Shown here: positions 1 through 64,000 of the stretch, piece after piece
Numbering within the stretch: the first letter of the stretch is position 1
How the letters are laid out: every line of letters begins with the position of its first letter
Source of the DNA: Thermodesulfobacteriota bacterium
Lineage (GTDB): Bacteria > Desulfobacterota > BSN033 > UBA1163
DNA length: 64,000 bases
Direction: 5' to 3'
Assembly: GCA_026415035.1 (NCBI GenBank)
Contig: JAOAHX010000008.1
Location: forward strand, 16,270-80,269
The notes under the pieces: model-generated
What the model saw: only the letters and a program-made list of their open reading frames with translations
Databases searched by the model: none
What the model was told of the DNA's origin: nothing
Program-made: the position numbers and the translations under genes

Positions 1-708
1 CTCGATCCCCTTCAGAAGGGCCTCGCCCTGATGCTGATCACCGACCTCAGCACCCTCAAAGGGCTTCAGGTGGTGGAGCGAATCAAGTTGCAGGCCTTGG
101 TGGAGGAGATGGGATTTGGAACCGCAGGCCTGGTTCAGCCCGGAACGGCTCCCCGGGTGGGAAGACTCCTGGGAGCCAGGTGGATCATCGGGGGAGAGAT
201 CGTCAAAGGGTCGATCCACCTCAAATCGACCCTCCTCGACGTAGGGGAGCAGAGAATTGTGGGGCAGCCCCTCGTGACGGGGGAATTGGCAGACCTGTTT
301 CGTCTCGAAAAAGAGCTCCTCTTCAAGCTGATCGAATTTCTCAAGATCGAGGTCTCCCCGCAGGAGCGGGAGGAGCTTCGGAAATACATTTCCACCAATC
401 TTCGGGCTCTTACCCTCCTCTTCAAGGGGATTGAGGCAAGCGACCGGGGGCAGTACGAAAAAGCCGGCCAATTCTATGAGTCGGCTCTTAAAGAGGATCC
501 CAAGATCTTTGTGGCCCGGAGTGCCTTGCAGGAATTGATCCAGCTGAAATTGATCAAGCCGCAGAAGAGAACCCGTGAGCTTCTCAATTCCTTGAGAGAT
601 CGAAGCTCCCTCACGGATCAACTGACTCCCGAAGACGCAACGAGAAGGGGGCGGGGGCCTTCCGAGATAACCCCCTCCAAGGGCGAAAGGCCCTATAACC
701 CAGATTAA
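1..708 (+). CDS. 5'-truncated CDS: C-terminal part of a CsgG/LpoB/TolB-N-like domain fused to a TPR-like tail
   Basis: Frame 1 is open from the window edge (LDPLQKGLALMLITDLS...). The VVERxxLxxLxEEMGF and IIGGEIV segments resemble the CsgG-like fold found in two neighbouring proteins. The C-terminal LLFKGIEASDRGQYEKAGQFYESALKEDPK is TPR-like. The N-terminus lies off-window. Confidence 0.5.
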   Translation, partial: LDPLQKGLALMLITDLSTLKGLQVVERIKLQALVEEMGFGTAGLVQPGTAPRVGRLLGARWIIGGEIVKGSIHLKSTLLDVGEQRIVGQPLVTGELADLFRLEKELLFKLIEFLKIEVSPQEREELRKYISTNLRALTLLFKGIEASDRGQYEKAGQFYESALKEDPKIFVARSALQELIQLKLIKPQKRTRELLNSLRDRSSLTDQLTPEDATRRGRGPSEITPSKGERPYNPD

Positions 709-780
709 GGGAACAAGGAAAAGGAATCCTGGAACCACGGGCAATATTGAAATACTTTATAGAAATTAGGAGCGATTTTC

Positions 781-2010
781 ATGAAAACTTTCCTTAAATG
801 GGTCATTTTTTCTTTTCACATCCTTCTCGGTTTGGAGGCAAGTTTTGCAGTGGAGTTCGAGGCCCAGACATGGGTTCGGTCGGATTGGTGGAAGGATGAC
901 GTCAATCGTCAGGGTCAGCAGGTCTACATCCCCATCTGTGCCGAAGCCCGTTTTCAAAATCTATCCCTGAGGATCCTTACTGGGGAGGCTTACACCCGAC
1001 TCGACCCGCGTAGAAATCCAAATCGTTCCCTGGCCACTCTCCTTGACACCAAAGTAAACTTTTCCTATGAAATCATTGAGAAATTGCCGGTTGATCTCCT
1101 CGTGGGCCTCGATTTCAACTTGCCCACCGGTAAATCGAACCTCAAGCTTAAAGATCGGGGACTCCTCATGGATCCGGACCTTGTCTCCATTAACAAATTT
1201 GGAGAAGGTTTTAACGTAAATCCCAACCTTAGCATTGCGAAGGATTGGGGAAGGTTCGCTGCGGGAGTCGGTTTGGGTTATGTCTGGAGAGGAGAATACG
1301 ATTTTACCACTCAGGTTTTGGAAATCAACGACTTCTTATTCGGAAGAATTATTAAATTTTATGCCCGGGATTATGATCCGGGGGAGATCTTCAATATCAA
1401 TGCTGAGCTCCGTTATGATGTTTTGCCGAGATTCCAGGGTCGTCTTTACAGCCAGTATGTCTGGTATGGCCGGGACAGGCTGAAGAAAAAGGACTTTTAT
1501 CAGGAAGGTGATCTTTGGATGGTTGGCATGGGGCTCCAATATTCCCAAGAGGAGTGGGAGGTGGAGATCACCTTAAGAGGGCTTCTCCGAGGGAAGAGCA
1601 AAGTGAAACAAGACCCAGGAGATGTTAGCTTGATTCCTCCGGACCGGTGGTATCTCTATGGACTCCGCCAGCCCATCCGGACCGAACCCAAAAACAGCCA
1701 CGGCGACGAATGGGTGGCGGATCTTTCGATCCGATATTTTCTCGACGAAAAGACCGCGCTGAAATCCTTTCTCCAAGGGCTTTACGTCACCAAAAACGAC
1801 TATCCCTTCGGCTCGCCCCGTTTCCTAGGGAGACGAGAGAAAGGCTCCCTCGGTCTCGGCCTCTCCAGGGTGTTGCATCCCTCGCTCCAGGGAGAGCTTA
1901 TCGGCAGAGCCTTCCTCATGCATGACGAAGAACGCTTTATGCCGGAATTTCAGAGCGAGCGGAATTACCGGGGATATTCCGTCGGTCTCTACCTGACCGG
2001 AAAGTTTTGA
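781..2010 (+). CDS. outer-membrane beta-barrel protein (signal peptide, C-terminal Phe)
   Basis: N-terminal hydrophobic signal MKTFLKWVIFSFHILLGLEASFA. Alternating amphipathic strands rich in Y/W/G/N. Ends ...LYLTGKF, a typical OMP C-terminal signature. An AGGAG-like RBS lies upstream. Confidence 0.55.
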   Translation: MKTFLKWVIFSFHILLGLEASFAVEFEAQTWVRSDWWKDDVNRQGQQVYIPICAEARFQNLSLRILTGEAYTRLDPRRNPNRSLATLLDTKVNFSYEIIEKLPVDLLVGLDFNLPTGKSNLKLKDRGLLMDPDLVSINKFGEGFNVNPNLSIAKDWGRFAAGVGLGYVWRGEYDFTTQVLEINDFLFGRIIKFYARDYDPGEIFNINAELRYDVLPRFQGRLYSQYVWYGRDRLKKKDFYQEGDLWMVGMGLQYSQEEWEVEITLRGLLRGKSKVKQDPGDVSLIPPDRWYLYGLRQPIRTEPKNSHGDEWVADLSIRYFLDEKTALKSFLQGLYVTKNDYPFGSPRFLGRREKGSLGLGLSRVLHPSLQGELIGRAFLMHDEERFMPEFQSERNYRGYSVGLYLTGKF

Positions 2011-2013
2011 ACC

Positions 2014-2514
2014 CTACCGAAGAAGTTCTTCGGCGGCCTTCCTCGTCGCCTCCATCCACCCTTCAAGGCTACCGGAGGCGGAAGTTTTCTGGACCGCCCT
2101 TCTCACCCTTCCGGTTTCGACTTCCACGAGCCTCAAATCGAGGCGCATCTGACCTCCGATGACCTGATAGCCGCCGAAGACCATCTGCTTCGCCCCGAGC
2201 ATTTTTCCCAGTCTCAGCCGGGTCGCTTCGTCGACCAAGGCGGTGGACCCCAGACGAAGCTCTTCAAGGGCAAGCAGAAGGCGCTGCCTCTCGACCACGA
2301 CATACTCCCTGCGCTCCTTCAGAAATTCGATGATCTTCCCGGCAAGGATTTCTCCCATGGGAAGCCTTGTCCCTTTGGCCGGGCTCAGATCATCGAGGTC
2401 CCAGACGGCGATCGTTTCTACCTTCTGCTCCCCCGGGGGGGAAGTGGCGCAGCCGGTCAGAATCCATAAGCCACACAAGAAAAAAATCGTCCCGGTCAGG
2501 TCTCTCTTCCTCAT
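2014..2514 (-). CDS. lipoprotein with CsgG/LpoB-like domain
   Basis: Lipobox LTGC after a signal peptide. Segments IAVWDLDDLS..., KIIEFLKERREYVVVERQRLLLALEELRLGSTALVD and LRLVEVETGRV follow the CsgG N-domain pattern. Confidence 0.6.
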   Translation of the reverse strand: MRKRDLTGTIFFLCGLWILTGCATSPPGEQKVETIAVWDLDDLSPAKGTRLPMGEILAGKIIEFLKERREYVVVERQRLLLALEELRLGSTALVDEATRLRLGKMLGAKQMVFGGYQVIGGQMRLDLRLVEVETGRVRRAVQKTSASGSLEGWMEATRKAAEELLR

Positions 2515-2518
2515 CGTC

Positions 2519-4474
2519 CTATCTCAATGCGACCTCCTCGGCCCTCTCCTGGACTTTGTCGTCTGTCCGGAAGGGCCGGGTCTGTTCGAGGATCTTGGCA
2601 TAGCTGAAATCTGGTTCGACCCGAACGACCTCCATCCGGCCCGCAGACTTGGGAGTGCCCCGTAGCGTCTTACCCTTATAGGTTATCTCTTCCCCTTCCT
2701 CGATCACTTCCAGTTTGGTTCCCACCACCATTCCATGTTTCGCCCCGAGATTGAGGACGACCTGGTCCCCCGTGACTTTGACGATATATCCCCTCAGAGG
2801 ATATTTGGTCACGACCGTCTTCAAAATCTCCCGATTCAGCTGAAAGAGTTCCTTTTCGAGAGAGGCTTGGGGAGGGATCTGTCGGGTGGTGACCTGCGGG
2901 ATGGCCGTGGTCTCGGTATCGATCAGCCTCAGATTGAGGAGCGTGCCCTGGGGGAGATAGAGGAGCGAGCCTGTGCCGATCAGCCTGGCCGCCAGAACCC
3001 GCCCCAATTTAAGGGCGGTCTCCGGATTGGCCAGTTCGGACGAGCCGATGTTCAGCTCCTCAAGGAGGCGGTCGATCAAAATCCTTTCGACGACCTTGAC
3101 CCTTCCGGAGGCATTGAGATGGTCCGCCAACTGACTCATCAGCACGGCTGAAAGACCATCTCTTTCGGCAAGGCCTCCCCTTTCCTGAAAATCGACAAAG
3201 GTCAGCACCATAGGGGGAGACGTCCAGGCGTCTTCGACCTTCCTGGCCTCTTCCTTTTGTGCCCTGAAGCGGGCGGCCAGCTCCTTCACAAGTTGATCGA
3301 CCCGTTCTTTTCGTTTGAGGTCTTTCTGAAGATCGATCATCTCCTGGGCCTTTTTGGCAAGGACGGCGGCAAAGGTGTCCGTCTTATCGAGGGCCAGGGC
3401 CATCCGGTAGGATTCGAGGGCCTGATCCCATTTGCCCTCTTTTTCAAAAGTCAACCCCTTATTGGTCGTCCCTTCGATATAATAAGGATCGATCTGGATC
3501 GCCTGGTCGTAGAATTCTCGAGCTTTACCATATTGTCCCGCGTTGGCGTAATAGCGTCCCATTTGATTGTAGCGGAGGGCCTCCTGATAGGGTTCGACGG
3601 TCTTTTTCTGTATCCCCTTCTGATATTCCGTCTCGGCCTCCTTCCTCTTATCCTGGGCGTAAAGCAGGTCGCCCTTGACGACGTGGACATAGGCTCGATC
3701 AGGGGCCTTCTGCTCGACCTCCCTCGCCAGCTGAAGGGCCTTTTCGGATTCCCCCTTCTTCGCATAGACCGTGGCGAGCCCCTCTTTGCCAAGGATCTCT
3801 CCCTGGCCACCCTTTTGAGAGACCTCTTTGAAGACCTCCTCAGCCTCCTTCAGGTTCTGCTCTTTGAGGGCCGCATAGCCCTTAACGGTCTGGGCTTTCA
3901 CGTTCTGGGGATTCTTCTTCACGACATCGTCGCTGATGGCCTTGGCAAGCTTGGTCTGCCTCCTCTGGAGCTCCCTTTCGGCGACCCGAACGAGCATCGC
4001 CTCCGTCGTCTTTCCCCCTCCCTGGAAGTAGTCGAGGACCTTCAGGCCTGGACCGAGGATACAAACCGTGGGAAGGACCTGCCGGGCCCGGTAAAGGTCG
4101 CTCACCTTGGCAACGTCCTGCAGAACCGGGAAGAGGATCCCCGTGCTTTCGACGAATTTCGAGACCTTCTCCCTGGAGGAGAGGGTGATGGCCCATACCG
4201 TCATCGACGCTTCCTGATGTTGTCTGGCAAGCTGGTGGAGGGTGAAGAGCCCCTCCTGGCTGGGCCGGGAGTCGACATCGAAAAAGTAGAGGATCACCAT
4301 CGATCGGTCCTTCAGCATCGAGAGGTCATGGACTTGGCCTTTCAGGTCTTTCAACGAGAAGGTGGGGGCGCTCTGGCCCGGTGCGACCTGTCCATAGCTT
4401 ACGGGCATGCCCAAGATCAGGAAGACCGTTACCGACATCAAGAAGCGACCCAGGTTGAGCACTGGCTTTTTCAT
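2519..4474 (-). CDS. secreted multidomain protein: thioredoxin/AhpC-TSA-like N-domain, TPR repeats, CsgG/LpoB-like domain, C-terminal beta domain
   Basis: Signal peptide MKKPVLNLGRFLMSVTVFLILG. FSLKDLKGQVHDLSMLKDRSMVILYFF is Trx-fold (AhpC/TSA)-like. The central region has Ala/Tyr-rich TPR-like repeats (YAKKGESEKALQLAREV...YYANAGQYGKAREFYDQAIQIDP). LSAVLMSQLADHLNASGRVKVVERILIDRLLEELNIGSSELAN and LRLIDTETTAI are CsgG-like. Confidence 0.65.
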   Translation of the reverse strand: MKKPVLNLGRFLMSVTVFLILGMPVSYGQVAPGQSAPTFSLKDLKGQVHDLSMLKDRSMVILYFFDVDSRPSQEGLFTLHQLARQHQEASMTVWAITLSSREKVSKFVESTGILFPVLQDVAKVSDLYRARQVLPTVCILGPGLKVLDYFQGGGKTTEAMLVRVAERELQRRQTKLAKAISDDVVKKNPQNVKAQTVKGYAALKEQNLKEAEEVFKEVSQKGGQGEILGKEGLATVYAKKGESEKALQLAREVEQKAPDRAYVHVVKGDLLYAQDKRKEAETEYQKGIQKKTVEPYQEALRYNQMGRYYANAGQYGKAREFYDQAIQIDPYYIEGTTNKGLTFEKEGKWDQALESYRMALALDKTDTFAAVLAKKAQEMIDLQKDLKRKERVDQLVKELAARFRAQKEEARKVEDAWTSPPMVLTFVDFQERGGLAERDGLSAVLMSQLADHLNASGRVKVVERILIDRLLEELNIGSSELANPETALKLGRVLAARLIGTGSLLYLPQGTLLNLRLIDTETTAIPQVTTRQIPPQASLEKELFQLNREILKTVVTKYPLRGYIVKVTGDQVVLNLGAKHGMVVGTKLEVIEEGEEITYKGKTLRGTPKSAGRMEVVRVEPDFSYAKILEQTRPFRTDDKVQERAEEVALR

Positions 4475-4486
4475 AAACTCCCTCCC

Positions 4487-5671
4487 TCATCTATTCCCTT
4501 CGCGGATGGGAATCAACCGCACCTGCAAAGGGGTTTCTCCTTCCTCGGTGATCTGGACCTGCGCCTCCCAGTCGTGGTGGTCTGGATGGGTGATCCGAAC
4601 CTCATGCTTGCCGACCGGAAGGCTCAAGGTTAAAGGGGCATTCCCTTTAAAAGCACCGTCGATGAAGACCTGTGCTCCGAGGGGATGACTCTCGATCCTC
4701 AACGAGCCCAGGAGGACCTTTTCCACGACATCCGGTTTCGACCCTTTCGAAGTGACAAACCAATAGCCTGTCCCCCCCAGGCCCAAAAGCATCAGAACCA
4801 ATATCAGCATGGGGAGAAAGCGCGATCTCGCCCCTTTCTCCTCTTGGGAGACGGAGGGCTTCTCTTCGACCGATTCCAGCAAGGCCCGGGCCAGGGCAGA
4901 ACCCGTTTGGAAGCGTTCCTCCGGCCCCTTTTTGAGGCATCTCAAAATGGTTTGAGACAGTTTCGGGGGAATGGACGGGTTGATCTGGGAAGGCTCGGGA
5001 GGATGGGCCTGGACGATGGCCTGGAAGATGGCCGACATATTTTCGCCCACAAAGGGCCTCTGACGGGTGGCCAGTTCGTAGAGCACGATGCCCAAAGAGA
5101 AGAGGTCCGAACGGCCATCCACCGGACGCCCCTGGACCTGCTCTGGCGACATGTAGGCTGGGGTGCCCAGGATCTCCCCGGCTTGCGTCTGAACCAGGGC
5201 CGAAGGGTCTTCGATGTGGGCGATTCCGAAATCGGTGATCTTGATCTGGCCGTCTTTTTGGAGGAGGATGTTGCTCGGTTTCACATCCCTGTGGACGATC
5301 CCCTTCTGATGGGCATAACCGAGGGTTTCGGCGATCTGGGCCCCCCAACGGGCGATCTCCTGAAAAGAGACCTTTCCCTCCTGAACCACCCGATTTAGCG
5401 GGATCCCTTCGAGGAGCTCCATGGCGATGAAGATGGTCCCATGGTCTTCCCCTACATCATAGATCGTCACGATGTTCGGGTGGGAAAGCCTGCCGATCGC
5501 CCTGGCTTCTTTCAGAAAGCGTTGGACAAAGGCCTCGCTGGTGACCCGGTCTTCCCGGAGCACCTTGAGGGCGATGGACCGGTCGATCTGGGGATCGTAC
5601 GCCTTATAGACGACCCCCATCGACCCTTTGCCCAGCTCTTCGATAATCTCGTAACGGCCGTATTTCATCAA
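4487..5671 (-). CDS. Ser/Thr protein kinase (Hanks-type) with TM segment and extracytoplasmic PEGA-like domain
   Basis: Kinase motifs are present: LGKGSMGVVYKA (Gly loop), ALK (VAIK-like), HRDVKPSNILL (catalytic loop), DFG, SPEQ. A Pro-rich linker leads to a TM helix (RFLPMLILVLMLLGLGGTGYWFV), then LGSLRIESHPLGAQVFIDGAFKGNAPLTLSLPVGKHEVRI, which is PEGA-like. Confidence 0.85.
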   Translation of the reverse strand: MMKYGRYEIIEELGKGSMGVVYKAYDPQIDRSIALKVLREDRVTSEAFVQRFLKEARAIGRLSHPNIVTIYDVGEDHGTIFIAMELLEGIPLNRVVQEGKVSFQEIARWGAQIAETLGYAHQKGIVHRDVKPSNILLQKDGQIKITDFGIAHIEDPSALVQTQAGEILGTPAYMSPEQVQGRPVDGRSDLFSLGIVLYELATRQRPFVGENMSAIFQAIVQAHPPEPSQINPSIPPKLSQTILRCLKKGPEERFQTGSALARALLESVEEKPSVSQEEKGARSRFLPMLILVLMLLGLGGTGYWFVTSKGSKPDVVEKVLLGSLRIESHPLGAQVFIDGAFKGNAPLTLSLPVGKHEVRITHPDHHDWEAQVQITEEGETPLQVRLIPIREGNR

Positions 5672-5674
5672 GGG

Positions 5675-6631
5675 TCAATCCTTCATGAAGTCCGCGAGGG
5701 TGGAGACGGGGATGAGAAACCCGATCCCCGAAACCCCCCGATACCTCCCCTTGATCATCCCCACCAAATGCCCTTCACGGTCAAAGACGGGGCTTCCGCT
5801 GCTTCCCGGTTGAATCTCCATTTCCGCCTGATAAAGGGGAAGATCATTGACCCACCTCATGGGGCCGTCGATCGTACCGGTGAGGAAGCGTCTCGTATGA
5901 TTGGGACAGCCGAGGGCGAAGATTTTATCTCCGTGTTGGAGGGGTCTCCGAATGGGCGAAAGGGGAACCGAGACATTCCATTTCGAGCGGATATCGATCA
6001 GAGTCAGATCCCGGCGGGGATCGATCTTCTTGATGGAACCCCGTAGGATCCGTCCATCCGGAAGGGTGACCGAGACCTCCGAGATGCCTTTGAGATCGTG
6101 CGCGGTGGATAGGATGAGGCCTTTGCGGTCCGCGACGAAGCCGGTAAACTGCATCGTTTCCTTCCCGTTGGAGACGCCCAGACAGACCAGGGCCTCCATT
6201 TTCTGCTGGACTTTCTGTGGAATCGTCTCAGAAACTTTCTCGGAGGCTCTCGGACATTCTTCTTTGAATTGGCCCTCAAGAAAGGCCTCAAGGTCAGCCA
6301 GGACCTCCTCCGAAGTTCTCATCTCCCCTTCCCCACGAAGGACCTGGACCTGGGTGGCTAAGGCCGATTTCGGCCTGAGGACGAGGACCAACACCTCCTT
6401 CTCTTTTTTGATTCCCCTGAGGTGAATCTCCAACCCTTCCCTCTCCTGTCGGTGAACCTCTAAGCCCCCTTGGAGAAGCCATCGGACGAGGAGATGCTCG
6501 ATCTCTCTTACGGGAAGGGGGAGAAGCTTCTCTTCGGCCCGAGGGAAAACAGGGCTCGCGGAGAAGATCAAGAGGAGCCAGAGGAGAACAGCCCGACATC
6601 GGTTCGGCCTCACCTTTCCTCCATCTCGCAC
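5675..6631 (-). CDS. secreted trypsin-like serine peptidase (S1 family)
   Basis: Signal peptide is present. LILSTAHDL carries the catalytic His context and GSSGSPVFDREGHLVGM is the GDSGGP-like Ser motif. The 5' end overlaps the 3' end of the PP2C gene by about 22 nt. Confidence 0.7.
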   Translation of the reverse strand: MRDGGKVRPNRCRAVLLWLLLIFSASPVFPRAEEKLLPLPVREIEHLLVRWLLQGGLEVHRQEREGLEIHLRGIKKEKEVLVLVLRPKSALATQVQVLRGEGEMRTSEEVLADLEAFLEGQFKEECPRASEKVSETIPQKVQQKMEALVCLGVSNGKETMQFTGFVADRKGLILSTAHDLKGISEVSVTLPDGRILRGSIKKIDPRRDLTLIDIRSKWNVSVPLSPIRRPLQHGDKIFALGCPNHTRRFLTGTIDGPMRWVNDLPLYQAEMEIQPGSSGSPVFDREGHLVGMIKGRYRGVSGIGFLIPVSTLADFMKD

Positions 6632-7344
6632 AAGACCACGGTGATATTGTCCTTTCCCCCTGCGGCCTTGGCCAGATCGATCAGGCCCTCCCCTTTTTGA
6701 TCGAGGCGGAGGGAGGAGTGGAGGAGGTTCAAGATTTCATCATCCTCCACCATATCGGTCAACCCATCCGAGCAGAGCAGAAAGAGGTCGCCCGGAAAGA
6801 CCCTCCCTCTGATCAAATCCAAGGCTAAGGCCTCTTCAATGCCAACGGCCCGGAGGATGACGTGCCGCATGGGATGGTGTTTTGCCTCCTCTTTCTGGAG
6901 CAGCCCCTGATCGATCTGTGCCTGAAGATAAGAGTGGTCCCGGGTCAGCTGTCTCAATTCTCCTTTTCTCAGGAGGTAGGTCCGGCTATCGCCCACATGG
7001 CCTAAGACGTAGGTCTGATTCGAGAAGGTGATCAGTTCTGCCGTGCAACCGAGGCCCTGATGATGGGGATGGGTGGCCGAATATTTCAGGATCTTTTCAT
7101 TGGCAAGCTGGAAGGCCTTTTGGACCGACCTGGAGCTCTCCTCTCCGGGGCGTAGGATTGAGGTGGAAAAGACCTCGAGGGCGGTATCGATAAAGATTTG
7201 GCTTGCGACTTCCCCTGCGGCCGCCCCCCCCATGCCATCGGCAACCACAAAGAGATTTAATTCGGGTTTTATGAGGAAGGCGTCTTCGTTGTTGGCCCGT
7301 TTCAAGCCCGGATCGGACCTGCCGTAAGACCGTATTTCAAACAT
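6610..7344 (-). CDS. PP2C-family Ser/Thr protein phosphatase
   Basis: GRSDPGLKRANNEDAF, VADGMGGAAAGEVAS, LCSDGL and GGKDNITVVL are the canonical PPM/PP2C motifs. Confidence 0.85.
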   Translation of the reverse strand: MFEIRSYGRSDPGLKRANNEDAFLIKPELNLFVVADGMGGAAAGEVASQIFIDTALEVFSTSILRPGEESSRSVQKAFQLANEKILKYSATHPHHQGLGCTAELITFSNQTYVLGHVGDSRTYLLRKGELRQLTRDHSYLQAQIDQGLLQKEEAKHHPMRHVILRAVGIEEALALDLIRGRVFPGDLFLLCSDGLTDMVEDDEILNLLHSSLRLDQKGEGLIDLAKAAGGKDNITVVLCEMEER

Positions 7345-7428
7345 GACTCATTATACAAAAATTGTCTCTGTATTGGCAATAATTTTTCTTGACCCGGGGG
7401 ACGGGTTGGTTATAATTTATTCGGACCG

Positions 7429-8313
7429 ATGAAGAAAGCCCCGTTAATCATAGCCCAATTTTTCCACATCAAAGGGCCCTTGCCTGTGAACGGGAAGGAG
7501 GCGGAGTTTTCGAGCCCTTCCATCACCATCGGCCGACATCCCTCGAGCCAGCTCCGTTTTCCCGGAGATCTCACCTATATCTCCCGCCAGCATGCCGAGA
7601 TCGTCCGCGAGGGCAATCAATTTAAGCTGATCGATCACAGCACCAACGGCACCTACGTGAATGGGAAAAGGGTGAAGGAGATTTTCCTGAAAGACGGAGA
7701 TGTCCTGATGTTCGGCGAGGGAGGGCCTCAGGTGAGTTTCCTCACCCGGATGGCAGAGGGGAGCCTCGAAAGCGAGGCGGTGCCCGTCCCACCCCCTCGT
7801 GTGACCGAAAAGGAGGTTGGAGGAGAGCCGCCCCGGATCGAGAAACCTTCCATACCCTCCCCACCTCCCGAACCAAAGATTTCGGAGGTCTCCCCTCAGG
7901 TGGTTAAAGTACCGCTGATCATCCAGTACGGACCCACCATCCGCTCTTTCAAACAATTACCCGTCACCATCGGAAAAGGCCCTGCCTGCGACTATCCCTT
8001 GGAACATCCCGCCCTCCATGACCAACACGCCCAGATTTTTTTCAGCGAGGGCCAATACTACGTCAGAGACCTGACCGGCCAGAAATTGGTCCATATCGAC
8101 CGAAGGCCCATCGACTTCCAGGCCCCTTTAAAGGCAAGCGACGAACTGGCACTGACCCCCCAAGGACCCTTCTTTCGATTCTTCGGCGAGGGCCGCCTGG
8201 GCGAGGTGGAGGAAGTCAAAGAGGAAGCGCCTATGGAGGCCCCAAAGACTTCCCCGGAGCCATCGGAAGAAAAATCTGTCCTTTCGAAGTTAAAAAAGAT
8301 CTTTAAATCCTGA
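7429..8313 (+). CDS. protein with two FHA domains
   Basis: ITIGRHPSSQLRF...ISRQHAEIVREGNQFKLIDHSTNGTYVNGKRV and VTIGKGPACDYPL...AQIFFSEGQYYVRDLTGQKLVHIDRRPI are both FHA signatures. A Pro-rich linker sits between them. The gene is divergent from the kinase/phosphatase operon. Confidence 0.8.
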   Translation: MKKAPLIIAQFFHIKGPLPVNGKEAEFSSPSITIGRHPSSQLRFPGDLTYISRQHAEIVREGNQFKLIDHSTNGTYVNGKRVKEIFLKDGDVLMFGEGGPQVSFLTRMAEGSLESEAVPVPPPRVTEKEVGGEPPRIEKPSIPSPPPEPKISEVSPQVVKVPLIIQYGPTIRSFKQLPVTIGKGPACDYPLEHPALHDQHAQIFFSEGQYYVRDLTGQKLVHIDRRPIDFQAPLKASDELALTPQGPFFRFFGEGRLGEVEEVKEEAPMEAPKTSPEPSEEKSVLSKLKKIFKS

Positions 8314-8347
8314 TCCGGGAGCCGGCCCCTCCCCGCAGGAGGTCACG

Positions 8348-9913
8348 ATGTCCATTCCCTCACTCCCCTTCAAGGTCCTGGCCTTGGGCCCTTTTGTCCC
8401 CTCGGGAGAGGAGGTCATGTTTCGGGACCCGATTCGGGTCGATCCCGAGCAGCCCGATCAGGCCATCGAAGCCCTCCATCTCCAGCTTTCCATCGCCCTT
8501 CCCGGGAACCTCTGCGCCTGGGATCGACTTGCTTTCCCTATCCGGAGGTTAAAGGACTTCCACCCAGACTCCCTCCTCGAACACCATTCCTCTCTCAAGA
8601 ATCTCCTCGATGCGAAAAGGCTCGTTCACACCTCGAAGGCCCAGGGACTGCCTGACGAAGAGGTCTATCGCCAACTCCAAAACTGGCCAGACCTTCCATT
8701 CGACCTCCGCCCTCCTCCCTCCCGGACCCAGGAACACGCCTCAAGCCCGGTGGACCGTCTCTTAGAGATGGTCGCCATGCCCGGGGAGGAAACTGCCTCC
8801 CCGGCAGCCGCTGTGCCTCTTTCAACCCAGATCGATTCATTCCTCCAACAGGTCTTGAGGCAGATCTTCTCCGACCCCGAATTCCGAAAGGTAGAATCGA
8901 CTCACCAAGGCCTCCACTTCCTCCTGAGGCAAGCCAAATCGGAGAAGGAGGTCGCTTTCGAAATCCTCCCGGTCTCCTTTGAAACCCTTGAGGAGATCCT
9001 CGATCATCTCACCCTCTCGAAGCTCGACGACCTGCCCTCCCTGGTCATTCTCGACCTCCCCTTTGACCACTCGATGAGGAAATTGGAACTCCTTGAAAAA
9101 GTGGCCCTCTTTTCCGAAACCCTCCTCGTCCCCACGCTCTGCTGGGTGAGCCCCAAATTTCTCTTTCTCGAACGTTGGGAGGAGATGGACAAGCTCCCGT
9201 TCCTCCCCCACTATATCGATGAGCCCGCTTTTGCCAAATGGCGACGCCTGAGAGGGCTCACCTCCTCGAGATGGATCGGCCTTTTCTGCAATCGATTTTT
9301 GATCCGATATCCCTATGGCCCGGACAATCGGGTGCGATCCCTGCCCTTCACCGAATCTGATCCCCTTTGGATCTCTCCCGTATGGGCTGCCGCCAGCCTC
9401 ATCCTCCTCAGCCATCTCCAATTCGGCTGGCCCACCCGATTCACCGACTGGCAGAGCCTTCGGTTGACCGATTTAGCCACCCATCTCATAGGGAACGACC
9501 GGGGGATTGCGACCGAGGCCGATTTCGGTGACGAGAGGATCGACCAGCTGATCCGGATCGGGATCATTCCGCTGGCCTCGTTTCTGAACCGAGACATTGC
9601 CTTTATTCCCCGTGAGACAACGGCTGGAGGAACGGCCTTGAGCTGGCAACTCTTCCTCTCCAGGACCTCTCAATTCCTACTCGGGTGCCGGGATCATCTC
9701 GGATCGGATCTCTCTCCCTCCACCCTCGAAGAGAAGCTGAGGGAGGCCTTCCTTCGGTTCTATGAACGATCTGGCCGCCAGTTTCCCCAATCCCTTGAAA
9801 TCACAGCGAAGCGACCGGCCCCTGGAGAGCCTATCCAATTGAGAATTCGAATCGACCCCCCCAAACAGATTTTACCTTCAGGAGAGAGACTCGAGCTGGA
9901 ATTGCGCTGGTGA
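8348..9913 (+). CDS. 521-aa protein with a TssB(VipA/ImpB)-like N-terminal region fused to an uncharacterized ~390-aa C-terminal region
   Basis: N-terminal LPFKVLALGPF..., LHLQLSIALPGNL and PIRRLKDFHPDSLLEHHSSLKNLLDAKRL parallel the TssB family motifs LPLKLLVLGDF, RLSLSVP and FRSLKDFSPDAV...ELRKLLELR. The C-terminal region has no motif I can name. A GGAGG RBS precedes the ATG. Confidence 0.6.
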   Translation: MSIPSLPFKVLALGPFVPSGEEVMFRDPIRVDPEQPDQAIEALHLQLSIALPGNLCAWDRLAFPIRRLKDFHPDSLLEHHSSLKNLLDAKRLVHTSKAQGLPDEEVYRQLQNWPDLPFDLRPPPSRTQEHASSPVDRLLEMVAMPGEETASPAAAVPLSTQIDSFLQQVLRQIFSDPEFRKVESTHQGLHFLLRQAKSEKEVAFEILPVSFETLEEILDHLTLSKLDDLPSLVILDLPFDHSMRKLELLEKVALFSETLLVPTLCWVSPKFLFLERWEEMDKLPFLPHYIDEPAFAKWRRLRGLTSSRWIGLFCNRFLIRYPYGPDNRVRSLPFTESDPLWISPVWAAASLILLSHLQFGWPTRFTDWQSLRLTDLATHLIGNDRGIATEADFGDERIDQLIRIGIIPLASFLNRDIAFIPRETTAGGTALSWQLFLSRTSQFLLGCRDHLGSDLSPSTLEEKLREAFLRFYERSGRQFPQSLEITAKRPAPGEPIQLRIRIDPPKQILPSGERLELELRW

Positions 9914-9974
9914 AGGGGATTGTGATCCCAAGTTTGACACCCCATCGGGCCATGTGATATAAATTTCTATAGGC

Positions 9975-10130
9975 ATTCAGGAGAGGGAACCCCGTGAGAG
10001 TCGGGGACGGCCACGCCGCTGTGATCGGGGACGAAACCTGCCGAAGACCACTGGTCTTTGAATAAAAGACTGGGAAGGGGCAGGGAGGCCCAAAGGACGT
10101 TGGGCCGAGTAGGTCGATCCGTCAGTCAGA
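9975..10130 (+). promoter_or_regulatory. cobalamin (B12) riboswitch aptamer
   Basis: GGGAACCCCGTGAGAGTCGGGGACGGCCACGCCGCTGTGA matches the GGGAAnnnGGUGnAAnUCC...CCCGCCaCUGU core. ACCACTGG ... GGGAAGGGGC matches the B12 box. The 3' element is CAGTCAGAAAACCTGCC. It lies upstream of tonB and the B12-type ABC importer. Confidence 0.75.
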
Positions 10131-10202
10131 AAACCTGCCTGGATGCGCTTCACGCATAGGTCTTCGGTGGAAGGCTGTGAAGGGTCATTTAAAATAAAAA
10201 AA

Positions 10203-10234
10203 CCCGCTCTTTCTTCCGAAGAGCGGGTTTTTTT
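10203..10234 (+). terminator. intrinsic terminator (riboswitch expression platform)
   Basis: Stem CCCGCTCTT, loop TCTTCCG, stem AAGAGCGGG, followed by TTTTTTT. Located between the aptamer and the tonB start codon. Confidence 0.7.
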
Positions 10235-10256
10235 ATGCCACCTTAGAATTCGCAAC

Positions 10257-11042
10257 ATGGAGCGCTCCTCCATAGTTAAACGCTTCTTACCCCTATCGTT
10301 GGGAACCCACCTCTTCTTCGTGGGTCTCCTTTCCCTCATCACGCAGGAGGGGAAAGCCCCGACCTTCTCCAAGGTCAACTTGGAGGTCTCCTTTCTGCAG
10401 GAGGCCAAAGAGGAACGAAGAACGCCCGAAGGCGGAAAAGTCGAAAGGACCCTCAAGCGTTCCGAAAGGAGAGGAGAGGAATTGGGCGAGAAGGGGCGAG
10501 AACGAACTCTGGAGGAGAGGGAGGATAAATGGCAGGACCACCCGACAGAGGTTCCTCCACTTCCCCTACCTGCTCAGACCGAGGCCGTTGCCTTGTCTTT
10601 AAACCTCACCCCGTCTCTCCCGATCGAAGGGGAGATACCGAAGAAAGAGGAGAACCATTCCGAGAGGGTTCTGGTCGCCTCCCCCGGAAGCGTTGTTTCT
10701 CCAACCGACATGGGAAACCCCTCCGACGGCCTAATGAAGCGATCCCCTTCCCTCCCAGCAAATGAGCCTGTCCTGATCCAACCCCGATACGCCAGCAATC
10801 CAAAACCCCCTTATCCCAAAGAGGCAAAGAGACTGGGCTTCGAGGGCGAGGTTCTTCTCAGAGTGGAGGTCCTCTCCAATGGCAGGGTAGGAGAGATCGA
10901 GGTGAAGCGTTCCTCTGGATATAAGATCCTGGATCAATCGGCAGTGGCTGCGGTCAAGGAATGGAGGTTTATCCCGGCCAGGATGGGCGAAACCCCTGTC
11001 TCCGTATGGGTCAACATCCCTGTGCTCTTTAGGCTTCGATGA
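10257..11042 (+). CDS. tonB: TonB-family energy transducer
   Basis: N-terminal TM anchor, Pro/Glu/Lys-rich spacer, C-terminal PPYPKEAKRLGFEGEVLLRVEVLSNGRVGEIEVKRSSGYKILDQSAVAAVKEWRF (TonB C-terminal domain). Start chosen at the ATG after the terminator (10257); the ORF track extends to 10143. Confidence 0.75.
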   Translation: MERSSIVKRFLPLSLGTHLFFVGLLSLITQEGKAPTFSKVNLEVSFLQEAKEERRTPEGGKVERTLKRSERRGEELGEKGRERTLEEREDKWQDHPTEVPPLPLPAQTEAVALSLNLTPSLPIEGEIPKKEENHSERVLVASPGSVVSPTDMGNPSDGLMKRSPSLPANEPVLIQPRYASNPKPPYPKEAKRLGFEGEVLLRVEVLSNGRVGEIEVKRSSGYKILDQSAVAAVKEWRFIPARMGETPVSVWVNIPVLFRLR

Positions 11043-11977
11043 AAAGATTTTGCATCTCTCTTACAAAGATTTGGGCCACGTTTTGGCCAATCGCCCTCCT
11101 CTTCTCGCCCCTCCTCGCCGCTTCGGTCTCCTATCCCGCGACCCTCACCTTCAGGGACGAAGTGGGAAGGGAGGTGGCCCTTCCTTTTCCTCCTCGGAGG
11201 ATCGTCTCCCTTGCCCCCAACATCACCGAAATCCTCTTCAGCCTCGGCCTTGATGAGGAGGTGGTCGGGGTTTCGATCCACTGTAATTATCCGGAAAAGG
11301 CGAAGACCAAGGCGAGGGTGGGAAGTTATATCCAGATCGACGTCGAAAGAGTGCTCTCGCTAAGGCCAGACCTGATCATCGCCACTGGCGCGGGAAACCC
11401 AAAGGAGGTCGTGGAACGTCTCGAACGGTTGGGGATCCCTTCTTTCGTCATCTTTCCAAAGAGGGTGGACGATGTCTTTCAGAGTATCCGCCATGTGGGT
11501 CAGGTGGTAGGAAGGGAGAAAGAGGCGCTTCACCTCATCCGGTCCCTGCAGAAGAGGAAGGAGAAGGTGGTGGCGGCGACCCAAGGACTTCCCCGGCCAC
11601 GGGTCTTTCTCCAGATCGGGGAACAGCCCATCGTGACGGTTGGAAAAGGAAGTTTTGGAGACGACCTCATCCGCCTCGCCGGGGGGGAGAACGTTGCAGG
11701 AGAGGACCGCGAGGCCTATCCCAGATGGGGCATGGAGGAGATCCTGAGGAGATCTCCGGAGGTGATCCTCATCAGCTCCATGAACCCGAAGGGAAACTAT
11801 CAAAAGGCCCTTCAGGACTGGGAGCGCTGGAAGACGATCCCTGCGGTCCGGACAAAGAGGGTCCACCTGATCGACTCCGACCTGATCGATCGACCCTCCC
11901 CGAGGATCGTAGAGGGCCTGGAGGAGATGGCAAAGGCCATCCATCCGAACCGGTTCCCCAAAACGATCCCTCCATAG
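11039..11977 (+). CDS. periplasmic binding protein of cobalamin/siderophore ABC importer (BtuF-like)
   Basis: Signal peptide. RIVSLAPNITEILFSLGLDEEVVGVS is typical of the BtuF/FhuD PBP family. Overlaps tonB by 4 nt (translational coupling). Confidence 0.75.
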   Translation: MKRFCISLTKIWATFWPIALLFSPLLAASVSYPATLTFRDEVGREVALPFPPRRIVSLAPNITEILFSLGLDEEVVGVSIHCNYPEKAKTKARVGSYIQIDVERVLSLRPDLIIATGAGNPKEVVERLERLGIPSFVIFPKRVDDVFQSIRHVGQVVGREKEALHLIRSLQKRKEKVVAATQGLPRPRVFLQIGEQPIVTVGKGSFGDDLIRLAGGENVAGEDREAYPRWGMEEILRRSPEVILISSMNPKGNYQKALQDWERWKTIPAVRTKRVHLIDSDLIDRPSPRIVEGLEEMAKAIHPNRFPKTIPP

Positions 11978-12009
11978 CCCTTCCAAGAAGTTGGCTCGGA
12001 TAGAGACCG

Positions 12010-13074
12010 ATGGTTTTCTCCGATAATCGCCAAAAGATCCCATTGAACGTCCTTCGGCCTAAAAAAGTGATCTCGATCTGCGCTATCCTCACCCTCCTCC
12101 TGATGGCCATCGTCCTCACTTCGGTCATGGTGGGTAGCGTCAAGCTCGACCCACGGCGCAGCCTTTCCATCCTTGTCGAATCATTTTGGGGCCGTCCGGG
12201 GGAGGGGACAGAGACCGAGGCCGCAATCCTCCTCTCCATCCGTCTCCCCAGGGTGCTGCTCGCAGCGGGGGTGGGAGCCGGGCTCTCTCTTTCGGGCGCC
12301 ATCTTCCAGGCCCTTCTGAGAAACCCTTTGGCCGATCCCTATATCCTCGGCGTATCGAGCGGCTCGGCCGTGGGAGCGATCCTCGCCATCCTCCTCGGTT
12401 GGGGGAGCCTCTCCTTCGGACTCCCCCTGGCCTCCTTTGCCGGAGCGGTCCTCACGATCGGCCTCGTCTTCCAGTTTGGAAAGCAGGATGGCCGGATCCA
12501 TCCCAATACCCTTCTGCTGGCCGGTGTGATTACAGGGTCGTTTCTTTCGGCCCTCATCATGTTCTTCCTCTCCATCTCGCAGAGGGAGGAGCTTAGAACG
12601 ATCGTCTTTTGGTTAATGGGAGACTTTAGTTTCACTCATCCTCGGTCGCCCCTCATCATCCTGCCTTATCTCGCCATAGGCTTTTTCATCCTTTACCGGC
12701 GGTCACGCCAGCTCAATCTAATCCTTTCGGGCGAGGAAAGCGCCCTCCAATTGGGGGTGGAGGTGGAGCGATTGAAGGTCATCTCCTATCTCTGCGCCTC
12801 CTTGATCACCGCAGCCTCCGTCTCCCTCTGCGGTCTCATCGGATTTGTCGGGCTGATCATCCCCCATGCCACCCGGCTCCTTTTCGGTCCAGACCACAGG
12901 CTCTTGCTTCCTGCCTCTGGCCTGATCGGAGCTTCCTATCTCATCCTCTGCGATACGTTGGCGAGGACGATTCTCTCTCCCGTGGAACTCCCCGTTGGGG
13001 TGATCACCGCGGCCTTCGGCGGGCCCTTCTTTCTTTACCTTCTCAGGAGAAGCGTGGGGGTGAGGCCCCTATGA
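12010..13074 (+). CDS. FecCD/BtuC-family ABC permease
   Basis: Polytopic membrane protein with the FecCD signature region (LLAGVITGSFLSALIMFFL, GLIGFVGLIIPH). Confidence 0.85.
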   Translation: MVFSDNRQKIPLNVLRPKKVISICAILTLLLMAIVLTSVMVGSVKLDPRRSLSILVESFWGRPGEGTETEAAILLSIRLPRVLLAAGVGAGLSLSGAIFQALLRNPLADPYILGVSSGSAVGAILAILLGWGSLSFGLPLASFAGAVLTIGLVFQFGKQDGRIHPNTLLLAGVITGSFLSALIMFFLSISQREELRTIVFWLMGDFSFTHPRSPLIILPYLAIGFFILYRRSRQLNLILSGEESALQLGVEVERLKVISYLCASLITAASVSLCGLIGFVGLIIPHATRLLFGPDHRLLLPASGLIGASYLILCDTLARTILSPVELPVGVITAAFGGPFFLYLLRRSVGVRPL

Positions 13075-13850
13075 TCGACCTCCGCTCAATCGCTTTTCGC
13101 TACCGCAAGGATTGGGTCCTTGAGGAGATCTCTTTCCGGATCGAAAAGGGTGAATTTCTCGGCGTAATCGGTCCCAACGGCTCGGGAAAGAGCACCCTGC
13201 TGAAGCTCCTCTGCCGCGTCCTCACCCCACAGCGGGGCGAGGTCCTCATCAATTCCATCCCCTTGAGGGAGATGGGGCGCAGAGAGATTGCCCGGAGGAT
13301 CGCGGTGGTCCCCCAGGAGACGTATTCCCTATTTCCCTTCCGTGTGATAGAAATAGTGCTGATGGGGCGTTCTCCCTATATCAACCATCTCCTCTTCGAG
13401 AGCCCAGGGGATCTGGAGATTGCCAAAAGGGCGATGGAGTGGACCGAAACCCTCCCGGTTCAGAACCGGTTGATCGATGAGCTTTCGGGCGGCGAACGAA
13501 AGCGGGTCTTCATCGCCAGGGCCCTCGCCCAGGAACCGGAGGTGATCCTTCTTGACGAACCCACGGCCAACCTCGACATCCATCACCAGGCCGATTTTCT
13601 AAACCTCCTCCTCGCCCTCAACCGGGAAAGAGGCCTGACGATCGTCATGGCCCTCCACGACCTGAATATCGCTTCCGAATATTGCGATCGGCTCGTGCTT
13701 CTCCGGAACGGAAAGATTTACAACATGGGCCATCCTGCCGAAGTGATCACCCGGGAGGCGATCGAAGAGGTTTATGGCTGTGAGGTATGGGTGGACGAGC
13801 ATCCCGTCTCCCGAAAGCCGAGGGTCACCCTGCTGAGACCTCGACATTGA
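13071..13850 (+). CDS. ABC transporter ATP-binding protein (BtuD/FepC-like)
   Basis: Walker A GPNGSGKST, signature LSGGERKRV, Walker B ILLDEPTANLD. Overlaps the permease gene by 4 nt. Confidence 0.9.
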   Translation: MIDLRSIAFRYRKDWVLEEISFRIEKGEFLGVIGPNGSGKSTLLKLLCRVLTPQRGEVLINSIPLREMGRREIARRIAVVPQETYSLFPFRVIEIVLMGRSPYINHLLFESPGDLEIAKRAMEWTETLPVQNRLIDELSGGERKRVFIARALAQEPEVILLDEPTANLDIHHQADFLNLLLALNRERGLTIVMALHDLNIASEYCDRLVLLRNGKIYNMGHPAEVITREAIEEVYGCEVWVDEHPVSRKPRVTLLRPRH

Positions 13851-13909
13851 AAGGGTCTGAGCCTCTCTCGGTTGGGCCACCTCGTTCCAAAGGGGAATCG
13901 AGCGGTCTG

Positions 13910-15115
13910 ATGGAACTCTCAAAAGAGATCGAAAGGGCGGAAGAAAAGGTGCGAAAGGTCGTCCTCCGGACGCCGATCATCCATTCCGAGACCCTCTCCA
14001 AGATGACCGGAAAAGAGGTCTACCTCAAATTGGAGAATCTCCAGAAGACCGGCTCCTTTAAGATCCGGGGGGCCTATTACAAACTGTCCTGCCTGGCCGA
14101 TTCGAGCCGGTCGAATCAGGTGGTGGCCGCCTCGGCCGGAAATCATGCCCAGGGCGTCGCTTATGCCTCATCCCTTCTGGGGATGCATTCGACGATCGTG
14201 ATGCCCTTTGGGGCCTCTCTTGCCAAGCAGGTGGCCACAAAAGCCTATGGCGGAGAGGTCGTCCTTTTCGGCCGGGATACCGACGAGGCCCTCGCCCACG
14301 CCCGGGAGATGGCGAAGGCGGGGAGGGTTCTCATCCACCCCTTCGACGACGAAGAGGTGATCGCGGGCCAGGGGACGATCGGCCTGGAGATCCTCGAGGA
14401 TCTCCCGGAGGTGGAAGGGATCGTCGTCCCCGTGGGCGGAGGAGGATTGATCTCGGGGATTGCCACGATCGTCAAGGAGCGAAGGCCCCGGGTGACGGTC
14501 ATCGGGGTGCAGGCCAACCATGCCCCTGGGGCTTACCGGTCCCTCAAACGGGGGAAGATCATAGAGGCGAAGGTAAAACCGACGCTGGCCGACGGGATCG
14601 CCGTGGGAAGGATCGGGGAGATCGCCTTTCCCATCCTTCAGCAGAAGGTCGATGCGATGGTCCTGGTCAGCGAAGAGGAGATCGCCTCGGCCATCCTCCT
14701 TTTGATGGAGAGGAAACGGATCGTGGCCGAAGGGGCGGGCGCCGCAACCCTTGCCGCCCTCCTGTCTCATAGGGCCCGGATCAAACCCCGACGCGTGGTC
14801 TTGGTGATCAGCGGAGGCAATATCGACCTCCACCTTCTCGATCGGATCCTCGAGAAAGGGCTGAGCCGCACCGGCAGGATGGCACGGTTCCAGGTCCTTC
14901 TGAGGGACGTCCCGGGGGCGCTGGCCGAATTGACAGGCGAGATCGCCCGACATCAGGCCAACATTCTCCATATCGTCCATGAGCGGGCTGCCCGGGACAT
15001 CCCCATCGGATTCTCAAAGGTGATTCTCATCCTCGAAACCCGCGGCCCGCAACACATCCAGGAGCTGAAGAGGGGGTTAGAAAGAAAGGGCTATCTTCTC
15101 CCTCCTCCGGGTTGA
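13910..15115 (+). CDS. ilvA: threonine dehydratase (PLP-dependent, with C-terminal regulatory ACT-like domain)
   Basis: LKLENLQKTGSFKIRGA carries the PLP lysine motif. SAGNHAQGVA and the Gly-rich GGGGL loop are present. C-terminal ~80 aa is ACT-like. Start placed at MELSKEI (13910) rather than the upstream in-frame extension. Confidence 0.85.
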   Translation: MELSKEIERAEEKVRKVVLRTPIIHSETLSKMTGKEVYLKLENLQKTGSFKIRGAYYKLSCLADSSRSNQVVAASAGNHAQGVAYASSLLGMHSTIVMPFGASLAKQVATKAYGGEVVLFGRDTDEALAHAREMAKAGRVLIHPFDDEEVIAGQGTIGLEILEDLPEVEGIVVPVGGGGLISGIATIVKERRPRVTVIGVQANHAPGAYRSLKRGKIIEAKVKPTLADGIAVGRIGEIAFPILQQKVDAMVLVSEEEIASAILLLMERKRIVAEGAGAATLAALLSHRARIKPRRVVLVISGGNIDLHLLDRILEKGLSRTGRMARFQVLLRDVPGALAELTGEIARHQANILHIVHERAARDIPIGFSKVILILETRGPQHIQELKRGLERKGYLLPPPG

Positions 15116-15178
15116 CCCAATCAGGGGGTTTACAAATTTAAGAATAGGTTGTAGGATGATTTTGACGAGGGGAACTCT

Positions 15179-16138
15179 ATGGCGGAAGCAGAACATACCT
15201 TGGCGGTCTTCATCGATTTCGAAAACCTCGCCCTCGGGTTCAAGGGGAAGAAGGAGAAACGCTTCGACATCCAGAAGGTCCTCGAACGGCTGGTCGAGAA
15301 GGGGAAGATCATCGTGAAGAAGGCCTACGCCGACTGGGCGGAATATGCCGAATATAAGAAGCCCCTCCACGAGGCGGCCATCGAGTTGATCGAGATTCCG
15401 AAGCGCTCGATGAGCGGAAAGAATTCGGCCGACATCCGGCTCTGCGTCGATGCCATCGACCTCTGTTATTCCAAGGAACACATCGACACCTTCGTCATCG
15501 TCTCGGGCGACAGCGACTTCTCGCCCTTGGTCTCCAAACTGAAGGAGAACGGGAAGCGGGTCATCGGGCTGGGGATGAAGGAGTCAAGCTCCAACCTCTT
15601 GATCGACAACTGCGACGAGTTTATCTACTACGAAGACCTGGAGCGTTCCATCGGGACCCCTCCCAAGATCGAGAAGGACCTTCCCGAGAAGAAGAAGGAG
15701 GCCTTTCAACTCCTGGTCGATTCCGTCCTTGCCCTGGTCCGTGAGAATAAGGAGGTCCTCTGGTCTTCGCTTGTCAAGGAGACGATGAAGCGGAAGAAGC
15801 CCTCCTTCAACGAGTCCTACCACGGCTACCGGACCTTCAGTGATCTCCTCGAGGATGCGGAAAAGGAGGGGATCGTTCGTCTGAGGACCGACGCCCGCAG
15901 CGGCACCTATGTCATCGTCGGCTTCGGAAAGGAGGAGAAGAAGGAACCGCCTGCGGAATCGACAGAGAAGAAATCCCCGAAGGAGCGGAAGGCTCAGAGG
16001 TCCAGGTGGCGGTCCCGGCAGAAGAAAACAAACGCCGTTTCGGTGACGATGCCCTTAGACTCCGACCATCCTCCGTTGGAGACCCCAGATTACTCCGAAG
16101 GGGAGGAAACGGTCTTCGACCTCAAAGGTCAGGTCTGA
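15179..16138 (+). CDS. NYN-domain (LabA-like) protein with C-terminal OST-HTH/LOTUS-like domain
   Basis: LAVFIDFENL ... IVSGDSDFSPLVSKLKENGKRVIGLG is the NYN/LabA nuclease-fold signature. A C-terminal helical domain precedes a basic tail. Confidence 0.7.
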   Translation: MAEAEHTLAVFIDFENLALGFKGKKEKRFDIQKVLERLVEKGKIIVKKAYADWAEYAEYKKPLHEAAIELIEIPKRSMSGKNSADIRLCVDAIDLCYSKEHIDTFVIVSGDSDFSPLVSKLKENGKRVIGLGMKESSSNLLIDNCDEFIYYEDLERSIGTPPKIEKDLPEKKKEAFQLLVDSVLALVRENKEVLWSSLVKETMKRKKPSFNESYHGYRTFSDLLEDAEKEGIVRLRTDARSGTYVIVGFGKEEKKEPPAESTEKKSPKERKAQRSRWRSRQKKTNAVSVTMPLDSDHPPLETPDYSEGEETVFDLKGQV

Positions 16139-16164
16139 CCTCTCCGCGTCACGAGAAAACCTCG

Positions 16165-18015
16165 ATGAGGGGGGCTCACCTCAAAGCCATCCTCCTTAAA
16201 ATCCTGATCTTCTCCCTCTCGGTTCAGGGCGATCCCTCCCATGCCTTTCGACGCCTCGGAACACCCATTCAGGAGGGTATTCCCTGGGGCGTTTATGTCG
16301 GCCCAGGAAAGTCCGGGAGGATGGATACCCTCTATGTGGTGCTAGGTCGCTACCAGGAATCGGTCGCCCTCCTCTCGGTCTCTCCCGATACAGGGGAGGT
16401 CCGACAGTTCAACGGCCCCCTGCCCAGTGAGATGGGGTCTTGGGGCTTTGCGCTCGATCAGGAAGGCCGGATCTATCTCGGCACCTATTACCGTGCCCAC
16501 CTCCTCCGATTCGACCCGAAAACGGAGCGATGGGAAGACCTGGGTCGGCCAGCTGGAGAGGGCGAGTCTTTCATCTGCAGCCTCACCACAGCGCCGGATG
16601 GAAAGATCTGGGGAGGGACCTTCCCTTCAGCAAAACTCTTCTCCTACGATCCGAAGACAGGAAAGATGGAAGATCATGGCCGGATGGACGAGAAGGAGTT
16701 TTACTGCTATCCGACCGCCGGCGAGGACGGTTTGATCTATTGTGCGATCCGGTTTTCGAGGACGGACATCGTCGTCTTCGACCCGGCCACGAAGGCGAAA
16801 CGGTCCCTCCTCCCCTCCACGGAGCGGCAGCCGGGCTGGCTTCACCTCACCAAGGGAAGGGATGGAAAGGTCTATGCGAAGCTTCCCTCGGGAAGGTGGT
16901 ACCGGGCCGAAAAGGGAACGGATCTCGTCGCCGTCTCCGAATCGGAGATCCCGTTTCCGAGGGTGGGTCTTCCTGACGGGAGGCGTTTCCATCTGATCGA
17001 TCCCCACCTTCTGAGGATCGAAAACCCGGCCACCGGGGAGGTGCGGGAGATCGTTTTGAGGCACGAAGCCTCTGGGGCTTTTCTCTTTTTGGTGGGATCG
17101 GGCCCTGAGGGAAGGATTTATGGAAGCAGCATGCTCCCCCTGAGGCTATTCAATTATGACCCCCAGACGGGGAGAATGGCCAACCTTGGCAAGGCCTCTT
17201 TTTCGACAGGCCAGATCTATTCGATGGGGCCTTTAGGTGGCAAACTCTATCTCTGCGCCTATCCATCCGCCAGGCTCTCGGTTTACGATCCTGCCAAACC
17301 TCTCCATTTTGGAGATGGCCCAGAGGCCAATCCGAGGGACCTGGGACCCTTCGGAGAGGGGCAGGATCGGCCGAGGGCGATGATCGCAGGCCCCCAGGGC
17401 AAGGTCTATGTCGGAAGTTATCCGGATTATGGACTTCATGGAGGAGCCCTGAACGTTTATGATCCTGAGAGGGGTGAGAAACGGGTCTACCGAGACGTCG
17501 TACCGAACCAGAGCCTTGCCTCCTTGGCCTTTGTAGAATCCCTAAATCTGATCGTGGCCGGGAGTTCGGTCCGGGGTGGCGGAGGGACCCGTGCCCTCGA
17601 GAAGGAGGCCAAGCTTCTCCTCTGGGATCCCAGGAAGGAGAAGAAAGTTTTTGAGACCATCCCCGTTCCAGAGGCCAAGACCATCCTCTCCCTTGCCGCG
17701 ACCCCAGATGGCCTCGTCTTTGGGATCACCGACAACGAGAAGGTCTTTGTCTTCGACCCCGCAAGCAGGACGGTGAGGTCGATCTTCCCCCTCGGATTGA
17801 AAAACCCGGTAGAGGTTTCCCTTCAGAGAGGACCGGAGGGACTGCTTTACGGGCTTACTCGGGAGATGATCTTCTTTATCCAGCCTGGCCGCGATGAGGT
17901 CTTTCCCTTAGGCAAACCTCCTGTGCCGGTTACGGCTGGGATGGCCATTGGAGGAAGACAGATCTATTTCGGGTCCCATGCGGACCTGTATGAATTTGAG
18001 ATCCCCTCTTATTAG
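16165..18015 (+). CDS. secreted beta-propeller repeat protein
   Basis: Signal peptide. At least 8 repeats of the hydrophobic-x-[YF]-DP-x-T/K-x form (FDPKTERWEDLG, FSYDPKTGKMEDHG, FNYDPQTGRMANLG, VYDPERGEKRVY, LWDPRKEKKVF, VFDPASRTVRSI). Start placed at the internal ATG (16165) that avoids overlap with the upstream gene. Confidence 0.5.
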   Translation: MRGAHLKAILLKILIFSLSVQGDPSHAFRRLGTPIQEGIPWGVYVGPGKSGRMDTLYVVLGRYQESVALLSVSPDTGEVRQFNGPLPSEMGSWGFALDQEGRIYLGTYYRAHLLRFDPKTERWEDLGRPAGEGESFICSLTTAPDGKIWGGTFPSAKLFSYDPKTGKMEDHGRMDEKEFYCYPTAGEDGLIYCAIRFSRTDIVVFDPATKAKRSLLPSTERQPGWLHLTKGRDGKVYAKLPSGRWYRAEKGTDLVAVSESEIPFPRVGLPDGRRFHLIDPHLLRIENPATGEVREIVLRHEASGAFLFLVGSGPEGRIYGSSMLPLRLFNYDPQTGRMANLGKASFSTGQIYSMGPLGGKLYLCAYPSARLSVYDPAKPLHFGDGPEANPRDLGPFGEGQDRPRAMIAGPQGKVYVGSYPDYGLHGGALNVYDPERGEKRVYRDVVPNQSLASLAFVESLNLIVAGSSVRGGGGTRALEKEAKLLLWDPRKEKKVFETIPVPEAKTILSLAATPDGLVFGITDNEKVFVFDPASRTVRSIFPLGLKNPVEVSLQRGPEGLLYGLTREMIFFIQPGRDEVFPLGKPPVPVTAGMAIGGRQIYFGSHADLYEFEIPSY

Positions 18016-18104
18016 TAAGGTTGGGAAACGGCCTTGGGTCATGGAGCCGATTCGACCTCCGAGGATCCGAACCGCCACGCCCCTTAAAAAGGGAAACGCG
18101 GCCG

Positions 18105-19847
18105 TCACCAGCTTCCCCCTCCGCCGCCGCCGAAGCCCCCTCCTGAAAAGCCCCCTCCCCCGAAGCCGCCCCCACCCCTTCCGCCGCTGCTTCCTCTGGG
18201 AGCGGAAAACATCGCGGCACCGAGACTCGAGGCCACCGCCTCCATGGAACGGGTAAAACCGACCGGGTGAAAGGTCCTTAATCCTCCTGGAGAGATATAC
18301 CAGGAGGGCGGCTCCTGATAAATCCCCTCAAAGGCCTCTGCCCAGTTGTCCGCGACATCGAGGGCGATGGCATAGGGTAAATATCTCGAGAAGAGGTCTT
18401 TATCTCCCATCCGCTCGAGCCGGTCTTTCTCTGCGCGATTCATAAACTCCTGAAATCCCAAAATCGCCATATAGGCCAGGGCACCGGCTTTGGTTTTGGC
18501 CGGCATATGCCGGCCAAAGAAAAGGACGGGAAGCCCGGTCAGCCCCGCTGTCACAAACCCCTTCCACATCGAGGCGGGAGAGAGGAACGCCAGGACAAAG
18601 CCTCCGAAGACGATGATGAGAAATCCCACGAGAAAATAGAGGGTTCGGACTTTCTCGGGATTGACGAGAAAATATCTATTTTTGACGAGCTCCCCATAGA
18701 GGGTCTTCTTCAGGGAGGGTAATTCCTTGTAAAATTGATTCTTCAAACTGGATACGGAGAGGCGGGGGGAGGCCGAGGAGAAGAGGCGTTTCATCAGTTC
18801 TGACTCAAAAGAACTAAGTCCGCTATCAGGCTCTTTGATTTTATTGAGATAGAAATCCGATCGGTCAAAGATCAACCCTTCCTTCTTCACCTCTTCGATC
18901 TGGATGTAACCCTTGACCGCAAGTCCAACGATCGTCGAGGTGATGTCCCTCGGATCCAGTTTTTCATCGAGCAGGGTTCCTGCCTCTGCCGGAGTGAGAA
19001 AACGGCTCCCCACTTTTGGGGGTTCGTAGGCAACAGTAACAGCCTCTCTCACTCTCGGGTCTCTCCCCTTCCTGTACCAGCGATTGAACATAAAGAGAAA
19101 GGAGACCATGGGAAGGAAAAAGACCCAATTCTCCTGAAGGTTGATCCTCCATAAAAATTTCTTCCAGGAAGGAGGAGGGGAGACGAGCCCTTTATCCCAT
19201 CCAAAGGCAACCGTCAGGCCCTCTCCGGGTGCCAGGCTCTTGCGGGCAATAAATTTCCCCCGATGATCGTTCGCTTCAACGTCACACTCCGAGGCTTTGG
19301 AGCCGTAAGTTCCCGTGAATCCGGCCGCCCATACATTCTTGCTCTCCTCCTTTGTCGCAAGAAAGACCTCTGCAGAGGCCTTGAGGATATCGGCCTTCCA
19401 GGCATTCCCGGTCACGTTCCAGTAAAGCTCATCGTGATCATCGAGAAAGAGGACGGCATTCTCCACCTGGTAGGTGATCACGTAGGTCTGGTCTCCGGAG
19501 ACAAACCGCTTGGGATCACCGATCCGGATATGAATGACCGAACCCGATTTTTTGACCTGATACTTCCAGGGATTTCCGGATCCATCTTTCACGGACAGGA
19601 CGGTCGTCGGTGTGGTGATCGTCCGGCCGAACTCATCCTTATATTTGAAGGGGATCTCCCGGTAAATCCCATGCCTGGGTTGGTGGAACTTCACCTCGAT
19701 CGTCTCACGGACAATAAAAGAGGAGTCTTTCCGAATGGAGATATCGGCGTGGAACCGGGTGATGGTGAAGTGCTGGGCGAAGAGGGGAGTATGAAATAGG
19801 GTGAGCTCGCAGATGAGAAGGATGAAAAGGAATTGATGAAACGCCAT
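18105..19847 (-). CDS. DUF2207-family membrane protein with Gly-rich C-terminal tail
   Basis: Signal peptide plus a large extracytoplasmic domain, TM helices and a GGGFGGGGFSGGGFGGGGGGSW tail. This is the usual LemA-partner architecture. Confidence 0.7.
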   Translation of the reverse strand: MAFHQFLFILLICELTLFHTPLFAQHFTITRFHADISIRKDSSFIVRETIEVKFHQPRHGIYREIPFKYKDEFGRTITTPTTVLSVKDGSGNPWKYQVKKSGSVIHIRIGDPKRFVSGDQTYVITYQVENAVLFLDDHDELYWNVTGNAWKADILKASAEVFLATKEESKNVWAAGFTGTYGSKASECDVEANDHRGKFIARKSLAPGEGLTVAFGWDKGLVSPPPSWKKFLWRINLQENWVFFLPMVSFLFMFNRWYRKGRDPRVREAVTVAYEPPKVGSRFLTPAEAGTLLDEKLDPRDITSTIVGLAVKGYIQIEEVKKEGLIFDRSDFYLNKIKEPDSGLSSFESELMKRLFSSASPRLSVSSLKNQFYKELPSLKKTLYGELVKNRYFLVNPEKVRTLYFLVGFLIIVFGGFVLAFLSPASMWKGFVTAGLTGLPVLFFGRHMPAKTKAGALAYMAILGFQEFMNRAEKDRLERMGDKDLFSRYLPYAIALDVADNWAEAFEGIYQEPPSWYISPGGLRTFHPVGFTRSMEAVASSLGAAMFSAPRGSSGGRGGGGFGGGGFSGGGFGGGGGGSW

Positions 19848-19926
19848 CTTTCCTCCTCGGCCTCGACCGGACCTTCGGGAAGGGGAAGAGGGTGGTTCTT
19901 CCTTCCCCCAATGGAGCTTAATCGGC

Positions 19927-20487
19927 TCAGGAAAAGCTCACCTTCACCGGCCTTCTTTCCACCTCGGGGGTCTCAAGCTGAAACAATTCGGCCTGTCTGA
20001 AACCGAAGAGGGAGGCGATGAGATTTGAGGGAACCGATTCGATGAGGGTGTTATAATCCCGAACGACCGCATTATAATATCGCCTGGCATATTCGATGTT
20101 ATTCTCCAATTCCTGCAACTGGGTCTGGAGCTGCATGAAGTTGGCATTGGCTTTGAGTTCAGGATAAGCCTCCGCAACGGCAAACAGGCTCTTGAGCGTA
20201 TCCCTGATCATGTTCTCGGCCTTGGCCATCTCCGCAGGAGAGTTTGCCTGCATGGCCATGGTCCTCGCCTGGGTCACCTTCTCGAAGACGGCTTTTTCAT
20301 GTGCAGCATATCCCTTTACGGTCTCCACCAGATTGGGGACGAGGTCGAATCGTTTCTTGCACTGGACATCGATGTCCGACCACGAAGACTTGACCGTATT
20401 CCTGAGTCGAACGAGTTTGTTGTAGATGAAGATGACAACGGCAGCGATCACGATCGCGAGGACGAGGAGAACGATGGTCAGGGCCAT
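19927..20487 (-). CDS. LemA family protein
   Basis: N-terminal TM, then WSDIDVQCKKRFDLVPNLVETVKGYAAHEK ... LFAVAEAYPELKAN (LemA signature). Confidence 0.85.
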   Translation of the reverse strand: MALTIVLLVLAIVIAAVVIFIYNKLVRLRNTVKSSWSDIDVQCKKRFDLVPNLVETVKGYAAHEKAVFEKVTQARTMAMQANSPAEMAKAENMIRDTLKSLFAVAEAYPELKANANFMQLQTQLQELENNIEYARRYYNAVVRDYNTLIESVPSNLIASLFGFRQAELFQLETPEVERRPVKVSFS

Positions 20488-20616
20488 GGATTCCTCCTAC
20501 CGGGAAATTTTACTGTAGGGTACAGAATTAAAAGAATTTTTTCAAGCGCCGACCCCAGATCCCCTAAGGCCAGGGCATCCAATTGACAAAAAAATTGGCT
20601 CCTTCTACATTTAATT

Positions 20617-21762
20617 TTGAGGATGGTGGGAGTCAGTCGAAGAGAGTTTCTCAAGAAGGCTGGCGAAGGGTTTCTGAGGCAGGCCCTCCTTCCCGGCTTT
20701 CTCATCACCCTGTTTAAAGCCTCTCGGGCTTGTGGGGAAAAAAGGGCGGAGATCCTTCGGGAGGCTCTACACTACCAGAAGCTCCCCCAGGGTCGGGTGC
20801 GATGCCATCTCTGCTTTAGGGGATGTGAAATCTTTCCCGGAAGAAGGGGATTTTGTCGAAACCGGGAGAATTGGAACGGCACGCTTTACAGCATCGCCTA
20901 TGGAAAGGCAGCGGCCCTCCAGATCGACCCCATCGAAAAAGAACCCTCTTTCCACATGATCCCTGGCACCCAGATCTTTTGCACGGCCACGGCAAGCTGC
21001 AATTTTCGCTGTAAATTCTGTCATAACTGGCACCTCTCCCAGAAGGGCGTGGAGGAGGTCCCTTATGTCACGGTGAGGCCCGAAGAGATCGTAAGAAAGG
21101 CCATCGAATATCGTTGTGAAACGGTCTCCTTTACCTACTCGGAGCCCACGGTCTTCTATGAGTACATGCTCGACATCGTGAGGATCGCAAAGGAGAAGGG
21201 GCTCAAGACCCTCTACCATACGAACGGCTCCATCCGGAAAGAGCCCCTTCTTGCCCTGCTCCCATATATGGATGCCGTCACCGTCGATCTGAAAGCCTTC
21301 ACCGAAAGGTTCTATTCGGACATCTCCTCCTCCGAACTCGAGCCCGTCCTTCAGACCCTGAAGACCATCCGATCCTACGGCCGACATCTCGAGATCGTCA
21401 ACCTCCTCATTCCCACCTTGAATGACGATCCCGCCGATATCCAGAGGATGTGTCATTGGATCAGAAACCACCTCGGCAAAGAGATCCCCCTTCACCTCAA
21501 TCGGTTCTTCCCGAATTATAAACTGACCCACCTCCCACCGACCCCCATCGAGACCCTTGAACGGGCCCATCGGATCGCTAAAGAAGCGGGACTGGAATAC
21601 GTCTACATCGGAAATGTCCCTGGCCACGAGAAGAATTCCACCTTCTGCCCGCGATGTCAGAAAAAGATTATCCACCGAACCCACTTTTCGGTGACCGCCA
21701 TCGAGATCAGAAACGGGAAGTGCCGGTTCTGCGGCTATCCCATCGCAGGGATTTGGGCTTAG
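20617..21762 (+). CDS. radical SAM enzyme, AmmeMemoRadiSam/PFL-activase-like, with Tat-like N-terminal motif
   Basis: CNFRCKFCHNW (CxxxCxxC) plus an N-terminal Cys cluster CHLCFRGCEIFPGRRGFC and a C-terminal CPRCQ...CRFCGYP. The N-terminus SRREFLKKAG, a hydrophobic stretch and ASRA resemble a twin-arginine signal. Confidence 0.75.
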   Translation: MRMVGVSRREFLKKAGEGFLRQALLPGFLITLFKASRACGEKRAEILREALHYQKLPQGRVRCHLCFRGCEIFPGRRGFCRNRENWNGTLYSIAYGKAAALQIDPIEKEPSFHMIPGTQIFCTATASCNFRCKFCHNWHLSQKGVEEVPYVTVRPEEIVRKAIEYRCETVSFTYSEPTVFYEYMLDIVRIAKEKGLKTLYHTNGSIRKEPLLALLPYMDAVTVDLKAFTERFYSDISSSELEPVLQTLKTIRSYGRHLEIVNLLIPTLNDDPADIQRMCHWIRNHLGKEIPLHLNRFFPNYKLTHLPPTPIETLERAHRIAKEAGLEYVYIGNVPGHEKNSTFCPRCQKKIIHRTHFSVTAIEIRNGKCRFCGYPIAGIWA

Positions 21763-22194
21763 CGATTCCCGTGGGCCTCGATCCCTTCGGCCTTAGGCCG
21801 GTATCGAGGCCGGCTCAACTTTTAGCATGCCCTTAAAGGAAGAACCTCAATCCTTAAAAAGCATGTTAAGGCATTAAGGCTCTTCCGGGTTTTTAATGGG
21901 TCCCATCCCATTATATTCCATTATATTAAGGAAAGGAGGGGAGGGGTTATGGGTTGGTCAGGTTTAGCCTAAATCCATTCATCTGTATTCCGGATCCATC
22001 CGAGTGAATTTTATAACCTCCCTCCCCCTTAACCCCCGTTATCCCCCTAAGCTAAGAGGGGGATTTAAAGGGACGTCAGGAAGGAGGTAATTTCCCACAC
22101 GAATTCCCGAAGAACCTAAATGAAGAGTGATTTGCCGATGGTCAGATTCCCATTCCGGTTAAAACATCGAAACAGAGGGGGAGGACGGAAGGGT

Positions 22195-23142
22195 TCAGAC
22201 GTGGTTTCGGAGTTGGAGCTCGAGGGGATGGGGGTGGAGATAGACCTGCTCTTTCAGATAGGGTTGGTCGTATTTTCGGACATAGTGTTGAATGAGGGTG
22301 ATGGGGACGATCAAGGGAAGAATCCCTCTTCGATACTGATCGATAACCTCGAGGAGTTCCTGTTTTTCGTCGGGAGAGAGGTTTTCTCTGAAATAACCCA
22401 TCATGTGCATCAAGACGTTGGCGTGTTTCTTTGGGGTGGTTTGGAGTCGAAGGGCTTCCATGAGGAGGGCCTGGTATTTCCGGTAGAGCTCTTTGATGGG
22501 AAACTCTTTGGCCTTCGCCACCAGCGTTCCAAGGACCTGGTAATGCTTGGGACTGTGGGAGAGGATGAGGAGCTTGTGCTGGGTGTGGAATTGGACGAGG
22601 GGACCGCGGCTCTCCTTACGGGCCAGCATCTCCCTCCACCGCTTCAGGGTGAAGACCCTCTCGATGAAGTTTTCCCGGAGCTTCGGATCGTGGAGCCTGC
22701 CTTCCTCTTCGACCGGTAAAAGAGGAAAATGCTCCATAAAGATCCTCGCGAACACGCCCACGCCCCTTTTTACCGGTATTCCTTTATCGTTATAGACCTT
22801 TACCCGTTCCATCCCGCTGCTGGGCGAGTCGCTTTTGAAGATGAAACCGCAGAGGTCCTCTTTTTCCAACTCGGCGACCCGTCTTCGGGCCCATCGAACC
22901 ATCTGGTCGGTGAGGTCCCTTTTCGTTTGGATCGTCAACAACCGGGGGGAGTCCGGCGGACCCACGAGATGCATCGCCTCCCTCGGGATCGGAAGGCCGC
23001 ACTCCACCTCCGGGCAGACGGGGACGTACTCCACATATCGGCCCAAGGTGTCGCGAAGAAACCGGTCCAATTTGTGTCCGCCATCATAGCGGACGTTCTG
23101 ACCGAGCAGACAGGCGCTGATCCCCAGTTTGATTTTTTCCAT
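22195..23142 (-). CDS. DUF523 + DUF1722 (YbgA-like) protein
   Basis: GISACLLGQNVRYDGG (DUF523 start), with the DUF1722-like helical C-terminal half. Confidence 0.75.
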   Translation of the reverse strand: MEKIKLGISACLLGQNVRYDGGHKLDRFLRDTLGRYVEYVPVCPEVECGLPIPREAMHLVGPPDSPRLLTIQTKRDLTDQMVRWARRRVAELEKEDLCGFIFKSDSPSSGMERVKVYNDKGIPVKRGVGVFARIFMEHFPLLPVEEEGRLHDPKLRENFIERVFTLKRWREMLARKESRGPLVQFHTQHKLLILSHSPKHYQVLGTLVAKAKEFPIKELYRKYQALLMEALRLQTTPKKHANVLMHMMGYFRENLSPDEKQELLEVIDQYRRGILPLIVPITLIQHYVRKYDQPYLKEQVYLHPHPLELQLRNHV

Positions 23143-24238
23143 CGAACCTCCCCGGCTCCCTCCTCCCCCCCTGTTTTAACGCCTCCTGGTAGATCTGAAC
23201 CAGACCCCTTGCTTCCTCTTCGGGGGTCGGCATTTTGGCTGCCTGTTCTCTCCCGTTGTCGCCGAGGGCCCGACGAAGTTCCTCCTCATCGATGAGACGA
23301 AGGGCCTGCTGGACGAAGTGTTCTGGCGATTCGGGATCGAAGAGAAGTCCCGCGGGAGCCCCTTCTCCCCCTCCACGAACCGGCCATCGGTTCCCCGGAA
23401 TATCGGATGCCAGGATGGGCTTTCCCGCTGCTTTGGCCTCAAGGAGGGCGTTGGAGAGGCCTTCGGAGGAAGAGGCATTGAGAACGATATCCGCTCCGGT
23501 GTAGGCCGAACGCATCGCCTGAAAGGGGATGAGGAAGAGCCATCGAGCAAAGAAAAAGAGGAGGTTCACCTCGGCCTTGAATCTTTCTCCATAGGCCTTA
23601 TCGATGACCGGGCCGCTGAAGACCGCCCGGATCTTCGGCCTCAAACGATGGACCTTTTCGAGAAGTAGCAGGGCTTTCAGATTTCCCTTCACCGGACGGA
23701 TTCCCGCGGGATAAAAGAAGAGGATATCCTCCGGGCCGCAGTGGGCCACCTCCCGAAGGTCGAAGGCTTCGTCTCCCATCCAGCAGAAGGATTTGGGAAG
23801 GAAGGCGACCTTCCCCCGAACGTCCGGATAGGAATGCCCTATCTGTTGGATCATCTCTTCGCTCTGGGCGATAATCGCCTTTGCTCCCTCGAAGATCCTC
23901 GTGATGATGGGCCGACGATCCCTCTGGTAGGTATCGAGAGAAAGGTCGGTCCCCCCCGGGGAGACCACCAAGGTCCACGGAGGGCCGGCCAACGCCTGAG
24001 GTAGGGCCAGAAATAAGGATCCCGTCCGGTAGGCATGGTGGAGGTGAACGATCTCGGGTTTGAAGTCGATTAGCCTCCGTTCCAACTCGATAGGGCTGAG
24101 ACCCTCGGTTGCCACTACCAAGACCTCTTGGCCTTCTCGGGAGAGAAAACGTCTCCACCTCTCGGTGGTAGAGGCGTTTCCGGTCGGGGTGGGATAGGCG
24201 GTGGGTGTGAGAATTAGAATTCGGAGAGAGGGACTCAA
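23084..24238 (-). CDS. glycosyltransferase family 4 (group 1 GT)
   Basis: GT-B fold features. The C-terminal half (GIRPVKGN...LFFARW...SSSEGLSNALLEAKAAGKPILASD) has the E-x7-E-like motif region typical of GT4. Confidence 0.75.
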   Translation of the reverse strand: MSPSLRILILTPTAYPTPTGNASTTERWRRFLSREGQEVLVVATEGLSPIELERRLIDFKPEIVHLHHAYRTGSLFLALPQALAGPPWTLVVSPGGTDLSLDTYQRDRRPIITRIFEGAKAIIAQSEEMIQQIGHSYPDVRGKVAFLPKSFCWMGDEAFDLREVAHCGPEDILFFYPAGIRPVKGNLKALLLLEKVHRLRPKIRAVFSGPVIDKAYGERFKAEVNLLFFFARWLFLIPFQAMRSAYTGADIVLNASSSEGLSNALLEAKAAGKPILASDIPGNRWPVRGGGEGAPAGLLFDPESPEHFVQQALRLIDEEELRRALGDNGREQAAKMPTPEEEARGLVQIYQEALKQGGRREPGRFDGKNQTGDQRLSARSERPL

Positions 24239-25104
24239 CTCAGGATCTCCGGAAAGGGGGTCAAGAAGATCTCCTTTCTTTTTAGGATAAGACGCAAATG
24301 GCCATCAAGCAATATCTTAAGTTCTTCTTCCCTGTCCTGGGTCGAAAACCCCGAGAAAGGGGTCTGCGGAGGGTCCTTTATCCTCCGTCCGGGATGGACC
24401 ATCCACTCGGTCAGACCATCGGGGAGAGTCTCGAGAAAGGATTCCACCCTCTGAAGGGAAGGGCGGTTTTTTAGATAGAGACCGTAAAAATGATCCGGCA
24501 CATGGAGTCCCGAGGCCAAGATGAAGGGCCGAGCGGCCTGGCCCAACTGGCTGAAGAATCTGGCCTCTTCCAGGGCAGAGGGAGATAAAGGGTCCTCCCC
24601 AAAATCCGAGATAGGTTCCTCTGGGATTCTGACCCAAGGGATCTCGTGCTTCAGGGCAGCCCTGATCATGGCCTTTAAAACGGCCGGAAATACATGAATA
24701 TGCTGATGGCCGTCGATGTGAGAAAGGGAAAGCCCCGATGTTTTGAGGAGGGTGATCTGGGCATCGATTTCACGACCGATCTCATCCTCAAGGAGGGGGT
24801 CGCCTTGGGTCATCAAAAGGCGTTGCGAGGCTGGTTTCCCCAGAAACGTCCCCTCGGGGCAGAGAAGCGGTGACGGCTTGGTCGATACGGGCCTTCCTTC
24901 TGAAAGATTGAGGTGAATTCCCCAAGAGATACGCCCAAAGGCGCTGGAACGAATCCTTTCAATGGCATCCCGAAGCCCTGGGCCATTCGGAAGGATGCTC
25001 ACGCTGGTCACCATGCCCGCCTGGATGGCTTCAAAGATTCCCGCGTTTCTCCCCTCATCGGCTCCGAGGTCATCCGCGTTGATGATGAGCCTTTTGGCGG
25101 TCAT
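24235..25104 (-). CDS. YdjC/ChbG/HpnK-family carbohydrate deacetylase
   Basis: LIINADDLG and HIDGHQHIH motifs. Start placed at MTAKRLI (25104), overlapping the upstream stop. Confidence 0.7.
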   Translation of the reverse strand: MTAKRLIINADDLGADEGRNAGIFEAIQAGMVTSVSILPNGPGLRDAIERIRSSAFGRISWGIHLNLSEGRPVSTKPSPLLCPEGTFLGKPASQRLLMTQGDPLLEDEIGREIDAQITLLKTSGLSLSHIDGHQHIHVFPAVLKAMIRAALKHEIPWVRIPEEPISDFGEDPLSPSALEEARFFSQLGQAARPFILASGLHVPDHFYGLYLKNRPSLQRVESFLETLPDGLTEWMVHPGRRIKDPPQTPFSGFSTQDREEELKILLDGHLRLILKRKEIFLTPFPEILS

Positions 25105-26810
25105 CGGAGACCTCTGGCCCGAATAAAGAGATTGCGAAAGAACCATCTGCCATTCGAATCCTGTTCGAATTGAGATAATCCGGAGGATCTCAACTGAAGA
25201 AGGTGATTGAAGAGGCCGGCCTCCATGGCCTCGTACTCCTCAGGGGTGAAGAATCTCTCGGTTTCATAAACGAGCCTGACCTCTTTAAACCGTTCCTCCA
25301 ATCGTTTCCATAATCCCTCGGGGTCTGCCAGAGAGATGGCAAGCATCCAGAGCCTTCCCCGCTCAGGATGGAGAAACCTTTGGACCTTTTCAAGGATCGC
25401 AAAAAGATGGTCTGTTCCGTGCAGCCCCCCGTAGCGCGGGCCGAAGGGCCGGGGCCCAGGAGTCTGGGGAGGTGTGGCGATGACCACGTCGAACCGATCG
25501 AGATTCTCCTTCAGCGGCTCAAACCAAGACCCTCCTTTGATCTGGATCCTGGCAGCCACCCCGTTGAGCTTGGCGTTGAGGGCCGTTGCCTCGAGGGCCT
25601 TGGGGTCAATATCGACCGCCACCACCTCTTTCGCACCGAGTTTGGCCGAAACGATGGAGAAAAGCCCGCTTCCGCACCCAAGGTCAAGGACCTTCTCATC
25701 CCTCCGAATGTCAAGGAACTTGGCCAGATCGATGCTCGAAGGGGGTGGGATATGGACGCCTTCAGGAAGATCGAGGAGGATGCGGCCAAAAGGGAGATCG
25801 AGGGTCATCTGACTCCTTTCTGGGCCACCCATATGGCCATACCGGTTCAGGCCGGAGGAGAGGAGGCGTCCGATAAGGGTCGGATAATCCAAACCCGACC
25901 ATCTGGCAGATCGGGCAAAGGCCTCGCCGATCTCGAGGCTCGGCGTGACATTGGCCTCGAGAAGATAAGGGGTCCCATCCTCCGTGAGCCGTAAATCAAA
26001 GCGAGCGTAGTCCTTCAAACCGAGGGCGTCGAAGGCTTTGCGTGCAAATGCCTCGATCCTCTCTCGAAGATTAAGCGGGAGGTCGGCAGGCCTCATGGAT
26101 TCTTCGGGTGGATCCACCTTTTTAAAGGTTTCGCTGAGCACCTCATTCCCGGTATGTTCCAGTCGCCATTCGAGGATCGTCAAGACCTCTAACCCCTTCG
26201 GACCAGCAATCACCGGTACGGCCAGTTCCCGCCCCTTAAGATAGGTTTCGACCAGAACAGGTTGGCCATACCGTTGGAGCAGGTCGGCTGCATGAAGGTG
26301 AAGCTCCTTTTCATTTCGGGCGAGCCTGAGGCCACGACTCATATGCTCGAAGGCGGGTTTGAGCACCAGAGGGGGTTCAAGCCACTGAGGAAGTTCGAAT
26401 TCTTTTGTGCGGACAAGGATCCCTGGAGGCGTCGGGATCCCCGCGGTGGAAAGCCGCGCTTTCGAAGCCATCTTGTCATCGGCAAGGAAACAGGCTTTGG
26501 CATCCGAGCCCACGATTCGGGCTCCTCGGGACTCGAGCAGGAGCCGGACGAGGGCCCGGAAGAATCCCCTGCCTTTGAACGTATCCGTATGATCGATGAT
26601 GAAGTCACATTGGCAGGCCAGATCGTCTGCCTGAAATTCGATCTCCTCGGAGTTGACGATGAGGGCGTCATGACCGAGAGCGGCAAGACCCTGGGCAATC
26701 GACTCCGCACAGCGGCAGACGGATTCGAGGGTTCGGACAATTCCTATGCGCATTCGGTCATCAGAGATCTTGAGAAGCCTCACCGAGGCCGATCCTCCTC
26801 GGTCTGTCAA
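25101..26810 (-). CDS. fusion protein: ATP-grasp ligase (D-Ala-D-Ala-ligase-like) N-terminal half, SAM-dependent methyltransferase (HemK/PrmC-like small MTase) C-terminal half
   Basis: ATP-grasp: LVLKPAFEHMSRG, VLVETYLKGRELAVPVIAG, DYARFDLRLTEDGTPYLLEANVTPSL. MTase: VLDLGCGSGLFSIV (motif I), VVAVDIDPKA, VIATPPQTPG (NPPY-like). The exact start codon is uncertain. Confidence 0.65.
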   Translation of the reverse strand: MTDRGGSASVRLLKISDDRMRIGIVRTLESVCRCAESIAQGLAALGHDALIVNSEEIEFQADDLACQCDFIIDHTDTFKGRGFFRALVRLLLESRGARIVGSDAKACFLADDKMASKARLSTAGIPTPPGILVRTKEFELPQWLEPPLVLKPAFEHMSRGLRLARNEKELHLHAADLLQRYGQPVLVETYLKGRELAVPVIAGPKGLEVLTILEWRLEHTGNEVLSETFKKVDPPEESMRPADLPLNLRERIEAFARKAFDALGLKDYARFDLRLTEDGTPYLLEANVTPSLEIGEAFARSARWSGLDYPTLIGRLLSSGLNRYGHMGGPERSQMTLDLPFGRILLDLPEGVHIPPPSSIDLAKFLDIRRDEKVLDLGCGSGLFSIVSAKLGAKEVVAVDIDPKALEATALNAKLNGVAARIQIKGGSWFEPLKENLDRFDVVIATPPQTPGPRPFGPRYGGLHGTDHLFAILEKVQRFLHPERGRLWMLAISLADPEGLWKRLEERFKEVRLVYETERFFTPEEYEAMEAGLFNHLLQLRSSGLSQFEQDSNGRWFFRNLFIRARGLR

Positions 26811-27080
26811 CAGCCCGGCTCTCCAGGATGGCCGCAGCAGGACTGAAAGCGACGGATCTTAATCCAGTTGTTCCTCAACAAAAGCCATAGCTTCTTAGGC
26901 CATGGCAGATCCCCTCGGAGATTGGTGAGAAAAGATCGGGGATTTGGTTTATCCATTGTATTCCATTTTAGCCAAATGGAGCCCCGATTTTCAAAAGAAA
27001 TTTCTCCAAAGAGGGCCCATTCCAAAGACTGCTTTCCTCCTCTCTTGACAACCTCCTCGCCTTTTATTATTATTCAAGCT

Positions 27081-28331
27081 ATGAATAATGATCATTCAAA
27101 ATATGAATTATTTTACAGAAAAAGATGGATTGGCCCCCTGATCCAATCAGGGATCAAAACATTTCCTGTGGTCATTGTCTCTGGAGCGAGACAGGTCGGG
27201 AAGAGCACCTTCCTGCAGAACGAATTCCCAGATTTTAAATACCTCAGCCTGGATGATTTCTCGGCGCTCCACCAGGCCCAAAGAGATCCATCTTCCCTGT
27301 GGATCGACACGGATCGGGTCATCCTCGATGAGGCCCAAAAAGCTCCGGAGCTTTTTAGCGCTGTGAAACTTGCGGTAGACCGTAGCAGAAGGAAGATCCG
27401 CTTTTTAATCTCCGGGTCCTCGAATCTGTTATTGATGAAAGGGATCAGCGAGACCCTTGCAGGAAGAGCCATCTACTTTGAGATGCATCCGATGACCTAT
27501 GGCGAAATGTATGGAAAAGGCGAAAGGCCTCAAAATTTCCTTCACCTTCTCCATACCCATTTCAAGATCAAAGAACAAGAGTTGAAGGAAGTAGATCCCG
27601 TTCCCCTGATGCTCAAAGGTTTCATGCCTCCCCTGCTGCATTTGTCAGAGGGGAAAGACGTCCTACTCTGGTGGGAGGGTTATGTTAAGACATATCTTGA
27701 AAGGGACTTGAGAGAACTTTCGCAGATCGAGTCCTTGGTCGATTTTAGAAGAGTCCTGGAATCCCTCGCCCTCAGGACAGGGAATTTACTTAATCAGACA
27801 GAGGTCAGTCGAGATACCGGAGTCAGTCAACCTACGGTTTATCGATATATGAAGCTTCTCGAAATCTCAAACCTCGTCAAAAGGATTCCAGCCTACTTTC
27901 CTGCCCGAACGAAAAGGATTACAAAATCTCCTAAATGTTTCTTCGTGGACCCAGGCCTGAGCATTTATCTTTCAGGATATTACGATGAAGAGTCTTTGAG
28001 GAAGGCGAGGGAGATCGGACATTACTTCGAGTCCTTTATCTTTTTACATTTACAGGTCCTGAGCGAATGGTTGGTCCCCAAGGCCTCTCTTTTTTACTGG
28101 AGAACCCCATCGGGAAAAGAAGTGGACTTCGTCCTCGAGCAGGGCAAAAACCTCTTTGCCTTTGAGGTTAAGATGACCCAGAAACCTACTTTCCATGATG
28201 TGCGGAATTTAATCGCCTTTGTGGAAGAGCATCCGAGGACCGTAAGAGGGGTTTTGATCCACGCCGGATCATCGATTCAATATTTTCATTCAAAGGTGAT
28301 CGCTATCCCCTGGTGGTGGATTGGATTGTAA
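27081..28331 (+). CDS. AAA+ ATPase with DUF4143 C-terminal domain
   Basis: Walker A GARQVGKST, Walker B ILDEAQ, and a C-terminal DUF4143-like region. Local GC is visibly lower than in the flanks. Start placed at MNNDHSKY (27081). Confidence 0.8.
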   Translation: MNNDHSKYELFYRKRWIGPLIQSGIKTFPVVIVSGARQVGKSTFLQNEFPDFKYLSLDDFSALHQAQRDPSSLWIDTDRVILDEAQKAPELFSAVKLAVDRSRRKIRFLISGSSNLLLMKGISETLAGRAIYFEMHPMTYGEMYGKGERPQNFLHLLHTHFKIKEQELKEVDPVPLMLKGFMPPLLHLSEGKDVLLWWEGYVKTYLERDLRELSQIESLVDFRRVLESLALRTGNLLNQTEVSRDTGVSQPTVYRYMKLLEISNLVKRIPAYFPARTKRITKSPKCFFVDPGLSIYLSGYYDEESLRKAREIGHYFESFIFLHLQVLSEWLVPKASLFYWRTPSGKEVDFVLEQGKNLFAFEVKMTQKPTFHDVRNLIAFVEEHPRTVRGVLIHAGSSIQYFHSKVIAIPWWWIGL

Positions 28332-28346
28332 TTTAAACGAGTCCTT

Positions 28347-29465
28347 TCAAAAGATTCCACCTAAGCTTCCGGCGTAGCCGGTCAGTTCCACATAGCCCTC
28401 GCAGGTGATCGCTCTGCCTCCCGCGGTTCCCCTTCCGGCGACCGCGCCCTCCCAGTAAACGATCCCGGTGGACCCTTGGGTCAGGAGTTCCTGGCCGGAG
28501 ACGAGGGGGGTCAGTTCTACCTCTATCTTTTCCGAGGCGATCTTCAATCTCCATCGGCTCGGATATCTGCCACCGCTCTGAGGGCTTTTCCAGTAATCGA
28601 GGACTTGCAGGTTGATGTCGTTGAGTTGGAGATGAATCGCCTCCCCCGAGGCCTTGACCAGGGTCCCCGAGGAGGAGGCTTCGATCGTCCCGTCCTTCCT
28701 CCTGAGAAAATAGACCATCAGCTCCCGGCCGTCCGAAAGGTGGAGGCTGAACCAGTCCCAACCCACCTGATCGGGGGCGAGTTGATTCGAACCGAATTCA
28801 TGGTCAAACCAGCTCGTCCCTTTTACAGGAATGGAGGAATTGGAAAGAGGCGTTTTGATGAGTCCTTCGGTTGCGAGATTCGTATAGGAGAAGTAGTAGG
28901 AGGCCTGGCCTTCCTTCGGCCCTTTTTGGCTGAGTCCGTTCCTTCCATGGAAGACGAGGGGCTTGCGGGGCACCAGGCGGAGGGAGAGCCCCATCTCCTG
29001 ATGCCGGGCCGATAGGTGGATCCGGTTCCCCTCCATCTTGGCGAGCCAGTTGAGGAGCCAGACGTCCATCCTGTCTCGAGCGGCCCCTGCAAGCCCAGGA
29101 CCCTCCCGCGAAACCCTTTCTGCATACCAGAAACGATTGGAGGAGACATCGGTCAGGGCAAAATGGGCCAGGTAGATGTCGCGAATCGACCAGGGGTGAT
29201 CCGGATCCTTTGCCTTGGGGAGCGCCCCCTGCCGGAAGAAGGTGAGCTGGTATCCAAAGCGGTTGTTCGAAGCATCTCTCAGATGGCCCGTGAAGTACCA
29301 CCACTCGGTCCTGAATTCAGGGTGAGAACCATGATCTCTTGGGAAGGACCAATCCCAAGGACCGATGGCCTGACGCCAATCCCGGGCGGAGGCCAGAGAG
29401 AGGAACCCCATCAAAAGCAGAGGAGGGAGGAGCTTCCAAAGGGATTTATGAAGGCGACGATTCAT
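28347..29465 (-). CDS. AttH/CrtC-like (lipocalin-like) secreted protein
   Basis: Signal peptide. HPEFRTEWWYFTGHL is the hallmark of the AttH / hydroxyneurosporene synthase-like family. Confidence 0.65.
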   Translation of the reverse strand: MNRRLHKSLWKLLPPLLLMGFLSLASARDWRQAIGPWDWSFPRDHGSHPEFRTEWWYFTGHLRDASNNRFGYQLTFFRQGALPKAKDPDHPWSIRDIYLAHFALTDVSSNRFWYAERVSREGPGLAGAARDRMDVWLLNWLAKMEGNRIHLSARHQEMGLSLRLVPRKPLVFHGRNGLSQKGPKEGQASYYFSYTNLATEGLIKTPLSNSSIPVKGTSWFDHEFGSNQLAPDQVGWDWFSLHLSDGRELMVYFLRRKDGTIEASSSGTLVKASGEAIHLQLNDINLQVLDYWKSPQSGGRYPSRWRLKIASEKIEVELTPLVSGQELLTQGSTGIVYWEGAVAGRGTAGGRAITCEGYVELTGYAGSLGGIF

Positions 29466-29510
29466 CTTCTTTTTGCGTAATCCTGAGGCCCCCGATCCTG
29501 CTTAGATGAA

Positions 29511-32000
29511 CTACTCCTCCCGGATTTGGATTTGAGGATAGGTCCGGTAGACCCTCCAGATGGGATAAACGGCGGCTCCGATGCTGGCCAGAATGGCGAT
29601 GAGGCCCGTCCATAGATAAGGTTCGGGGGTAGGGTGATAGAAGATGGTCCAGTTGAAACTTCGGAGGTTGATCACCTTGATCAGGAGAACGGCAAGCCCG
29701 GTTCCGACGACGAGGCTCAGGATGAAACTGATCATCCCCATCCCCAGCCCCTCCATAAGCGTCATCTTCGCCACCTGACCCGTCGAAAATCCCAGGGCAC
29801 GGTAGATGCCGAACTCCCGGCTCCGCTCGATGAAGAGCGTCAGCAAAGCACCGGCGATGCCGAAAAAGGCGACGACGATGGCGATGACCCTCATGGAACG
29901 GGTGATGGCAAACGTCGTGTCAAACACCTCGAGGATCTCTCGATGGAGTTGAGCGCCCGTCAGCACCGGAAGCCCCCTCGCCTCCGCCCTCTTCTTCACC
30001 TCTTGGATCAGTTCGGATCTGCGCGGGTTGTCGGGGTCGATGAAGATCCCGATGTTGTTGAGGGTTCGGTCACCAAAAACCTTGAGATAGGTGGACCGGT
30101 CCATCATGACCAAGCCGTGTTCCGTGGTGTAATCGTAAAAGATGGCCCCGACCCTAAAGGCCGTAGGGCCTTGTCGGCCATCCAGCGTGATCGTATCACC
30201 CGATTTCACTCCAAAGCGCCTCGCAAAACTTTCGGAGACAATGACGCCACCCTGTTTGACAGGTTCCCAATTCTCATCCCCCCCTTTGACCCAGCCAAAC
30301 CGGGCATACTTCTGAAGGACCTTCGCATCCACCGCACTGATATGGATGGGGGTCTCTTGGTATAAGGTCTGGACATTGCGATAGGGATGGACCCCACCCA
30401 ATCCCTCCAACCCCTTCAGCTCCTCGAAGAAGTCCTCCGGGACCTCGGCTTCGAGGATCTTTCCGATGTAAAGATCCCCCCGGATCTGGGTGCCCATCCA
30501 CCAGATCAGGGACTGTCTGAAACTTCCGATCATCGTCCCCAGGCCGATCGACATGGAGAGCGAGATCATGAAGGCCGCGATGGCCACACCCGTCCTTCCG
30601 AGATTCTGCCGGATCGTCCCCGCCGCCACCTTCCCCGGAAGCCCTCCCCAAAGGACGAGGAGTTTTTTGAGAAAGGGGTGAAGGCCGAGGAGCAAGACGC
30701 CGGTGAGAAGGCTCGCCCCGAGGACGAAGCCGAAGACGCCGGCGAAACCGACATAGACATCGCCATCAGGGATGAGGAAGAGCATCAGGCTGACGAGAAA
30801 GACCGCAAGACCCGCGAGGGCCAATTGTATGGCCCGCTGGCCGCTCTTTCGGCCGGGCGCCCTTCCGCTCAAGGCTTGAACCGGATCGGTACGGATCAGT
30901 TCCACGAGGGGGACGATCCCTCCCACCAGGCCGGCGCCGCATCCGAGCAGGATGCCGACCACCGGGATCCAGAGCGACCAGACGACCGGTTCCGGTCTTA
31001 AGAAGAAGTAGAGATTGCTGATGGTATCGCCGATCATGCCGGTCAAAAATCGGGTCAAGAGATACCCCACCCAACCTCCGAGGGCTCCGCCGATGGCGCC
31101 GAGGATGAGGATCTCGGAAAGAAAGGCGAGAAAAATCTCGACCCTTGTTGCCCCGAGGCTCCTCAAGATGCCCGCATCGCGCCTTCGGCTGATGACCGTG
31201 AACATGGCGGTATTGTAGATGAGAAAGACGCCGACGAAGAGGGCCAACAGGGAGAGGGCCTCGAGATTGAGACGAAAGGCCCGAAGCATCCCGGAGTAGG
31301 TCTCGCTCCGCTGACGGGACGACTGGATGAGAAACCCTTTTCCCCAGCGAGACCGAAAACCGGGTTCGTCTGAAAGGATGAGGTCGACCCGGTCGACCCA
31401 GCCCTGGAGTTGATAGAGTTTCTGAGCATGACCGATATCCATGACCATCAGAGGCTCTGCCGAAGGATTGGAAAACACCCCCTTGACCCGAAGCCTCCCT
31501 TTCGTCGTCTCCAGGAGGGTATCGGGTGGGATTTCGATCTCTTCGATCAAATCCTGGTCCACGAGGACCGAGCGCTCGTCGGTCAAAAAGGAGAGGAGAT
31601 GAGAAAGGACGTCTGCCTTTTGATCCAGCCATTCCACACGGGCAAGTTCGGGGCGAAGCGTCCGGTCCAAAAACGGATCGATCCCCAGAAGCCGGACCTG
31701 GCCACCCTGGAGGAGGCTCAGCTGACGGTCGATGACCGGAGAGAACCACTCCACCGCAGGATCGCGGCTCAGTTGGATCAACAGGTGCTCCTCCATGGGA
31801 CCGACCGGTCTCTGGATCGAGTGGGTGGCTTGGCCTCTCAAAAATTCGATGGCCTTATGGAAACTCCGGAGGGCCGTCTGGGCGGAGAGGGTCATGCCCA
31901 CCACCGCGGCCACGCCGCAGGCCACGCCCATCAGTTGGAGGAGGCTGAGGCTCCGTCTGCGGGGAAGATAGCGGAGAAAGGATTTGGCGACGATCCTCAA
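29511..32000 (-). CDS. ABC transporter permease with duplicated FtsX-like domains (MacB/LolE-type)
   Basis: 829 aa, with two 4-TM FtsX-like modules each preceded by a large periplasmic domain. Overlaps the ATPase gene by 4 nt. Confidence 0.8.
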   Translation of the reverse strand: MRIVAKSFLRYLPRRRSLSLLQLMGVACGVAAVVGMTLSAQTALRSFHKAIEFLRGQATHSIQRPVGPMEEHLLIQLSRDPAVEWFSPVIDRQLSLLQGGQVRLLGIDPFLDRTLRPELARVEWLDQKADVLSHLLSFLTDERSVLVDQDLIEEIEIPPDTLLETTKGRLRVKGVFSNPSAEPLMVMDIGHAQKLYQLQGWVDRVDLILSDEPGFRSRWGKGFLIQSSRQRSETYSGMLRAFRLNLEALSLLALFVGVFLIYNTAMFTVISRRRDAGILRSLGATRVEIFLAFLSEILILGAIGGALGGWVGYLLTRFLTGMIGDTISNLYFFLRPEPVVWSLWIPVVGILLGCGAGLVGGIVPLVELIRTDPVQALSGRAPGRKSGQRAIQLALAGLAVFLVSLMLFLIPDGDVYVGFAGVFGFVLGASLLTGVLLLGLHPFLKKLLVLWGGLPGKVAAGTIRQNLGRTGVAIAAFMISLSMSIGLGTMIGSFRQSLIWWMGTQIRGDLYIGKILEAEVPEDFFEELKGLEGLGGVHPYRNVQTLYQETPIHISAVDAKVLQKYARFGWVKGGDENWEPVKQGGVIVSESFARRFGVKSGDTITLDGRQGPTAFRVGAIFYDYTTEHGLVMMDRSTYLKVFGDRTLNNIGIFIDPDNPRRSELIQEVKKRAEARGLPVLTGAQLHREILEVFDTTFAITRSMRVIAIVVAFFGIAGALLTLFIERSREFGIYRALGFSTGQVAKMTLMEGLGMGMISFILSLVVGTGLAVLLIKVINLRSFNWTIFYHPTPEPYLWTGLIAILASIGAAVYPIWRVYRTYPQIQIREE

Positions 32001-32686
32001 TGGGGCGATTCCTCACAGAAGGTCTCTTCGGTGATCACGCCATCGACCATTCTCAGGATGCGGGTCGCATAACGGCAGGTCAATGGGGAATGGGTGGCCA
32101 TGATCAGGGTGGTTCCTGATTCGCGACAGCTTCGGGTCAACAACTCGAGGATCTGGTTTCCTGTGGCCGTATCGAGATTTCCCGTGGGTTCATCGGCCAA
32201 GACGATGGTAGGGTTTTTTACGATGGCCCTGGCGATGGCCACCCGTTGCTGTTCCCCTCCGGAGAGCTCATTGGGATAGCGGCGTTCTTTGCCCTTAAGC
32301 CCCACGTCTCTCAAGGCCTGGAAGGCCAGCTCCGGCTCCGGCCGATTGGCCAGTTCGAGGGAGAGGTAGACGTTTTCGAAGGCCGTGAGGGTCGGAAGAA
32401 GGTTGAAGAACTGGAAGATGAATCCGATCTTCGCCCGTCTCAACAGCGTTCGGCCCCTCTCCCCAAGTTCCTCTAAATCTCGACCCTCCACCTCGATCCG
32501 TCCCCGTGTCGGACGATCCAGTCCCGCGATGAGGTTGAAGAGGGTCGTCTTTCCGGAGCCGCTCTTTCCGAAGAGGGCGACGACCTCTCCTGCCTCGATC
32601 TCGAGGCTCGTCCCACAGAGGGCGGGGGTGGCCGCCCCTACCTCCCCATAGTGTTTCCAAAGATCGTGGATTCGGATGAGGGCCAT
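31997..32686 (-). CDS. ABC transporter ATP-binding protein (LolD/MacB-NBD-like)
   Basis: Walker A GKSGSGKTT, signature LSGGEQQRVAIARA, Walker B LADEPTGNLD. Start placed at MALIRIHDL. Confidence 0.85.
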   Translation of the reverse strand: MALIRIHDLWKHYGEVGAATPALCGTSLEIEAGEVVALFGKSGSGKTTLFNLIAGLDRPTRGRIEVEGRDLEELGERGRTLLRRAKIGFIFQFFNLLPTLTAFENVYLSLELANRPEPELAFQALRDVGLKGKERRYPNELSGGEQQRVAIARAIVKNPTIVLADEPTGNLDTATGNQILELLTRSCRESGTTLIMATHSPLTCRYATRILRMVDGVITEETFCEESPH

Positions 32687-32696
32687 GGGGGGAAGG

Positions 32697-32900
32697 CTAA
32701 AGTTTTTCTGGGAAACAGAGGTTCTCCCCGCGAGCTGCGGCACGTCCGCAGTGTTGACAGAAATATTTGGCGTCCCGGATGAGCTCCTTGTATTCCTCCT
32801 GGGTCATGCTCTTCCGGAGCTCGCAGAGATGCCGTTCGTGTCCCTCATGGGGCACATTGAGAGCTGCCTCGGATAGGAAGACCTTTCCTGTGGTGGCCAT
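32697..32900 (-). CDS. small Cys-containing (zinc-ribbon-like) protein
   Basis: 67 aa with a CQHCGR pair plus two further Cys. A GGAGGGTG RBS sits 8 nt upstream of the ATG. It is the first gene of the ABC/AttH operon. Confidence 0.4.
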   Translation of the reverse strand: MATTGKVFLSEAALNVPHEGHERHLCELRKSMTQEEYKELIRDAKYFCQHCGRAAARGENLCFPEKL

Positions 32901-32955
32901 GCTTAATCACCCTCCCTTCGTCAAATTCACCAAAGAGCCGTGACGAAACACACGC

Positions 32956-33819
32956 TCAAAGACCCCGTTTGGTTTCGATCCATTCGGAGAGTTTCTTCAG
33001 ATCCGGGCCCCTCGTGAAGAGAGGGGTTTTGTTTTCCCGATAGACCGTCAGGTTCTCTTCAAAGGTCGGCCTCGGGTTGAGGTAAAAGATCCCTAAAGGC
33101 ATGCGGTCGGTCTCCCAGGCCTTTTTGAGCGCCTCAACTCGATCGTAAGGATCGTGGTCCTCCCCAAGATAGTAAATCTTCGATTTAAACCACTGGTAGG
33201 TATTCAACTTGTTATAGGTAACGCAGGGCTGGAGGATGTCGACAAGGGCATACCCTTTGTGGGAGATCGCCTTTTTGATCAACTCCTTCGTCTGATCCAC
33301 ATCCCCGGCAAAGGCCCTGGCGACAAAGGAGGCCCCCAGGGTAATGGCGATCGCAAGGGGGTTGAAGGGTTCGTGAAAGACGCCTTCCCGCTGGACGAGG
33401 GTTTTGAACCCTTGAAGGCTCGTGGGCGAGGCCTGCCCTTTGGTCAACCCGTAGACCATGTTGTTGTGAACGATATTGGTGATGTCCGGGTTCCGACGAA
33501 TGGCGTGGAGAAAATGGTTCCCGCCCTCGCCATACATGCAGCCGTCACCGCTTTCGTCGATGACGATGAGGTCAGGGTTGACCGCTTTGATGGCGGTGGC
33601 CACGGGCAGGGATCGCCCGTGGAGGCCGTTGAAGAGGTTGCACCGGAAATAGTGGGGGGCTTTGGCCGCCTGTCCGATGCCCGAGACGACGACGAGCCTC
33701 TCGGGTTCGATCTGAAGCTCAAAAAGCGCGGCCTTCAGGGCCCTTAGGATGGCAAAATTCCCACAGCCCGGACACCAGGCGATATCCAATCCTTCTATGT
33801 CATATCGGTTCGTTTCCAT
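32956..33819 (-). CDS. korB: 2-oxoacid:ferredoxin oxidoreductase beta subunit (TPP-binding)
   Basis: CPGCGNF N-terminal motif, GDG...N TPP-binding motif ([15 protein letters not shown]). Confidence 0.85.
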
Positions 33820-33828
33820 TTGAGGCTC

Positions 33829-35553
33829 CTAAGGCAGGATCGATTGCAGCCGCCTTTCGAGATCGTCCACGGCAAAGGGAAGACCGTTATATTGAAGGAC
33901 CTGATCGTCCATCTCCAATCCCGTCTCCATCCGGAGGAGCCGGCCGAATTGGCCAGTGGCGTTGTTCTCGACGAGGACCCTCTTTTTGGCCTTGCGAAGA
34001 TACTGGCGTGTTTTCGGATGAAGGGGGTAGGTCTGTTTGAAGTGGAGGAACGATACCCCCTCCCTTCCCAGCCTTCTTATCGCCTCCTGGATCGCATGGT
34101 AGGTGGATCCCCATCCAACGATGAGGGTTTCGTACTCTTCGGGTCCATGAAGCTCTGGAGGGAGGAGGTCTTTCCTCAGGAGTTCCAATTTTTTGAGCCT
34201 CTTGTCAACCATCCTCGTTCTCAGGCCGAGATCTTCGGTGATGTGACCCTCCTCGTCGTGCTCATCGCTGTCGAGGACGACAAGCCCCTGGCCGTAACCG
34301 GGGATGCCCCGAGGTGAGAGGCCGTCCTCGGTGATTCGATAACGCTTATAATCGCGGTCCGTTTCGATAAAATGCCTTTTCGGTTGAAAATCGGAGAGGT
34401 CGATTGAGGGAATGTTGTAATGAGACTCGAGGAGGTATTGATCGGTTAAGATGAACACAGGGATTTGATATCGATCGGCCAGGTCGAAGGCCTTCTGGCC
34501 GAGATAGAAACAGTCTTCGATCGTCCCCGGGGTGAGGATCGCCCTCGGAAATTCCCCATGGCCTGCGAAGAGGGCAAAGAGGAGTTCCCCCTGTTCGGTC
34601 CGGGTGGGAAGCCCTGTGGCGGGACCCGGCCGTTGTCCGATATGGATGACCATGGGCGACTCGATCATCCCCGCAAGGCTCAACCCCTCGACCATCAGGG
34701 CAAAGCCTCCCCCCGAGGTGGAGGCCAAACCCCTGGCGCCCGCATACCAGGCGCCGAGGCCCATGTTCATGGCGCTGATCTCGTCCTCGGCCTGCTCCAC
34801 AATGAGGCCAAACTCGTTTGAGCGTTCTGCGAGATGCACGGCCAAAGCCGTGGAGGGGGACATGGGATAGAAAGCGAGGAAGTTGCATCCTCCGGCGATG
34901 ACGCCCATGGCGAGCGCTTCGACCCCGTCCAACAGGAGCTCGTTTTTGACGAGCTCGTGTTTCGTGAGGTCGATCCGGATGTGGCCGGATTGGAGGATGG
35001 CCGCGGCGATCTCATATCCCCTGTCCATCGCCTGAAGGTTTTTCTGGACGGTCTCTTCCTCTTTTCCCGAAAAATGGTGGCGGAGATACTGACGGAGCAA
35101 TTCCGTGTCCACCTGAAAGAGTCCGGCCAGGACTCCCGCCGCAACCGTGTTGATATAGATGAGGCCCCCCACTTCCTGGGCGATCGAAGAGAAAGGGACA
35201 TCCACGGCCCGGCAGGTCGGACATTCCTTTTCATAAAGGGCCTTCTCTCCCAACAGGAGAGTCTGAGGCGAGATATGTTTCTGAAGGTGATGGACCGCTC
35301 CGGGGTTGAAGGGGATCAAGAGATCGATTCGATTTACAGGGGCGGCCACCCGATGGTTGGAGACCCGAATCCAGGTGGAGTTGCTCCCGCCCCGGATGCG
35401 GGACATATATTCCTGGGAGGAAAAGACGTGATATCCCGAAAGCTTCAACGTTCGTGTGAGGAGGTGTTCGACGGTCTGAATCCCCTGACCCGCCTCTCCA
35501 CAGAGAACGATGGAGATCTCTTCCCCGAATCTACCGCTCCTTCCCTGTTCCAT
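33829..35553 (-). CDS. korA: 2-oxoacid:ferredoxin oxidoreductase alpha subunit (gamma-alpha fusion)
   Basis: N-terminal gamma-like domain (IVLCGEAGQGIQT), then the alpha catalytic domain. Lies 10 nt upstream of korB. Confidence 0.85.
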   Translation of the reverse strand: MEQGRSGRFGEEISIVLCGEAGQGIQTVEHLLTRTLKLSGYHVFSSQEYMSRIRGGSNSTWIRVSNHRVAAPVNRIDLLIPFNPGAVHHLQKHISPQTLLLGEKALYEKECPTCRAVDVPFSSIAQEVGGLIYINTVAAGVLAGLFQVDTELLRQYLRHHFSGKEEETVQKNLQAMDRGYEIAAAILQSGHIRIDLTKHELVKNELLLDGVEALAMGVIAGGCNFLAFYPMSPSTALAVHLAERSNEFGLIVEQAEDEISAMNMGLGAWYAGARGLASTSGGGFALMVEGLSLAGMIESPMVIHIGQRPGPATGLPTRTEQGELLFALFAGHGEFPRAILTPGTIEDCFYLGQKAFDLADRYQIPVFILTDQYLLESHYNIPSIDLSDFQPKRHFIETDRDYKRYRITEDGLSPRGIPGYGQGLVVLDSDEHDEEGHITEDLGLRTRMVDKRLKKLELLRKDLLPPELHGPEEYETLIVGWGSTYHAIQEAIRRLGREGVSFLHFKQTYPLHPKTRQYLRKAKKRVLVENNATGQFGRLLRMETGLEMDDQVLQYNGLPFAVDDLERRLQSILP

Positions 35554-35759
35554 TGCGCCTCCTGAAGGACACCGGGCCCTTTGAAGATATTATAAATGAC
35601 CTCCTCCGGCGGGGCAAACGGCCAGCCCCTCGGAACTTCAGGAAACTTTTAACGATTGGAGAAACCTGCCCCGTTGTGTTAGCTTTATTAAAAAGCCCTT
35701 CACCCCACCAAACCCTTTTTTCTCGATCACGGGGATCGAAAACGGGCGTCCTTTTGAGA

Positions 35760-36497
35760 ATGATCTGGGAAGGAGGACTCTTTAGTTTAGGAGCAGGATT
35801 GGCCACAGGGTTAGGGGCCCTTCCTGTCCTCTTTACGAAGAACGCCTCTCCTAAATTGCTCGACACCCTTCTCGGCCTATCTGCGGGCATCATGCTGGGG
35901 GCGACCTCTTTCAGCCTGGTCCTACCTTCGATTCAGTTGGGAGATGTTTGGGTCGCTGCCTTGGGCATTCTCCTGGGAGGGGCCTTTCTCGCCCTATCCA
36001 ATCGCCTCGTCCCGCACCTCCACACCTTTTCAGGACGCGAAGGACCCTCCTTGAGCCTCTCGAGGGTCTGGCTCTTTGTGTTGGCCATCACGATTCATAA
36101 CTTCCCTGAAGGGGTGTCTGTCGGCGTGGGGTTCGGAAGGGGCGATCTCCTCGAAGGGATGGGGTTGGCCATGGGCATCGGCTTTCAAAACATACCCGAG
36201 GGGATGGCCGTCGCCTTTGCTCTCCTGCGGGAGGGTTACAGTCCCTTTCGAGCCATCGGATATGCGACATTAACGGGATTGGTCGAGCCCATCGGAGGCC
36301 TCATCGGGGTCACGGTCGTCACCCTCGCCCAGTCCCTCCTTCCCTGGGGCCTTGCCTTTGCGGGAGGGGCGATGCTCTTCGTCATCAGCAACGAGATCAT
36401 CCCCGAGACCCATCGGAGCGGCCATCCCTTAGAGGCCACATCAGGGGTCCTGTTGGGTTTTGTGGTGATGACCATTTTTGACAATCTTTTCGGTTAA
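35760..36497 (+). CDS. zupT: ZIP-family metal (zinc) transporter
   Basis: HNFPEGVSVGVGF and GFQNIPEGMAVAF are ZIP signature motifs. About 8 TM segments. Start placed at MIWEGG (35760). Confidence 0.8.
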   Translation: MIWEGGLFSLGAGLATGLGALPVLFTKNASPKLLDTLLGLSAGIMLGATSFSLVLPSIQLGDVWVAALGILLGGAFLALSNRLVPHLHTFSGREGPSLSLSRVWLFVLAITIHNFPEGVSVGVGFGRGDLLEGMGLAMGIGFQNIPEGMAVAFALLREGYSPFRAIGYATLTGLVEPIGGLIGVTVVTLAQSLLPWGLAFAGGAMLFVISNEIIPETHRSGHPLEATSGVLLGFVVMTIFDNLFG

Positions 36498-36524
36498 ACA
36501 TTTAACCCCCATAAGGAGAAGTGT

Positions 36525-37154
36525 ATGAAGCTTACGTCATTATTCCCTTTACTTCTTATCGGGACCTTGATGAACCTGCTGATGATGCTTGAGAGGGTTC
36601 CTCCAGTTGGAGCAAATCCCCTGACCCAAACCACATCTGCCTTTGATAAAGAGCTCCTCGAGGCCAGGAGAATTGCCAATGAGCTGATGGAGACCGTCCG
36701 TGGGCTTTTAATGCAGGAGATTCAGAAGGGAGGTTTCGAGGGCGCAGTCCGCGTCTGTTCCGAGCTGGCCCAGGAGATGACGGCCCGCCTCTCGAGCCAG
36801 ACCGGCCACCAAATCCGGAGGGTTAGCCTCAGGTACCGGAACCCCAAGAATATCCCAGACCCGTACGAGGCAAAAAGGTTACAGGAGCTCGATCGCCTCA
36901 ACCGGGAGAAAAGACTCCCTGAGGAGACCTTTGAGATCGTCGAAGAGGGCGGGGTCAAATATCTCCGTTATCTCAAACCCCTGACGGTCGCCCCTCTCTG
37001 TGTGACCTGTCATGGACCCAAGGAGAATATCCCCTCCGATGTCCAGGCCATCTTGAGGGAGAAGTATCCGGAGGATCGGGCCACGGGATTCCTCGTCGGA
37101 GACCTTCGGGGAGCCATCAGCGTGAAAATCCCCCTATCGGAGAGTCGGAGGTAG
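36525..37154 (+). CDS. secreted DUF3365-family (c-type heme-binding sensor-like) protein
   Basis: Signal peptide. The CVTCHG heme-binding motif sits in the conserved C-terminal region typical of DUF3365. Confidence 0.65.
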   Translation: MKLTSLFPLLLIGTLMNLLMMLERVPPVGANPLTQTTSAFDKELLEARRIANELMETVRGLLMQEIQKGGFEGAVRVCSELAQEMTARLSSQTGHQIRRVSLRYRNPKNIPDPYEAKRLQELDRLNREKRLPEETFEIVEEGGVKYLRYLKPLTVAPLCVTCHGPKENIPSDVQAILREKYPEDRATGFLVGDLRGAISVKIPLSESRR

Positions 37155-37187
37155 GGGAGGACGAGAGGCGGCAGGAGAAAGGACGGG

Positions 37188-37352
37188 ATGGCCATCGACA
37201 AAGAGTCGCTCATCCGCCTCATCTGCGGCCATTGCGATTTTTACAAAGAATCCGAGAAGGATCTCGAATGCGGCGCCTTCAAGATCCTGAGAGCCCTTCT
37301 TGAAAAGGGGATCGTCACGCCGGAAGAGATCGAGGATGCCCTACGAAGGTAG
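37188..37352 (+). CDS. 54-aa Cys-containing peptide (MAIDKESLIRLICGHCDFYKESEKDLECGAFKILRALLEKGIVTPEEIEDALRR), putative RiPP precursor; absent from the ORF track (under 60 aa)
   Basis: ATG has an AGGA RBS 8 nt upstream. Three Cys (CGHC pair plus ECG). The stop codon lies 16 nt inside the start of the downstream radical SAM/SPASM gene. Confidence 0.5.
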   Translation: MAIDKESLIRLICGHCDFYKESEKDLECGAFKILRALLEKGIVTPEEIEDALRR

Positions 37353-38511
37353 ATTCTTGACCCTCGCCCCCCATTGCACCCTCAAGAGGCTCGAAAAGCC
37401 CTACCTCTTCGATATCGAAAACGATCAGCTATACGAGCTGGGGGAGGAGGCCTTTCAATTCCTTTTGAAGGCTTCGAGGGGAGAACCCCTCTCGGCCACC
37501 GAAGAGGAAGAAGGGTTTCTCCACTACTGCCTCTCAGAGCAACTCGTCACGATCTCAGAGAGGCCGGTTCCGAGAACGTTCCGGTTGGATCCCTCGCCCG
37601 TTCCTTCTCTAAGGTATCTCGAACTCCTGATCACCGATCGCTGTAACCTCCGCTGTCGCCACTGCTATCTTGGAGAAGGGCGAGGCCAGGATCTCCCTTT
37701 CGTAACCATCCTCAAGGTCCTCGAAGAGTTCGAATCGATCCAGGGGCTCAGGCTCCTCCTTTCTGGTGGAGAACCCCTGCTTCATCCCGACTTCTGGGCG
37801 ATCAATGACGTTTTAACGAATTACCCATTCCGATCCGTCATGCTCTCCAACGGGACGTTGATAACCGAGAACGTCGCCCGGAGGCTTCGCCTCCACGAAG
37901 TCCAGTTGAGCCTCGACGGGATGAAGAAGGGACACGAAGCGATCCGGGGAGAAGGGACCTTCGAAAAGGTCCTCCGGGCCATTGACCTCCTCCAAGAGGC
38001 CGGTCTCCGGGTCTCGATCGCCACGATGATCCATCGAAAAAATTTAGAGGAGTTCGAGGAGCTGGCCTCCTTGCTTCAGTCCAAAGGGATCGAGGAGTGG
38101 AATGTTGATATCCCATGTCCCGCGGGCAGACTCGAGGAGAGTCAAGACCTCTGGGTCTCGCCCGAGGAAGGAGGCCCTCTTTTGCGCTACGGATTCGGGG
38201 GAGGATTTCACGGTTCGGAGCATAGGGAAATCTGCGGCGCCCACCTCTGCGCAGTCCTTCCGGACGGAACCGTCGCCAAATGCGGTCTCTTCGGCGACGA
38301 ACCCCTCGGCACGATCGAAGAGGGGCTGCGGGTCTGCTGGGAGCGGATGGCCCGAATCCCCCTCGATCGGTTGAAGTGCCGGTGCGAGGTGATCGAGGAG
38401 TGCCGAGGAGGATGCCGCTTTCGGGCCAAAAGGCTCGGAGATTTTTATGGGCCGGACCTCTACCAATGCTTCGCCCGCGGGGTTCTCCCTTCCACCTCCG
38501 AATCTCCTTGA
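37336..38511 (+). CDS. radical SAM/SPASM-domain peptide-modifying enzyme with N-terminal PqqD-like RRE
   Basis: N-terminal KPYLFDIENDQLYELGEEAFQFLL is PqqD/RRE-like. CNLRCRHC is the CxxxCxxC motif. GGEPLL is present. The C-terminal Cys-rich SPASM region is CGAHLCAVLPDGTVAKCG ... CRCEVIEECRGGCRFRAK. Start chosen at MPYEGRF (37336); the ORF track's upstream extension is MKRGSSRRKRSR. Confidence 0.8.
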   Translation: MPYEGRFLTLAPHCTLKRLEKPYLFDIENDQLYELGEEAFQFLLKASRGEPLSATEEEEGFLHYCLSEQLVTISERPVPRTFRLDPSPVPSLRYLELLITDRCNLRCRHCYLGEGRGQDLPFVTILKVLEEFESIQGLRLLLSGGEPLLHPDFWAINDVLTNYPFRSVMLSNGTLITENVARRLRLHEVQLSLDGMKKGHEAIRGEGTFEKVLRAIDLLQEAGLRVSIATMIHRKNLEEFEELASLLQSKGIEEWNVDIPCPAGRLEESQDLWVSPEEGGPLLRYGFGGGFHGSEHREICGAHLCAVLPDGTVAKCGLFGDEPLGTIEEGLRVCWERMARIPLDRLKCRCEVIEECRGGCRFRAKRLGDFYGPDLYQCFARGVLPSTSESP

Positions 38512-38571
38512 CATGGACGAGGGATTTGATATATTGGGAGGCATAATTCCAAGGTTTAAAGGAGGGGAAGC

Positions 38572-39534
38572 ATGAAACGCCTCATCGTCATCGGAATCCT
38601 TTTAATGCTTATTTGTGGAGTTTCCACCGCTTGGGCCCAGAAGGCGGTCCGCCTCTCCATCGCCACGGGCGGGACCGGAGGGGTTTACTATCCCCTTGGC
38701 GGCGGCATGGCCAGCCTCATCTCGAAATACATCCCCTATGCGGAGGCGACCGCAGAGGTGACCACGGCCTCCGTCGACAACGTCCGACTGATAGGCGCTG
38801 CCAAGGCCGATCTTGCCTTCACCATGGCCGATACCGCCTGGGATGCCTTCCAGGGAAAGGGGGTTTTCAAGGAGAAGATTCCCCTTCGGGCCCTCTTTGC
38901 CTTCTATCCCAACAACATGCACATCGTCACGGTGGAGGGCAGGGGGATTGAAAAGGTGGCCGACCTGAAGGGAAAGAGGGTCTCCACCGGCGCGCCTGGA
39001 AGCGGGACCGAAGTGATGGCCCTCAGGGTCCTCGAGGCCTTCGGCATCGATCCGGACAAGGACCTCAAGAGGGACAAATTGGGGGCCTCCGAGTCCGCAG
39101 GCGCTCTGAAGGACCGCAAGATCGATGCCTACTTCTGGGTGGGAGGCGTTCCGACCGCCTCTGTGACCGATGTGGCTGCCACGCCCGGGATGAAGATCAA
39201 ATTGATCGCCCATGACGAAGCCCTCCCCAAGATGAGAGAGAAGTACGGACCCCTCTACGTCAAGGGAACGATCCCGGCCAAGGCCTATCCGGGACAGGAC
39301 GTGGACGTGCCCATCGCCGTGGTCTGGAATCTTGTTGTTTGCCATGAGAATATGAAGGGCGACGTGGCCTATGACATCGTGAGGACGATGTTCGAGCGGA
39401 AATCGGAGCTTGTGGCCGTCCACAAGGATGCGGCTTGGCTTGCCCTTGAACCCCAGGCCGCTGGCGGCTCTCCGATCCCCTTCCATCCGGGGGCGGTTCG
39501 CTTCTACACCGAGAAAGGCCTGAAGATCCGATAA
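38572..39534 (+). CDS. TAXI-family TRAP transporter solute receptor
   Basis: Signal peptide, then LSIATGGTGGVYYPLGGGMA (TAXI hallmark). Confidence 0.85.
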   Translation: MKRLIVIGILLMLICGVSTAWAQKAVRLSIATGGTGGVYYPLGGGMASLISKYIPYAEATAEVTTASVDNVRLIGAAKADLAFTMADTAWDAFQGKGVFKEKIPLRALFAFYPNNMHIVTVEGRGIEKVADLKGKRVSTGAPGSGTEVMALRVLEAFGIDPDKDLKRDKLGASESAGALKDRKIDAYFWVGGVPTASVTDVAATPGMKIKLIAHDEALPKMREKYGPLYVKGTIPAKAYPGQDVDVPIAVVWNLVVCHENMKGDVAYDIVRTMFERKSELVAVHKDAAWLALEPQAAGGSPIPFHPGAVRFYTEKGLKIR

Positions 39535-40050
39535 TTGAAATTCAGACGCTGGCCCCTCCTGTCCTTGATCGGGTTCCTCATCGTGGCAGGAGGGGTCTTT
39601 GTTTCGACAGAGGTCACGGTCCTCCAACTTGAAAACCTGGACCGGCAGAAGATCCTGCGGATCAAGGTAAGCCCGGCCGAATCCCTCTCCCTTTCTTACC
39701 TCCATTCCATCTATCGCGAGCCCGTCGTGGAGGAATTTCGCCTGAGGGAGGGCGAATTCCTCCTTACAGGGGTGATTACGAGAAGCCCGGGCGTCATGGA
39801 GTATTACGGATTCGAGGAGGTGAGAGACCGCCATCCGGTCGAGAGGAGATGGGCCTTCCTCGATCTGAAGAGGACGCCGGGAGGAGAACAGGTCCTGATC
39901 GTCAAGGGAAGGCAAATCGAACTTAGGGATCTCGGAGAGGAAGGAGATCGAATCCGATTGAGGGTTCTCTCCCTGAGGCTCGGCCCTTATCTTTTGGGAT
40001 CAATCGACCAGCTCCTTTCTCCTCCTTTCCTGGGCCAGGAAAGGGAGTAG
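39535..40050 (+). CDS. DUF1850 domain protein (TAXI-TRAP associated)
   Basis: N-terminal TM, with SYLHSIYREPVVEEFRL typical of DUF1850. Start codon abuts the receptor stop. Confidence 0.7.
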   Translation: MKFRRWPLLSLIGFLIVAGGVFVSTEVTVLQLENLDRQKILRIKVSPAESLSLSYLHSIYREPVVEEFRLREGEFLLTGVITRSPGVMEYYGFEEVRDRHPVERRWAFLDLKRTPGGEQVLIVKGRQIELRDLGEEGDRIRLRVLSLRLGPYLLGSIDQLLSPPFLGQERE

Positions 40051-41289
40051 GTTTCCTTTGGGATCGAACCTCATCGGATAGGGGCCCTCCAAGACCCTCA
40101 GATCGGTCCTTTCGAGAAGCTCCTCCTTGTAGATTTCGGAAACCTCCACCTCGTCCACCTGGAGGGTGTTCTTGATTCGAACGATCCTGGCCCTCTCCGG
40201 CGGGGTGAGGCCAATCGAACCGAGGCCGACCTCGATCGCCTCTCGATCCGTCTCGAAGGCCATCGGAATCGCCGCCTTTTCGAGGCTGATGGCGGTGATG
40301 CAGTTCGTATAGGTGGCCCGAGGGTCGATCCTTTCGACCAGCCTTTTCGTGGTGAGGTCGGCCAGCCCGATGCCGATGGCGTTGCCGTTTGAATTGGGCG
40401 TCAGGTCCCGGACGAAGAGCCTCCTGACCGAGGTGGGATGGGGAAAGGTTCCGAGGATGTCCCGATTCCGTCCGGTGACGTTCGGGTCCATCCCGACACC
40501 GCTCACATCCTTTCCCATCTCGTCCACGATCAGCAGATCGATCTGGTCGAAGGGGAGTTTTGGCATCCACTGCTTCGCCTGAGCAAGAAGTTCGGGTTCC
40601 CGTTCCCTGATTTCCCTGGCCGAAAGGCCGACCAGCGCCGCAGTCTCGTCGTATCCATTTTCTATGATTCCGAGACCGAAGAGGATGGGCATCCTGTCGA
40701 GGACCACCGTGGCGACCTCCTCGATCACCTTAGGAAAACCGTGATCGATGGCGGCCCGATGGGCCAGTTCCGCGCCCTTCTGTTTCCCCATGCCGATGGC
40801 CATCATCTTCATCAACCCGCTCTCGATGGGCCCTTTGAACTTGGTATGGGGTTTGATCCGGTTGACCACGACGACATGGTCGGCTTCGAAGGCCTGCCTG
40901 TCGATATAGACCGGTAGGCCCGATCGGGTCCTTCCGATCTCGGCCACCTCCATGGAGGAGAGGATGGGAGCGCCGATCGCCTCCTCGGTGATCCGGTAAT
41001 GCCTGAGGAGGGCGACCTGCCCCTCTGCCGTCGCCCCTCCATGAGAACCCATGGCCGGAAAAAGGAAGGGTTGAGCACCGAGAAAACGGAGGTAATCGAC
41101 GAGGGTCTTGAGGATGAGGTCGATCTGGGAGATCCCCCGGCTTCCCGCGGTGATCGCCACCCGGTCACCCGGCCTCACCTTCTTTCTCAAGTCGTGCTTG
41201 GAAAGCTCCTCCCGGATCGTTCCCTCAACGTCTCCGACCGCGGTCCGATCGAAGGTCTGGCCGATACGGTACATCCTGGGAAGATCCAT
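40000..41289 (-). CDS. LarA-like (DUF2088/lactate racemase N-terminal domain) protein
   Basis: 429 aa. AITAGSRGI and PAMGSHGG motifs resemble the LarA family. Reverse-oriented inside the TAXI-TRAP gene set. Confidence 0.55.
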   Translation of the reverse strand: MDLPRMYRIGQTFDRTAVGDVEGTIREELSKHDLRKKVRPGDRVAITAGSRGISQIDLILKTLVDYLRFLGAQPFLFPAMGSHGGATAEGQVALLRHYRITEEAIGAPILSSMEVAEIGRTRSGLPVYIDRQAFEADHVVVVNRIKPHTKFKGPIESGLMKMMAIGMGKQKGAELAHRAAIDHGFPKVIEEVATVVLDRMPILFGLGIIENGYDETAALVGLSAREIREREPELLAQAKQWMPKLPFDQIDLLIVDEMGKDVSGVGMDPNVTGRNRDILGTFPHPTSVRRLFVRDLTPNSNGNAIGIGLADLTTKRLVERIDPRATYTNCITAISLEKAAIPMAFETDREAIEVGLGSIGLTPPERARIVRIKNTLQVDEVEVSEIYKEELLERTDLRVLEGPYPMRFDPKGNLLPFLAQERRRKELVD

Positions 41290-41407
41290 GGACCAATTAT
41301 TCTTGATTTACCCATTGCTGTCAAACGCCTTGGGTCCCTCTTTCTCCTTGACATGAAAAAGCCTTTTTTATTATTTTGGAACTGCTTTTCAGGGAGAGAG
41401 GTGGGAA

Positions 41408-43351
41408 ATGGAAACCGAAGACCGACTGCAAAAGGACGAAGGCCTCATCACGGAAGAGGTCCTCAAGGAGGCGGAGAAGTATATCGAGGAGGAAGAGGGA
41501 CCATCCCGGAGGCTTTCGGGGAAGGTCGACCTCTTCGTCACCGTCGTGGCCGTGGTGATGTCCCTCGTCCATCTCTATGCCGCCATCGGCGTGGTCATGA
41601 CCCAGGTCCTCAGGGGCATCCATGTGATGTTCGTCCTCTTTCTCTCCTTTCTGGTCTTTCCTTCCTTTAAGCGATACAAAAACCGGATCATCTGGTACGA
41701 CTACCTCCTCGCCCTCCTCGGGGTGGCGGTGATCGCCTATATGTTTATCGATTTCCAGGAATTCATCTACCGGTCGGTCGTGCCCACGCGCTGGGACATC
41801 GTCTTCGGCACCCTCTTGATTCTCCTGGTCCTCGAGGCCACCCGGAGGACTACAGGCTGGATCATGCCGGCCATCGTCCTCCTCTTCATCGTCTATGCCT
41901 TCATCGGCCCCATCCTTCCAAAACCCTGGACCCATCGGGGGTATGACCTCGACCGGCTGGTGGGGCACATGTACATGACCCTCGAAGGGATCTTCGGCGT
42001 TCCGATCGACGTCTCCTCCACCTTCATCATCCTCTTCACCATCTACGGCGCCTTCCTCGAGGTGTCGGGGGCTGGGAAATTCTTCATCGACTTCTCTTTT
42101 GCGGCCATGGGGGGGAAACCGACCGGTGCCGGACGAACCGTCACGTTGGCCTCCTTTCTTCTCGGAGGGCCATCGGGAAGCGGTGTGGCAACGACCGTCA
42201 CCTTGGGTTCGGTCGCCTACCCGATGCTGGCCAAGGCCGGCTACAGCAAGGAGGCGGCAGGGGGGCTGCTCTCCGCAGGGGGCATCGGGGCCATCCTCTC
42301 GCCACCGGTGCTCGGCGCCGCGGCCTTTCTCATCGCCGAATTCCTGAAGCTCTCCTACCTCGATGTGATCGTCATGGCCTGCATCCCGACCTGTCTCTAT
42401 TATTGGTCGATCTTTCTCATGGTGGAGATCGACGCCAAGAAGTTCGGGGTGAAAGAGATTTCCGTGGATAAGACCTATAGCCTCTGGCAGCTCACCTACC
42501 TCTACGGCTTCCACTTCGTCTCCCTCATCGCCATCGTGGTGATCATGGTCCTCGGGTTCACGCCGATCCTCGCGGTCTTCTGGGCCACGGTCGTGGCCTT
42601 CGCCGTAAGCTTCCTCCGGAAGGATACGGCCCTTACCCCGCCGAAACTGGTGAGGGCCTTGCGAGGAGGGGCGATCGGCGTCCTGAGCGTGGCCTCCACC
42701 TGCGCAGCCGCAGGGATCATCGTAGGGGTGGTGACCCTCACGGGCCTGGGCCTCAAATTCAGCTCGATCATCATCGAATATGCGGGAGGAAGTCTGCTGC
42801 TGACGGCCATCTACACGGCCCTCATCGTCTGGGTGATCGGATTGGCCGTGCCCGTCACCGCCTCCTATATCATCGCCGCGGTGATCGCCGCGCCGGCGCT
42901 CATTCAACTCGGCGTCCCCGATTTTGCCGCCCACATGTTCGTCTTCTACTATGCGATCCTCTCGGAGGTCTCTCCGCCCACGGCCCTCTCCTGCTTCGCT
43001 GCGGCCGCCCTGACGAAGGGGAATCCCTACAAGACGACGATGTATGCTTGGAAATATACCCTTCCCGCCTTCATCGTCCCCTTCATGTTCACCCTCGATC
43101 CCAAAGGGGTGGGCATCCTTCTCAAAGGGTCCTTGACCGATGTCATCTGGACCACCGTGACCGCCTTCTTGGGGGTGGCGGCGCTTGCAGGGGGCGTGGA
43201 GAACTGGTTCTTCAAGAAGGCGCTCCCCTACGAGCGGGTCCTGTTGATCGTCGCAGGCCTCCTCCTCTTCTACCCTGTGGCACAATACGACTTCATCGGC
43301 CTGGGGTTGATGGCGATCGCCCTCGTCTCTCAGAAATTGAGAAGGGAATGA
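41408..43351 (+). CDS. TAXI-TRAP fused permease (DctQ-DctM-like fusion)
   Basis: 647 aa with more than 16 TM segments. The acidic N-terminal cytoplasmic segment is typical of TAXI-associated fused TRAP permeases. Confidence 0.85.
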   Translation: METEDRLQKDEGLITEEVLKEAEKYIEEEEGPSRRLSGKVDLFVTVVAVVMSLVHLYAAIGVVMTQVLRGIHVMFVLFLSFLVFPSFKRYKNRIIWYDYLLALLGVAVIAYMFIDFQEFIYRSVVPTRWDIVFGTLLILLVLEATRRTTGWIMPAIVLLFIVYAFIGPILPKPWTHRGYDLDRLVGHMYMTLEGIFGVPIDVSSTFIILFTIYGAFLEVSGAGKFFIDFSFAAMGGKPTGAGRTVTLASFLLGGPSGSGVATTVTLGSVAYPMLAKAGYSKEAAGGLLSAGGIGAILSPPVLGAAAFLIAEFLKLSYLDVIVMACIPTCLYYWSIFLMVEIDAKKFGVKEISVDKTYSLWQLTYLYGFHFVSLIAIVVIMVLGFTPILAVFWATVVAFAVSFLRKDTALTPPKLVRALRGGAIGVLSVASTCAAAGIIVGVVTLTGLGLKFSSIIIEYAGGSLLLTAIYTALIVWVIGLAVPVTASYIIAAVIAAPALIQLGVPDFAAHMFVFYYAILSEVSPPTALSCFAAAALTKGNPYKTTMYAWKYTLPAFIVPFMFTLDPKGVGILLKGSLTDVIWTTVTAFLGVAALAGGVENWFFKKALPYERVLLIVAGLLLFYPVAQYDFIGLGLMAIALVSQKLRRE

Positions 43352-44388
43352 TTCTCGGGACAAGGCTCCTCTTCGTCCTAACCTTTTTACCCTTGCTCAC
43401 GGGGTGCGGAAATCTCCTCTACCTTTCTCGATTGGGATGGCATCAGTCCTTTGTCACCTTTCGAAGCCTCCCCGTTGAAGAAGTCCTCGAGGAAGAGGGC
43501 CTCGACGAGGAGGCCCGAGGCAAGGTCCTCCTCATTCAGGAAGTGAAGCGGTTCGGAGAGAGGCGATTGGGACTGAAGGAGACGGGAAACTATACCAAAT
43601 TTTTCGAGGCCAGAGGGCCCATCCTCTTCCTCCTCACGGCGAGCGAGAAAGACCGTCTTCATCCCCATTCGTGGCATTTTCCCATCATCGGAAGGGTGAC
43701 CTACAAGAGCATCTTCACCCTGAAGGCCGCCTTGAAGGAGAAGCGCCTCCTGGAAGGCCGAGGCTTGGACGCCTATCTTCAAGCGGCAGCTGCCTACAGC
43801 ACCCTCGGATGGCTGAAGGACCCCATCTTTTCGACGATGCTCACCTGGGACGTCCCCACCCTGGTCAACGTCATCCTTCACGAGATGGTCCATGCCACGA
43901 TCTATTTCAAAGGCGAGACCGATCTCAACGAAAAGATAGCCACCTTCATCGCCAATCAAGGAACTCTCCAATTCCTTTCCGAGAGATACGGGCCCGATTC
44001 GAGGGAGGTCTCCCTTGCCCTGCAGTATCAAGAAGACGACCTCCTCTTTTCCCGGTGGGTCGAAAAGGCTTACCGGGAGTTATCCGAATTTTACGCTCAA
44101 CCCCTGTCAAGGGAGGAGAAATTGAAGGGACGGGAGGAGATCTTCGAGCGGCTCCGGGAGCAATTTGTCCAATTGCTGGGCCAGTTCAAAACGGACTGTT
44201 ATAGGGGATTCGAGAAGACGGAGTTCAACAACGCCGTGATCCTGGCCCACCGTCGATACGTCGGCCACCTCGAGGGCTTCGAGGAGCTTTACGAGCGATC
44301 GGGGAGAGAGCTGAAAAAGGTCGTGGATTACTTTAAGGAGATCAGGGCGAAGGGCGATTGGAAGGCCCTTTCCCCATTCAAGGAGTGA
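43348..44388 (+). CDS. lipoprotein, predicted zinc aminopeptidase-like (HExxH)
   Basis: Lipobox LTGC. The HEMVH zinc-binding motif fits the COG4324-like predicted-aminopeptidase architecture. The ATGA overlap with the permease stop (43348) fixes the start inside the longer ORF-track call. Confidence 0.6.
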   Translation: MILGTRLLFVLTFLPLLTGCGNLLYLSRLGWHQSFVTFRSLPVEEVLEEEGLDEEARGKVLLIQEVKRFGERRLGLKETGNYTKFFEARGPILFLLTASEKDRLHPHSWHFPIIGRVTYKSIFTLKAALKEKRLLEGRGLDAYLQAAAAYSTLGWLKDPIFSTMLTWDVPTLVNVILHEMVHATIYFKGETDLNEKIATFIANQGTLQFLSERYGPDSREVSLALQYQEDDLLFSRWVEKAYRELSEFYAQPLSREEKLKGREEIFERLREQFVQLLGQFKTDCYRGFEKTEFNNAVILAHRRYVGHLEGFEELYERSGRELKKVVDYFKEIRAKGDWKALSPFKE

Positions 44389-44397
44389 TCCCTCTCG

Positions 44398-45510
44398 TTA
44401 TCTCTCCCGCTTCCCAGCGATGAACTCTTCCACCATCACCTTGGCCTCGTGATCGGGAATCTGGATCGGGGGGTGTTTCATCGCATAGGCCGAGATGGAG
44501 AGGAGGGGGCCGCCGATGCCCCGGTTTCGTGCGATCTTGCAGCAACGGATGGCGTCGATCGTGATCCCGCCGCTGTTGGGAGAATCTTCGACCGAAAGCC
44601 TCAATTCGAGATTCAGGGGGACCTCTCCAAATCCCCTTCCTTCCATCCGGAGAAAGCAGACCTTATTGTCGTTCTGCCAGGGGACGTAATCGGAGGGCCC
44701 GATGTGGATGTTTTCGGGCTCAAGCGGGACGCCGAGTTGAGACTGGATGGCCTCGGTCTTCGAAATCCGCTTGTTCTTCAGACGGCTCCGGTTGAGCATA
44801 TTGAGGAAATCGGTATTCCCCCCCGTGTTGATCTGATAGGTGCGATCCAGCTTCACCCCCCGGTCCTCGAAGAGTTTGGCCAGGGCCCGGTGGATGATGG
44901 TGGCCCCCATCTGAGACTTCACGTCGTCGCCCACGGCGGGGATCCCTTTCTCTTCGAATCGTTTGGCCCACTGAGGATCCGAGACGATGAAACTGGGCAT
45001 GCAGTTGATGAAACTCACGCCCGTATTTAGACAGGCTTCGGCATAGAATTGGGTGGCCTGATCCGAACCGACGGGAAGGTAGTTGAGGAGGATCTCCACA
45101 CCGGACTCCTTGAGGACCTTCTCCACGTTGCAGGGCTTCTCATTGGCCAGGAGGAAGGTTCGGTCTTCCGGATAGTCCTTCATGTGTTCCGAGATGCCAT
45201 CAAGCGGTTCGCCCATGGAGACGGTGACGCCGGAATCGTTGAACTGGGAGAAGAAGATACGGGTGCAGTTGGGTTTGGCGAAGATGGCCTCCCTCAAGGG
45301 TTTTCCCACCTTTCTTCGATCGATGTCGAAGGCCGCCCCCACTTCAATATCCCAAGGCTTGTAACCTCCGAGGTCGAGGTGCATCAGGCCCAAGGGCTCG
45401 AACTTTGGGTTTTTCCGAGAAAGATCTCTATAGAATTCAATCCCCTGAATCAGAGCACTGGCACAGTTTCCAACGCCGACGATGGCAATGCGGATCGAAT
45501 TCTTTTTCAT
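44398..45510 (-). CDS. myo-inositol-1-phosphate synthase (bacterial/archaeal type)
   Basis: IAIVGVGNCASALIQG is the NAD-binding motif. SYTNLA-like and LNYLPVGSDQ regions and overall length fit the MIPS family. Confidence 0.85.
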   Translation of the reverse strand: MKKNSIRIAIVGVGNCASALIQGIEFYRDLSRKNPKFEPLGLMHLDLGGYKPWDIEVGAAFDIDRRKVGKPLREAIFAKPNCTRIFFSQFNDSGVTVSMGEPLDGISEHMKDYPEDRTFLLANEKPCNVEKVLKESGVEILLNYLPVGSDQATQFYAEACLNTGVSFINCMPSFIVSDPQWAKRFEEKGIPAVGDDVKSQMGATIIHRALAKLFEDRGVKLDRTYQINTGGNTDFLNMLNRSRLKNKRISKTEAIQSQLGVPLEPENIHIGPSDYVPWQNDNKVCFLRMEGRGFGEVPLNLELRLSVEDSPNSGGITIDAIRCCKIARNRGIGGPLLSISAYAMKHPPIQIPDHEAKVMVEEFIAGKRER

Positions 45511-45759
45511 AAGTCATCAACCTTTCTGACGAAACCCCATTTTTTACAACTAAACTTACTATCTCATTTCAACCCGGTTGTCAAGGAATTTGGAAAAGGG
45601 CAATTGACTCACATGCAATGTTACTCCATGATATCCCATCGCGATTTTTTTAAGCTATGGAATTTGGCCTGAAACGCCCACTTTTGACAAATCCGATGAG
45701 GTTTGGTACCTTTTTTGTAAGGGAATGATGCTCCATCTGACCCCCGACCTTCATCTCCT

Positions 45760-47088
45760 ATGGGCACAAAACACTCCCCTCACATCCTCCTCCTCAATCC
45801 CTGGATCACCGATTTTGCCGCCTATAATTTCTGGATCAGGCCTTTCGGGCTCCTCTATATCGCAAGCCTCCTCAAGGAGTATGGGTTTAGAGTCACCCTG
45901 GTGGATTGTCTCGAGTACGATCGTCGGGTCAAGAGGTATGGGGATGGGAAATTTTTCAGGTCGAAAATTGCAAAGCCCGATCCACTTCGTTCCATCCCGA
46001 GGCACTATTGCCGGTATGGAATTCCTGAAGAAATGTTGTTGAAAAGACTCTCATCCCTTGAAGGAAGGCCAGACCTTATCGGGATCACTTCTGGGATGAC
46101 CTACTGGTATCCAGGGGTATTTAAACTTATCGAAATCCTAAGGGATATATTTCCTGAGGTCCCGGTGGTTCTCGGTGGAATTTATGCAACCCTCTGCCAC
46201 GATCACGCCCAGAAGCATTCTGGCGCAGATGTCGTGTTGACAAAGGGAGACGATGGGGCAGTGGTGGAAGGGATCTCCCAATTGATCGGTTTTCCGACCC
46301 CGCCCCCTAAAACCGAACCCCGAACCGACCTTTATCCCTCCTTCGACCTCTATCCCCGACACGATTATGTCTGCATCGCCACCTCAAAGGGGTGTCCCTT
46401 CCGGTGCGCCTATTGTGCCTCTCCGATCCTTTCCAAGGAATTCGTCAGACGGGACCCTTTCAAGGTCGTGGACGAGATCGAATATTGGGTCTCCCGGTTT
46501 GGGGTGTTTAACGTGGCGTTTTATGACGATGCCCTGCTGGTCGATTCCAGAAATCATTTCATCCCGATGATGAAGGAGATCATCAGAAGGGAGATCCAGG
46601 TCAATTTTCATACGCCCAATGCCCTTCATATCCGGGAGATCGATGAGGAGGTGGCCAGGCTTCTTTTTCAGGGCGGGTTTAAGACGATCCGGCTGGGCCT
46701 CGAGACGTCGAACGAGGAGGCCCAGATCGAAACAGGAGGGAAGGTAAGCAATCAGGACTTCCGAAGGGCCGTTTACCATCTCCAAAAGGCTGGATACTCG
46801 ACCGATGAGATCGGCGTTTACATCATGGCAGGGTTGCCCGGGCAGAGGGTTGAAGAAGTCACCGAAAGCATTGCCTTCGTCAGGGAGGCAGGAGCAAAGC
46901 CCATTCTCGTGGAATACTCACCCATCCCGGGAACGCCCCTCTTCGAGAAGGCGAAGCGGTTCTCTCCCTACGACATCGAGAAAGAACCTCTCTTCCAGAA
47001 CAACACCCTCTTTCCCTGCCAGTGGGAGGGGTTTACGTTGATGGACTTCAGGCGATTGAAGGAGAAGCTCAGGAGCGGAGAGGCCTGA
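45760..47088 (+). CDS. B12-binding-domain radical SAM protein (class B)
   Basis: N-terminal Rossmann-like cobalamin-binding domain (ILLLNPW...GFRVTLVDC), then CPFRCAYC (CxxxCxxC). Confidence 0.8.
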   Translation: MGTKHSPHILLLNPWITDFAAYNFWIRPFGLLYIASLLKEYGFRVTLVDCLEYDRRVKRYGDGKFFRSKIAKPDPLRSIPRHYCRYGIPEEMLLKRLSSLEGRPDLIGITSGMTYWYPGVFKLIEILRDIFPEVPVVLGGIYATLCHDHAQKHSGADVVLTKGDDGAVVEGISQLIGFPTPPPKTEPRTDLYPSFDLYPRHDYVCIATSKGCPFRCAYCASPILSKEFVRRDPFKVVDEIEYWVSRFGVFNVAFYDDALLVDSRNHFIPMMKEIIRREIQVNFHTPNALHIREIDEEVARLLFQGGFKTIRLGLETSNEEAQIETGGKVSNQDFRRAVYHLQKAGYSTDEIGVYIMAGLPGQRVEEVTESIAFVREAGAKPILVEYSPIPGTPLFEKAKRFSPYDIEKEPLFQNNTLFPCQWEGFTLMDFRRLKEKLRSGEA

Positions 47089-47774
47089 TGAAGCCCCAAG
47101 AGATTGTCCGAGGCATCTATATCGTGGGAGGGCCAGAGATGACCGACGGTCGAGATGGTTGCGTCTATCTCCTTCATCTGGACGAACTGGTCTTGATCGA
47201 TTCGGGCGCTGGCTGGAGCGTGGGGAAGATCATCGAGAACATCGAGAAGTTAGGGTTCGACTCTCGAAACCTTAAAAGGATCCTCCTCACCCACTGCCAT
47301 ATCGATCACATCGGGGGGGCCCCGGAGTTGAGACGACGGTTCGGCTCGAAACTCTACATCCACCGCCTGGACGCCCCTCCCCTCGAAAAGGGAGATCCGA
47401 TTCTTACCGCCGCCACCTGGTATCAGACCTCTTTTCCACCGACGCCCATCGATGTCCAGCTCCGTCTCCCCGAAGAGACCCTCGAGATCGGCGGCGAGAG
47501 GATCGTCTGCCTCCATACGCCGGGCCACACCCCTGGGTCGATCTCCCCCTACATGGATCGGGACGGAAGACGCATCCTCTTCGCACAAGACCTTCATGGC
47601 CCTCTGCTCGAGGAGTTCGGGTCGAGCCTCGCCGAGTGGGATCGTTCAACCCAAAAACTTCTGGAACTGGAGGCCGATATCCTCTGCGAGGGGCATTTCG
47701 GGATCTACAAAACGAAGAAAGAGGTGAGGAACTATATTCTCTCCTACCGGCGGCAGTACGGGGTGGGAGGTTAG
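47088..47774 (+). CDS. MBL-fold metallo-hydrolase
   Basis: THCHIDHIGG (HxHxDH) and a later His (HTPGHTPG). TGATG overlap with the upstream radical SAM gene. Confidence 0.8.
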   Translation: MKPQEIVRGIYIVGGPEMTDGRDGCVYLLHLDELVLIDSGAGWSVGKIIENIEKLGFDSRNLKRILLTHCHIDHIGGAPELRRRFGSKLYIHRLDAPPLEKGDPILTAATWYQTSFPPTPIDVQLRLPEETLEIGGERIVCLHTPGHTPGSISPYMDRDGRRILFAQDLHGPLLEEFGSSLAEWDRSTQKLLELEADILCEGHFGIYKTKKEVRNYILSYRRQYGVGG

Positions 47775-47784
47775 GGGGCTTGCG

Positions 47785-48636
47785 GTGGGATTTTACGACG
47801 CCCATGTCCATTTTTTCTTTGACGGTCCTCTGGAGGACCTAAAAGGGAAGATCAGCCTCCTTAAAGAGGCCGGTTTTGCGGGAATCAACGTCCTGGTGAT
47901 CAGTGAATTTCCTCCGGAAAAGGAGACCTATCTAAAGATGATCCCGGGCGCCTACCATGGTCACGCTACCCCTGACGCTTTCCGACATCAGAAAGACCCC
48001 TTCGAGGCCCTCGGGGTCTTATCCTCTCAAATCGCCATCGTCCCATTCCTGGATGCGCGCTTTATCGGGAAGGATATCGCAGAGACGGTGAAAAGATATT
48101 GGGAAAAAGGGTTTAAGGGCCTCAAACTCCTCTATGTTCCCGAGGAGGATTCGACGTTTCAAATCGGGGGCATGGAGAAGACCTTCGGCCGAACGCTCAA
48201 GGAGTCGGAGGAGATCACCTCCCAGCTCATCGACCAGGCCGATTCTCTGGGATGGCCCGTTCTGATGCATGTCGATTTGCGGCGATACGGAGAATTCGCC
48301 GAATCGATGCTCCGGAGCTATCCCAGGACCCCCTTCAACATCCCCCATTTCGGTTTTTCGCGCAAGGCCATCTCCTCGCTTCTAAAGAGATACCCCAACT
48401 GCTTCACCGATACCTCCTCCTTATTCCCCTATATGGAGCAGGAGCCCGCCGCATACCGGGATTTTATCAAATCCTATCAGGACCGGATCCTCTTCGGAAG
48501 CGATGCCGTCATCGGCGAACCCGAAAAGATGGTCTCTGTCTTGAATTTTATGAAGGGTTTTCTCGAGGACGAGCAGCTCCTCCTTAAAATCGCCCACCGA
48601 AATTACCTCCAATATATGGCCTATAGGGCCGGTTGA
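47785..48636 (+). CDS. amidohydrolase-2/TIM-barrel metal-dependent hydrolase-like protein
   Basis: N-terminal DAHVHFF metal-ligand motif, HVD later, and alternating beta/alpha periodicity. Start codon uncertain. Confidence 0.6.
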   Translation: MGFYDAHVHFFFDGPLEDLKGKISLLKEAGFAGINVLVISEFPPEKETYLKMIPGAYHGHATPDAFRHQKDPFEALGVLSSQIAIVPFLDARFIGKDIAETVKRYWEKGFKGLKLLYVPEEDSTFQIGGMEKTFGRTLKESEEITSQLIDQADSLGWPVLMHVDLRRYGEFAESMLRSYPRTPFNIPHFGFSRKAISSLLKRYPNCFTDTSSLFPYMEQEPAAYRDFIKSYQDRILFGSDAVIGEPEKMVSVLNFMKGFLEDEQLLLKIAHRNYLQYMAYRAG

Positions 48637-48784
48637 ATCGATTGACATCGAAGGGATGATTTTGATAAAGTGAGGGCGTTTCCCCCGGAGGGGAGGATTT
48701 TGAGCACGGGCAAGAAAGGGGGTGAAGGAGAAGGTTTGAAGAGGGACCCATAAAAGGAGGTCGAGAACGCAAGGAGGAACGAAG

Positions 48785-50443
48785 ATGACGGAGAAGATCA
48801 GGAGACACAGCACCTCAGGAGTTGTCGTTTTAACGATTTTGGGCCTTATCATTTATATGTTGTTTGTTCCGATCGAGAGGTCGACCGGGCAGACCAAGCC
48901 GGCGGAGGTGAAGGCAAAGCCCGCCGAGGCCAAACCCGCCGAGAAATCGAAGCCAGCGGTGGCGGCCAAACCCAAACCCAAGGTCCCCCAGCGGCTGATC
49001 ATCGCCCAGGGGACGGATGCCCTCACCATGGACAATCACCACATGATCGATTCTCCCACGATCACCATCGGAGAGCACATGGTGGAGACCCTCCTCGAGC
49101 TGACCACGAAGGGCGAGATCGTGCCCCGGCTTGCGGAAAAGGTCGAGGTCTCCCCGGATGCCACCGAATATACCCTGAAACTGAGAAAGGGCGTCAAATT
49201 CCATGACGGTGTGCCTTTCAATGCGGAGGCCGTAAAAATCAATTTCGACCGGAGGCTCGATCCGAAGGCCGCCACCAAATTCGGCTTTCTCGTCGCGCCG
49301 ATCTCGTCGGTCACAGTGGTGGATGAATATACGGTGAAGATCAAGACCAAAGCCCCCTTCGCGCCGATGTTGAGCAACCTGACCCACGGCACCAACGGCA
49401 TCATCAGCCCGGCCGCGCTGAAGGCCTCGTGGGATAAACCCATCACCAAACCCGTTGGGACGGGTCCTTTCATGTTCAAAGAATGGATTCCCGGGTCGAA
49501 GCTGGTGATGGTCCGAAACGAGAATTACTGGGGAAAGAAGCCCCACCTCGAGGAGGTCGTCTTCCAGGTCATTCCCGACGATGCTGCCAGGGTCGTCGCC
49601 CTCGAGACCGGAGAGGTCCATGTGGCGGTCCGGATCCCGCCTTTCGACATCCCACGCTTGAGGGCCAATCCGAAATTGACGGTGGTCAGCGCGCCCAGCG
49701 TCCGGACCATCTACCTCGGCTTCAATCATCTCAAGGAACCCTTTCACGATAAGAGGGTGAGGCAGGCGCTCAATTATGCGGTGAACAAAGAGGCGATCGT
49801 AAAGCATGTCCTGGGCGGCGTGGGAAGGGTTTCCGATGCGCCGCTAAGTCCGGGGATCTTTGGGTACACCCCGATCAAAACGTACGAGTATAACGTTGAA
49901 AAGGCAAAGGCCCTCCTTGCCGAAGCAGGATATCCCAAGGGGTTTGAAACGACGCTCCACCCGGCGGTCGGGCGGTATTATATGGATGTCTCGGTGGCCA
50001 CGGCCGTGGCCGCTGACCTCCTCAAGGTCGGGGTCAGGGCAGAGATCAAGATGATGGAGTGGGGCACCTACCTCCCCACGATCCTCCGAGAGAAGGAGGT
50101 GGCCGATCATAAGATCTATATGCTGGGATGGGGCTGCGTGACCGGAGATGCCGACTACGGGCTCTATACCCTTTTCCACTCCGGAGAATGGCCCAAAAAA
50201 GGGATGAATGCCTCTTTTTACAAGAACGAGAAGCTCGATCCGATCCTTGACGCCGCCCGAAGCACGGCCAACCCCGAGGAGCGGAAGCGGCTCTACAAAG
50301 AGGCCCTCACCCTCATCCACGAGGACGCCCCCTGGCTCTTCCTTCACAGCGAGGTCCAGATGGTGGGCGTGAGGGCGAACGTGAAAGATTTGATCGTCCA
50401 TCAGACCGAACGGGTGATGGCCCATTCGGCGAGGATAGAATAG
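48785..50443 (+). CDS. ABC transporter substrate-binding protein, family 5 (peptide/nickel type)
   Basis: Signal/TM anchor, Pro/Lys/Ala-rich linker, then the SBP_bac_5 core (AQGTDALTMDNHHMIDS..., KFHDG..., VRNENYWG). Confidence 0.85.
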   Translation: MTEKIRRHSTSGVVVLTILGLIIYMLFVPIERSTGQTKPAEVKAKPAEAKPAEKSKPAVAAKPKPKVPQRLIIAQGTDALTMDNHHMIDSPTITIGEHMVETLLELTTKGEIVPRLAEKVEVSPDATEYTLKLRKGVKFHDGVPFNAEAVKINFDRRLDPKAATKFGFLVAPISSVTVVDEYTVKIKTKAPFAPMLSNLTHGTNGIISPAALKASWDKPITKPVGTGPFMFKEWIPGSKLVMVRNENYWGKKPHLEEVVFQVIPDDAARVVALETGEVHVAVRIPPFDIPRLRANPKLTVVSAPSVRTIYLGFNHLKEPFHDKRVRQALNYAVNKEAIVKHVLGGVGRVSDAPLSPGIFGYTPIKTYEYNVEKAKALLAEAGYPKGFETTLHPAVGRYYMDVSVATAVAADLLKVGVRAEIKMMEWGTYLPTILREKEVADHKIYMLGWGCVTGDADYGLYTLFHSGEWPKKGMNASFYKNEKLDPILDAARSTANPEERKRLYKEALTLIHEDAPWLFLHSEVQMVGVRANVKDLIVHQTERVMAHSARIE

Positions 50444-50473
50444 CCCACTCAGGAAAGTCAAAAGCGGGAAGGG

Positions 50474-50520
50474 GCTGACTTTTCCATGAAAATTTGTTAT
50501 GAGAAGCGTCAGCCCCTTTT
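50474..50520 (+). terminator. intrinsic terminator after the SBP gene
   Basis: GGGGCTGAC, a long loop, GTCAGCCCC, then TTTTTTA. Confidence 0.5.
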
Positions 50521-50551
50521 TTATCCCTCCCGAGGATGACGAACGAGACCG

Positions 50552-51475
50552 ATGAGCGGCCAGTATATCGTCCGAAGACTCCTCATCATGTTACCGGTCC
50601 TCTTTGGAATCTCCGTGATCATCTTCACCATCGTCAGGGTGATCCCGGGGGATCCGGGCTACCTTATGGCTGGTCCTCATGCCACCAAGGAGCAGGTCGA
50701 ACAGATCCGGGCCCAGCTCGGATTGGACCAACACCCGGTGAAGCAATACCTCCTCTTCATTGGAAACATCCTCCAGGGAGACCTTGGGACCTCAAACCGG
50801 ACGGGACTGCCCGTCCTTAAGGAGATTGCCGCTCGCCTACCGAACACCCTCTCCCTGGCCTTTGCCAGTATTCTGGTGGCCACGGTCTTCGGCGTGCTCA
50901 CCGGCATCATCGCCGGCGTGAAGCAGAATTCGAAATTCGATTACCTGAGCATGCTCTTCGCCCTCTTCGGCCTCTCCATGCCCGTCTTCTGGCTCGGTCT
51001 GATGCTCATGCTTCTCTTCTCGATCAAACTGGGATGGTTTCCGGCGGTCGGCGCCGAGAGTTTCAAGCATCTGGTGCTTCCGGCCATCACCTTGGGAGCC
51101 AATTCCACCGCAATCATCGCCAGGATGACCCGATCGAGCATGTTAGAGGTCATCCGGCTCGATTATATTCGGACGGCAAGGGCGAAGGGGTTGACCGAGA
51201 GGAGGGTCATCCTAAGGCATGCCCTGAAGAACGCCCTGATCCCTGTGGTGACGGTGATCGGACTCCAAACCGGGACGCTCCTCGGAGGCGCGGTCCTCAC
51301 CGAGATCGTCTTCGCGTGGCCGGGGATCGGAAGGCTTCTGGTGGAGGCGATCCTCTCCCGGGATTACCCGGTCGTTCAAGGAGTCGTGTTGGTGGTGGCC
51401 ACGATGTTCATCTTTATCAACCTGATCGTCGACATCCTCTACTCCTACCTCGATCCGAGGATCCGATATCATTGA
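50552..51475 (+). CDS. ABC transporter permease (DppB/OppB-like)
   Basis: Six TM segments and the BPD_transp_1 EAA-like loop (RTARAKGLTERRV). Confidence 0.85.
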   Translation: MSGQYIVRRLLIMLPVLFGISVIIFTIVRVIPGDPGYLMAGPHATKEQVEQIRAQLGLDQHPVKQYLLFIGNILQGDLGTSNRTGLPVLKEIAARLPNTLSLAFASILVATVFGVLTGIIAGVKQNSKFDYLSMLFALFGLSMPVFWLGLMLMLLFSIKLGWFPAVGAESFKHLVLPAITLGANSTAIIARMTRSSMLEVIRLDYIRTARAKGLTERRVILRHALKNALIPVVTVIGLQTGTLLGGAVLTEIVFAWPGIGRLLVEAILSRDYPVVQGVVLVVATMFIFINLIVDILYSYLDPRIRYH

Positions 51476-51502
51476 GGGTCGTTTTAGCCAACAGGATCGG
51501 CA

Positions 51503-52387
51503 ATGAAAGAGAACGGTCCACCGATGGAAGCGTTAGAGAGAGAGGAGAGGGGTCGCCTCCGGGAGGTGTTCCGACGCCTCTCGAAGAGCCTAACCGCGAT
51601 GATGGGATTGACGATCGTGGCGGTCTTCCTCCTTTCGGCGCTCTTCGCCCCATGGATTGCTCCGAATGATCCTCTCGAGCATAGCCTCGTCCATAAGCTG
51701 GAAAAACCCTCATGGGCCTACCCTCTCGGAAGGGACGAATTGGGCCGCTGCATCCTCAGCCGGATCATCTATGGAGCCCGAATCTCGCTCCTGATCGGAC
51801 TGATCGTCATTTCGATCGGGATCCTCCTCGGCGTGCCCATCGGGGTGGTCTCGGGCTATTTCGGGGGAAAGGTCGATTTCCTCATCCAGCGTTTCGTCGA
51901 CACGATGCTCGCCTTCCCCGGAATTCTCCTCGCCCTGTTGCTGATCGCCATGCTCGGCGTGGGCCTCCACAATGTCATGATCGCCGTGGGGATCTCCACG
52001 ATTCCCATCTATGCCCGCCTGGCAAGGAGCTCGGTGCTCTCCCTCAAATCGAGACAGTTCGTGGAGGCGGCCCGTTCCATCGGGTCGAGCCATCTGAGGA
52101 TCATCCTCCAGCATCTCGTCCCGAACAGTCTCTCGCCGATCATCGTCCAATCGACGCTCCATATGGCCACGGCCATCTTATGGGCTGCAGGGCTGGGGTT
52201 TTTGGGGCTCGGGGTGAGCCCACCGACTCCGGAGTGGGGGGCCATGCTCAACGGGGGGAGGCTTTATATTCGGGTGGCCTCCCATGTGGCCACCTTTCCA
52301 GGGCTGATGATCTTCATTACGGTCCTCGGTTTTAATCTGTTGGGAGATGGACTGCGGGATGCCCTCGACCCGAGGTTAAAGACCTAA
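51503..52387 (+). CDS. ABC transporter permease (DppC/OppC-like)
   Basis: TM topology and the EAA-like loop (EAARSIGSS). Confidence 0.85.
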   Translation: MKENGPPMEALEREERGRLREVFRRLSKSLTAMMGLTIVAVFLLSALFAPWIAPNDPLEHSLVHKLEKPSWAYPLGRDELGRCILSRIIYGARISLLIGLIVISIGILLGVPIGVVSGYFGGKVDFLIQRFVDTMLAFPGILLALLLIAMLGVGLHNVMIAVGISTIPIYARLARSSVLSLKSRQFVEAARSIGSSHLRIILQHLVPNSLSPIIVQSTLHMATAILWAAGLGFLGLGVSPPTPEWGAMLNGGRLYIRVASHVATFPGLMIFITVLGFNLLGDGLRDALDPRLKT

Positions 52388-52431
52388 AAACCCCTTCGGA
52401 GGGGAGGCCGAAGGTCCGGGGAAAGTGATCA

Positions 52432-53415
52432 TTGAGAGAGATGGGCCTGCTTCAGGTCAAGGATTTAAAAACCTATTTCTATACGGACGCCGGGGTGGTC
52501 AAGGCTGTCGACGGAGTCTCCTATGAGCTGGAGGAAGGGGAGACCCTGGGGCTGGTGGGTGAAAGCGGCTGCGGAAAGAGCGTCAGCGCCCTCTCCATCC
52601 TCCGCCTCATCGCCTATCCTCCGGGGAGAATCATCGGCGGAGAGATTCTCTTCGAAGGCAGAGACCTCCTCAAAATTCGGGAGGACGAGATCCGCCAGAT
52701 CCGGGGCAATCAGATCGCCATGGTCTTTCAGGAGCCGATGACCTCCCTCAATCCCGTTCTCACCATCGGGCTTCAGATCGGAGAGGCCCTTGAACTTCAC
52801 CGAAAGATGAAGAAGAGGGAGGCCAGGGAGGAGAGCCTCCGGCTCCTGAGAATGGTCGGGATTCCCGATCCTGAAAGACGGATCGACGACTACCCCCACC
52901 AGCTGAGCGGGGGGATGCGCCAGAGGGTCATGATCGCCATCGCCTTGAGCTGCAATCCTAAGCTCCTCATCGCCGACGAGCCGACGACCGCGGTCGACGT
53001 GACGATCCAGGCCCAACTTCTGGAGGTGATCAAAGAGCTCACCTCCCGCCTTGGGACAGCGGTCATCCTGATCACCCACAACCTCGGGGTAGTGGCCCGC
53101 TATGTGAATCGAATGGCGGTGATGTACGCGGGAAGGATCGTGGAACAGGGGCGAGCGAGAGACGTCTATGCTCATCCCCGACATCCTTACACCCTCGGCC
53201 TGCTTGCCTCGGTGCCGAGGCTCGATCAGCCGAGAAAGAAACGTCTTGTCCCCATCATGGGACAGCCCCCCAATCTCATCTCCCTGCCGCCGGGATGTTC
53301 CTTTGGGCCGCGGTGTTCCTTTCGAGTTGAGAGATGTCTTCGGGAAAGGCCCGAGCTGAGGCCGGTAGGGGATGGCCATTTCGCCGCCTGCTGGGTCGAT
53401 CTCGATCAGGGATGA
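52432..53415 (+). CDS. ABC transporter ATP-binding protein (DppD/OppD-like)
   Basis: GESGCGKS Walker A, LSGGMRQRV signature, ADEPTTAVD Walker B, and a C-terminal oligopeptide-type extension with Cys pairs. Confidence 0.9.
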   Translation: MREMGLLQVKDLKTYFYTDAGVVKAVDGVSYELEEGETLGLVGESGCGKSVSALSILRLIAYPPGRIIGGEILFEGRDLLKIREDEIRQIRGNQIAMVFQEPMTSLNPVLTIGLQIGEALELHRKMKKREAREESLRLLRMVGIPDPERRIDDYPHQLSGGMRQRVMIAIALSCNPKLLIADEPTTAVDVTIQAQLLEVIKELTSRLGTAVILITHNLGVVARYVNRMAVMYAGRIVEQGRARDVYAHPRHPYTLGLLASVPRLDQPRKKRLVPIMGQPPNLISLPPGCSFGPRCSFRVERCLRERPELRPVGDGHFAACWVDLDQG

Positions 53416-53430
53416 GGAAGGCGGGTAGAG

Positions 53431-54408
53431 ATGTCTGAAACTTTTCTGATCGAAGTGAAGAACCTCTCGATGCATTTCCCGATCACGAAGGGGATCCTTC
53501 GACAGCGAAAGATTGCCGATATTAAAGCGGTCGACGAGGTCAGTTTCTTCATCCGGAAAGGGGAGACCCTGGGTCTGGTGGGCGAGAGCGGCTGCGGAAA
53601 GACGACCCTCGGCAGATGTCTGCTTCAGTTGATCCGTCCCACTTCTGGCGAAGTCTACTTCGAAGGCGTCAACCTCTGTGCCCTGCCCCCCCAAGACCTC
53701 CGGCCCATTCGGCAGAGGATGCAGATCATCTTTCAGGACCCTTTTGACTCCCTCGACCCGAGGATGCCCGCTGGGGAGATCGTGGCCGAGCCCCTCCGGG
53801 TCCACACCCGGATCCGGGGAAAGGCCCTGAAGGAGAAGATCGGCCAACTGCTGGAGACAGTAGGGCTTGATCCCACCATGGCAGACCGCTACCCCCATCA
53901 GTTCAGCGGTGGCCAGCGCCAGAGGCTCGGCATCGCACGGGCCCTCGCCATCCGGCCCCATTTTATCGTCTGTGACGAACCGATCTCGGCCCTTGACGTT
54001 TCGATTCAGGCCCAGATCATCAACCTCCTTGAGGACCTTCAGGCGGAGTTCAACTTGACCTATCTCTTTATCGCTCACGATCTTTCCGTCGTCCGCCATA
54101 TTAGCCATCGGGTGGCGGTGATGTATCTCGGAAAGATCGTCGAGATCGCAAACCGGGACGCCCTATACCAGTGTGCAAAACACCCTTACACCCAAGCCCT
54201 CCTCTCTGCCGTGCCGATTCCGGACCCCGTCGTTGAATCCCAGCGGGAAAGGATCCTCCTCAAGGGAGAGATACCAAGCCCTATCTCCCTACCTCCCGGG
54301 TGCAACTTCCATCCTCGCTGCCCCATCGCCATCGAACTCTGCAAAAGGGTAGTCCCTGCTCTCAGGGAGGTAGAAGAGGGACACTGGGTCTCCTGCCACC
54401 TTGCCTGA
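53431..54408 (+). CDS. ABC transporter ATP-binding protein (DppF/OppF-like)
   Basis: [27 protein letters not shown], and a C-terminal extension with CNFHPRCP. Confidence 0.9.
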
Positions 54409-54767
54409 TCTCCCGCGAAAGAGATTATTTTCAATTTCTTGAAACAAATAATCGGTTGAGGCAACCCGTTTTTTGAGGTCAACAGGGGAACCAAATGTAT
54501 AAAAAAATTATTCGTTCATCGGTTTCGTGAAAAAACCCTTTTAAATTCAAAAAAATATTTAAAATTCAAAAAGTTATAATAAAATCGGCCAGGGTTTAAA
54601 AGCTCATTGTGTATATTAAAAAAATTCATCCATGCCGGATGGGAAAGGTCAGAAATGGCGGTCTCATATAAAAAAATTATTAATTTCAATAAGTTATAAA
54701 ATGTGCCCAAATTGGCACGGTTAATGCTGATTATGAGGTTGAAGATCAAAGGAAGGAGGTATTAACG

Positions 54768-55052
54768 ATGGAAAGGATAAAAAATGGATTGAAGGTTGGG
54801 ATGATGGTTGGGTTGATGAGCCTTGCCGCCTCTCCTGCTTTTGCGAGGTCTCTTAGCCTTAAAGAAGCGGGGCCTGCCCTTTGGGTCTTTGTAATCATCG
54901 GGGCCATCATCATCCTTCTCCAGCTGATCCCTGCGGCCATTCTCTTCTTCAGCTTTATCGGAACCGTCACCGGCATGGCCTTGAAGAAAGAGAAGAAGGT
55001 CGAAGAGGAAGTGGTGGTGCCTGGGGTCAAGCCCGTTCCCGTGAAAAAGTAA
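54768..55052 (+). CDS. small membrane protein (signal peptide + 1 TM), paralog A
   Basis: Strong RBS AAGGAAGGAGG 7 nt upstream. Hydrophobic LWVFVIIGAIIILLQLIPAAILFFSFIG. Lys/Val/Pro-rich C-terminal tail. Confidence 0.55.
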   Translation: MERIKNGLKVGMMVGLMSLAASPAFARSLSLKEAGPALWVFVIIGAIIILLQLIPAAILFFSFIGTVTGMALKKEKKVEEEVVVPGVKPVPVKK

Positions 55053-55059
55053 CGGGGAT

Positions 55060-55335
55060 GTGAAAAAGAAAAGGGGTTTCCCAATGAAGAGTATGAAGAA
55101 AATCCTTACCATTTTGAGCCTTACCCTCGTTTTATCGATTGCGATGGGTTCTCTCGGAGTGGCCTATGCGGGAGGGGTCAGGGGGATCGGACTTCTGGGA
55201 GTCTGGTTCTTTCTGACCTTTGGGATCATCGTGGTCTTGGCTCAGCTCATCCCTGCAGGTATCCTTCTCAGCTCTTTAATCACCTCAACCATCAGTCCTC
55301 ATCGAAAGGCTGAGGCGCCGGTTGGAGCAGCCTAA
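55060..55335 (+). CDS. small membrane protein, paralog B of the preceding gene
   Basis: Shares LLGVWFFLTFGIIVVLAQLIPAGILLSSLI with paralog A (LWVFVIIGAIIILLQLIPAAILFFSFI). Signal peptide plus TM. Confidence 0.55.
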   Translation: MKKKRGFPMKSMKKILTILSLTLVLSIAMGSLGVAYAGGVRGIGLLGVWFFLTFGIIVVLAQLIPAGILLSSLITSTISPHRKAEAPVGAA

Positions 55336-55344
55336 ACGAGGAGG

Positions 55345-55791
55345 GTGGAACGGAGGGTTGTTATGCGCTCTAAAAGATTACTCATCGCCTATCAGGACGA
55401 TTTATGGGTCCGATCCCTGACGACCTACTTTCATGGAAAGGGATACCGGGTCGAAACGGTTCGGGTCCTGAGCGATATGATCAAGAAGGTCCGAAATGGT
55501 GGATATGAAGTGATTCTTCTGGACGATGAGATGGATGGGTTGAAGGCCTGCGAAGTGGTCCCTCTTGTCAAGAAGATCAACCCGAGGGTTCAGGTCATCA
55601 TGATCTCTTCCGAAGAGTCCTTGAGTTCGGTCAGGCGACTCCGCGGCGCTGGGATCTTTTATCAAGCGATGAAACCCGTGGATCTGGAGGAGATTCGATC
55701 TGCAGTGGAGTGCGCCTTTGAGAAGATCGCACGGGAAAGCGAGAAAGAAGGCTTCTTCTCCTTCCTCGTCCCGAGATTGGCGCCGGCCTAA
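55345..55791 (+). CDS. single-domain response-regulator receiver (CheY-like)
   Basis: QDD acidic pocket, LLDDEM (phospho-acceptor Asp context), S in the T/S position, and a KP motif (AMKPVD). Confidence 0.7.
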   Translation: MERRVVMRSKRLLIAYQDDLWVRSLTTYFHGKGYRVETVRVLSDMIKKVRNGGYEVILLDDEMDGLKACEVVPLVKKINPRVQVIMISSEESLSSVRRLRGAGIFYQAMKPVDLEEIRSAVECAFEKIARESEKEGFFSFLVPRLAPA

Positions 55792-55850
55792 ACAAGGGGA
55801 GATGAGATGAAGCCTTAGCCCCTATTTTTTGACTCAAAGGGGGGTGAAGA

Positions 55851-55879
55851 TAGCCGCAAGCCCAAGCGGCTATTTTTTT
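55851..55879 (+). terminator. strong intrinsic terminator
   Basis: TAGCCGC, loop AAGCCCAA, GCGGCTA, then TTTTTTT. Confidence 0.7.
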
Positions 55880-55902
55880 ATCTTCTCCCATCGCCTCCCT
55901 TT

Positions 55903-56676
55903 TTAAGAGAGCAACCCTTCGATCGAGAGGAGGAGGACCAATAGGATGGCCAATGGGAGGAGATGGCGCAAGGGGAGTTTAGAGAGAGTGAGGGGCAAGT
56001 CCTCCCTGTAACCGCGGGCAGCCAGGGCCCAGGTGAGCTCTTCCGCCTCATAAAAGGAGCGGCGAAGAAGAGGAAGCACGATGAATTTTATTCTCTTGAT
56101 GGGATTCTTCGCTCGATCTCCTCTGCGGGCTTTATTCGCCAAATGGACTTCGTCGGCATGATCCAGGATGCGGGAAAAAAAGCGGAGCGTGAGGGAAGCC
56201 ATCAGTCCGATGCGGCGTCCCGACAAAAAGGGAACCGGTTTGAGGAACCAGGTCAGGCCATCTCGGAGCTCCCGGGGGCGGGTCACCGCAGTGAAGAGAA
56301 TGGCATAAAGGAGAATCAGCCCCATCCGCCAACAGGTCATCCCTCCGAGCATGAGGCCCTCTTTGCTGAAGGGGAGGAAAGGCAGAAACGGAACCCTGGT
56401 TCCCGTGGTCCCGAGGGATTGGAAAAGAAAGAGGATGAGGAGTAAGATCCCCCAAAACCGCATCTCCCGGAGGAGATACCTCAGAGGAAATCTTAGAGCC
56501 ATCAGGAGTGCGGCCAGGAGGATGGAATCGAAGAGGAGCCAGGTGGTCTTCGGGTAAACCAAGGTCCCTGTGATCATCAGGAATCCCAAGAATTTACAAC
56601 GGGCGTCCCAACGGTGCAGAAAAGAATCTTTGGGGAAATAGTGGAGGGCTATTCGAGCCACGACAGTCTTTCGCAC
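55903..56676 (-). CDS. ecfT: ECF transporter transmembrane (T) component, CbiQ family
   Basis: CbiQ-like topology and conserved Arg-rich loop (ARRGD...). Overlaps ecfA. Confidence 0.85.
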   Translation of the reverse strand: MRKTVVARIALHYFPKDSFLHRWDARCKFLGFLMITGTLVYPKTTWLLFDSILLAALLMALRFPLRYLLREMRFWGILLLILFLFQSLGTTGTRVPFLPFLPFSKEGLMLGGMTCWRMGLILLYAILFTAVTRPRELRDGLTWFLKPVPFLSGRRIGLMASLTLRFFSRILDHADEVHLANKARRGDRAKNPIKRIKFIVLPLLRRSFYEAEELTWALAARGYREDLPLTLSKLPLRHLLPLAILLVLLLSIEGLLS

Positions 56677-57392
56677 CCTAAAAGGATGTAGCAGGGAGGC
56701 CGAACCCCGAAGAGGGAGAGGTCGTGGGCCAGATTTTCGGGCGGCCCTATCGCCTGGATCCTTCCTCCCTGGAGGACCACGACCCGATCCACATGGGCGA
56801 TCACCTTTTCGACCTCGTGGGTTGTCACGACAAGGGTATGCCCCTCCTGGTGTAGCTGGATCATCCCTCGCAAGGCCTCTTGAACGCCGGGATAGTCGAG
56901 ATTGGCAAAGGGTTCGTCGAAGAGAAGGATGTCCGGTTGCATCGCCATCACCCCGGCGAGGGCGAGCCGCCGTTTCTCCCCTCCGGAGAGGAGGTAACAG
57001 GGTTTTCCGGCGAGGGGTTCAAGCCCCATCTTCTTGAGGGCCCAAAAGACCCTTCGGTCGATCTCTTCTCGAGAAAGCCCAAGATTTTCAGGGCCAAAGG
57101 CCACATCCTCCTGCACGGTCTCTCCGACGATCTGGCTCTCGGGGTCTTGAAAGAGAAGCCCCACCGACTGTCTTGCCTTGAGGGGATCCTTCTTCGTATC
57201 GAACCCGTTGATAAGAATGGATCCCTCCGAGGGCTCGATCAATCCACTCAACAGGCGGAGCAGGGTGGTCTTTCCGCTGCCATTGGGACCGCAGATGAGA
57301 AGAAACTCCCCGGTCTCGATGGAAAGGTTGATGCCTCTCAGGGCATAAGTGCCATCGCCGTAGCGATAGTGGAGGTTTTTTACCTGAATCAT
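56649..57392 (-). CDS. ecfA: ECF transporter ATPase (CbiO family)
   Basis: GPNGSGKTT, LSGGEKRRLALA, LLFDEPFANLD. Confidence 0.9.
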   Translation of the reverse strand: MIQVKNLHYRYGDGTYALRGINLSIETGEFLLICGPNGSGKTTLLRLLSGLIEPSEGSILINGFDTKKDPLKARQSVGLLFQDPESQIVGETVQEDVAFGPENLGLSREEIDRRVFWALKKMGLEPLAGKPCYLLSGGEKRRLALAGVMAMQPDILLFDEPFANLDYPGVQEALRGMIQLHQEGHTLVVTTHEVEKVIAHVDRVVVLQGGRIQAIGPPENLAHDLSLFGVRPPCYILLGCERLSWLE

Positions 57393-57422
57393 AAAAAAAA
57401 ACGGGATCCCCGTGCCGGGGCT

Positions 57423-57986
57423 TTAGGATTTTCGGTCTCCAACCCCTACTTGCATGGCCCGGAGGTTTAAAATGGGCCTGACGGCCTTGGCCAAGACGAT
57501 CGCCGCCGATGCCTTCAATCCATCTCCAAAGAGAAAAGGAATCATCCCCGCAATCAGGGCTTTTTCCCAGGTCATACCCGTGACCATCTTGAGCCAGGGG
57601 AGGCCGAAGGCGTAGATGAGAAGGGAGCCGATGAGCACCGCCAGGATGTCTCCGAGGAGCCTTCTTACGAACCTTTCGGAGATCCAACCGGCCACATAGG
57701 CGGAAAGAACGAATCCGAAAAGGTAACCTCCGGTTGGTCCGAAGAGGTGGGCCAATCCTCCTTTTCCTCCCGCAAAGACCGGCAGGCCGACGGCTCCACA
57801 GAGAAGGTAGGCCCCGACGCTCGTTGCGCCCCAACGACTACCCAAGAGGAGACCTGAGAGAAGGACGAAGAGGTTGGTAAGGACGATGGGAACTGGACCG
57901 ATGGGAACGTGGAGATAGGCTCCGACCGCCATTAGCCCTGCCATGAGTGAAGAAAGAACAACGAGCCTCAGTTTTTCGATCGCCAT
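57423..57986 (-). CDS. bioY: biotin transporter substrate-specific component BioY
   Basis: Length and hydrophobic pattern of the BioY family, with a Gly-rich TM core (GAVGLPVFAGGKGG). Confidence 0.85.
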   Translation of the reverse strand: MAIEKLRLVVLSSLMAGLMAVGAYLHVPIGPVPIVLTNLFVLLSGLLLGSRWGATSVGAYLLCGAVGLPVFAGGKGGLAHLFGPTGGYLFGFVLSAYVAGWISERFVRRLLGDILAVLIGSLLIYAFGLPWLKMVTGMTWEKALIAGMIPFLFGDGLKASAAIVLAKAVRPILNLRAMQVGVGDRKS

Positions 57987-58003
57987 TATCCCCTCCTCAT
58001 TAA

Positions 58004-58035
58004 TTGTTAACTTAATCCGAGAAAGAAGTTAACAA
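58004..58035. promoter_or_regulatory. perfect inverted repeat TTGTTAAC-N16-GTTAACAA upstream of bioY (BirA-type operator candidate)
   Basis: 8-bp perfect palindromic half-sites with a 16-nt spacer, 18-50 nt upstream of the bioY start codon. It resembles known BirA operators (TGTTAACC...GGTTAACA). Confidence 0.4.
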
Positions 58036-58126
58036 ATTTTTGAGCCGCTGTCAATGACCTCCTTTTTTGAATCGAAGAATTTGACGAAGGGGTCAGGAAG
58101 AGGTATGGTAGGGAGGGGAGGAAGCG

Positions 58127-58471
58127 TTGATGTATTTCGTTCTAAAATTAGTCATCCAGATGATTTCCATTCTGATCGTCTCTTACCTTTTCCCCGACTG
58201 GATATGGGTCGATCATTTCTGGGCCGCACTGGTGGCAGCTTTCATCCTCGGGATCGTCAATGCCGTGCTTAGACCGGTGCTTGTCTTTTTGACCCTCCCC
58301 ATCACCCTATTGACCTTCGGCCTCTTCCTCTTGGTCATCAACGGACTGATGCTCTGGCTGGTCTCGGCGCTGGTGAAGGGATTTCACGTGGAAGGCTTTT
58401 GGGCAGCCCTGATGGGATCGATCCTGATCAGCGTCGTGAGCTGGATTCTCTCAAGGGGGGTCCCACGATAA
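58127..58471 (+). CDS. phage holin family 4-like small membrane protein
   Basis: 114 aa with 3-4 TM segments. The LRPVLVFLTLPITLLTFGLFLLVINGLMLWL pattern is typical of the Phage_holin_4_2/YvlD-like family. Confidence 0.6.
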   Translation: MMYFVLKLVIQMISILIVSYLFPDWIWVDHFWAALVAAFILGIVNAVLRPVLVFLTLPITLLTFGLFLLVINGLMLWLVSALVKGFHVEGFWAALMGSILISVVSWILSRGVPR

Positions 58472-58511
58472 GCTTCGAAAGGAGAACTTCTCTTTTTGAG
58501 GAACGGGTGGA

Positions 58512-59039
58512 TTAACCTCCGTCAAGGGTATGGTGTTCCATTTTCCGATACCACGACGCCGGATCCGTGAAATACTCTTCGGTATCTTTCAATGAGAGGT
58601 AGTGCTCGTGCTCGATTTTTGAAAGAAGATCGAAAAAGGCCTTCTCTTTCGGATCGCTCACCGAGTCCCTCAAGTCCGCATAGAATTTGGCTCCCTTGGC
58701 TTCGAAGTCCAGGGCCTTCCTGACCGCTTCGAGGTCATCGGCATCCCCCTTTTTTGAACCTTCTGCCTTTTTCGCCAGCCCATTGAGGACCTCTTTGATG
58801 TTGGTCTCTTTCACCTGCAAAGGGACGGTCTCGGGCCATCTCTCCTGCTTGGACCATCGCTCATGCAGCTGTTTAAGTCTCTCGTAATGTTCAAGCTCTT
58901 CGTCGCCGATCTGTTTGAACATCGCCTTCCCAAGGGGATTTGAGGTCCTCTCGGCATTCTTGAGATAGAACTCCCGTTCCACCATCTCATTTTTGAGCGC
59001 CACCTCCAAGGCATTCAATCGTTCTTGCTCGTTCATCAA
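58512..59039 (-). CDS. rubrerythrin/ferritin-like diiron protein (no rubredoxin domain)
   Basis: Two E...ExxH diiron motifs (EREFY...ELEHYERL and EAKGAKFY...EHEHYLSL). Confidence 0.75.
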   Translation of the reverse strand: MMNEQERLNALEVALKNEMVEREFYLKNAERTSNPLGKAMFKQIGDEELEHYERLKQLHERWSKQERWPETVPLQVKETNIKEVLNGLAKKAEGSKKGDADDLEAVRKALDFEAKGAKFYADLRDSVSDPKEKAFFDLLSKIEHEHYLSLKDTEEYFTDPASWYRKMEHHTLDGG

Positions 59040-59136
59040 ACTCTCCTCCTGACGACCTGCTGAGATTTGTAAACGCTAAGGTCTATCATATCTTAATTTT
59101 TTCGATCCATCAAGAGAAATCGCCGTTGGGGTTATC

Positions 59137-59165
59137 TTGACTTTAGAAGGCCCATTCAGTATAGT
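59137..59165 (+). promoter_or_regulatory. sigma70-like promoter (TTGACT-17nt-TATAGT) upstream of the T6SS-linked genes
   Basis: Near-consensus -35 and -10 hexamers with 17-nt spacing, about 100 nt upstream of the 59267 start codon. Confidence 0.45.
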
Positions 59166-59266
59166 GAGGTAATAAATGAGTGAATAAATAACAATAGATC
59201 CGTGGGTGAAAAGGTTGGGTCCCTTTCTACCGTTCCCCCCGGAGATTCCCTCATCTCAAGATCAAG

Positions 59267-59647
59267 ATGAACCGTGAGCAACGCCTTCAGGAAGAAGAGC
59301 GGCTCGCCCTTTATCGAATCCTTAAAGGAATTCTCGAGCATTGGCGAGCCGAGTTAAAACAACAGGAAGAGGAATTTACGGAAACCGTCGTCCTTTCTCC
59401 AGGCAGGGGTGGACGGCCAGCCGTTGCCTCTGAGTCGGAAACCCCGATCGAGGGGGAGGTTCTTACGGCCACCGTCATCCTGCCGTCTCAGAGAGGCCCC
59501 ATAACCCCTCCTGCCGTTGCGGAGGCAGAGGGGCGCATCGCGGAGCCAACCGAACCCCAAAAGGGGAAGCATCCCGAGACGGAAGAGTGTCTCGAAGAGA
59601 CCGTGATCCTTAAGCCCAAAACGCCTAAGGGAAAAGGAATTGGATAG
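59267..59647 (+). CDS. hypothetical protein, first gene of T6SS-linked operon
   Basis: 126-aa ORF with coding-like composition, Glu-rich N-terminus and Pro-rich C-terminus. Overlaps the next gene by 8 nt. Confidence 0.45.
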   Translation: MNREQRLQEEERLALYRILKGILEHWRAELKQQEEEFTETVVLSPGRGGRPAVASESETPIEGEVLTATVILPSQRGPITPPAVAEAEGRIAEPTEPQKGKHPETEECLEETVILKPKTPKGKGIG

Positions 59648-60380
59648 GGCCCTCTCGCTCGAACGGTTGACGGAAGAAGTCCAAACGATCTATCGATCCC
59701 TTCCAGAAGGGGCAGAGGAGGCGATAGAGGCCTATCTTCGTAACGCCCTAAAAAGCCAATCCACCGAAGACCGATTGGCCTTGCTCGAGGCCCTGGTCCG
59801 ACAGTTCGAGACGCCCTCTCCTCCTCCGTCCCAAGAGGGCCACCCTCTTCCCGAAGAAATCTCCCGCCTGTTTTCGCTCCTCTTCGGGCAGAGGATCCCG
59901 AAGGCCGGGCTCACTTCTCCAGACTTACTCGAAGAACTGGCCCATGTCCTCAATACCCTCTTCGACACCTTGAACGAGATCATCCGGACCATCGACACAA
60001 CCCTGCTTGGTAAGAGGCCAGAGCTCGAGACCATCCGGCACATCATCGGAAAGCAGCTGACCGCCGAGGTCCCCCCCGAACCCCTTCAACAATATCTCTC
60101 CAGGATCCAAGAGGCCTTTTTGATCTCTCACAAGGCCTTCCAGGAGGCCGCCCAGACCAAACTCGGAGAACTGCTGGAGGAGCTCAGCCCGCAACGCTTT
60201 GAGTCGGAGCCCGTGGATCGGTTCAAGATCGGCCCCCTACGGAAGGCCGAATTCTTTGAACGGTACAAGGAAAAATTTCTCACCTTAAAGAAATGGTTCG
60301 AGTCGGGCCGTTTCAGAGAAGAGCTCTTGAGAGAGTTTGAGAAATCGTGCCAGAAGCTCTATGATGCTAAACGGAGGTAG
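59640..60380 (+). CDS. hypothetical helical protein, T6SS-linked
   Basis: 246 aa, predicted mostly helical. Lies immediately upstream of tssJ in the same orientation. Confidence 0.5.
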   Translation: MDRALSLERLTEEVQTIYRSLPEGAEEAIEAYLRNALKSQSTEDRLALLEALVRQFETPSPPPSQEGHPLPEEISRLFSLLFGQRIPKAGLTSPDLLEELAHVLNTLFDTLNEIIRTIDTTLLGKRPELETIRHIIGKQLTAEVPPEPLQQYLSRIQEAFLISHKAFQEAAQTKLGELLEELSPQRFESEPVDRFKIGPLRKAEFFERYKEKFLTLKKWFESGRFREELLREFEKSCQKLYDAKRR

Positions 60381-60384
60381 AACG

Positions 60385-60921
60385 ATGAATCTGAGGACCC
60401 TGTGGATCTTCTCTCTCGTCGCCTGTTTGGTCCTTTCCTCCTGCGCTACCGTCGTCATCCCGCCGAGCTGGGAGTATGAACCCAATGCGATCCGCCTCAA
60501 CCTGAAAAGCGATGCCCAGCTCAATCTCTTCCAAGGGAGGGCCCATACCCTCGTCCTCTGTGTCTATCTCTTATCCGACCCCAATGAACTCAACCAGCTT
60601 GTGGACGAAAGAGGTGGCCTCGAAAAGCTCTGCGAATGCACCAAGTTTCATCCCAGCGTGACCTTTGCGAAACGGTTTATCATCCATCCGAATCGGGAGT
60701 ATAAGGAGACCCTGGACCGCGCGGCGGGGGCAAAGTATGTGGCCCTCGTGGCCGGATACTTCAAACTCCAGAAGGAGAATGTGGTCAAGCTCTACTCGAT
60801 TCCGATCGTGGAGGAGAAGAAGAAGGGCAATATCTATCAGAAGCCCGGCCCCCTCTCGATCGATCTCTACCTGGGATCCCAACAACTTCAGGATACGAAA
60901 CCCGCTCCAGAGAAAAAGTGA
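60385..60921 (+). CDS. tssJ: type VI secretion lipoprotein TssJ-like
   Basis: GGAGG RBS. Lipobox LSSC. Size (~178 aa) and position directly upstream of tssK-tssL-tssM. Start placed at MNLRT (60385). Confidence 0.7.
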   Translation: MNLRTLWIFSLVACLVLSSCATVVIPPSWEYEPNAIRLNLKSDAQLNLFQGRAHTLVLCVYLLSDPNELNQLVDERGGLEKLCECTKFHPSVTFAKRFIIHPNREYKETLDRAAGAKYVALVAGYFKLQKENVVKLYSIPIVEEKKKGNIYQKPGPLSIDLYLGSQQLQDTKPAPEKK

Positions 60922-61008
60922 CCCTGCTCTGAATCAAGGCTAAGGAGACATTCCGTTCCCCTTCTTCAAAGGGAATCCTTCGAGACGGGGGAGAAGGAGA
61001 CAACACGC

Positions 61009-62397
61009 ATGGAGATTCAAAGACCCCTCTTCTGGCATCAAGGGCTCTTCCTCCAGCCCCAGCATTTCCAGCTGTTAGACCTTTCCTTCCAATCGCTCCT
61101 CATCCCCTTTCACCAATTCATGGAACCCCATTTCTGGGGGGTGGGCGAGGTGGAGATCCATAAGGCCGGACTGGGGTTGAGAACGTTCAATCTCCTCAAA
61201 GGCTCCTTCCTCTTCCCAGACGGCACCTTTGTCGTCTTTCCTGGGAATGGGATCGTCGAGGCCAGGTCTTTCCACGAGGCCTGGACCGACGGAGGAAAGC
61301 CCTTCACCGTCTTCATCGGACTGAAGAAGATGAACCCGGCAGGGGAGAACGTGACCGTCGTCGACACCTTGGAAAACCTCTCGAAGGTTACGACCCGATT
61401 CGTCACGACCCCCAACCCGGAGGAGGTGAGAGATCTTCACTCCGGAGGCCCCGTGGGGCAGGTCAAGAGGCTTTACTACCTCCTCAAGGTCTTCTGGGAG
61501 ACCGAAAGGGAGCAATTGGGAGATTATGTGCTCATCCCTGTCGCCCAGCTCGAAAGGATGGGCGAGGAGGTCCGGCTCTCACCGCGGTTCATCCCCCCCT
61601 GTTTGACCCTCTCCGGCTCCGAACCTCTTCTGCGTCTCATCAAAGAGATTCGGGACCAGCTGGCTTCAAGGGCCCACCAGCTCGAGGAGTATAAAAGCCA
61701 ACGGGGGGTCCACACGGCCGAGTTTGGTTCAAGGGATATGGTCTACCTCCTGGCCTTGCGGTCCCTGAACCGGTATGTGCCCCCTCTTTACCACGCGACC
61801 GAGGCCCAGCTGACCCATCCATGGGCGATCTATGGTCTGCTGAGGCAGTTGATCGGAGAGCTTTCGTCCTTTTCCGAGCGGATCAATGTCATGGGAGAGC
61901 AGGAGGATGGAACCCGGGCCCTCTTAGGATACGACCATCAGAATTTATGGGAGTGCTTCTCAACGGCCCAGGCTCTGATCGTCCAGCTTCTCGATGAGAT
62001 CACCGCCGGGCCAGAATACGTGATCCCCCTCGTTTATGACGGGACCTATTATGCCGCTTCCCTCAAGCCGACGATCTTCGAAGGCCGAAACCGCTTCTAC
62101 CTCGTCCTAAAGACCGAAGAGGACATGAAGTCGGTGGTGAAGTCGGTCGAGACGATGGCCAAGCTGAGCGCCCGGGAGCATTTGCCTATTTTGATCGCCC
62201 GTGCCCTTCCTGGCATCGGGCTGGAGCACCTTCCCGTTCCGCCCCAAGAGCTGCCCCGCAGGGCCCATTCGGTCTATTTTGCCGTCAATCACCACAGCGA
62301 CCAATGGTCGTTGGTTCAGAAGACCCATAACCTCGCCCTCTACTGGGATAATGCCCCGGAAGACCTGGAGGTGGAGTTGATGGTGGTGGGACGATAA
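61009..62397 (+). CDS. tssK: type VI secretion baseplate protein TssK
   Basis: N-terminal PLFWHQGLFLQPQHFQ is the hallmark of TssK. Length 462 aa. Confidence 0.85.
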   Translation: MEIQRPLFWHQGLFLQPQHFQLLDLSFQSLLIPFHQFMEPHFWGVGEVEIHKAGLGLRTFNLLKGSFLFPDGTFVVFPGNGIVEARSFHEAWTDGGKPFTVFIGLKKMNPAGENVTVVDTLENLSKVTTRFVTTPNPEEVRDLHSGGPVGQVKRLYYLLKVFWETEREQLGDYVLIPVAQLERMGEEVRLSPRFIPPCLTLSGSEPLLRLIKEIRDQLASRAHQLEEYKSQRGVHTAEFGSRDMVYLLALRSLNRYVPPLYHATEAQLTHPWAIYGLLRQLIGELSSFSERINVMGEQEDGTRALLGYDHQNLWECFSTAQALIVQLLDEITAGPEYVIPLVYDGTYYAASLKPTIFEGRNRFYLVLKTEEDMKSVVKSVETMAKLSAREHLPILIARALPGIGLEHLPVPPQELPRRAHSVYFAVNHHSDQWSLVQKTHNLALYWDNAPEDLEVELMVVGR

Positions 62398-62407
62398 GGA
62401 GAGATCT

Positions 62408-63085
62408 ATGCACCTCACTGATGCCTTCATGGAACTGGTGGCCTATGTGGTCTATTTCGTCAAGACAGCGGGGGCCAAACAGCCCCCTTATGAACAAGTC
62501 AAGGCCGACGTCCTGAGGCTTCTCAGCCAGAGCGAATCGGTGGTGAAGCGGGGTCTTTTTTCCCAGGAGGATTACGATCTGGCACGCTTCATGGTCTGTG
62601 CCTGGATCGATGAGGCGATCCTCAACTCCGATTGGAACCAAAAATCACAATGGCAGAGAGAGCCCCTCCAGCGCCTCTATTACCATACCCTCGAGGCCGG
62701 CGAGGAGGCCTTTGAACGGCTCAACCACCTCGGCCTTCACCAGAGGGACGTCCGGGAGGTTTACTACCTCTGTCTCGCCCTCGGGTTCAAGGGTCGATTT
62801 CACCATCCGGGCGATGAGCATCTCTTAGAACAGGTCAAGACCTCCAATCTGAAACTCCTTCTGGGTAGTTCGGTGGGCCTGCCTTCCCTGGAGAGGGCCG
62901 AACTCTTTCCGGAAGCCCACCCGGTCGAAGCCGTGGAGATCGGCCCCCAGAAAGGGAAGTTTCGATTCTCGGCCTTTACCCTCGCCTGCCTGGTCGGACC
63001 GGTGATTCTCTTCGGCCTTCTCTTTCTGATCTACCAGTTCGCCTTGGGCGGGGTGGGAGAAAATCTTCTTAAGGCGGTGCCGTAG
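62408..63085 (+). CDS. tssL: type VI secretion membrane protein TssL (DotU family)
   Basis: YYLCLALGFKGRF DotU motif and a single C-terminal TM (LACLVGPVILFGLLFLIY). Confidence 0.8.
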   Translation: MHLTDAFMELVAYVVYFVKTAGAKQPPYEQVKADVLRLLSQSESVVKRGLFSQEDYDLARFMVCAWIDEAILNSDWNQKSQWQREPLQRLYYHTLEAGEEAFERLNHLGLHQRDVREVYYLCLALGFKGRFHHPGDEHLLEQVKTSNLKLLLGSSVGLPSLERAELFPEAHPVEAVEIGPQKGKFRFSAFTLACLVGPVILFGLLFLIYQFALGGVGENLLKAVP

Positions 63086-64000
63086 ATGAAAACCCTACTC
63101 TTGAAATATCTGAAGTACGCCCTGATCGGAATGGCCTTCCTCTTCGTCATCCTGCTGGCCTTTGCTCTGGTCCTTCTCCTCAACTGGCCCTGGTGGATGG
63201 GGTTCTTCTTGGTCCTCTTCCTCCTCGCTCTGGGCGTCCTCTTCCTCCTTCTGAGAAAGATCTGGCTCAAACGGAGAGAGGAGAGGTTCGTCCAGCAGGT
63301 GATCGAGCAGGACGAATCGAACCTCAAGGCCCTATCGGGCAAGGAGAAAGACGACCTCAAGGAGCTGCAACTCCGATGGAAGGAGGCGGTGGAGGCCCTG
63401 AGGCGATCCCATCTGAGGAAGTATGGGAATCCCCTGTACGTCCTTCCCTGGTATATGGTGCTGGGAGAAAGCGGGTCGGGAAAGACGACGGCCATCACCA
63501 GTGCCCGCCTCTCTTCTCCCTTCGCCGAGGTGAGTCGAACCTCTGGGCTATCGGGAACCAAGAACGTCGATTGGTGGTTCTTCGAACAGGCCATCATCCT
63601 CGACACCGCAGGGAGGTACGCCATCCCCATCGATGAAGGACGAGACAAGGAGGAGTGGCAGAAATTCCTGTCGCTGCTCGTCCGATACCGGAGAAAGGAG
63701 CCCCTACACGGCCTGATCATTGCCGTGGCGGCCGATCGACTTCTCGAAGGTCGAGCCGAGGCCCTCGAAGAGGATGGGAAGCAGATTCGGCGCAGGATCG
63801 ACGAATTGATGAGGGTCCTCGGGGCCAAATTTCCCGTCTATGTCCTGGTGACTAAATGCGATCTGGTCCAGGGGATGACCCAGTTCTGCGAGCAGCTCCC
63901 GGAGAAGAGCCTCGACCAGCCCATGGGATACATCAACCAGGATCTCCAAACCGATGTGGTCACGGTGCTGGAGAAGGCCTTTCAGTCCATCGGTGAGCGC
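63086..64000 (+). CDS. tssM: type VI secretion membrane protein TssM (IcmF family), 3'-truncated by window end
   Basis: N-terminal TM hairpin, then LPWYMVLGESGSGKTT (Walker A) and DTAGRY. The ORF continues to the window end. TGATG-type coupling with tssL. Confidence 0.85.
   Translation, partial: MKTLLLKYLKYALIGMAFLFVILLAFALVLLLNWPWWMGFFLVLFLLALGVLFLLLRKIWLKRREERFVQQVIEQDESNLKALSGKEKDDLKELQLRWKEAVEALRRSHLRKYGNPLYVLPWYMVLGESGSGKTTAITSARLSSPFAEVSRTSGLSGTKNVDWWFFEQAIILDTAGRYAIPIDEGRDKEEWQKFLSLLVRYRRKEPLHGLIIAVAADRLLEGRAEALEEDGKQIRRRIDELMRVLGAKFPVYVLVTKCDLVQGMTQFCEQLPEKSLDQPMGYINQDLQTDVVTVLEKAFQSIGER

Follow-up and report, generated by a model that had tools for sequence, protein, structure and literature searches.

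A probable T6SS accessory module in Desulfobacterota that joins threonine-phosphorylation genes to a fused sheath paralog

The 64-kb stretch of DNA analysed here (the window) contains a locus that is likely to be a conserved T6SS accessory and regulatory module of the Desulfobacterota, a variant of the threonine-phosphorylation pathway (TPP). Since a kinase/phosphatase/protease/FHA set is combined with an extra copy of the sheath, the gene content suggests that the module probably acts as a switch turning T6SS firing on and off, in a manner not studied before. On the best reading, this TPP variant is new and includes a DegS-like protease and a sheath paralog devoid of both donor arm and ClpV-binding helix. 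No description of the module was found in the literature searched, and the one-piece extra sheath copy is undescribed.

Organisation of the divergent operons

A preliminary description of this DNA had placed genes for a kinase, a protease and a PP2C phosphatase (minus strand) against a double-FHA gene (plus strand). All four were recovered at the positions it gave, with strong Pfam domain matches, and its gene junctions proved right: the PP2C and protease genes share 22 nt, and there is a gap of 3 nt between the protease stop and the kinase start. The four genes form a divergent unit as described, but the unit is larger than first noted. The minus-strand operon does not end at the kinase and reaches position 2014 via two further genes (2519-4474 and 2014-2514), with gaps of 12 nt and then 4 nt. 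The features of the region are as follows.

1..708, plus strand: CsgG-like exported protein, cut by the window start (Pfam CsgG, E=1.8e-6)
781..2010, plus strand: 409-aa signal-peptide protein; no Pfam family; position kept in relatives
2014..2514, minus strand: CsgG-like lipoprotein, 166 aa (Pfam CsgG, E=1.2e-10, profile positions 5-97 only; lipobox LTGC)
2519..4474, minus strand: 651-aa exported protein with a ResA-like thioredoxin fold followed by TPR and, after these, CsgG-like and FlgT_C-like domains
4487..5671, minus strand: Hanks-type Ser/Thr kinase with one TM segment and a periplasmic PEGA domain (Pkinase E=1.7e-58, PEGA E=8.9e-16)
5675..6631, minus strand: periplasmic HtrA/DegS-like S1 serine protease (Trypsin_2 E=9e-19; hydrophobic N-terminal signal sequence)
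6610..7344, minus strand: PP2C Ser/Thr phosphatase, Stp1/IreP type (Pfam PP2C; NF033484 247 bits against a cutoff of 230)
7345..7428, no strand assigned: divergent control region, 84 bp, with back-to-back sigma70-like promoters (consensus matches only)
7429..8313, plus strand: double-FHA protein (Pfam FHA in two stretches, E=5e-31)
8348..9913, plus strand: single-chain TssB+TssC sheath paralog, 521 aa (Pfam VipA and VipB)
9930..10157, plus strand: cobalamin riboswitch (RF00174, 77 bits against a gathering score of 31.5), outside the module

Two divergent operons thus have this 84-bp control region in common. The putative sigma70-like promoters, both kept in five relatives, were identified as consensus matches only, TTGCCA-18-TATAAT (minus strand) and TTGACC-16-TATAAT (plus strand), both agreeing with consensus at 11 of 12 positions. 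PP2C is encoded by the first gene of the minus-strand operon, followed by the HtrA-like protease, the PEGA kinase, the thioredoxin-like/TPR/CsgG-like protein and the CsgG-like lipoprotein, the gene for which ends the operon and is kept in 13 loci. Just past it lie the genes for two more exported proteins. The plus-strand operon encodes the double-FHA protein and the single-chain TssB+TssC paralog; the cobalamin riboswitch forms the 3' boundary of the module, beyond which follow TonB, a periplasmic binding protein, FecCD and an ABC ATPase.

The kinase has HRD127 and DFG147 motifs and a single TM segment at approximately 283-305. Its ectodomain is PEGA, as originally described, and Pfam gave no vWA match. 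In the 651-aa exported protein, SRPS replaces the CxxC of the ResA-like thioredoxin fold; its orthologs (~650 aa) occupy the same slot in relatives. Orthologs of the truncated CsgG-like protein at 1..708 are ~300 aa long with a signal peptide, and are found in the same slot in L004, L006, L012, L013, L025 and L039. The 409-aa protein, for which neither Pfam nor NCBIfam yielded a match, is possibly an outer-membrane barrel; its L006 ortholog weakly matches Phenol_MetA_deg.

The same nine-gene module recurs among Desulfobacterota MAGs (all genomes compared are MAGs), and gene order is kept in relatives with a fused protein 45-62% identical to that of the window. In locus L016, the protease-kinase-TPR-CsgG block has shifted in one piece to the other flank of the fused sheath gene. 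Of 52 loci, 43 have the FHA gene directly upstream of that for the fused sheath. Across 47 FHA orthologs, domain 1 conserves the canonical pThr-binding residues (GR...SR.H...NGT), and domain 2 is degenerate. The top NCBIfam match of the double-FHA protein is the FHA part of TagH (TIGR03354, 80 bits against a cutoff of 120), and Pfam detects no T6SS_FHA_C domain (PF20232) in it.

The fused sheath paralog and its T6SS

The TssB-like gene reported to follow the FHA gene does so directly and has TssB homology, but it is not just TssB-like: the product is a fused TssB+TssC homolog. Profile comparison with the PDB assigns residues 4-93 to TssB and 148-420 to TssC. The AF2 model (pLDDT 86.6) is a high-confidence sheath fold that spans nearly all of TssC plus the TssB core and keeps the three C-terminal strands (482-488, 497-503 and 515-520). 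Foldseek alignments with TssC/VipB/IglB cover 403-467 columns at TMt 0.65-0.71, and the homology is to the T6SS-type sheath, not the phage-type. Compared with the canonical proteins, the single chain of 521 aa replaces about 655 aa for TssB plus TssC. TssB residues 1-24 are absent, with the start equivalent to TssB residue 25 in 54 of 54 family members; the first ~40 residues of TssC, SLLDEIVQAT included, have no counterpart; and two TssC loops are deleted. In solved sheaths, the missing TssB segment is the inter-protofilament donor strand (beta1 arm, handshake) and the missing TssC segment is the ClpV-targeted helix (PMC5807055). The fused protein scores far under both equivalog cutoffs, with 107.6 versus 271.5 bits for TssC (TIGR03355) and 24.8 versus 97.25 for TssB (TIGR03358).

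At the far end of the window, tssJ, tssK, tssL and the start of tssM were confirmed at 60.3-64.0 kb, preceded by two further genes of the cluster.

59267..59647, plus strand: 126-aa repeat protein, the T6SS cluster's first gene; three E/A-T-V-[VI]-L repeats (T40, T77, T112)
59640..60380, plus strand: TagH C-terminal-domain-like protein without FHA (T6SS_FHA_C 22.5 bits, just under the gathering score)
60337-60921, plus strand: tssJ (Pfam match)
61009-62397, plus strand: tssK (Pfam match)
62408-63085, plus strand: tssL (Pfam match)
about 63086..64000, plus strand: start of tssM, which runs past the window end (tblastn against TssM, 72% identity)

No T6SS genes were found in the intervening 10-59 kb. 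The preliminary description had considered the apparatus to be split over loci, in which case the fused gene could serve as the working sheath. The gene directly follows the FHA gene, its product has a genuine sheath fold, and neither tssB nor tssC is visible within the 64-kb window. However, every relative examined encodes canonical TssB (161 aa) and TssC (about 494 aa) in its main cluster, in a conserved order after TssM, TagF and TssA that also holds in ~30 metagenome loci. In addition, the window's own 112,781-bp contig encodes ClpV (MCX8117639) at a distance of 61 proteins downstream of the fused gene (MCX8117578), a position equal to TssL plus 10 genes, exactly as in syntenic relatives. 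Together with the missing donor arm and ClpV-binding helix and the low equivalog scores, this makes a working fused sheath very improbable. The module sits 50 kb upstream of an apparently complete T6SS cluster and, as that cluster has its ClpV on the same contig, we consider the apparatus not to be split; the fused gene is additional to the canonical pair and coupled to the FHA gene.

Linkage to T6SS is closer in relatives, where the module abuts a complete T6SS with its own TssB and TssC, and the PEGA kinase, 50 kb off in this genome, adjoins T6SS genes. PAAR, DUF2169, VgrG or ClpV genes occur within 10 kb, as neighbours of the FHA/fused-sheath pair, in about 20 related loci that span 34-52% identity of the fused protein. 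Complete clusters (TssJKLM, TagF, TssA, TssB, TssC, Hcp, TssE, TssF, TssG, ClpV, VgrG) were found in L072, with the module convergent at the 3' end; in L073, with the module ~10 kb further on the same contig (L004); and in L074, with the fused gene on the same 48-kb contig (P0031). FHA orthologs head T6SS clusters at the 5' end in six metagenome loci (L112, L117, L119, L127, L128 and L134), in the order FHA ortholog, ETVIL-repeat protein, TagH-C protein, TssJ. These neighbours, in the ~20 loci and at the six cluster heads, support the original proposal of a T6SS-linked threonine-phosphorylation unit. The cognate T6SS clusters of relatives encode TagF, and no FHA-bearing TagH, PpkA or PppA was found in them.

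The module might instead serve general envelope-stress or cell-envelope signalling, having co-opted a sheath-like protein, with T6SS proximity incidental. Five to six of its products are exported and carry CsgG/FlgO/LpoB-like, TPR and thioredoxin-like domains, and PEGA kinases are widespread in Desulfobacterota outside T6SS. T6SS genes are also not immediately adjacent in this genome (50 kb) or in the L004-L008 relatives (~10 kb in the Syntrophaceae-like L004/L073). Against this stand the 20 T6SS-adjacent loci at 34-52% identity, the FHA orthologs embedded at T6SS cluster heads, and the T6SS-type rather than phage-type origin of the sheath partner. Moreover, the T6SS clusters lack an FHA domain of their own, yet encode TagF and a TagH-C-domain protein. 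We therefore regard a purely envelope-directed role as unlikely and favour the T6SS-linked module.

The 126-aa protein heading the T6SS cluster is inferred to be a candidate phospho-acceptor and FHA ligand. The E/A-T-V-[VI]-L motif has 0 occurrences in the 31,789 other residues of the window, and the repeats are also visible in orthologs. In ~20 metagenome loci, the gene is found at this position and overlaps the one that follows. The position of the TagH-C gene before tssJ is likewise conserved, and the L112 ortholog of its product exceeds the T6SS_FHA_C gathering score (26.1 versus 23.7 bits).

The periplasmic protease

The protease is a genuine and conserved member of the module, as the preliminary description implied, being found with an intact catalytic triad in the slot between PP2C and kinase in 16 distinct loci at ~30-45% identity. 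A conserved N-terminal alpha/beta domain of ~90 aa precedes the protease domain, in which the H178/D208/S278 triad is invariant. The best Foldseek matches of the AF2 model (pLDDT 88.9) are the protease domains of DegS-deltaPDZ, DegP, DegQ and HtrA1 (TMt 0.75-0.81). No PDZ domain was detected with Pfam or NCBIfam, the chain terminating at residue 318, directly behind the protease domain, and the protein falls far under every HtrA and DegS equivalog cutoff in NCBIfam. The family comprises ~130 clusters at 50% identity, nearly all of 300-330 aa.

Nine loci with an orthologous PEGA kinase lack the protease, which is therefore not essential in every variant. This absence, as well as the generic HtrA-like nature of the protease domain, would fit a housekeeping quality-control enzyme that merely hitch-hikes in the operon and has no part in the signalling unit. 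We consider this quite unlikely: the slot is constant across the 16 distinct loci, the gene ends overlap or abut both neighbours, the protease moved along with the kinase in the rearranged L016, and the enzyme belongs to a distinct family that is uniform in length, has an N-terminal domain of its own and lacks PDZ. An anti-phage defence function for the kinase/phosphatase/protease set is more doubtful still, to the point of being hardly credible. The kinase domain does match the PADLOC models PD-T4-6 and mad6 and, below cutoff, NCBIfam MADS6, and the protease weakly matches RT-Protease_XI in PADLOC. These matches are confined to generic Hanks kinase or trypsin domains, however; the FHA protein, fused sheath protein, 651-aa TPR protein and lipoproteins have no PADLOC match, the kinase is anchored in the membrane and has a domain in the periplasm, and the genomic context is T6SS.

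A proposed switch and its relation to known systems

We propose that the exported proteins and the DegS-like protease would sense an envelope signal, and that this step activates the kinase via its PEGA domain, probably by proteolysis. The kinase would then phosphorylate a cytoplasmic threonine, the best candidate being the T-x-x-L repeats in the protein encoded by the first T6SS gene; alternatively, the acceptor could be the FHA protein or a conserved E-T-T loop in the fused sheath. Binding of the phosphothreonine by FHA domain 1 could recruit the FHA/fused-sheath pair to the T6SS, or release it. As the fused protomer has no TssB beta1 arm to donate and no ClpV-binding helix, it is predicted to start, cap or block sheath polymerisation as opposed to propagating it. 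PP2C would reset the switch.

The TPP of the P. aeruginosa H1-T6SS (TagQRST-PpkA-PppA-Fha1) controls assembly post-translationally (review PMC10482370). Both systems combine a membrane Hanks kinase bearing a periplasmic sensor domain with a PP2C, an FHA protein, upstream exported or lipoprotein sensor components, and TagF in the T6SS cluster. Here, in contrast, the kinase ectodomain is PEGA instead of vWA, the sensors are CsgG-like/TPR/thioredoxin-like instead of TagQRST, the operon also encodes an HtrA-like protease, and the FHA gene is paired with one for a fused sheath paralog. Unlike Fha1/TagH, the FHA protein combines two FHA domains and lacks T6SS_FHA_C; that domain and the Thr-repeat segment are separate genes heading the T6SS cluster. 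In the PpkA-TssL-Fha systems of Agrobacterium tumefaciens and Vibrio alginolyticus, the kinase phosphorylates a non-FHA T6SS component, and FHA then binds to the phosphothreonine (PMC10482370). We propose the same logic for the ETVIL-repeat protein; TssL here lacks an N-terminal extension, and a small repeat protein encoded separately is the candidate acceptor.

DegS converts an envelope signal into regulated proteolysis. The module protease resembles DegS/HtrA enzymes in being periplasmic, with an intact H-D-S triad and a fold nearest to DegS-deltaPDZ, DegP, DegQ and MucD, but has neither PDZ nor membrane anchor, and a family-specific N-terminal alpha/beta domain instead. For the sheath paralog, eCIS (Afp2/3/4, Pvc2/3/4) provide a precedent for a non-propagating protomer, as these machines contain several sheath paralogs, with specialised ones at the terminal layers. 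Theirs are phage-type single-chain sheaths, whereas the protein described here is a T6SS-type TssB+TssC fusion that is encoded beside a canonical T6SS and tied to phospho-signalling.

Composition and control region of the module

A kinase, a secreted protease, a PP2C phosphatase and a double-FHA protein had been described from the sequence alone as a compact unit. Domain matches confirmed all four genes at the coordinates given, and both the 22-nt overlap of the PP2C and protease genes and the 3-nt gap between the protease and kinase genes were recovered. The unit proved longer than first described, as the minus-strand operon runs beyond the kinase, with gaps of 12 nt and 4 nt, and ends with the gene of a CsgG-like lipoprotein (166 aa, lipobox LTGC).

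Features of the module and its border, in window numbering
1-708 and 781-2010: two further exported proteins, beyond the minus-strand operon
2519-4474, minus strand: exported protein (651 aa) with a ResA-like thioredoxin fold, then TPR repeats, then CsgG-like and FlgT_C-like domains
4487-5671, minus strand: Hanks kinase (Pkinase E = 1.7e-58, HRD127, DFG147) with a C-terminal PEGA domain (E = 8.9e-16)
5675-6631, minus strand: Trypsin_2 protease with a hydrophobic signal sequence
6610-7344, minus strand: PP2C phosphatase, above the NCBIfam Stp1/IreP cutoff
7429-8313, plus strand: FHA protein with two FHA stretches
8348-9913, plus strand: 521-aa protein, next after the FHA gene
9930-10157, plus strand: cobalamin riboswitch (RF00174, 77 bits), directly 3' of the 521-aa protein gene

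The kinase contains a single TM segment at ~283-305. In the 651-aa protein, SRPS replaces the CxxC of ResA/TlpA, as it does in all orthologs seen, and the thioredoxin-like domain is thus probably redox-inactive. The exported protein encoded at 781-2010 (409 aa) gave no match in PDB sequence searches. The riboswitch marks where the module ends; it opens and controls a separate B12-uptake operon (TonB, periplasmic binding protein, FecCD and ABC genes, 10143-13850). By consensus matches, the 84-bp gap between the divergent operons (7345-7428) contains near-consensus promoters placed back to back, an arrangement kept in five related loci (L004, L006, L012, L013 and L015). Predicted leaders extend only 0-6 nt before the PP2C and FHA start codons, and both transcripts therefore look leaderless.

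The protease occupies the same slot at 16 distinct places across all loci, the window included. At 50% identity its family falls into ~130 clusters, almost all with lengths of 300-330 aa. The protease carries a signal peptide, a triad (H178/D208/S278) that does not vary and an N-terminal domain specific to the family. The fold is nearest to the protease domains of DegS-deltaPDZ, DegP, DegQ and HtrA1; unlike HtrA, the protein has no PDZ domain. A search of the kinases from protease-less loci for a fused protease domain gave no match. In three such loci (L009, L010 and L061) a ~770-bp gap remains between PP2C and kinase. In translation it lengthens the kinase ORF by 176 aa at the N-terminus, with no similarity to the protease, and it could represent either a remnant or a gene that took the protease's place. 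A defence-system identity was also considered and rejected, the PADLOC models matching only generic kinase and protease domains.

A single-chain sheath paralog and the T6SS cluster

The gene that follows the FHA gene had been called TssB-like. The TssB homology holds, but Pfam, profile, model and alignment all identify a single-chain TssB+TssC paralog rather than TssB alone. Pfam places VipA at residues 6-93 and VipB at 232-420, while a profile of the fused family searched against PDB chains assigns residues 4-93 to TssB and 148-420 to TssC. The AlphaFold model is confident (pLDDT 86.6), keeps the three C-terminal strands and matches the structures of TssC1, VipB and IglB over 403-467 columns (TMt 0.65-0.71). 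Alignment with the canonical TssB and TssC from the cognate clusters of relatives set the boundaries. The first residue of the fused protein corresponds to TssB residue 25, which leaves no N-terminal arm; the junction, a low-confidence linker, passes from TssB (~residue 145) into TssC at ~residue 41, and hence the TssC N-terminal helix is missing too. Both segments have known roles in solved sheaths (PMC5807055): the beta1 arm of TssB supplies the donor strand for the handshake between protofilaments, and ClpV targets the TssC N-terminal helix. Judged by alignment, the paralog lacks exactly the elements that propagate and recycle the sheath. It also scores far below both the TssB and TssC equivalog cutoffs. 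An S-x-V-D-x-I-L-x-M-V motif (fused residues 133-143) was considered as a ClpV-binding helix and dropped, since profile alignment and its distance from the LESTW anchor assign it to TssC residues 41-55 rather than 18-27.

More than 240 homologs of the fused protein were found, constant in length at ~521 aa; it occurs in 64 loci of species-representative genomes, all MAGs and nearly all labelled Desulfobacterota/Deltaproteobacteria. The FHA gene directly precedes it in 43 of 52 loci. Where at least 6 kb of upstream sequence was available (41 loci), PP2C was present in 24, the orthologous PEGA kinase in 20, the protease in 13 and the 651-aa protein in 12; in one locus (L016), the protease-kinase-TPR-CsgG block has been relocated as a single piece. 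The module is widespread in anaerobic Desulfobacterota.

The tssJ, tssK and tssL genes and the start of tssM occupy 60.3-64.0 kb. The suggestion in the preliminary description that the apparatus is split over at least two loci was not supported. In 20 loci, a PAAR, DUF2169, VgrG or ClpV gene is found no more than 10 kb from the fused gene, and contigs walked in relatives yielded complete clusters: a 247-aa TagH-C-like protein, TssJ, TssK, TssL, TssM, TagF and TssA, followed by TssB (161 aa), TssC (~494 aa), Hcp, TssE, TssF, TssG, ClpV, VgrG and PAAR effectors. Three relatives carry cluster and fused gene on one contig (L072, L073 and L074); in L072 the fused and FHA genes are convergent at the cluster 3' end, and in L073 they lie ~10 kb further along. 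A protein search with a relative's TssC found canonical TssC on four further contigs, each of which has the fused gene as well; the window contig's own TssC was absent among the matches listed, probably owing to 90%-identity clustering. As the relatives' clusters are complete with their own TssB and TssC, the fused protein is an extra paralog and not the apparatus sheath.

Beyond 64 kb, the cluster was judged from same-contig ClpV, accession offsets and synteny in ~30 relatives. All close relatives found in a metagenome scan with the window TssK share the 5' order of 59.3-64 kb and continue with TssM, TagF, TssA, TssB and TssC. The window's contig, 112,781 bp long, also encodes ClpV (MCX8117639), 61 proteins beyond the fused one (MCX8117578), at an offset of TssL plus ten genes that matches the syntenic relatives. 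It is therefore very probable that this genome has a complete main T6SS cluster. The module is displaced to 50 kb upstream of it, and the window holds only housekeeping genes at 10-59 kb. In L004, L006 and L073, a conserved bridge between module and T6SS encodes TPR/LysM, polysaccharide deacetylase and sCache-guanylate-cyclase-type proteins, a second Ser/Thr kinase with TPR, and VWA-like and HEAT-like proteins; these may form a further regulatory or effector layer.

The Thr-repeat protein and TagH

The cluster opens with a conserved gene that overlaps the next by 8 nt.

59267-59647, plus strand: Thr-repeat protein (126 aa), three E/A-T-V-[VI]-L repeats (T40, T77, T112)

The motif does not occur in the 31,789 other residues of the window. 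Versions with 4-5 repeats occur in relatives, some of them (L082, L112) fused to a Cys-rich N-terminal domain (~550 aa, no Pfam family). The classic ligand pattern of FHA domains is a Thr with Leu at +3, and the repeat protein is a candidate phospho-acceptor and FHA ligand. The second cluster gene encodes a protein of the TagH C-terminal-domain type that has no FHA domain; its L112 ortholog is above the Pfam gathering score. Six loci have the FHA ortholog first, followed by the repeat protein, the TagH-C protein and TssJ. On the strength of this order, canonical TagH looks split into three genes, encoding the FHA protein of the module, the Thr-repeat protein and the C-domain protein.

Relation to known pathways, and other genes of the window

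How T6SS firing is controlled after translation is understood for only a few Proteobacteria (TagQRST-PpkA-Fha1, RtkS, PpkA-TssL, TagF). The module has the same kinase/phosphatase/FHA logic as known T6SS threonine-phosphorylation (TPP) pathways (PMC10482370). The kinase does not have the vWA domain that defines PpkA, the FHA protein lacks the C-terminal domain of TagH and falls below the family cutoff, and the fused protein departs from TssB/TssC in cutoffs, donor arm and ClpV helix. The literature searched describes neither a fused TssBC paralog nor a protease within a TPP operon nor a TagH split between genes, and it yielded nothing relevant on PEGA with T6SS or on Desulfobacterota T6SS. Relative to that literature, the module adds three parts: a DegS-like periplasmic protease in the kinase operon, other envelope sensor proteins and a one-piece sheath paralog.

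We propose a mechanism inferred from these parts. An envelope signal would reach the PEGA ectodomain via the exported CsgG-like, TPR and thioredoxin-like proteins and the DegS-like protease. The kinase would then phosphorylate a Thr, for which the T-x-x-L repeats are the best candidate, and FHA domain 1 would dock on the phosphothreonine, bringing or releasing the fused protomer. Predicted neither to propagate the protofilament handshake nor to offer ClpV a hold, this protomer would act at initiation, capping or inhibition of sheath growth. PP2C would reset the system. A further-reaching possibility, on balance doubtful, is that the FHA-coupled fused protein serves the T6SS sheath as a checkpoint protomer under phosphorylation control, its delivery timed by the PEGA kinase, PP2C and DegS-like protease through FHA docking on phosphorylated T-x-x-L repeats encoded at the start of the T6SS cluster. 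Such a protomer would accept its neighbours' strands, would be unable to donate the TssB arm, and would escape the grip of ClpV; sheath polymerisation would therefore be nucleated, capped or poisoned by it. If true, this would represent a new principle of T6SS control, in which regulation runs through a dedicated sheath paralog and TagH is divided among three genes. Action of the paralog on sheath assembly would offer a new handle on the start and stop of contractile machines, and a split TagH would be a natural dissection of Fha1 function.

Elsewhere in the window, two long ORFs overlap on opposite strands (41321-43363, minus, 680 aa, no Pfam match; 41408-43351, plus, 647 aa). At 15179-18015 (plus), an NYN-domain (RNase-like) gene is followed by an overlapping gene for a 669-aa Kelch/beta-propeller protein, a pair that looks unrelated to the module.

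What the first reader, a model, noticed from the sequence alone, without database searches (positions are those of the whole stretch)
8348..9913. FHA-adjacent 521-aa protein with a TssB (T6SS small sheath subunit)-like N-terminus fused to an unknown ~390-aa region
The first ~110 aa carry three segments that parallel the TssB/VipA family: LPFKVLALGPF versus LPLKLLVLGDF, LHLQLSIALPGNL versus RLSLSVPNRL, and PIRRLKDFHPDSLLEHHSSLKNLLDAKRL versus FRSLKDFSPDAV..ELRKLLELR. Canonical TssB is about 170 aa and separate from the ~490-aa TssC. Here one polypeptide of 521 aa follows an fha gene and a PpkA/PppA-like kinase/phosphatase pair. That is the gene neighbourhood of T6SS sheath genes in many clusters. 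Two readings are possible. It could be a compact single-chain TssB-TssC-like sheath protomer. Or it could be a TssB-derived domain recruited to a different machine. Either would be unusual. The C-terminal region has no motif I can confidently assign.
Basis: partly seen in the sequence, partly recalled or inferred. Interest (0 to 1): 0.7.

Follow-up and report, generated by a model that had tools for sequence, protein, structure and literature searches.

The report
Fused extra copy of T6SS sheath
This gene encodes the two type VI secretion sheath proteins (TssB and TssC) joined into one trimmed chain; it sits next to a phosphorylation-signalling module and exists alongside a normal T6SS, so it is most likely an undescribed accessory or regulatory part rather than the contractile sheath itself.

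Summary
The ORF at 8348-9913 (+) is real and encodes 521 aa. The "unknown" remainder is TssC-like (Pfam VipB E 3e-34). A confident AlphaFold model (pLDDT 89) superposes on VipB/TssC chains (Foldseek E 7e-18). So the protein is a natural single-chain TssB-TssC.

It is not the machine's sheath. Three related contigs carry a complete canonical T6SS with separate TssB (161 aa) and TssC (493-495 aa). On one of them the FHA/fusion pair is seen at the cluster's edge. On a second it lies about 7.7 kb beyond the end of the fetched T6SS locus. The window itself holds tssJ-K-L-M at 60.3-64 kb.

The family has at least 86 non-redundant loci, mostly Desulfobacterota MAGs. Members always start inside the TssB N-terminal linker, so they lack the strand that canonical TssB donates to a neighbouring protomer. 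Several TssC loops are also missing.

A dual-FHA gene lies directly upstream in about 58 of 61 loci. Ser/Thr kinase, PP2C and two unknown proteins (C3, C8) recur nearby.

Best reading: a sheath-derived T6SS accessory factor under threonine-phosphorylation control. No paper describing it was found. It is a new variant of a known kind. Interest 0.6.

The parts
8348..9913 (+). Gene for the 521-aa single-chain TssB-TssC paralogue (stop codon 9911-9913)
   Evidence: ORF and translation. Pfam VipA plus VipB. AlphaFold pLDDT 89.1, pTM 0.88. Foldseek top hits are VipB/TssC chains, E 7e-18 to 8e-13, TM 0.64-0.73 normalised by target length. 100% identical to MCX8117578.1.
8348..8680 (+). TssB/VipA-like part (residues 1-111). 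It starts inside the VipA N-terminal linker, so the donor beta-strand is absent.
   Evidence: Residues 5-8 (SLPF) align to VipA 28-31 (ELPL). The VipA linker AEVELPL lies right after residue 25 (PMC5797969). All 55 aligned family members start at this point. The alignment with canonical TssB shows about 30 missing residues, including the ERVNIVYR strand.
8681..8818 (+). Flexible inter-domain linker (residues 112-157). It holds a Ser/Thr-rich patch and one conserved helix at residues 135-146 (nt 8750-8785), VDRLLEMVAMPG.
   Evidence: pLDDT is below 50 at residues 127-132 and 143-154. The helix region is the best-conserved piece of the linker (mean identity 0.72, measured over residues 134-145, versus 0.41-0.54 for the flanks). 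At least two Ser/Thr occur in the 8 residues before it in 52 of 55 sequences. It corresponds to one of the two helices in the flexible N-terminal 60 residues of TssC. Which one is ambiguous.
8819..9910 (+). TssC/VipB-like body (residues 158-521), including the C-terminal helices and three beta-strands, with several canonical loops deleted
   Evidence: Pfam VipB covers residues 232-420. hhalign against 41 canonical TssC sequences gives probability 100, E 1.8e-44, reaching the last strand. Deletions: the SGLYKxVYxxEYGQFGG loop, about 20 aa before the C-terminal helices, and about 8 aa.
8337..8342 (+). Shine-Dalgarno sequence AGGAGG, 5 nt before the ATG
   Evidence: Read directly from the sequence.
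7429..8313 (+). Partner gene: 294-aa protein with two FHA domains and no T6SS_FHA_C domain
   Evidence: Pfam FHA E 5e-31, two stretches. An FHA gene lies directly upstream on the same strand in about 58 of 61 non-redundant loci that have enough upstream sequence. The two genes overlap by 4 bp in L011, L013 and L014.
7350..7416 (.). Back-to-back promoter-like sites in the PP2C/FHA intergenic region
   Evidence: TTGACC-16-TATAAT on the plus strand (7389-7416) and TTGCCA-18-TATAAT on the minus strand (7379-7350), each matching 11 of 12 positions. These are consensus matches only.
6610..7344 (-). PP2C-type Ser/Thr phosphatase
   Evidence: Pfam PP2C E 2e-16. Present in 41 of 86 loci.
5675..6631 (-). 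Trypsin-like serine protease
   Evidence: Pfam Trypsin_2 E 9e-19. Present in 20 of 86 loci.
4487..5671 (-). Ser/Thr protein kinase with a C-terminal PEGA domain
   Evidence: Pfam Pkinase E 2e-58 and PEGA E 9e-16. Present in 36 of 86 loci.
2014..4474 (-). Two envelope proteins: an AhpC/TSA + TPR + CsgG-like/FlgT_C protein (2519-4474) and a small CsgG-like protein (2014-2514). They are candidate sensors feeding the kinase.
   Evidence: Pfam. The same block occurs in L001, L002, L005, L006 and others. The sensor role is inferred.
59640..64000 (+). Start of the genome's canonical T6SS cluster: a 246-aa protein with a weak T6SS_FHA_C match (59640-60380), TssJ (60337-60921), TssK (61009-62397), TssL (62408-63085) and TssM (63086 to the window end)
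   Evidence: Pfam SciN E 1e-14, VasE E 2.5e-109, DotU E 3e-39, T6SS_FHA_C 22.5 bits against a 23.7 cut-off. The TssM N-terminus with Walker A GESGSGKT was read from the sequence. ClpV of the same 112,781-bp contig is MCX8117639.1, 61 accession numbers after the fusion.

Best explanation
The gene encodes an accessory paralogue of the T6SS sheath. TssB and TssC are fused into one chain, and the chain is trimmed. It has lost the N-terminal donor strand of TssB, one of the two N-terminal TssC helices and several loops.

Shown: it has the sheath fold. In three related genomes it co-exists with a complete canonical T6SS that has its own separate TssB and TssC. It is almost always the gene immediately after a dual-FHA gene, next to a Ser/Thr kinase and a PP2C phosphatase. 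Two unknown proteins (C3, C8) are its usual downstream neighbours.

Inferred: envelope sensors (CsgG-like, TPR/AhpC, protease) activate the kinase. Phospho-threonine signalling through the FHA protein then controls this sheath-like protein. The protein docks onto T6SS parts through its retained sheath surfaces. Candidate targets are the canonical sheath end, the baseplate or ClpV.

It cannot donate an N-terminal arm. It therefore cannot propagate the interlaced sheath mesh on its own. It more likely acts at one defined place or step, such as nucleating, capping or gating sheath assembly or disassembly, than as the bulk contractile polymer.
For: Fold and domains.

Canonical TssB (161 aa) and TssC (493-495 aa, VipB+VipB_2) were found with TssM, TagF, TssA, Hcp, TssE, TssF, TssG, ClpV and VgrG in three places. 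L019 also shows the fusion at its edge. L020 is on the same contig as L006.

Window: tssJKLM lies at 60.3-64 kb. ClpV is 61 coding sequences after the fusion, which fits TssM-TagF-TssA-TssB-TssC-Hcp(x1-2)-TssE-F-G in between. Canonical TssB and TssC hit nothing else in the window.

Missing donor strand.

Strong conservation: 34 invariant columns across 55 sequences that are down to 43% identical. 489 cluster representatives at E<=1e-30.

Synteny over 86 non-redundant loci: FHA directly upstream in about 58 of 61, and C8 or C3 directly downstream in 41 of 62. C3 and C8 homologues also flank the distant long-fusion class.

A conserved exposed helix with a Ser/Thr-rich patch lies in the disordered linker.

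From the literature: TagH/Fha1 is the phospho-dependent trigger of T6SS assembly, and ClpV is listed as its partner in Pseudomonas (PMC13584744).
Against: No experiment exists, and nothing shows binding to any T6SS part.

In many loci no T6SS gene lies within 10 kb. In the window the module is 50 kb from the T6SS. A T6SS-independent role is therefore not excluded.

The presence of separate tssB and tssC in the window's own genome is inferred from accession arithmetic and synteny. It was not seen directly.

The assignment of the conserved helix to the ClpV-binding helix is ambiguous. Direct profile alignment puts it on TssC helix 2. Alignment via the long fusions puts it on helix 1.

No invariant threonine was found in the linker.

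Loss of the N-terminal arm does not by itself prove inability to polymerise.
Confidence: 0.55

Rival explanations
1. It is a true polymerising sheath subunit. It would be a compact single-chain sheath that builds a second or alternative contractile sheath, or co-polymerises along the whole length with TssB/TssC.
For: The full sheath fold is retained, including the C-terminal strands. Phage and pyocin sheaths are single chains, so fusion is compatible with a sheath (established knowledge; PMC5797969). ClpV, VgrG and Hcp are available in the same genomes.
Against: Every family member lacks the TssB N-terminal strand and most of the linker. In V. cholerae this linker ties protomers together, and its exact length is critical for contraction. 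Canonical tssB and tssC are kept in the same cluster. No second set of hcp, tssE, tssF, tssG or tssK accompanies it. Its constant partners are FHA, kinase, phosphatase, C3 and C8, not structural genes. It scores far below the NCBIfam TssB and TssC equivalog cut-offs.
Confidence: 0.15
2. It is a soluble decoy or inhibitor. As a sheath mimic it titrates ClpV, or free TssB/TssC, or blocks the growing sheath end, until phosphorylation relieves it. This is an accessory role opposite in sign to a nucleator.
For: The linker carries an exposed conserved helix resembling the N-terminal TssC helices, one of which is the ClpV docking site in canonical systems (PMC5048182). A protomer that can accept but not donate an arm is a plausible chain blocker (inference). 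TagF-type repression shows that T6SS loci do carry dedicated inhibitors.
Against: The helix assignment is ambiguous. No data distinguish activation from inhibition. This is a variant of the best explanation rather than a separate kind of thing.
Confidence: 0.15
3. It has been co-opted for a T6SS-independent job. It would be the output or scaffold of an envelope-stress Ser/Thr signalling module (FHA, kinase, PP2C, LysM-TPR, polysaccharide deacetylase, CsgG-like proteins), and only historically derived from the sheath.
For: The most constant neighbours are signalling and envelope proteins, not T6SS core genes. Only 12 of 86 loci show T6SS-related genes within the fetched flanks. In the window it lies 50 kb from the T6SS, with housekeeping genes in between. 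L014 has type II secretion/PilS-type genes and no T6SS genes nearby.
Against: In about ten loci VgrG/DUF2169/DUF3540/PAAR-like genes start right after C3. Most fetched loci are too short to judge.
Confidence: 0.15
4. It is a decaying relic of a duplicated tssBC pair and has no function.
For: It is shorter than TssB+TssC and has lost canonical motifs. One relative, L007, keeps only a 289-aa 3' fragment.
Against: The ORF is intact with a strong RBS. Length is conserved at about 521 aa. There are 34 invariant columns and family-specific motifs across sequences down to 43% identity. Hundreds of cluster representatives exist. Synteny is conserved. The structure prediction is confident.
Confidence: 0.03

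Closest known systems
Canonical T6SS sheath TssB/TssC (VipA/VipB, HsiB/HsiC, IglA/IglB)
   Same: Same fold and domain order. Pfam VipA and VipB both match above threshold. Best structural matches are 3j9g, 5n8n, 5urw/5urx, 5myu and 9n4v. The C-terminal helices and beta-strands are retained.
   Different: One polypeptide instead of two. About 140 aa shorter. It has no TssB N-terminal donor strand, only one of the two TssC N-terminal helices, and deletions of the SGLYK...GQFGG loop and others. It is only about 26-29% identical to the canonical TssB and TssC of related genomes (L019, L020). It is far below the NCBIfam equivalog cut-offs. It co-exists with real TssB/TssC.
Threonine phosphorylation pathway of T6SS (TagE/PpkA, TagG/PppA, TagH/Fha1, TagQRST) as in the P. 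aeruginosa H1-T6SS
   Same: An FHA protein, a Hanks-type kinase with an extracytoplasmic domain, a PP2C phosphatase and envelope lipoprotein/TPR proteins are encoded together and linked to a T6SS.
   Different: The FHA protein has two FHA domains and lacks the T6SS_FHA_C domain. A separate protein with a weak FHA_C match sits in the fha1 position before tssJ. No sheath-like protein is part of the described pathway (PMC13584744).
Long TssB-TssC fusions (600-655 aa) from other uncultured bacteria, e.g. Zixibacteria (uncharacterised)
   Same: Same fusion order. They lie at the edge of T6SS loci, with kinase, polysaccharide deacetylase, TPR and AhpC neighbours. A C3 or C8 homologue sits next door.
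   Different: They keep nearly full-length VipA and VipB profiles and both TssC N-terminal helices. They are closer to canonical TssC. No FHA gene was adjacent in the two loci seen.
Minor paralogues of contractile-machine structural proteins: the extra sheath proteins of extracellular contractile injection systems (Afp/Pvc type) and the minor Hcp proteins of Bacteroidales T6SS
   Same: The concept matches: a diverged copy of a major structural protein encoded beside the main one. The eCIS point is from my own knowledge. The minor Hcp point rests on PMC13213661, seen only as title and abstract.
   Different: No such extra sheath copy has been described for a T6SS in the papers I could search. 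Fold similarity to eCIS sheaths is much weaker (TM 0.3-0.4).
Single-chain sheath proteins of phages and R-type pyocins
   Same: They have one chain running from an N-terminal arm to a C-terminal arm, which is the topology the fusion recreates (PMC5797969).
   Different: Those proteins keep both arms. The fusion lacks the N-terminal one and carries the T6SS-specific sequence families. Matches to phage sheaths are only E 1e-6 to 1e-3.

Membership tests
TssB / VipA (small sheath subunit) | Matches Pfam PF05591 above the gathering score | tested here: met
   28.0 bits against a 24 cut-off, residues 6-93 on profile positions 26-120 of 155.
TssB / VipA (small sheath subunit) | Reaches the NCBIfam equivalog cut-off (TIGR03358) | tested here: not met
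   24.8 bits against a 97.25 cut-off.
TssB / VipA (small sheath subunit) | N-terminal beta-strand plus linker that is donated to a neighbouring protomer | tested here: not met
   The protein starts at the position of VipA residue ~24-28. An in-frame stop upstream excludes an extension. The same holds in all 55 aligned relatives.
TssB / VipA (small sheath subunit) | Separate polypeptide of about 160-170 aa encoded just before tssC | tested here: not met
   Fused in frame to the TssC-like part.
TssC / VipB (large sheath subunit) | Matches Pfam PF05943 above the gathering score | tested here: met
   118.8 bits against a 27 cut-off, but only profile positions 93-294 of 301 in the best stretch.
TssC / VipB (large sheath subunit) | C-terminal gpW/gp25-like domain (PF18945 VipB_2) | tested here: inconclusive
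   No Pfam hit. The profile alignment and the model do show the two helices and three strands that correspond to it.
TssC / VipB (large sheath subunit) | Reaches the NCBIfam equivalog cut-off (TIGR03355) | tested here: not met
   107.6 bits against a 271.5 cut-off.
TssC / VipB (large sheath subunit) | Sheath fold | tested here: met
   Foldseek E 7e-18 to 8e-13, TM 0.64-0.73 normalised by target length, rmsd 3.4-3.8 A to most of the top VipB/TssC/IglB chains (7-10 A for 5n8n_B, 5ojq_A and 5mxn).
TssC / VipB (large sheath subunit) | N-terminal helix that recruits ClpV | tested here: inconclusive
   One conserved helix is kept in the disordered linker. Profile alignments disagree on whether it equals TssC helix 1, the ClpV site, or helix 2 (PMC5048182).
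TssC / VipB (large sheath subunit) | Polymerises with TssB around Hcp and contracts | not testable with these tools
   Needs purification and EM, or live imaging.
T6SS core sheath (being the sheath of its locus) | Is the only tssB/tssC equivalent of the T6SS cluster | tested here: not met
   Separate TssB (161 aa) and TssC (493-495 aa) are present in L019, L020 and L104. For the window's genome this is inferred from gene counts.
T6SS threonine phosphorylation pathway (TagE/TagG/TagH) | FHA protein, Hanks kinase and PP2C phosphatase encoded together and linked to a T6SS | tested here: met
T6SS threonine phosphorylation pathway (TagE/TagG/TagH) | The FHA protein has the TagH architecture (FHA plus T6SS_FHA_C) | tested here: not met
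   Two FHA domains and no FHA_C. A weak FHA_C match sits in a different protein at 59640-60380.
T6SS threonine phosphorylation pathway (TagE/TagG/TagH) | Phospho-threonine dependent binding or activation | not testable with these tools
   Needs kinase assays and phosphoproteomics.

The most novel reading that the evidence does not exclude
The family is a new class of T6SS component: a "minor sheath" protein that cannot propagate the sheath lattice. Together with the unknown proteins C3 and C8, and under FHA/kinase/phosphatase control, it would form a special layer or plug at one end of the canonical TssBC sheath. This would physically couple phospho-threonine signalling to the start or end of sheath polymerisation, or to ClpV-driven recycling.
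Probability: 0.3. Interest if true: 0.75.

Novelty: new variant of a known kind. Interest (0 to 1): 0.6.

Why it matters
How the threonine-phosphorylation pathway turns a chemical signal into sheath assembly at one spot is still unclear for T6SS. This family places a sheath-derived protein directly beside the FHA reader of that pathway. If it is the missing physical link, or a capping or nucleating ring, it would be a new type of T6SS accessory factor.

It would also show that T6SS, like extracellular contractile injection systems, can use more than one kind of sheath protein.

The natural single-chain form is useful in itself. It shows that TssB and TssC tolerate fusion and heavy trimming, which helps structural and engineering work.

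On the practical side, databases currently label these proteins "contractile sheath large subunit" or "ImpC". That label would mislead automated T6SS calling in Desulfobacterota.

Tried and rejected
- Exact-sequence look-ups of three window ORFs and of P0001 found nothing. The window's contig is not in the position index, or my start codons differ. I could therefore not read the rest of the contig, and used protein accession numbers instead.
- The look-up of ClpV P0125 returned a different contig that starts at ClpV, so it added little.
- The AlphaFold-database fold library was not available.
- I first thought a sub-lineage lacked the FHA gene. This came from my greedy ORF picking: an over-extended fusion ORF masked the FHA ORF. 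tblastn restored FHA in all but L076, L098 and the truncated L007.
- I first read the conserved linker helix as the ClpV-binding helix, based on a MAFFT alignment. Profile-profile alignments disagree, so I downgraded this to "possible".
- C3 and C8 gave no Pfam hit beyond a sub-threshold SPOR match, and no PDB profile hit. They are not related to each other (hhalign probability 0.1).
- Four literature searches found no paper on a natural TssB-TssC fusion or an extra T6SS sheath copy.
- The "sole compact sheath" reading was rejected because canonical tssB/tssC are present in relatives.
- The "pseudogene" reading was rejected on conservation.
Full report
**The observation**

The ORF at 8348-9913 (+) exists and encodes 521 aa. 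A consensus Shine-Dalgarno sequence (AGGAGG, 8337-8342) lies five bases before the ATG. An in-frame TAA at 8291-8293 leaves no room for a longer N-terminus.

The N-terminal TssB resemblance is statistically real. Pfam T6SS_VipA matches residues 6-93 at 28 bits against a 24-bit cut-off. The first 131 residues find M. xanthus TssB in the PDB at E 0.001. VipA and IglA align at the same positions, though only weakly (E about 0.4).

Pfam VipB gives E 3.2e-34. Sequence hits to TssC/VipB/EvpB chains reach E 2.8e-18.

An AlphaFold model built on 55 homologues is confident (pLDDT 89.1, pTM 0.88). Its best PDB matches are the large sheath subunits of V. cholerae, P. aeruginosa, M. xanthus, Francisella and Azotobacter. 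These score E 7e-18 to 8e-13, with TM 0.64-0.73 normalised by the target. The protein is therefore a natural single-chain TssB-TssC.

**The surroundings in the window**

Directly upstream, on the same strand, is a 294-aa protein with two FHA domains (7429-8313). Divergently transcribed from it are four genes:
- a PP2C phosphatase (6610-7344);
- a trypsin-like protease (5675-6631);
- a Ser/Thr kinase with a PEGA domain (4487-5671);
- two envelope proteins with AhpC/TPR/CsgG-like domains (2014-4474).

The intergenic region holds two near-consensus back-to-back promoter-like sites.

Downstream, a cobalamin riboswitch at 9930-10157 (77 bits) opens an unrelated TonB/BtuF/BtuC/BtuD-type operon. The fusion gene is therefore the last gene of its unit. 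The region from 14 to 59 kb holds housekeeping and other genes unrelated to T6SS.

At the far end of the window a canonical T6SS cluster begins:
- a 246-aa protein with a weak T6SS_FHA_C match (59640-60380);
- TssJ (60337-60921);
- TssK (61009-62397);
- TssL (62408-63085);
- TssM, from 63086 to the window end, with the Walker A motif GESGSGKT.

Canonical TssB and TssC from relatives hit nothing in the window except the fusion gene itself.

**Is it the sheath of that T6SS?**

The evidence says no.

The protein is identical to MCX8117578.1, from a 112,781-bp contig of a Desulfobacterota MAG. A ClpV/TssH from a contig of the same length and organism label is MCX8117639.1, 61 coding sequences later. 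My gene count places TssM about 51 genes after the fusion. That leaves room for nine or ten genes before ClpV.

Relatives have exactly that number of genes there. In L019, L020 and L104 the order is TssM, TagF, TssA, TssB (161 aa), TssC (493-495 aa, VipB plus VipB_2), Hcp (one or two copies), TssE, TssF, TssG, ClpV, VgrG.

The position of the fusion relative to these clusters differs between the three:
- L019 is the continuation of L002. It shows the FHA/fusion pair convergent with the end of that cluster, about 7 kb past ClpV.
- L020 is on the same contig as L006, whose module is arranged like the window's. There the fusion lies about 7.7 kb beyond the last gene of the fetched T6SS locus, some 18 kb from ClpV.
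It matches the 48,218-bp contig that carries P0031.

So the fusion co-exists with a normal sheath gene pair. For the window's own genome this remains an inference, because I could not read beyond the window.

**The family**

The word-index search returned 247 relatives. Nearly all of the 120 listed are about 520 aa long and carry both Pfam domains; a few are fragments. Where named, they come from Desulfobacterota, Syntrophaceae, Desulfobacteraceae or Syntrophobacteria MAGs.

The exhaustive profile search found 489 cluster representatives at E<=1e-30. These include a shorter class (about 465-500 aa) and a long class (600-655 aa). The long class keeps almost full VipA and VipB profiles.

Across 55 sequences that are down to 43% identical there are 34 invariant columns and several family-specific tryptophan-rich motifs. 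That argues for a functional protein, not a relic.

I collected 86 non-redundant loci:
- An FHA gene lies directly upstream in all but L076, L098 and a truncated copy in L007, out of about 61 loci with enough upstream sequence. In L011, L013 and L014 the two genes overlap by four bases.
- Directly downstream, on the other strand, is one of two unknown proteins, C8 (24 loci) or C3 (17 loci), out of 62 loci.
- PP2C occurs in 41 loci, the kinase in 36 and a LysM-TPR protein in 30. A polysaccharide deacetylase also recurs.
- In about ten loci a VgrG/DUF2169/DUF3540/PAAR-like block starts right after C3.

Homologues of C3 and C8 also sit beside the distantly related long fusions (E 4e-68 and 1e-49). 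These two proteins therefore look like real partners. Both are absent from the window, and they match nothing in Pfam or the PDB.

**Anatomy compared with the canonical sheath**

In V. cholerae the sheath mesh is held together by N- and C-terminal linkers. The VipA N-terminal linker AEVELPL follows residue 25, and adding two residues to it abolishes contraction (PMC5797969).

The fusion begins MSIPSLPF, with SLPF aligned to VipA 28-31 (ELPL). It therefore starts inside that linker and lacks the preceding donor strand (ERVNIVYR in the canonical TssB of relatives). Every family member starts at this point.

After the TssB-like part comes a low-confidence linker (residues 112-157). It contains a Ser/Thr-rich patch, present in 52 of 55 sequences. 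It also contains one conserved helix, VDRLLEMVAMPG, which is the best-conserved piece of the linker.

Canonical TssC has two helices in its flexible first 60 residues. The first of them is the ClpV docking site (PMC5048182). A direct profile alignment puts the fusion's helix on TssC helix 2. Alignment through the long fusions puts it on helix 1. ClpV binding is therefore possible but not established.

The TssC-like body lacks the conserved SGLYKxVYxxEYGQFGG loop and two further segments. It keeps the C-terminal helices and strands through to the last strand.

**Interpretation**

The shown facts are these:
- the protein has the sheath fold;
- it lacks the N-terminal donor arm;
- it co-exists with canonical TssB/TssC in relatives;
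- it is tightly linked to an FHA gene and to Ser/Thr kinase and phosphatase genes;
- it has conserved unknown partners.

From these I infer a T6SS accessory factor derived from the sheath and controlled by a threonine-phosphorylation pathway. That pathway would be analogous to TagQRST-PpkA-PppA-Fha1, which triggers T6SS assembly in P. aeruginosa (PMC13584744).

Because it can accept but not donate an N-terminal arm, I expect it to act at a single place or step. Examples are seeding, capping or gating the canonical sheath, or engaging ClpV. I do not expect it to form the bulk polymer.

The rivals are:
- a true second sheath, made unlikely by the missing arm and the lack of a second structural gene set;
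- a decoy or inhibitor, which is a sign-reversed variant of the same idea;
- a T6SS-independent signalling role, not excluded because many loci show no T6SS gene within 10 kb;
- a relic, which is very unlikely.

**Novelty**

Databases already label these proteins "type VI secretion system contractile sheath large subunit", "ImpC" or both ImpB and ImpC. The domain fusion is therefore visible in existing annotation.

I found no paper that describes a natural TssB-TssC fusion, an extra sheath copy in a T6SS, or a sheath-like member of the phosphorylation pathway. I rate it a new variant of a known kind, of clear interest to T6SS specialists. It is limited by the absence of any experiment and by its occurrence in mostly uncultured bacteria.

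Noticed in passing
window 9930-10157 (+): A cobalamin riboswitch (Rfam RF00174, 77 bits, full length) lies immediately after the fusion gene. It leads a TonB / periplasmic binding protein / FecCD permease / ABC ATPase operon at 10143-13850, probably for B12 uptake.
   Followed up: partly
window 59267-60380 (+): The gene in the position that fha1 occupies in the H1-T6SS, just before tssJ, encodes only a weak T6SS_FHA_C-like C-terminal region (22.5 bits against a 23.7 cut-off) and no FHA domain. The small ORF before it (59267-59647, different frame, 8-nt overlap) has no domain hit. This could be a TagH whose FHA part has been lost or split off, or a frameshift in the assembly.
   Followed up: partly
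L007 10001-10957 (uncultured Syntrophorhabdus MAG, CAYZFX010000001.1): The closest genome-collection relative (75% identity) keeps only the last ~320 codons of the fusion gene (called as a 289-aa ORF). The same TonB/ABC-transporter genes follow as in the window. FHA, PP2C, kinase and sensor genes are gone. This looks like a deletion remnant.
   Followed up: partly
e.g. L004 10274-11050 (-), L012 12755-13525 (-), L022 3659-4465 (+), L021 11947-12720 (+): Two unrelated conserved proteins of unknown function, C3 (~258 aa) and C8 (~255 aa), are the usual downstream neighbours of the fusion gene. They also flank the distant long-fusion class. They have no Pfam or PDB match, and neither is present in the 64-kb window.
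   Followed up: partly
P0358, P0406, P0362 and others; loci L021 10001-11899 and L022 1647-3557: A separate class of 600-655-aa TssB-TssC fusions keeps nearly full VipA and VipB profiles and both TssC N-terminal helices. One source names Candidatus Zixiibacteriota. In the one locus with room to see it (L021) they lie at the edge of a T6SS locus (VgrG, ClpV); across the two loci the neighbours include kinase, deacetylase, TPR and AhpC genes, and no adjacent FHA gene was seen.
   Followed up: partly
window 7350-7416: Two back-to-back promoter-like sites, each matching 11 of 12 consensus positions, lie between the PP2C and FHA genes. Each -10 box ends only 6-13 nt before the respective start codon, so the transcripts would be nearly leaderless, or the true start codons lie further in.
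   Followed up: no
L005 11708-13243, L012 11767-12702, L087 (ORF after the fusion): Some relatives carry a second FHA-domain gene directly after the fusion gene, in addition to the one before it.
   Followed up: no
L104 17967-18522 (-): A HicA/HicB toxin-antitoxin pair sits among the effector-side genes after VgrG/PAAR in one related T6SS locus.
   Followed up: no

Follow-up and report, generated by a model that had tools for sequence, protein, structure and literature searches.

All four minus-strand open reading frames of the original prediction were present at the coordinates that it gave, within a window (the whole stretch of DNA analysed) of 64,000 nucleotides, and Pfam searches bore out the domain identities assigned to them. 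The features of the locus are as follows.

22195..23142, minus strand: DUF523 (TudS-like, PF04463) plus DUF1722 protein (Pfam)
23084..24238, minus strand: GT4 retaining glycosyltransferase, 384 aa, TTG start; Pfam Glycos_transf_1 and Glyco_transf_4
24235..25104, minus strand: YdjC-family carbohydrate de-N-acetylase, 289 aa from Met15; Pfam YdjC, 5.8e-59
25101..26753, minus strand: ATP-grasp::methyltransferase fusion gene, 550 aa from Met20; GenBank MCX8117591.1; first gene of the unit
25104..25793, minus strand: HemK/PrmA-like class I SAM methyltransferase domain of the fusion (ORF residues 340-569)
25836..26753, minus strand: Ddl-fold ATP-grasp ligase domain of the fusion (ORF residues 20-325), from the alignment to E. 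coli DdlB (1iov)
26754..27080, no strand: upstream divergent intergenic region, assuming that the AAA_14 gene starts at an internal Met near 27081

In an alignment of 23 sequences, the start of the fusion protein was most likely Met20 (MRIGIVRT; position 26753) and not position 26810. YdjC most likely starts at Met15 (25104), and hence the fusion and YdjC genes overlap by 4 nt (ATGA) rather than by 46 nt. The YdjC and GT4 genes also overlap by 4 nt (TTGA). Gene calls made independently by JGI gave the same trio, with junction overlaps of 1-4 nt. The 59-nt overlap between the GT4 and DUF523 genes, the largest of the 4-59 nt originally reported, stems from a low-confidence, non-conserved tail in the last ∼27 aa of GT4 (pLDDT below 50), and the relatives have a gap of 70-110 nt at this place. 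The promoter of the cassette presumably lies in the upstream intergenic region. A promoter and terminator scan of this region gave only background signals and no recognizable regulatory element; the region had no Rfam match and shared no motif with the upstream regions of 62 related loci. No transmembrane segments were detected in any cassette protein.

We compared 78 loci, of which 62, from species-level genomes, were informative (enough downstream DNA). YdjC and GT4 were found directly downstream of the fusion, in the same order and on the same strand, in 58 of these 62, and the fusion proteins share a median identity of 55%. The linkage of the three genes is far beyond chance. The DUF523/DUF1722 gene, whose DUF523 family PF04463 is now named "2-thiouracil desulfurase", is co-directional and probably co-transcribed with the cassette in the window, but adjoins it in only 5 of the 78 loci, in two clades. 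It lies outside the conserved cassette and is at most an occasional accessory gene. De novo clustering of the neighbours in the 78 loci revealed no further gene in more than 8 of them, and so no fourth conserved gene. The conserved unit is therefore three genes (fusion, YdjC and GT4), and the proposed four-gene operon holds for these three. A link to the myo-inositol-1-phosphate synthase had also been suggested. The synthase is indeed encoded 18 kb away (44398-45510), but many unrelated genes separate it from the operon and it co-localizes with the trio in none of the 78 loci.

The fusion has 491 homologs, and the trio recurs in many uncultured anaerobic Desulfobacterota. The carriers are all metagenome-assembled genomes (Syntrophales, Syntrophorhabdus, Desulfarculaceae and some labelled Acidobacteriota), and no isolate with the cassette was found. 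In one high-GC clade (L049, L051 and L052) the fusion has no adjoining YdjC or GT4. A literature search found no paper on the cassette or on the fusion, which also has no full-length match in the PDB and no NCBIfam model above cutoff; the original prediction did not recognise it as a characterized architecture, and it matches no characterized enzyme.

Pfam placed Dala_Dala_lig_C at fusion residues 122-317 (E 1e-24), and the top 50 Foldseek matches to the ligase domain were all Ddl/VanA (TM 0.7-0.85). Aligned to DdlB (1iov), the domain retains the complete ATP, Mg and acyl-phosphate catalytic set (K113, K151, K230, R270, D272, E285 and N287). In contrast, the D-Ala1 triad is gone (Glu15 has no equivalent, S150 is replaced by M157 and Tyr216 is absent), and E296/A297 stand at the positions of the D-Ala2 binders S281/L282. 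With both D-Ala sites lost and a score of 107 against a cutoff of 243, a D-Ala-D-Ala ligase was rejected. The hallmark motifs are S30-x-C32-x-C34, DHTDT (73-77) and EHMSRG (155-160), and their residues stay unchanged in homologs with as little as 35% identity; the S-x-C-x-C and DHTDT motifs, the fusion to a methyltransferase and the lack of cell-wall gene context set the domain apart from Ddl/VanA. E296 and W304, a candidate site for binding the sugar nucleophile, are conserved only within the fusion clade, which counts against this role. The AF2 model of the whole fusion had a pLDDT of 84 and a pTM of 0.57, and its domain arrangement is not reliable.

The methyltransferase domain matched Pfam PrmA (7.7e-19) and MTS (1e-13), with PrmA/MTS/HemK-like similarity at residues 362-520. 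In common with HemK/PrmC and PrmA, it has the class I fold and the GxGxG SAM motif (here motif I, LGCGSG), along with the "PxPxS/T" segment and a motif IV that contains PP and precedes GGxDG. Motif IV reads T446-P-P-Q449 instead of NPPY, followed by YGGxDG, and aligns to N197PPY of T. maritima HemK, in agreement with the original reading of TPPQ as an NPPY-like motif. The substrate-recognition N-domain of those enzymes is missing, and all NCBIfam scores are far below cutoff. An L11 methyltransferase was rejected, since the PrmA score is 63.6 against a cutoff of 183 and the ATP-grasp domain stands in place of the L11-binding N-domain. The public names "L11 methyltransferase" and "D-Ala-D-Ala ligase" are wrong. 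The nearest PDB relatives (HemK, GenN, PrmA and PRMTs) all methylate nitrogen, including the aminoglycoside 3''-N-methyltransferase GenN, and the domain belongs to this N-directed class.

YdjC has intact NADD/HLNL/DGHQH motifs, and thus the conserved metal and catalytic motifs of HpnK and ChbG, members of the same family. Its NCBIfam scores are below cutoff (HpnK, the best match, 133 bits against 232.6; ChbG 115 bits against 227). Like HpnK, which acts directly after a GlcNAc transferase, it would follow such an enzyme, but it lacks a hopanoid or chitobiose gene context. GT4 has an intact EX7E motif (E259-E267) and gave a confident AF2 model (pLDDT 89.5, pTM 0.85). Its best sequence model, NF038229 "GPMC system family 4 glycosyltransferase", scored 286 bits (280-302 bits over the full length) against a cutoff of 400, so that GT4 belongs to a sister group of that family. 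We found no description of a GPMC system in the literature and none of its other components here. Among solved structures, Foldseek ranked SenB first (E 3e-20, TM 0.84), with MshA, GlgM, BshA, SPS and TreT also among the nearest; all are UDP-sugar enzymes that act on small anionic acceptors. The lipid/polyprenol enzymes PimB' and PglA ranked 35th or lower.

The four activities recur in at least five gene or fusion arrangements. The ATP-grasp and the methyltransferase are separate genes in L071 and L074. Fusions of the methyltransferase to YdjC exist (P0278 and P0293), and were found downstream of an ATP-grasp gene and, in Planctomycetota, in an operon with GT4. In L086 the order is ATP-grasp, YdjC, GT4, with a PrmA-type methyltransferase encoded separately, and on one contig YdjC follows the ATP-grasp with no methyltransferase between. 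No ATP-grasp was found for the Planctomycetota variant in the 22 kb of DNA examined. There, the gene for a DUF748/YhdP-like giant protein overlaps the GT4 gene by 4 nt. The recurrence of the four activities in varied arrangements argues for one pathway, whereas the ligase-free variant and the contig with no methyltransferase between ATP-grasp and YdjC indicate that the ligase and methyltransferase steps are not obligatory everywhere. The methyltransferase may act directly on the sugar amine.

With moderate confidence, we propose that the locus is a cassette of three translationally coupled genes that is complete in itself and encodes four enzyme activities. Its product would most likely be a cytoplasmic hexosaminide that is both N-acylated and N-methylated. 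GT4 would transfer an N-acetylhexosamine, most likely GlcNAc from UDP-GlcNAc, to a small, soluble and probably anionic acceptor. The metal-dependent YdjC would then remove the acetyl group, exposing the C2 amine. The substrate of the ATP-grasp domain would be a carboxylic acid, probably an amino acid, which the domain would activate to an acyl phosphate and link to this amine as an amide. Finally, the methyltransferase would use SAM to methylate the product on nitrogen, at the sugar or at the amine of the residue just added. The donor sugar and the acceptor, like the acyl donor, the methylated atom and the order of the last two steps, are our inference; as clues to the substrate, neither a riboswitch nor a shared regulator site nor an informative conserved neighbour was found.

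The chemical steps are most likely those of bacillithiol and mycothiol synthesis, with an unrelated deacetylase, ligase and methyltransferase. Since the methyltransferase falls in the N-directed class, N-methyl-bacillithiol is a closer parallel than the bacillithiol and mycothiol originally invoked. Its pathway consists of the GT4 BshA, the deacetylase BshB, the ligase BshC and the N-methyltransferase NmbA (PMC6282198, PMC12719100), to which the four activities of the cassette map one-to-one with the same logic. Only GT4 is homologous, and distantly: BshA is among its closest solved structures, yet the BshA model gave only 30 bits, with a cutoff of 274. In place of the LmbE-type deacetylase there is one of the YdjC type, a Ddl-fold ATP-grasp takes the place of BshC, and instead of NmbA there is a HemK-like methyltransferase, which is fused to the ligase. 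In the mycothiol pathway (MshA, MshB, MshC and MshD), too, a GT4 transfers GlcNAc to a small anionic acceptor, the sugar is deacetylated, and the resulting GlcN is acylated in an ATP-dependent reaction. The MshA model scored 40 bits against a cutoff of 462, despite the structural likeness to GT4; the cassette lacks the LmbE-type deacetylase and the CysRS-like ligase, and ends in methylation rather than acetylation. SenB pathways have no deacetylase, ligase or methyltransferase partners.

In a sub-case of this proposal, the cassette would make a new thiol of low molecular weight, namely an N-methyl-cysteinyl-glucosaminide. The match to N-methyl-bacillithiol synthesis is in its favour, as is the kinship of GT4 to SenB, MshA and BshA, each of which starts a thiol or selenol cofactor pathway. 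The invariant S-x-C-x-C, His74 and His156 sit where Ddl binds its first substrate, and could form a putative thiolate-recognising metal site by analogy with CysRS and MshC, where a metal site recognises the thiolate. Directly upstream on the same strand, four loci carry a CoADR-type disulfide reductase with a TGA (probable selenocysteine) at the redox-active position, but this is seen in a single clade and not in close relatives. Nothing found points to cysteine as the donor, the ligase is absent from some variants and the methyltransferase is unrelated to NmbA. We consider a thiol unlikely.

Tailoring of a membrane lipid head group is a rather doubtful alternative. GT4 would place GlcNAc on diacylglycerol, phosphatidylinositol or a hopanoid-type lipid, YdjC would deacetylate it, and the amine would be acylated and methylated. 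HpnK, the best NCBIfam match of YdjC, deacetylates bacteriohopanetetrol-GlcNAc, but its score is under the cutoff. The DUF748/YhdP-like protein of Planctomycetota belongs to a lipid-transport-associated family. Just upstream of the cassette, the window and two relatives encode an AttH/CrtC-like lipocalin and a MacB-type ABC exporter, but this exporter synteny is found in only 2 of the 78 loci. Across the 78 loci, no hopanoid (HpnI GT2, HpnJ radical SAM) or lipid genes are conserved beside the trio. Moreover, all cassette proteins are soluble, and GT4 is closer to small-molecule enzymes than to PimB' and PglA.

It is improbable that YdjC, the ligase and the methyltransferase modify UDP-HexNAc for a surface glycan, with GT4 acting last to transfer an N-(methyl-aminoacyl)-hexosamine to a glycan or a carrier. 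O-antigens and capsules often contain amino sugars that are N-acylated, amide ligases of the ATP-grasp type take part in the tailoring of capsules, and the gene order (ligase-methyltransferase, YdjC, GT4) puts the transferase last. However, no gene for a flippase, a polymerase, a polyprenol-phosphate transferase or any other step of glycan assembly is conserved in the neighbourhood, the structural neighbours of GT4 use small acceptors and, to our knowledge, characterized YdjC enzymes act on glycosides, not nucleotide sugars.

We judge equally improbable that the methyltransferase acts on the sugar amine which YdjC liberates, to yield an N-methyl- or trimethyl-glucosaminide, while the ligase uses a different nucleophile, e.g., in building or extending the aglycone. 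The fusions of methyltransferase to YdjC, the ligase-free operon and the closeness to GenN, an amino-sugar N-methyltransferase, are consistent with this, and PrmA relatives trimethylate amines. But in most lineages the methyltransferase is fused to the ligase and not to YdjC, and the Planctomycetota ligase may lie elsewhere in the genome, beyond the 22 kb seen. That the NCBI and JGI names are right (L11 methyltransferase and/or peptidoglycan D-alanine--D-alanine ligase), or that the locus is a methylation-based phage-defence system, as PADLOC matches of the methyltransferase to the mad2 N6-methyltransferase (95.6 bits) and of a neighbouring gene to the defence candidate PDC-S01 might suggest, is highly implausible and was refuted by scores under cutoff and missing genes: there is no mur/ftsQ context, the mandatory mad6-8 are absent, mad2 is known to give false positives, and YdjC and GT4 have no PADLOC match.

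GlcNAc transfer, de-N-acetylation and ATP-dependent ligation, the logic originally proposed, is the best reading of the cassette, and is strengthened by the varied arrangements, the structural neighbours of GT4 and the N-directed methyltransferase. If the hexosaminide were a thiol, it would be a redox buffer in strictly anaerobic syntrophs, made by a pathway in which BshB/MshB, BshC/MshC and NmbA would be replaced by non-homologous enzymes.

The minus strand between positions 22195 and 26810 carries four ORFs, all read in one direction. The domains originally assigned to them from sequence were borne out in every case by Pfam and NCBIfam:

25101-26753, minus strand: ATP-grasp::methyltransferase (MTase) fusion, counted from Met20 of a 569-aa ORF that has a Ddl-type ATP-grasp domain (residues 122-317, E 1e-24) and a PrmA/MTS/HemK-like MTase domain (residues 362-520) (Pfam, NCBIfam)
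24235-25104, minus strand: YdjC-family protein (Pfam, E 6e-59)
23084-24238, minus strand: GT4 glycosyltransferase (Pfam Glycos_transf_1 and Glyco_transf_4)
22195-23142, minus strand: DUF523 (PF04463, present name "2-thiouracil desulfurase") plus DUF1722 protein (Pfam)

Alignment with 22 homologs placed the start of the fusion at Met20 of the ORF (MRIGIVRT, position 26753). Since YdjC homologs begin with M..K..I(I/V)NADD, the start of the YdjC gene was placed at 25104. The fusion and YdjC genes (cgATGAcc) and the YdjC and GT4 genes (agTTGAgt) each overlap by 4 nt, and overlaps of this length are a typical sign of translational coupling. The original prediction reported overlaps of 4-59 nt; the 59-nt overlap of the GT4 and DUF523 genes is due to a non-conserved GT4 tail of 27 residues, with a pLDDT <50 in the AF2 model, and in relatives a gap of 70-110 nt takes its place. 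No membrane segment was detected in any of the four proteins. In GenBank the fusion protein itself is MCX8117591.1, encoded in a Desulfobacterota MAG and entered under the name "50S ribosomal protein L11 methyltransferase".

Full-length homologs of the fusion (550-560 aa, 55-76% identity) are numerous in metagenomes. When one genome per GTDB species was scanned, 135 stretches contained relatives. The 78 loci retained for analysis are all from MAGs of Syntrophales/Syntrophaceae, Syntrophorhabdus, Desulfarculaceae and unclassified Thermodesulfobacteriota, with several labelled Acidobacteriota. Fusion relatives are encoded in at least 135 species-level genomes, and neither the 78 loci nor the cluster members nor the long JGI contigs included a cultured carrier. 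The order fusion, YdjC, GT4 is kept, on one strand, in 58 of the 62 loci with at least 2 kb of downstream DNA (tblastn with the window proteins), at a pairwise identity between fusion proteins of 55% (median) and 38% (minimum). De novo clustering of 1,062 ORFs gave exactly three widely shared clusters, and no fourth gene was conserved in more than 8 loci. The gene upstream of the fusion is mostly divergent, and two long JGI metagenome contigs with independent gene calls carry the same trio, with junction overlaps of 1-4 nt and unrelated flanks. We therefore conclude that the conserved entity is a self-contained three-gene cassette in variable surroundings. We found no literature on it.

The four-gene unit first proposed is thus reduced by one member: linkage elsewhere is conserved for the fusion, YdjC and GT4 genes, but the DUF523/DUF1722 gene adjoins them in only 5 of the 78 loci, from two clades, and is demoted to a passenger or an occasional accessory. 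In five Syntrophorhabdaceae-like loci (L027, L058, L062, L069 and L077) a conserved 192-aa protein without a Pfam family, beginning MPL(A/T)FDSLSHGEVAFGFFNIETDMLLLED..., is encoded directly 3' of GT4 on the same strand, perhaps as an accessory to the cassette that is peculiar to this lineage. The myo-inositol-1-phosphate synthase (MIPS) gene 18 kb away, taken originally as a hint to the pathway, is real (44398-45510). Genes for pyruvate:ferredoxin oxidoreductase, a ZIP transporter and a radical SAM protein, with others equally unrelated, lie between it and the operon, and neither it nor its window neighbours occur near the trio in any of the 78 loci (tblastn); an inositol link was rejected. 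Just downstream of MIPS is a minus-strand block (38602-44031) with a nickel-pincer-cofactor-dependent isomerase of "group 22" (40000-41289; 539 bits, above cutoff), flanked by ORFs of 437 aa (38602-39915), 680 aa (41321-43363) and 214 aa (43387-44031) without Pfam or NCBIfam match. Two genes diverge from MIPS (45760-47774, plus strand): one encodes a B12-binding radical SAM protein that weakly matches P-methyltransferase and lipid "ladder" families, the other a subclass-B3-like MBL-fold hydrolase.

Searches for shared regulation of the cassette were negative: Rfam gave no match at E≤1 except one chance lncRNA match, promoter and terminator counts equalled those of shuffled sequence, consensus scans for Rex, Fur/PerR, FNR, OxyR-like and sigma-54 sites gave nothing, and a de novo 8-mer search returned only GC-rich noise.

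The surroundings differ between loci. In the window, an AAA_14 plus DUF4143 ATPase (26868-28331, plus strand) gave a PADLOC match to PDC-S01, a single-gene defence candidate (E 6e-107). Its start is probably an internal Met near 27081, and a near-consensus sigma-70 promoter (TTGACA-17-TATTAT, 27045-27073) ends a few bases before this Met, so that the predicted mRNA would be leaderless or have a very short leader. Beyond it, on the minus strand (28347-32743), is an AttEFGH-like exporter block, made up of an AttH/CrtC-like double-lipocalin protein and a MacB/FtsX-type ABC permease and ATPase. Two relatives (L015 and L054) have this block immediately upstream of the fusion; in the window only the PDC-S01-like gene separates it from the cassette, and may have been inserted there. 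On the other side (20617-21762, plus strand) is an AmmeMemoRadiSam-system radical SAM enzyme (TIGR04337, 349 bits, above cutoff) with a twin-arginine-like signal at its N-terminus (VSRREFLKKAG...), which would be atypical of radical SAM enzymes, provided that the TTG start is genuine. Farther away (7429-9913, plus strand), an FHA-domain protein precedes a 521-aa protein uniting VipA-like and VipB/EvpB-like sheath domains, a contractile-sheath fusion belonging to an injection system that is T6SS-like or related. In one clade of relatives (L016, 4336-5757; L017, 6545-7939; L022, 950-2371; L030, ~6545-7938) the gene for a CoADR/Nox-type pyridine-nucleotide-disulfide oxidoreductase immediately precedes the fusion, co-directional with it and 60-75 nt away. 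An in-frame TGA falls exactly at the redox-active Cys of the family (GPHTSYSA*SIPYY), and hence this reductase is probably a selenoprotein.

When 1.84 billion cluster representatives were searched exhaustively with HMMER, only 92 proteins reached E≤1e-30, among them full-length fusions, standalone ATP-grasp proteins (~300 aa), standalone MTases (~230 aa) and two MTase::YdjC fusions. In two loci of a Syntrophus-like clade (L071 and L074) the ATP-grasp and MTase domains are adjacent separate genes, followed by YdjC and GT4; elsewhere an ATP-grasp gene precedes an MTase::YdjC fusion, and in one arrangement ATP-grasp is followed by YdjC with no MTase between. A further locus (L086) has ATP-grasp, YdjC and GT4, with a PrmA-type MTase nearby as a separate gene. 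A Planctomycetota MAG of 75% GC carries MTase::YdjC, GT4 and a DUF748/YhdP-like gene, with no ATP-grasp on the DNA examined. The two independent fusions (ligase with MTase, MTase with deacetylase) and the repeated co-occurrence provide strong comparative evidence that the four predicted activities serve one pathway; the variants show that the putative ligase and MTase need not be obligatory everywhere. The DUF748/YhdP-like protein of the Planctomycetota loci (L079, 5471-11849; L080; L081) has 1,208-1,258 aa, and in L080 and L081 its gene shares 4 nt with GT4. Upstream of the MTase::YdjC locus, and divergent from it, are genes for a TPR sigma-54 activator and an ECF-like sigma factor. In the Syntrophus-like clade (L023, L026, L071 and L074) a second, unrelated class I MTase (Methyltransf_23/12 type, ~270 aa) is encoded 19 nt upstream of ATP-grasp on the same strand.

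At the centre of the cassette is an uncharacterized, Ddl-derived ligase subfamily. The AF2 model of the fusion has a mean pLDDT of 84 and a pTM of 0.57, so that its domain packing is unreliable; the 50 best structural matches of the ligase part were all Ddl/VanA (TM 0.7-0.85 on target). Every NCBIfam Ddl score was below half its cutoff (NF002378, 107 bits vs 243; TIGR01205, 96 vs 246). Residue alignment with E. coli DdlB revealed that the ATP, Mg and acyl-phosphate residues are all kept (K97, K144, K215, R255, D257, E270 and N272 of DdlB are K113, K151, K230, R270, D272, E285 and N287 of the fusion), whereas both D-Ala sites are missing. From the D-Ala1 triad, Glu15 has no equivalent, Ser150 is replaced by the invariant Met157 and the Tyr216 position is variable; the binders of the D-Ala2 carboxylate are changed (S281 to E296, L282 to A297). 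The Glu15 loop is shorter and holds an invariant S30-x-C32-x-C34, and Ddl His63 corresponds to His74, within an inserted DHTDT motif. Standalone relatives of 35-46% identity share these hallmarks (S-x-C-x-C, DHTDT and EHMSRG) but lack E296 and W304, and a sugar-binding nucleophile site at E293/E296/W304 was downgraded. The ATP-grasp domain is predicted to be catalytically active and to join a carboxylate to an amine (or to a thiol), acting on new substrates, and the name D-Ala-D-Ala ligase, under which such proteins are deposited, was rejected.

The best solved relatives of the MTase domain were, in order, T. maritima HemK (E 2e-11), PH1915, GenN (aminoglycoside 3''-N-methyltransferase, E 2e-9), PrmA, protein arginine methyltransferases and an apramycin N-MTase. 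The TPPQ motif, described originally as NPPY-like, proved to be so, T446PPQ aligning with N197PPY of HemK. The score against the HemK/PrmC family was 51 bits vs 199 (TIGR03534), and the HemK N-domain is absent. Against PrmA it was 63.6 bits vs 183 (TIGR00406), from the SAM-binding core only (residues 369-445), and the ATP-grasp domain fills the N-terminal 320 residues in place of the L11-binding N-domain of PrmA; the deposited name L11 methyltransferase was therefore rejected. The fusion, falling below the Ddl, PrmA and HemK cutoffs alike, matches no characterized enzyme, as had been suspected. PADLOC gave 95.6 bits for mad2, over the MTase domain only. In the MADS system mad2 encodes the N6-adenine methylase; it is accessory and often gives false positives, and the genes that the system must have are mad6, mad7 and mad8 (10.1101/2023.03.30.534895). 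None of these three is present beside the fusion. YdjC, GT4 and DUF523 had no PADLOC match, and a role in anti-phage defence was rejected. The nearest solved relatives, the TPPQ alignment and the mad2 score together place the domain in the amino-(N-)methyltransferase class, as a prediction.

The deacetylase belongs to the YdjC superfamily (PF04794, 200.5 bits vs 29.7), with the NADD, HLNL and DGHQH motifs present, and lies below the cutoffs for HpnK (TIGR03473, 133.5 bits vs 232.6) and ChbG (NF002559, 115 vs 227). No conserved radical SAM or GT2 neighbour that would provide the hopanoid context (HpnI, HpnJ) was found in the 78 loci. The glycosyltransferase has the EX7E motif of GT4 enzymes (E259-x7-E267), and its confident GT-B model (pLDDT 89.5, pTM 0.85) matched GT4 structures, the nearest being SenB, MshA, GlgM, BshA, sucrose-phosphate synthase and TreT; the lipid- or polyprenol-linked PimB' and PglA ranked 35th or lower. 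These structural neighbours favour a UDP-sugar donor and a small soluble anionic acceptor, and a UDP-HexNAc would fit the adjacent deacetylase. It scored 30 bits vs 273.7 for BshA (TIGR03999), with which it shares the fold (3mbo and 5d00, TM 0.72-0.76), and 40 bits vs 462.5 for MshA (TIGR03449). The best sequence model was the NCBIfam "GPMC system family 4 glycosyltransferase" (NF038229; 286 bits vs a cutoff of 400, and 280-302 bits for the relatives). No GPMC regulator or other GPMC component was found in the window or the relatives, no named relatives were retrieved and no literature was found on this system; membership was rejected, and the relationship is at the sequence level only.

In the best-supported reading of these genes, GT4 would move GlcNAc onto a small acceptor, YdjC would take off the acetyl group, the ATP-grasp domain would acylate the exposed amine via an acyl phosphate, and the fused MTase would put a methyl group on a nitrogen; which substrates are used, which atom is methylated and which of the last two steps comes first are inferred. 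Comparative genomics supports and sharpens the bacillithiol-like logic of the original prediction, in which an N-acyl glucosaminide would be built by enzymes each acting on the prior product. The synthesis of N-methyl-bacillithiol uses BshA, BshB, BshC and NmbA (PMC6282198, PMC12719100). The chemistry proposed here resembles this route and that of mycothiol, but GT4 alone is homologous, and distantly: BshB and MshB are LmbE-type whereas the cassette deacetylase is YdjC, a Ddl-like ATP-grasp stands in place of BshC/MshC, and NmbA is not homologous to the cassette MTase and was not among its PDB matches at E≤1e-3.

Syntrophic Desulfobacterota could use the product as a new and major redox cofactor or low-molecular-weight thiol, such as an N-methyl-cysteinyl-glucosaminide. 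Its synthesis would then have converged on the bacillithiol/mycothiol design, with a deacetylase of the YdjC type and, fused to an N-methyltransferase, a cysteine ligase that is derived from Ddl and possibly metal-dependent (CxC/His). We consider this unlikely. The CxC/His residues at the predicted donor site of the ligase are consistent with it, as is the adjoining reductase with TGA at its redox-active position; that adjacency is real, yet confined to one clade, and hence is weak support. Tailoring of a membrane lipid head group, to which the similarity of YdjC to HpnK, the YhdP-like neighbour in Planctomycetota and the AttH/MacB exporter close by in the window point, is likewise unlikely. 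Two further readings are improbable: nucleotide-sugar tailoring for a surface glycan, and N-methylation of the sugar amine itself, in which case the ligase would have some other task.

Among the key partners in methanogenic degradation are Syntrophales, Syntrophorhabdus and related Desulfobacterota, and to our knowledge little has been reported on their small-molecule cofactors and protectants. At present the fusion carries a wrong annotation, either ribosomal methyltransferase or cell-wall ligase, and the three-gene unit is compact and suited to synthesis and expression. Even if the product is ordinary, a widespread annotation error is corrected and a new Ddl-derived ligase subfamily is defined, marked by S-x-C-x-C and having lost D-Ala-D-Ala synthesis. 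If the product of the four-step scheme is a new glycoside cofactor, the cassette would represent a third independent enzymatic route to the "aminoacyl-glucosaminide" design, and would provide a marker gene for the metabolite in metagenomes.
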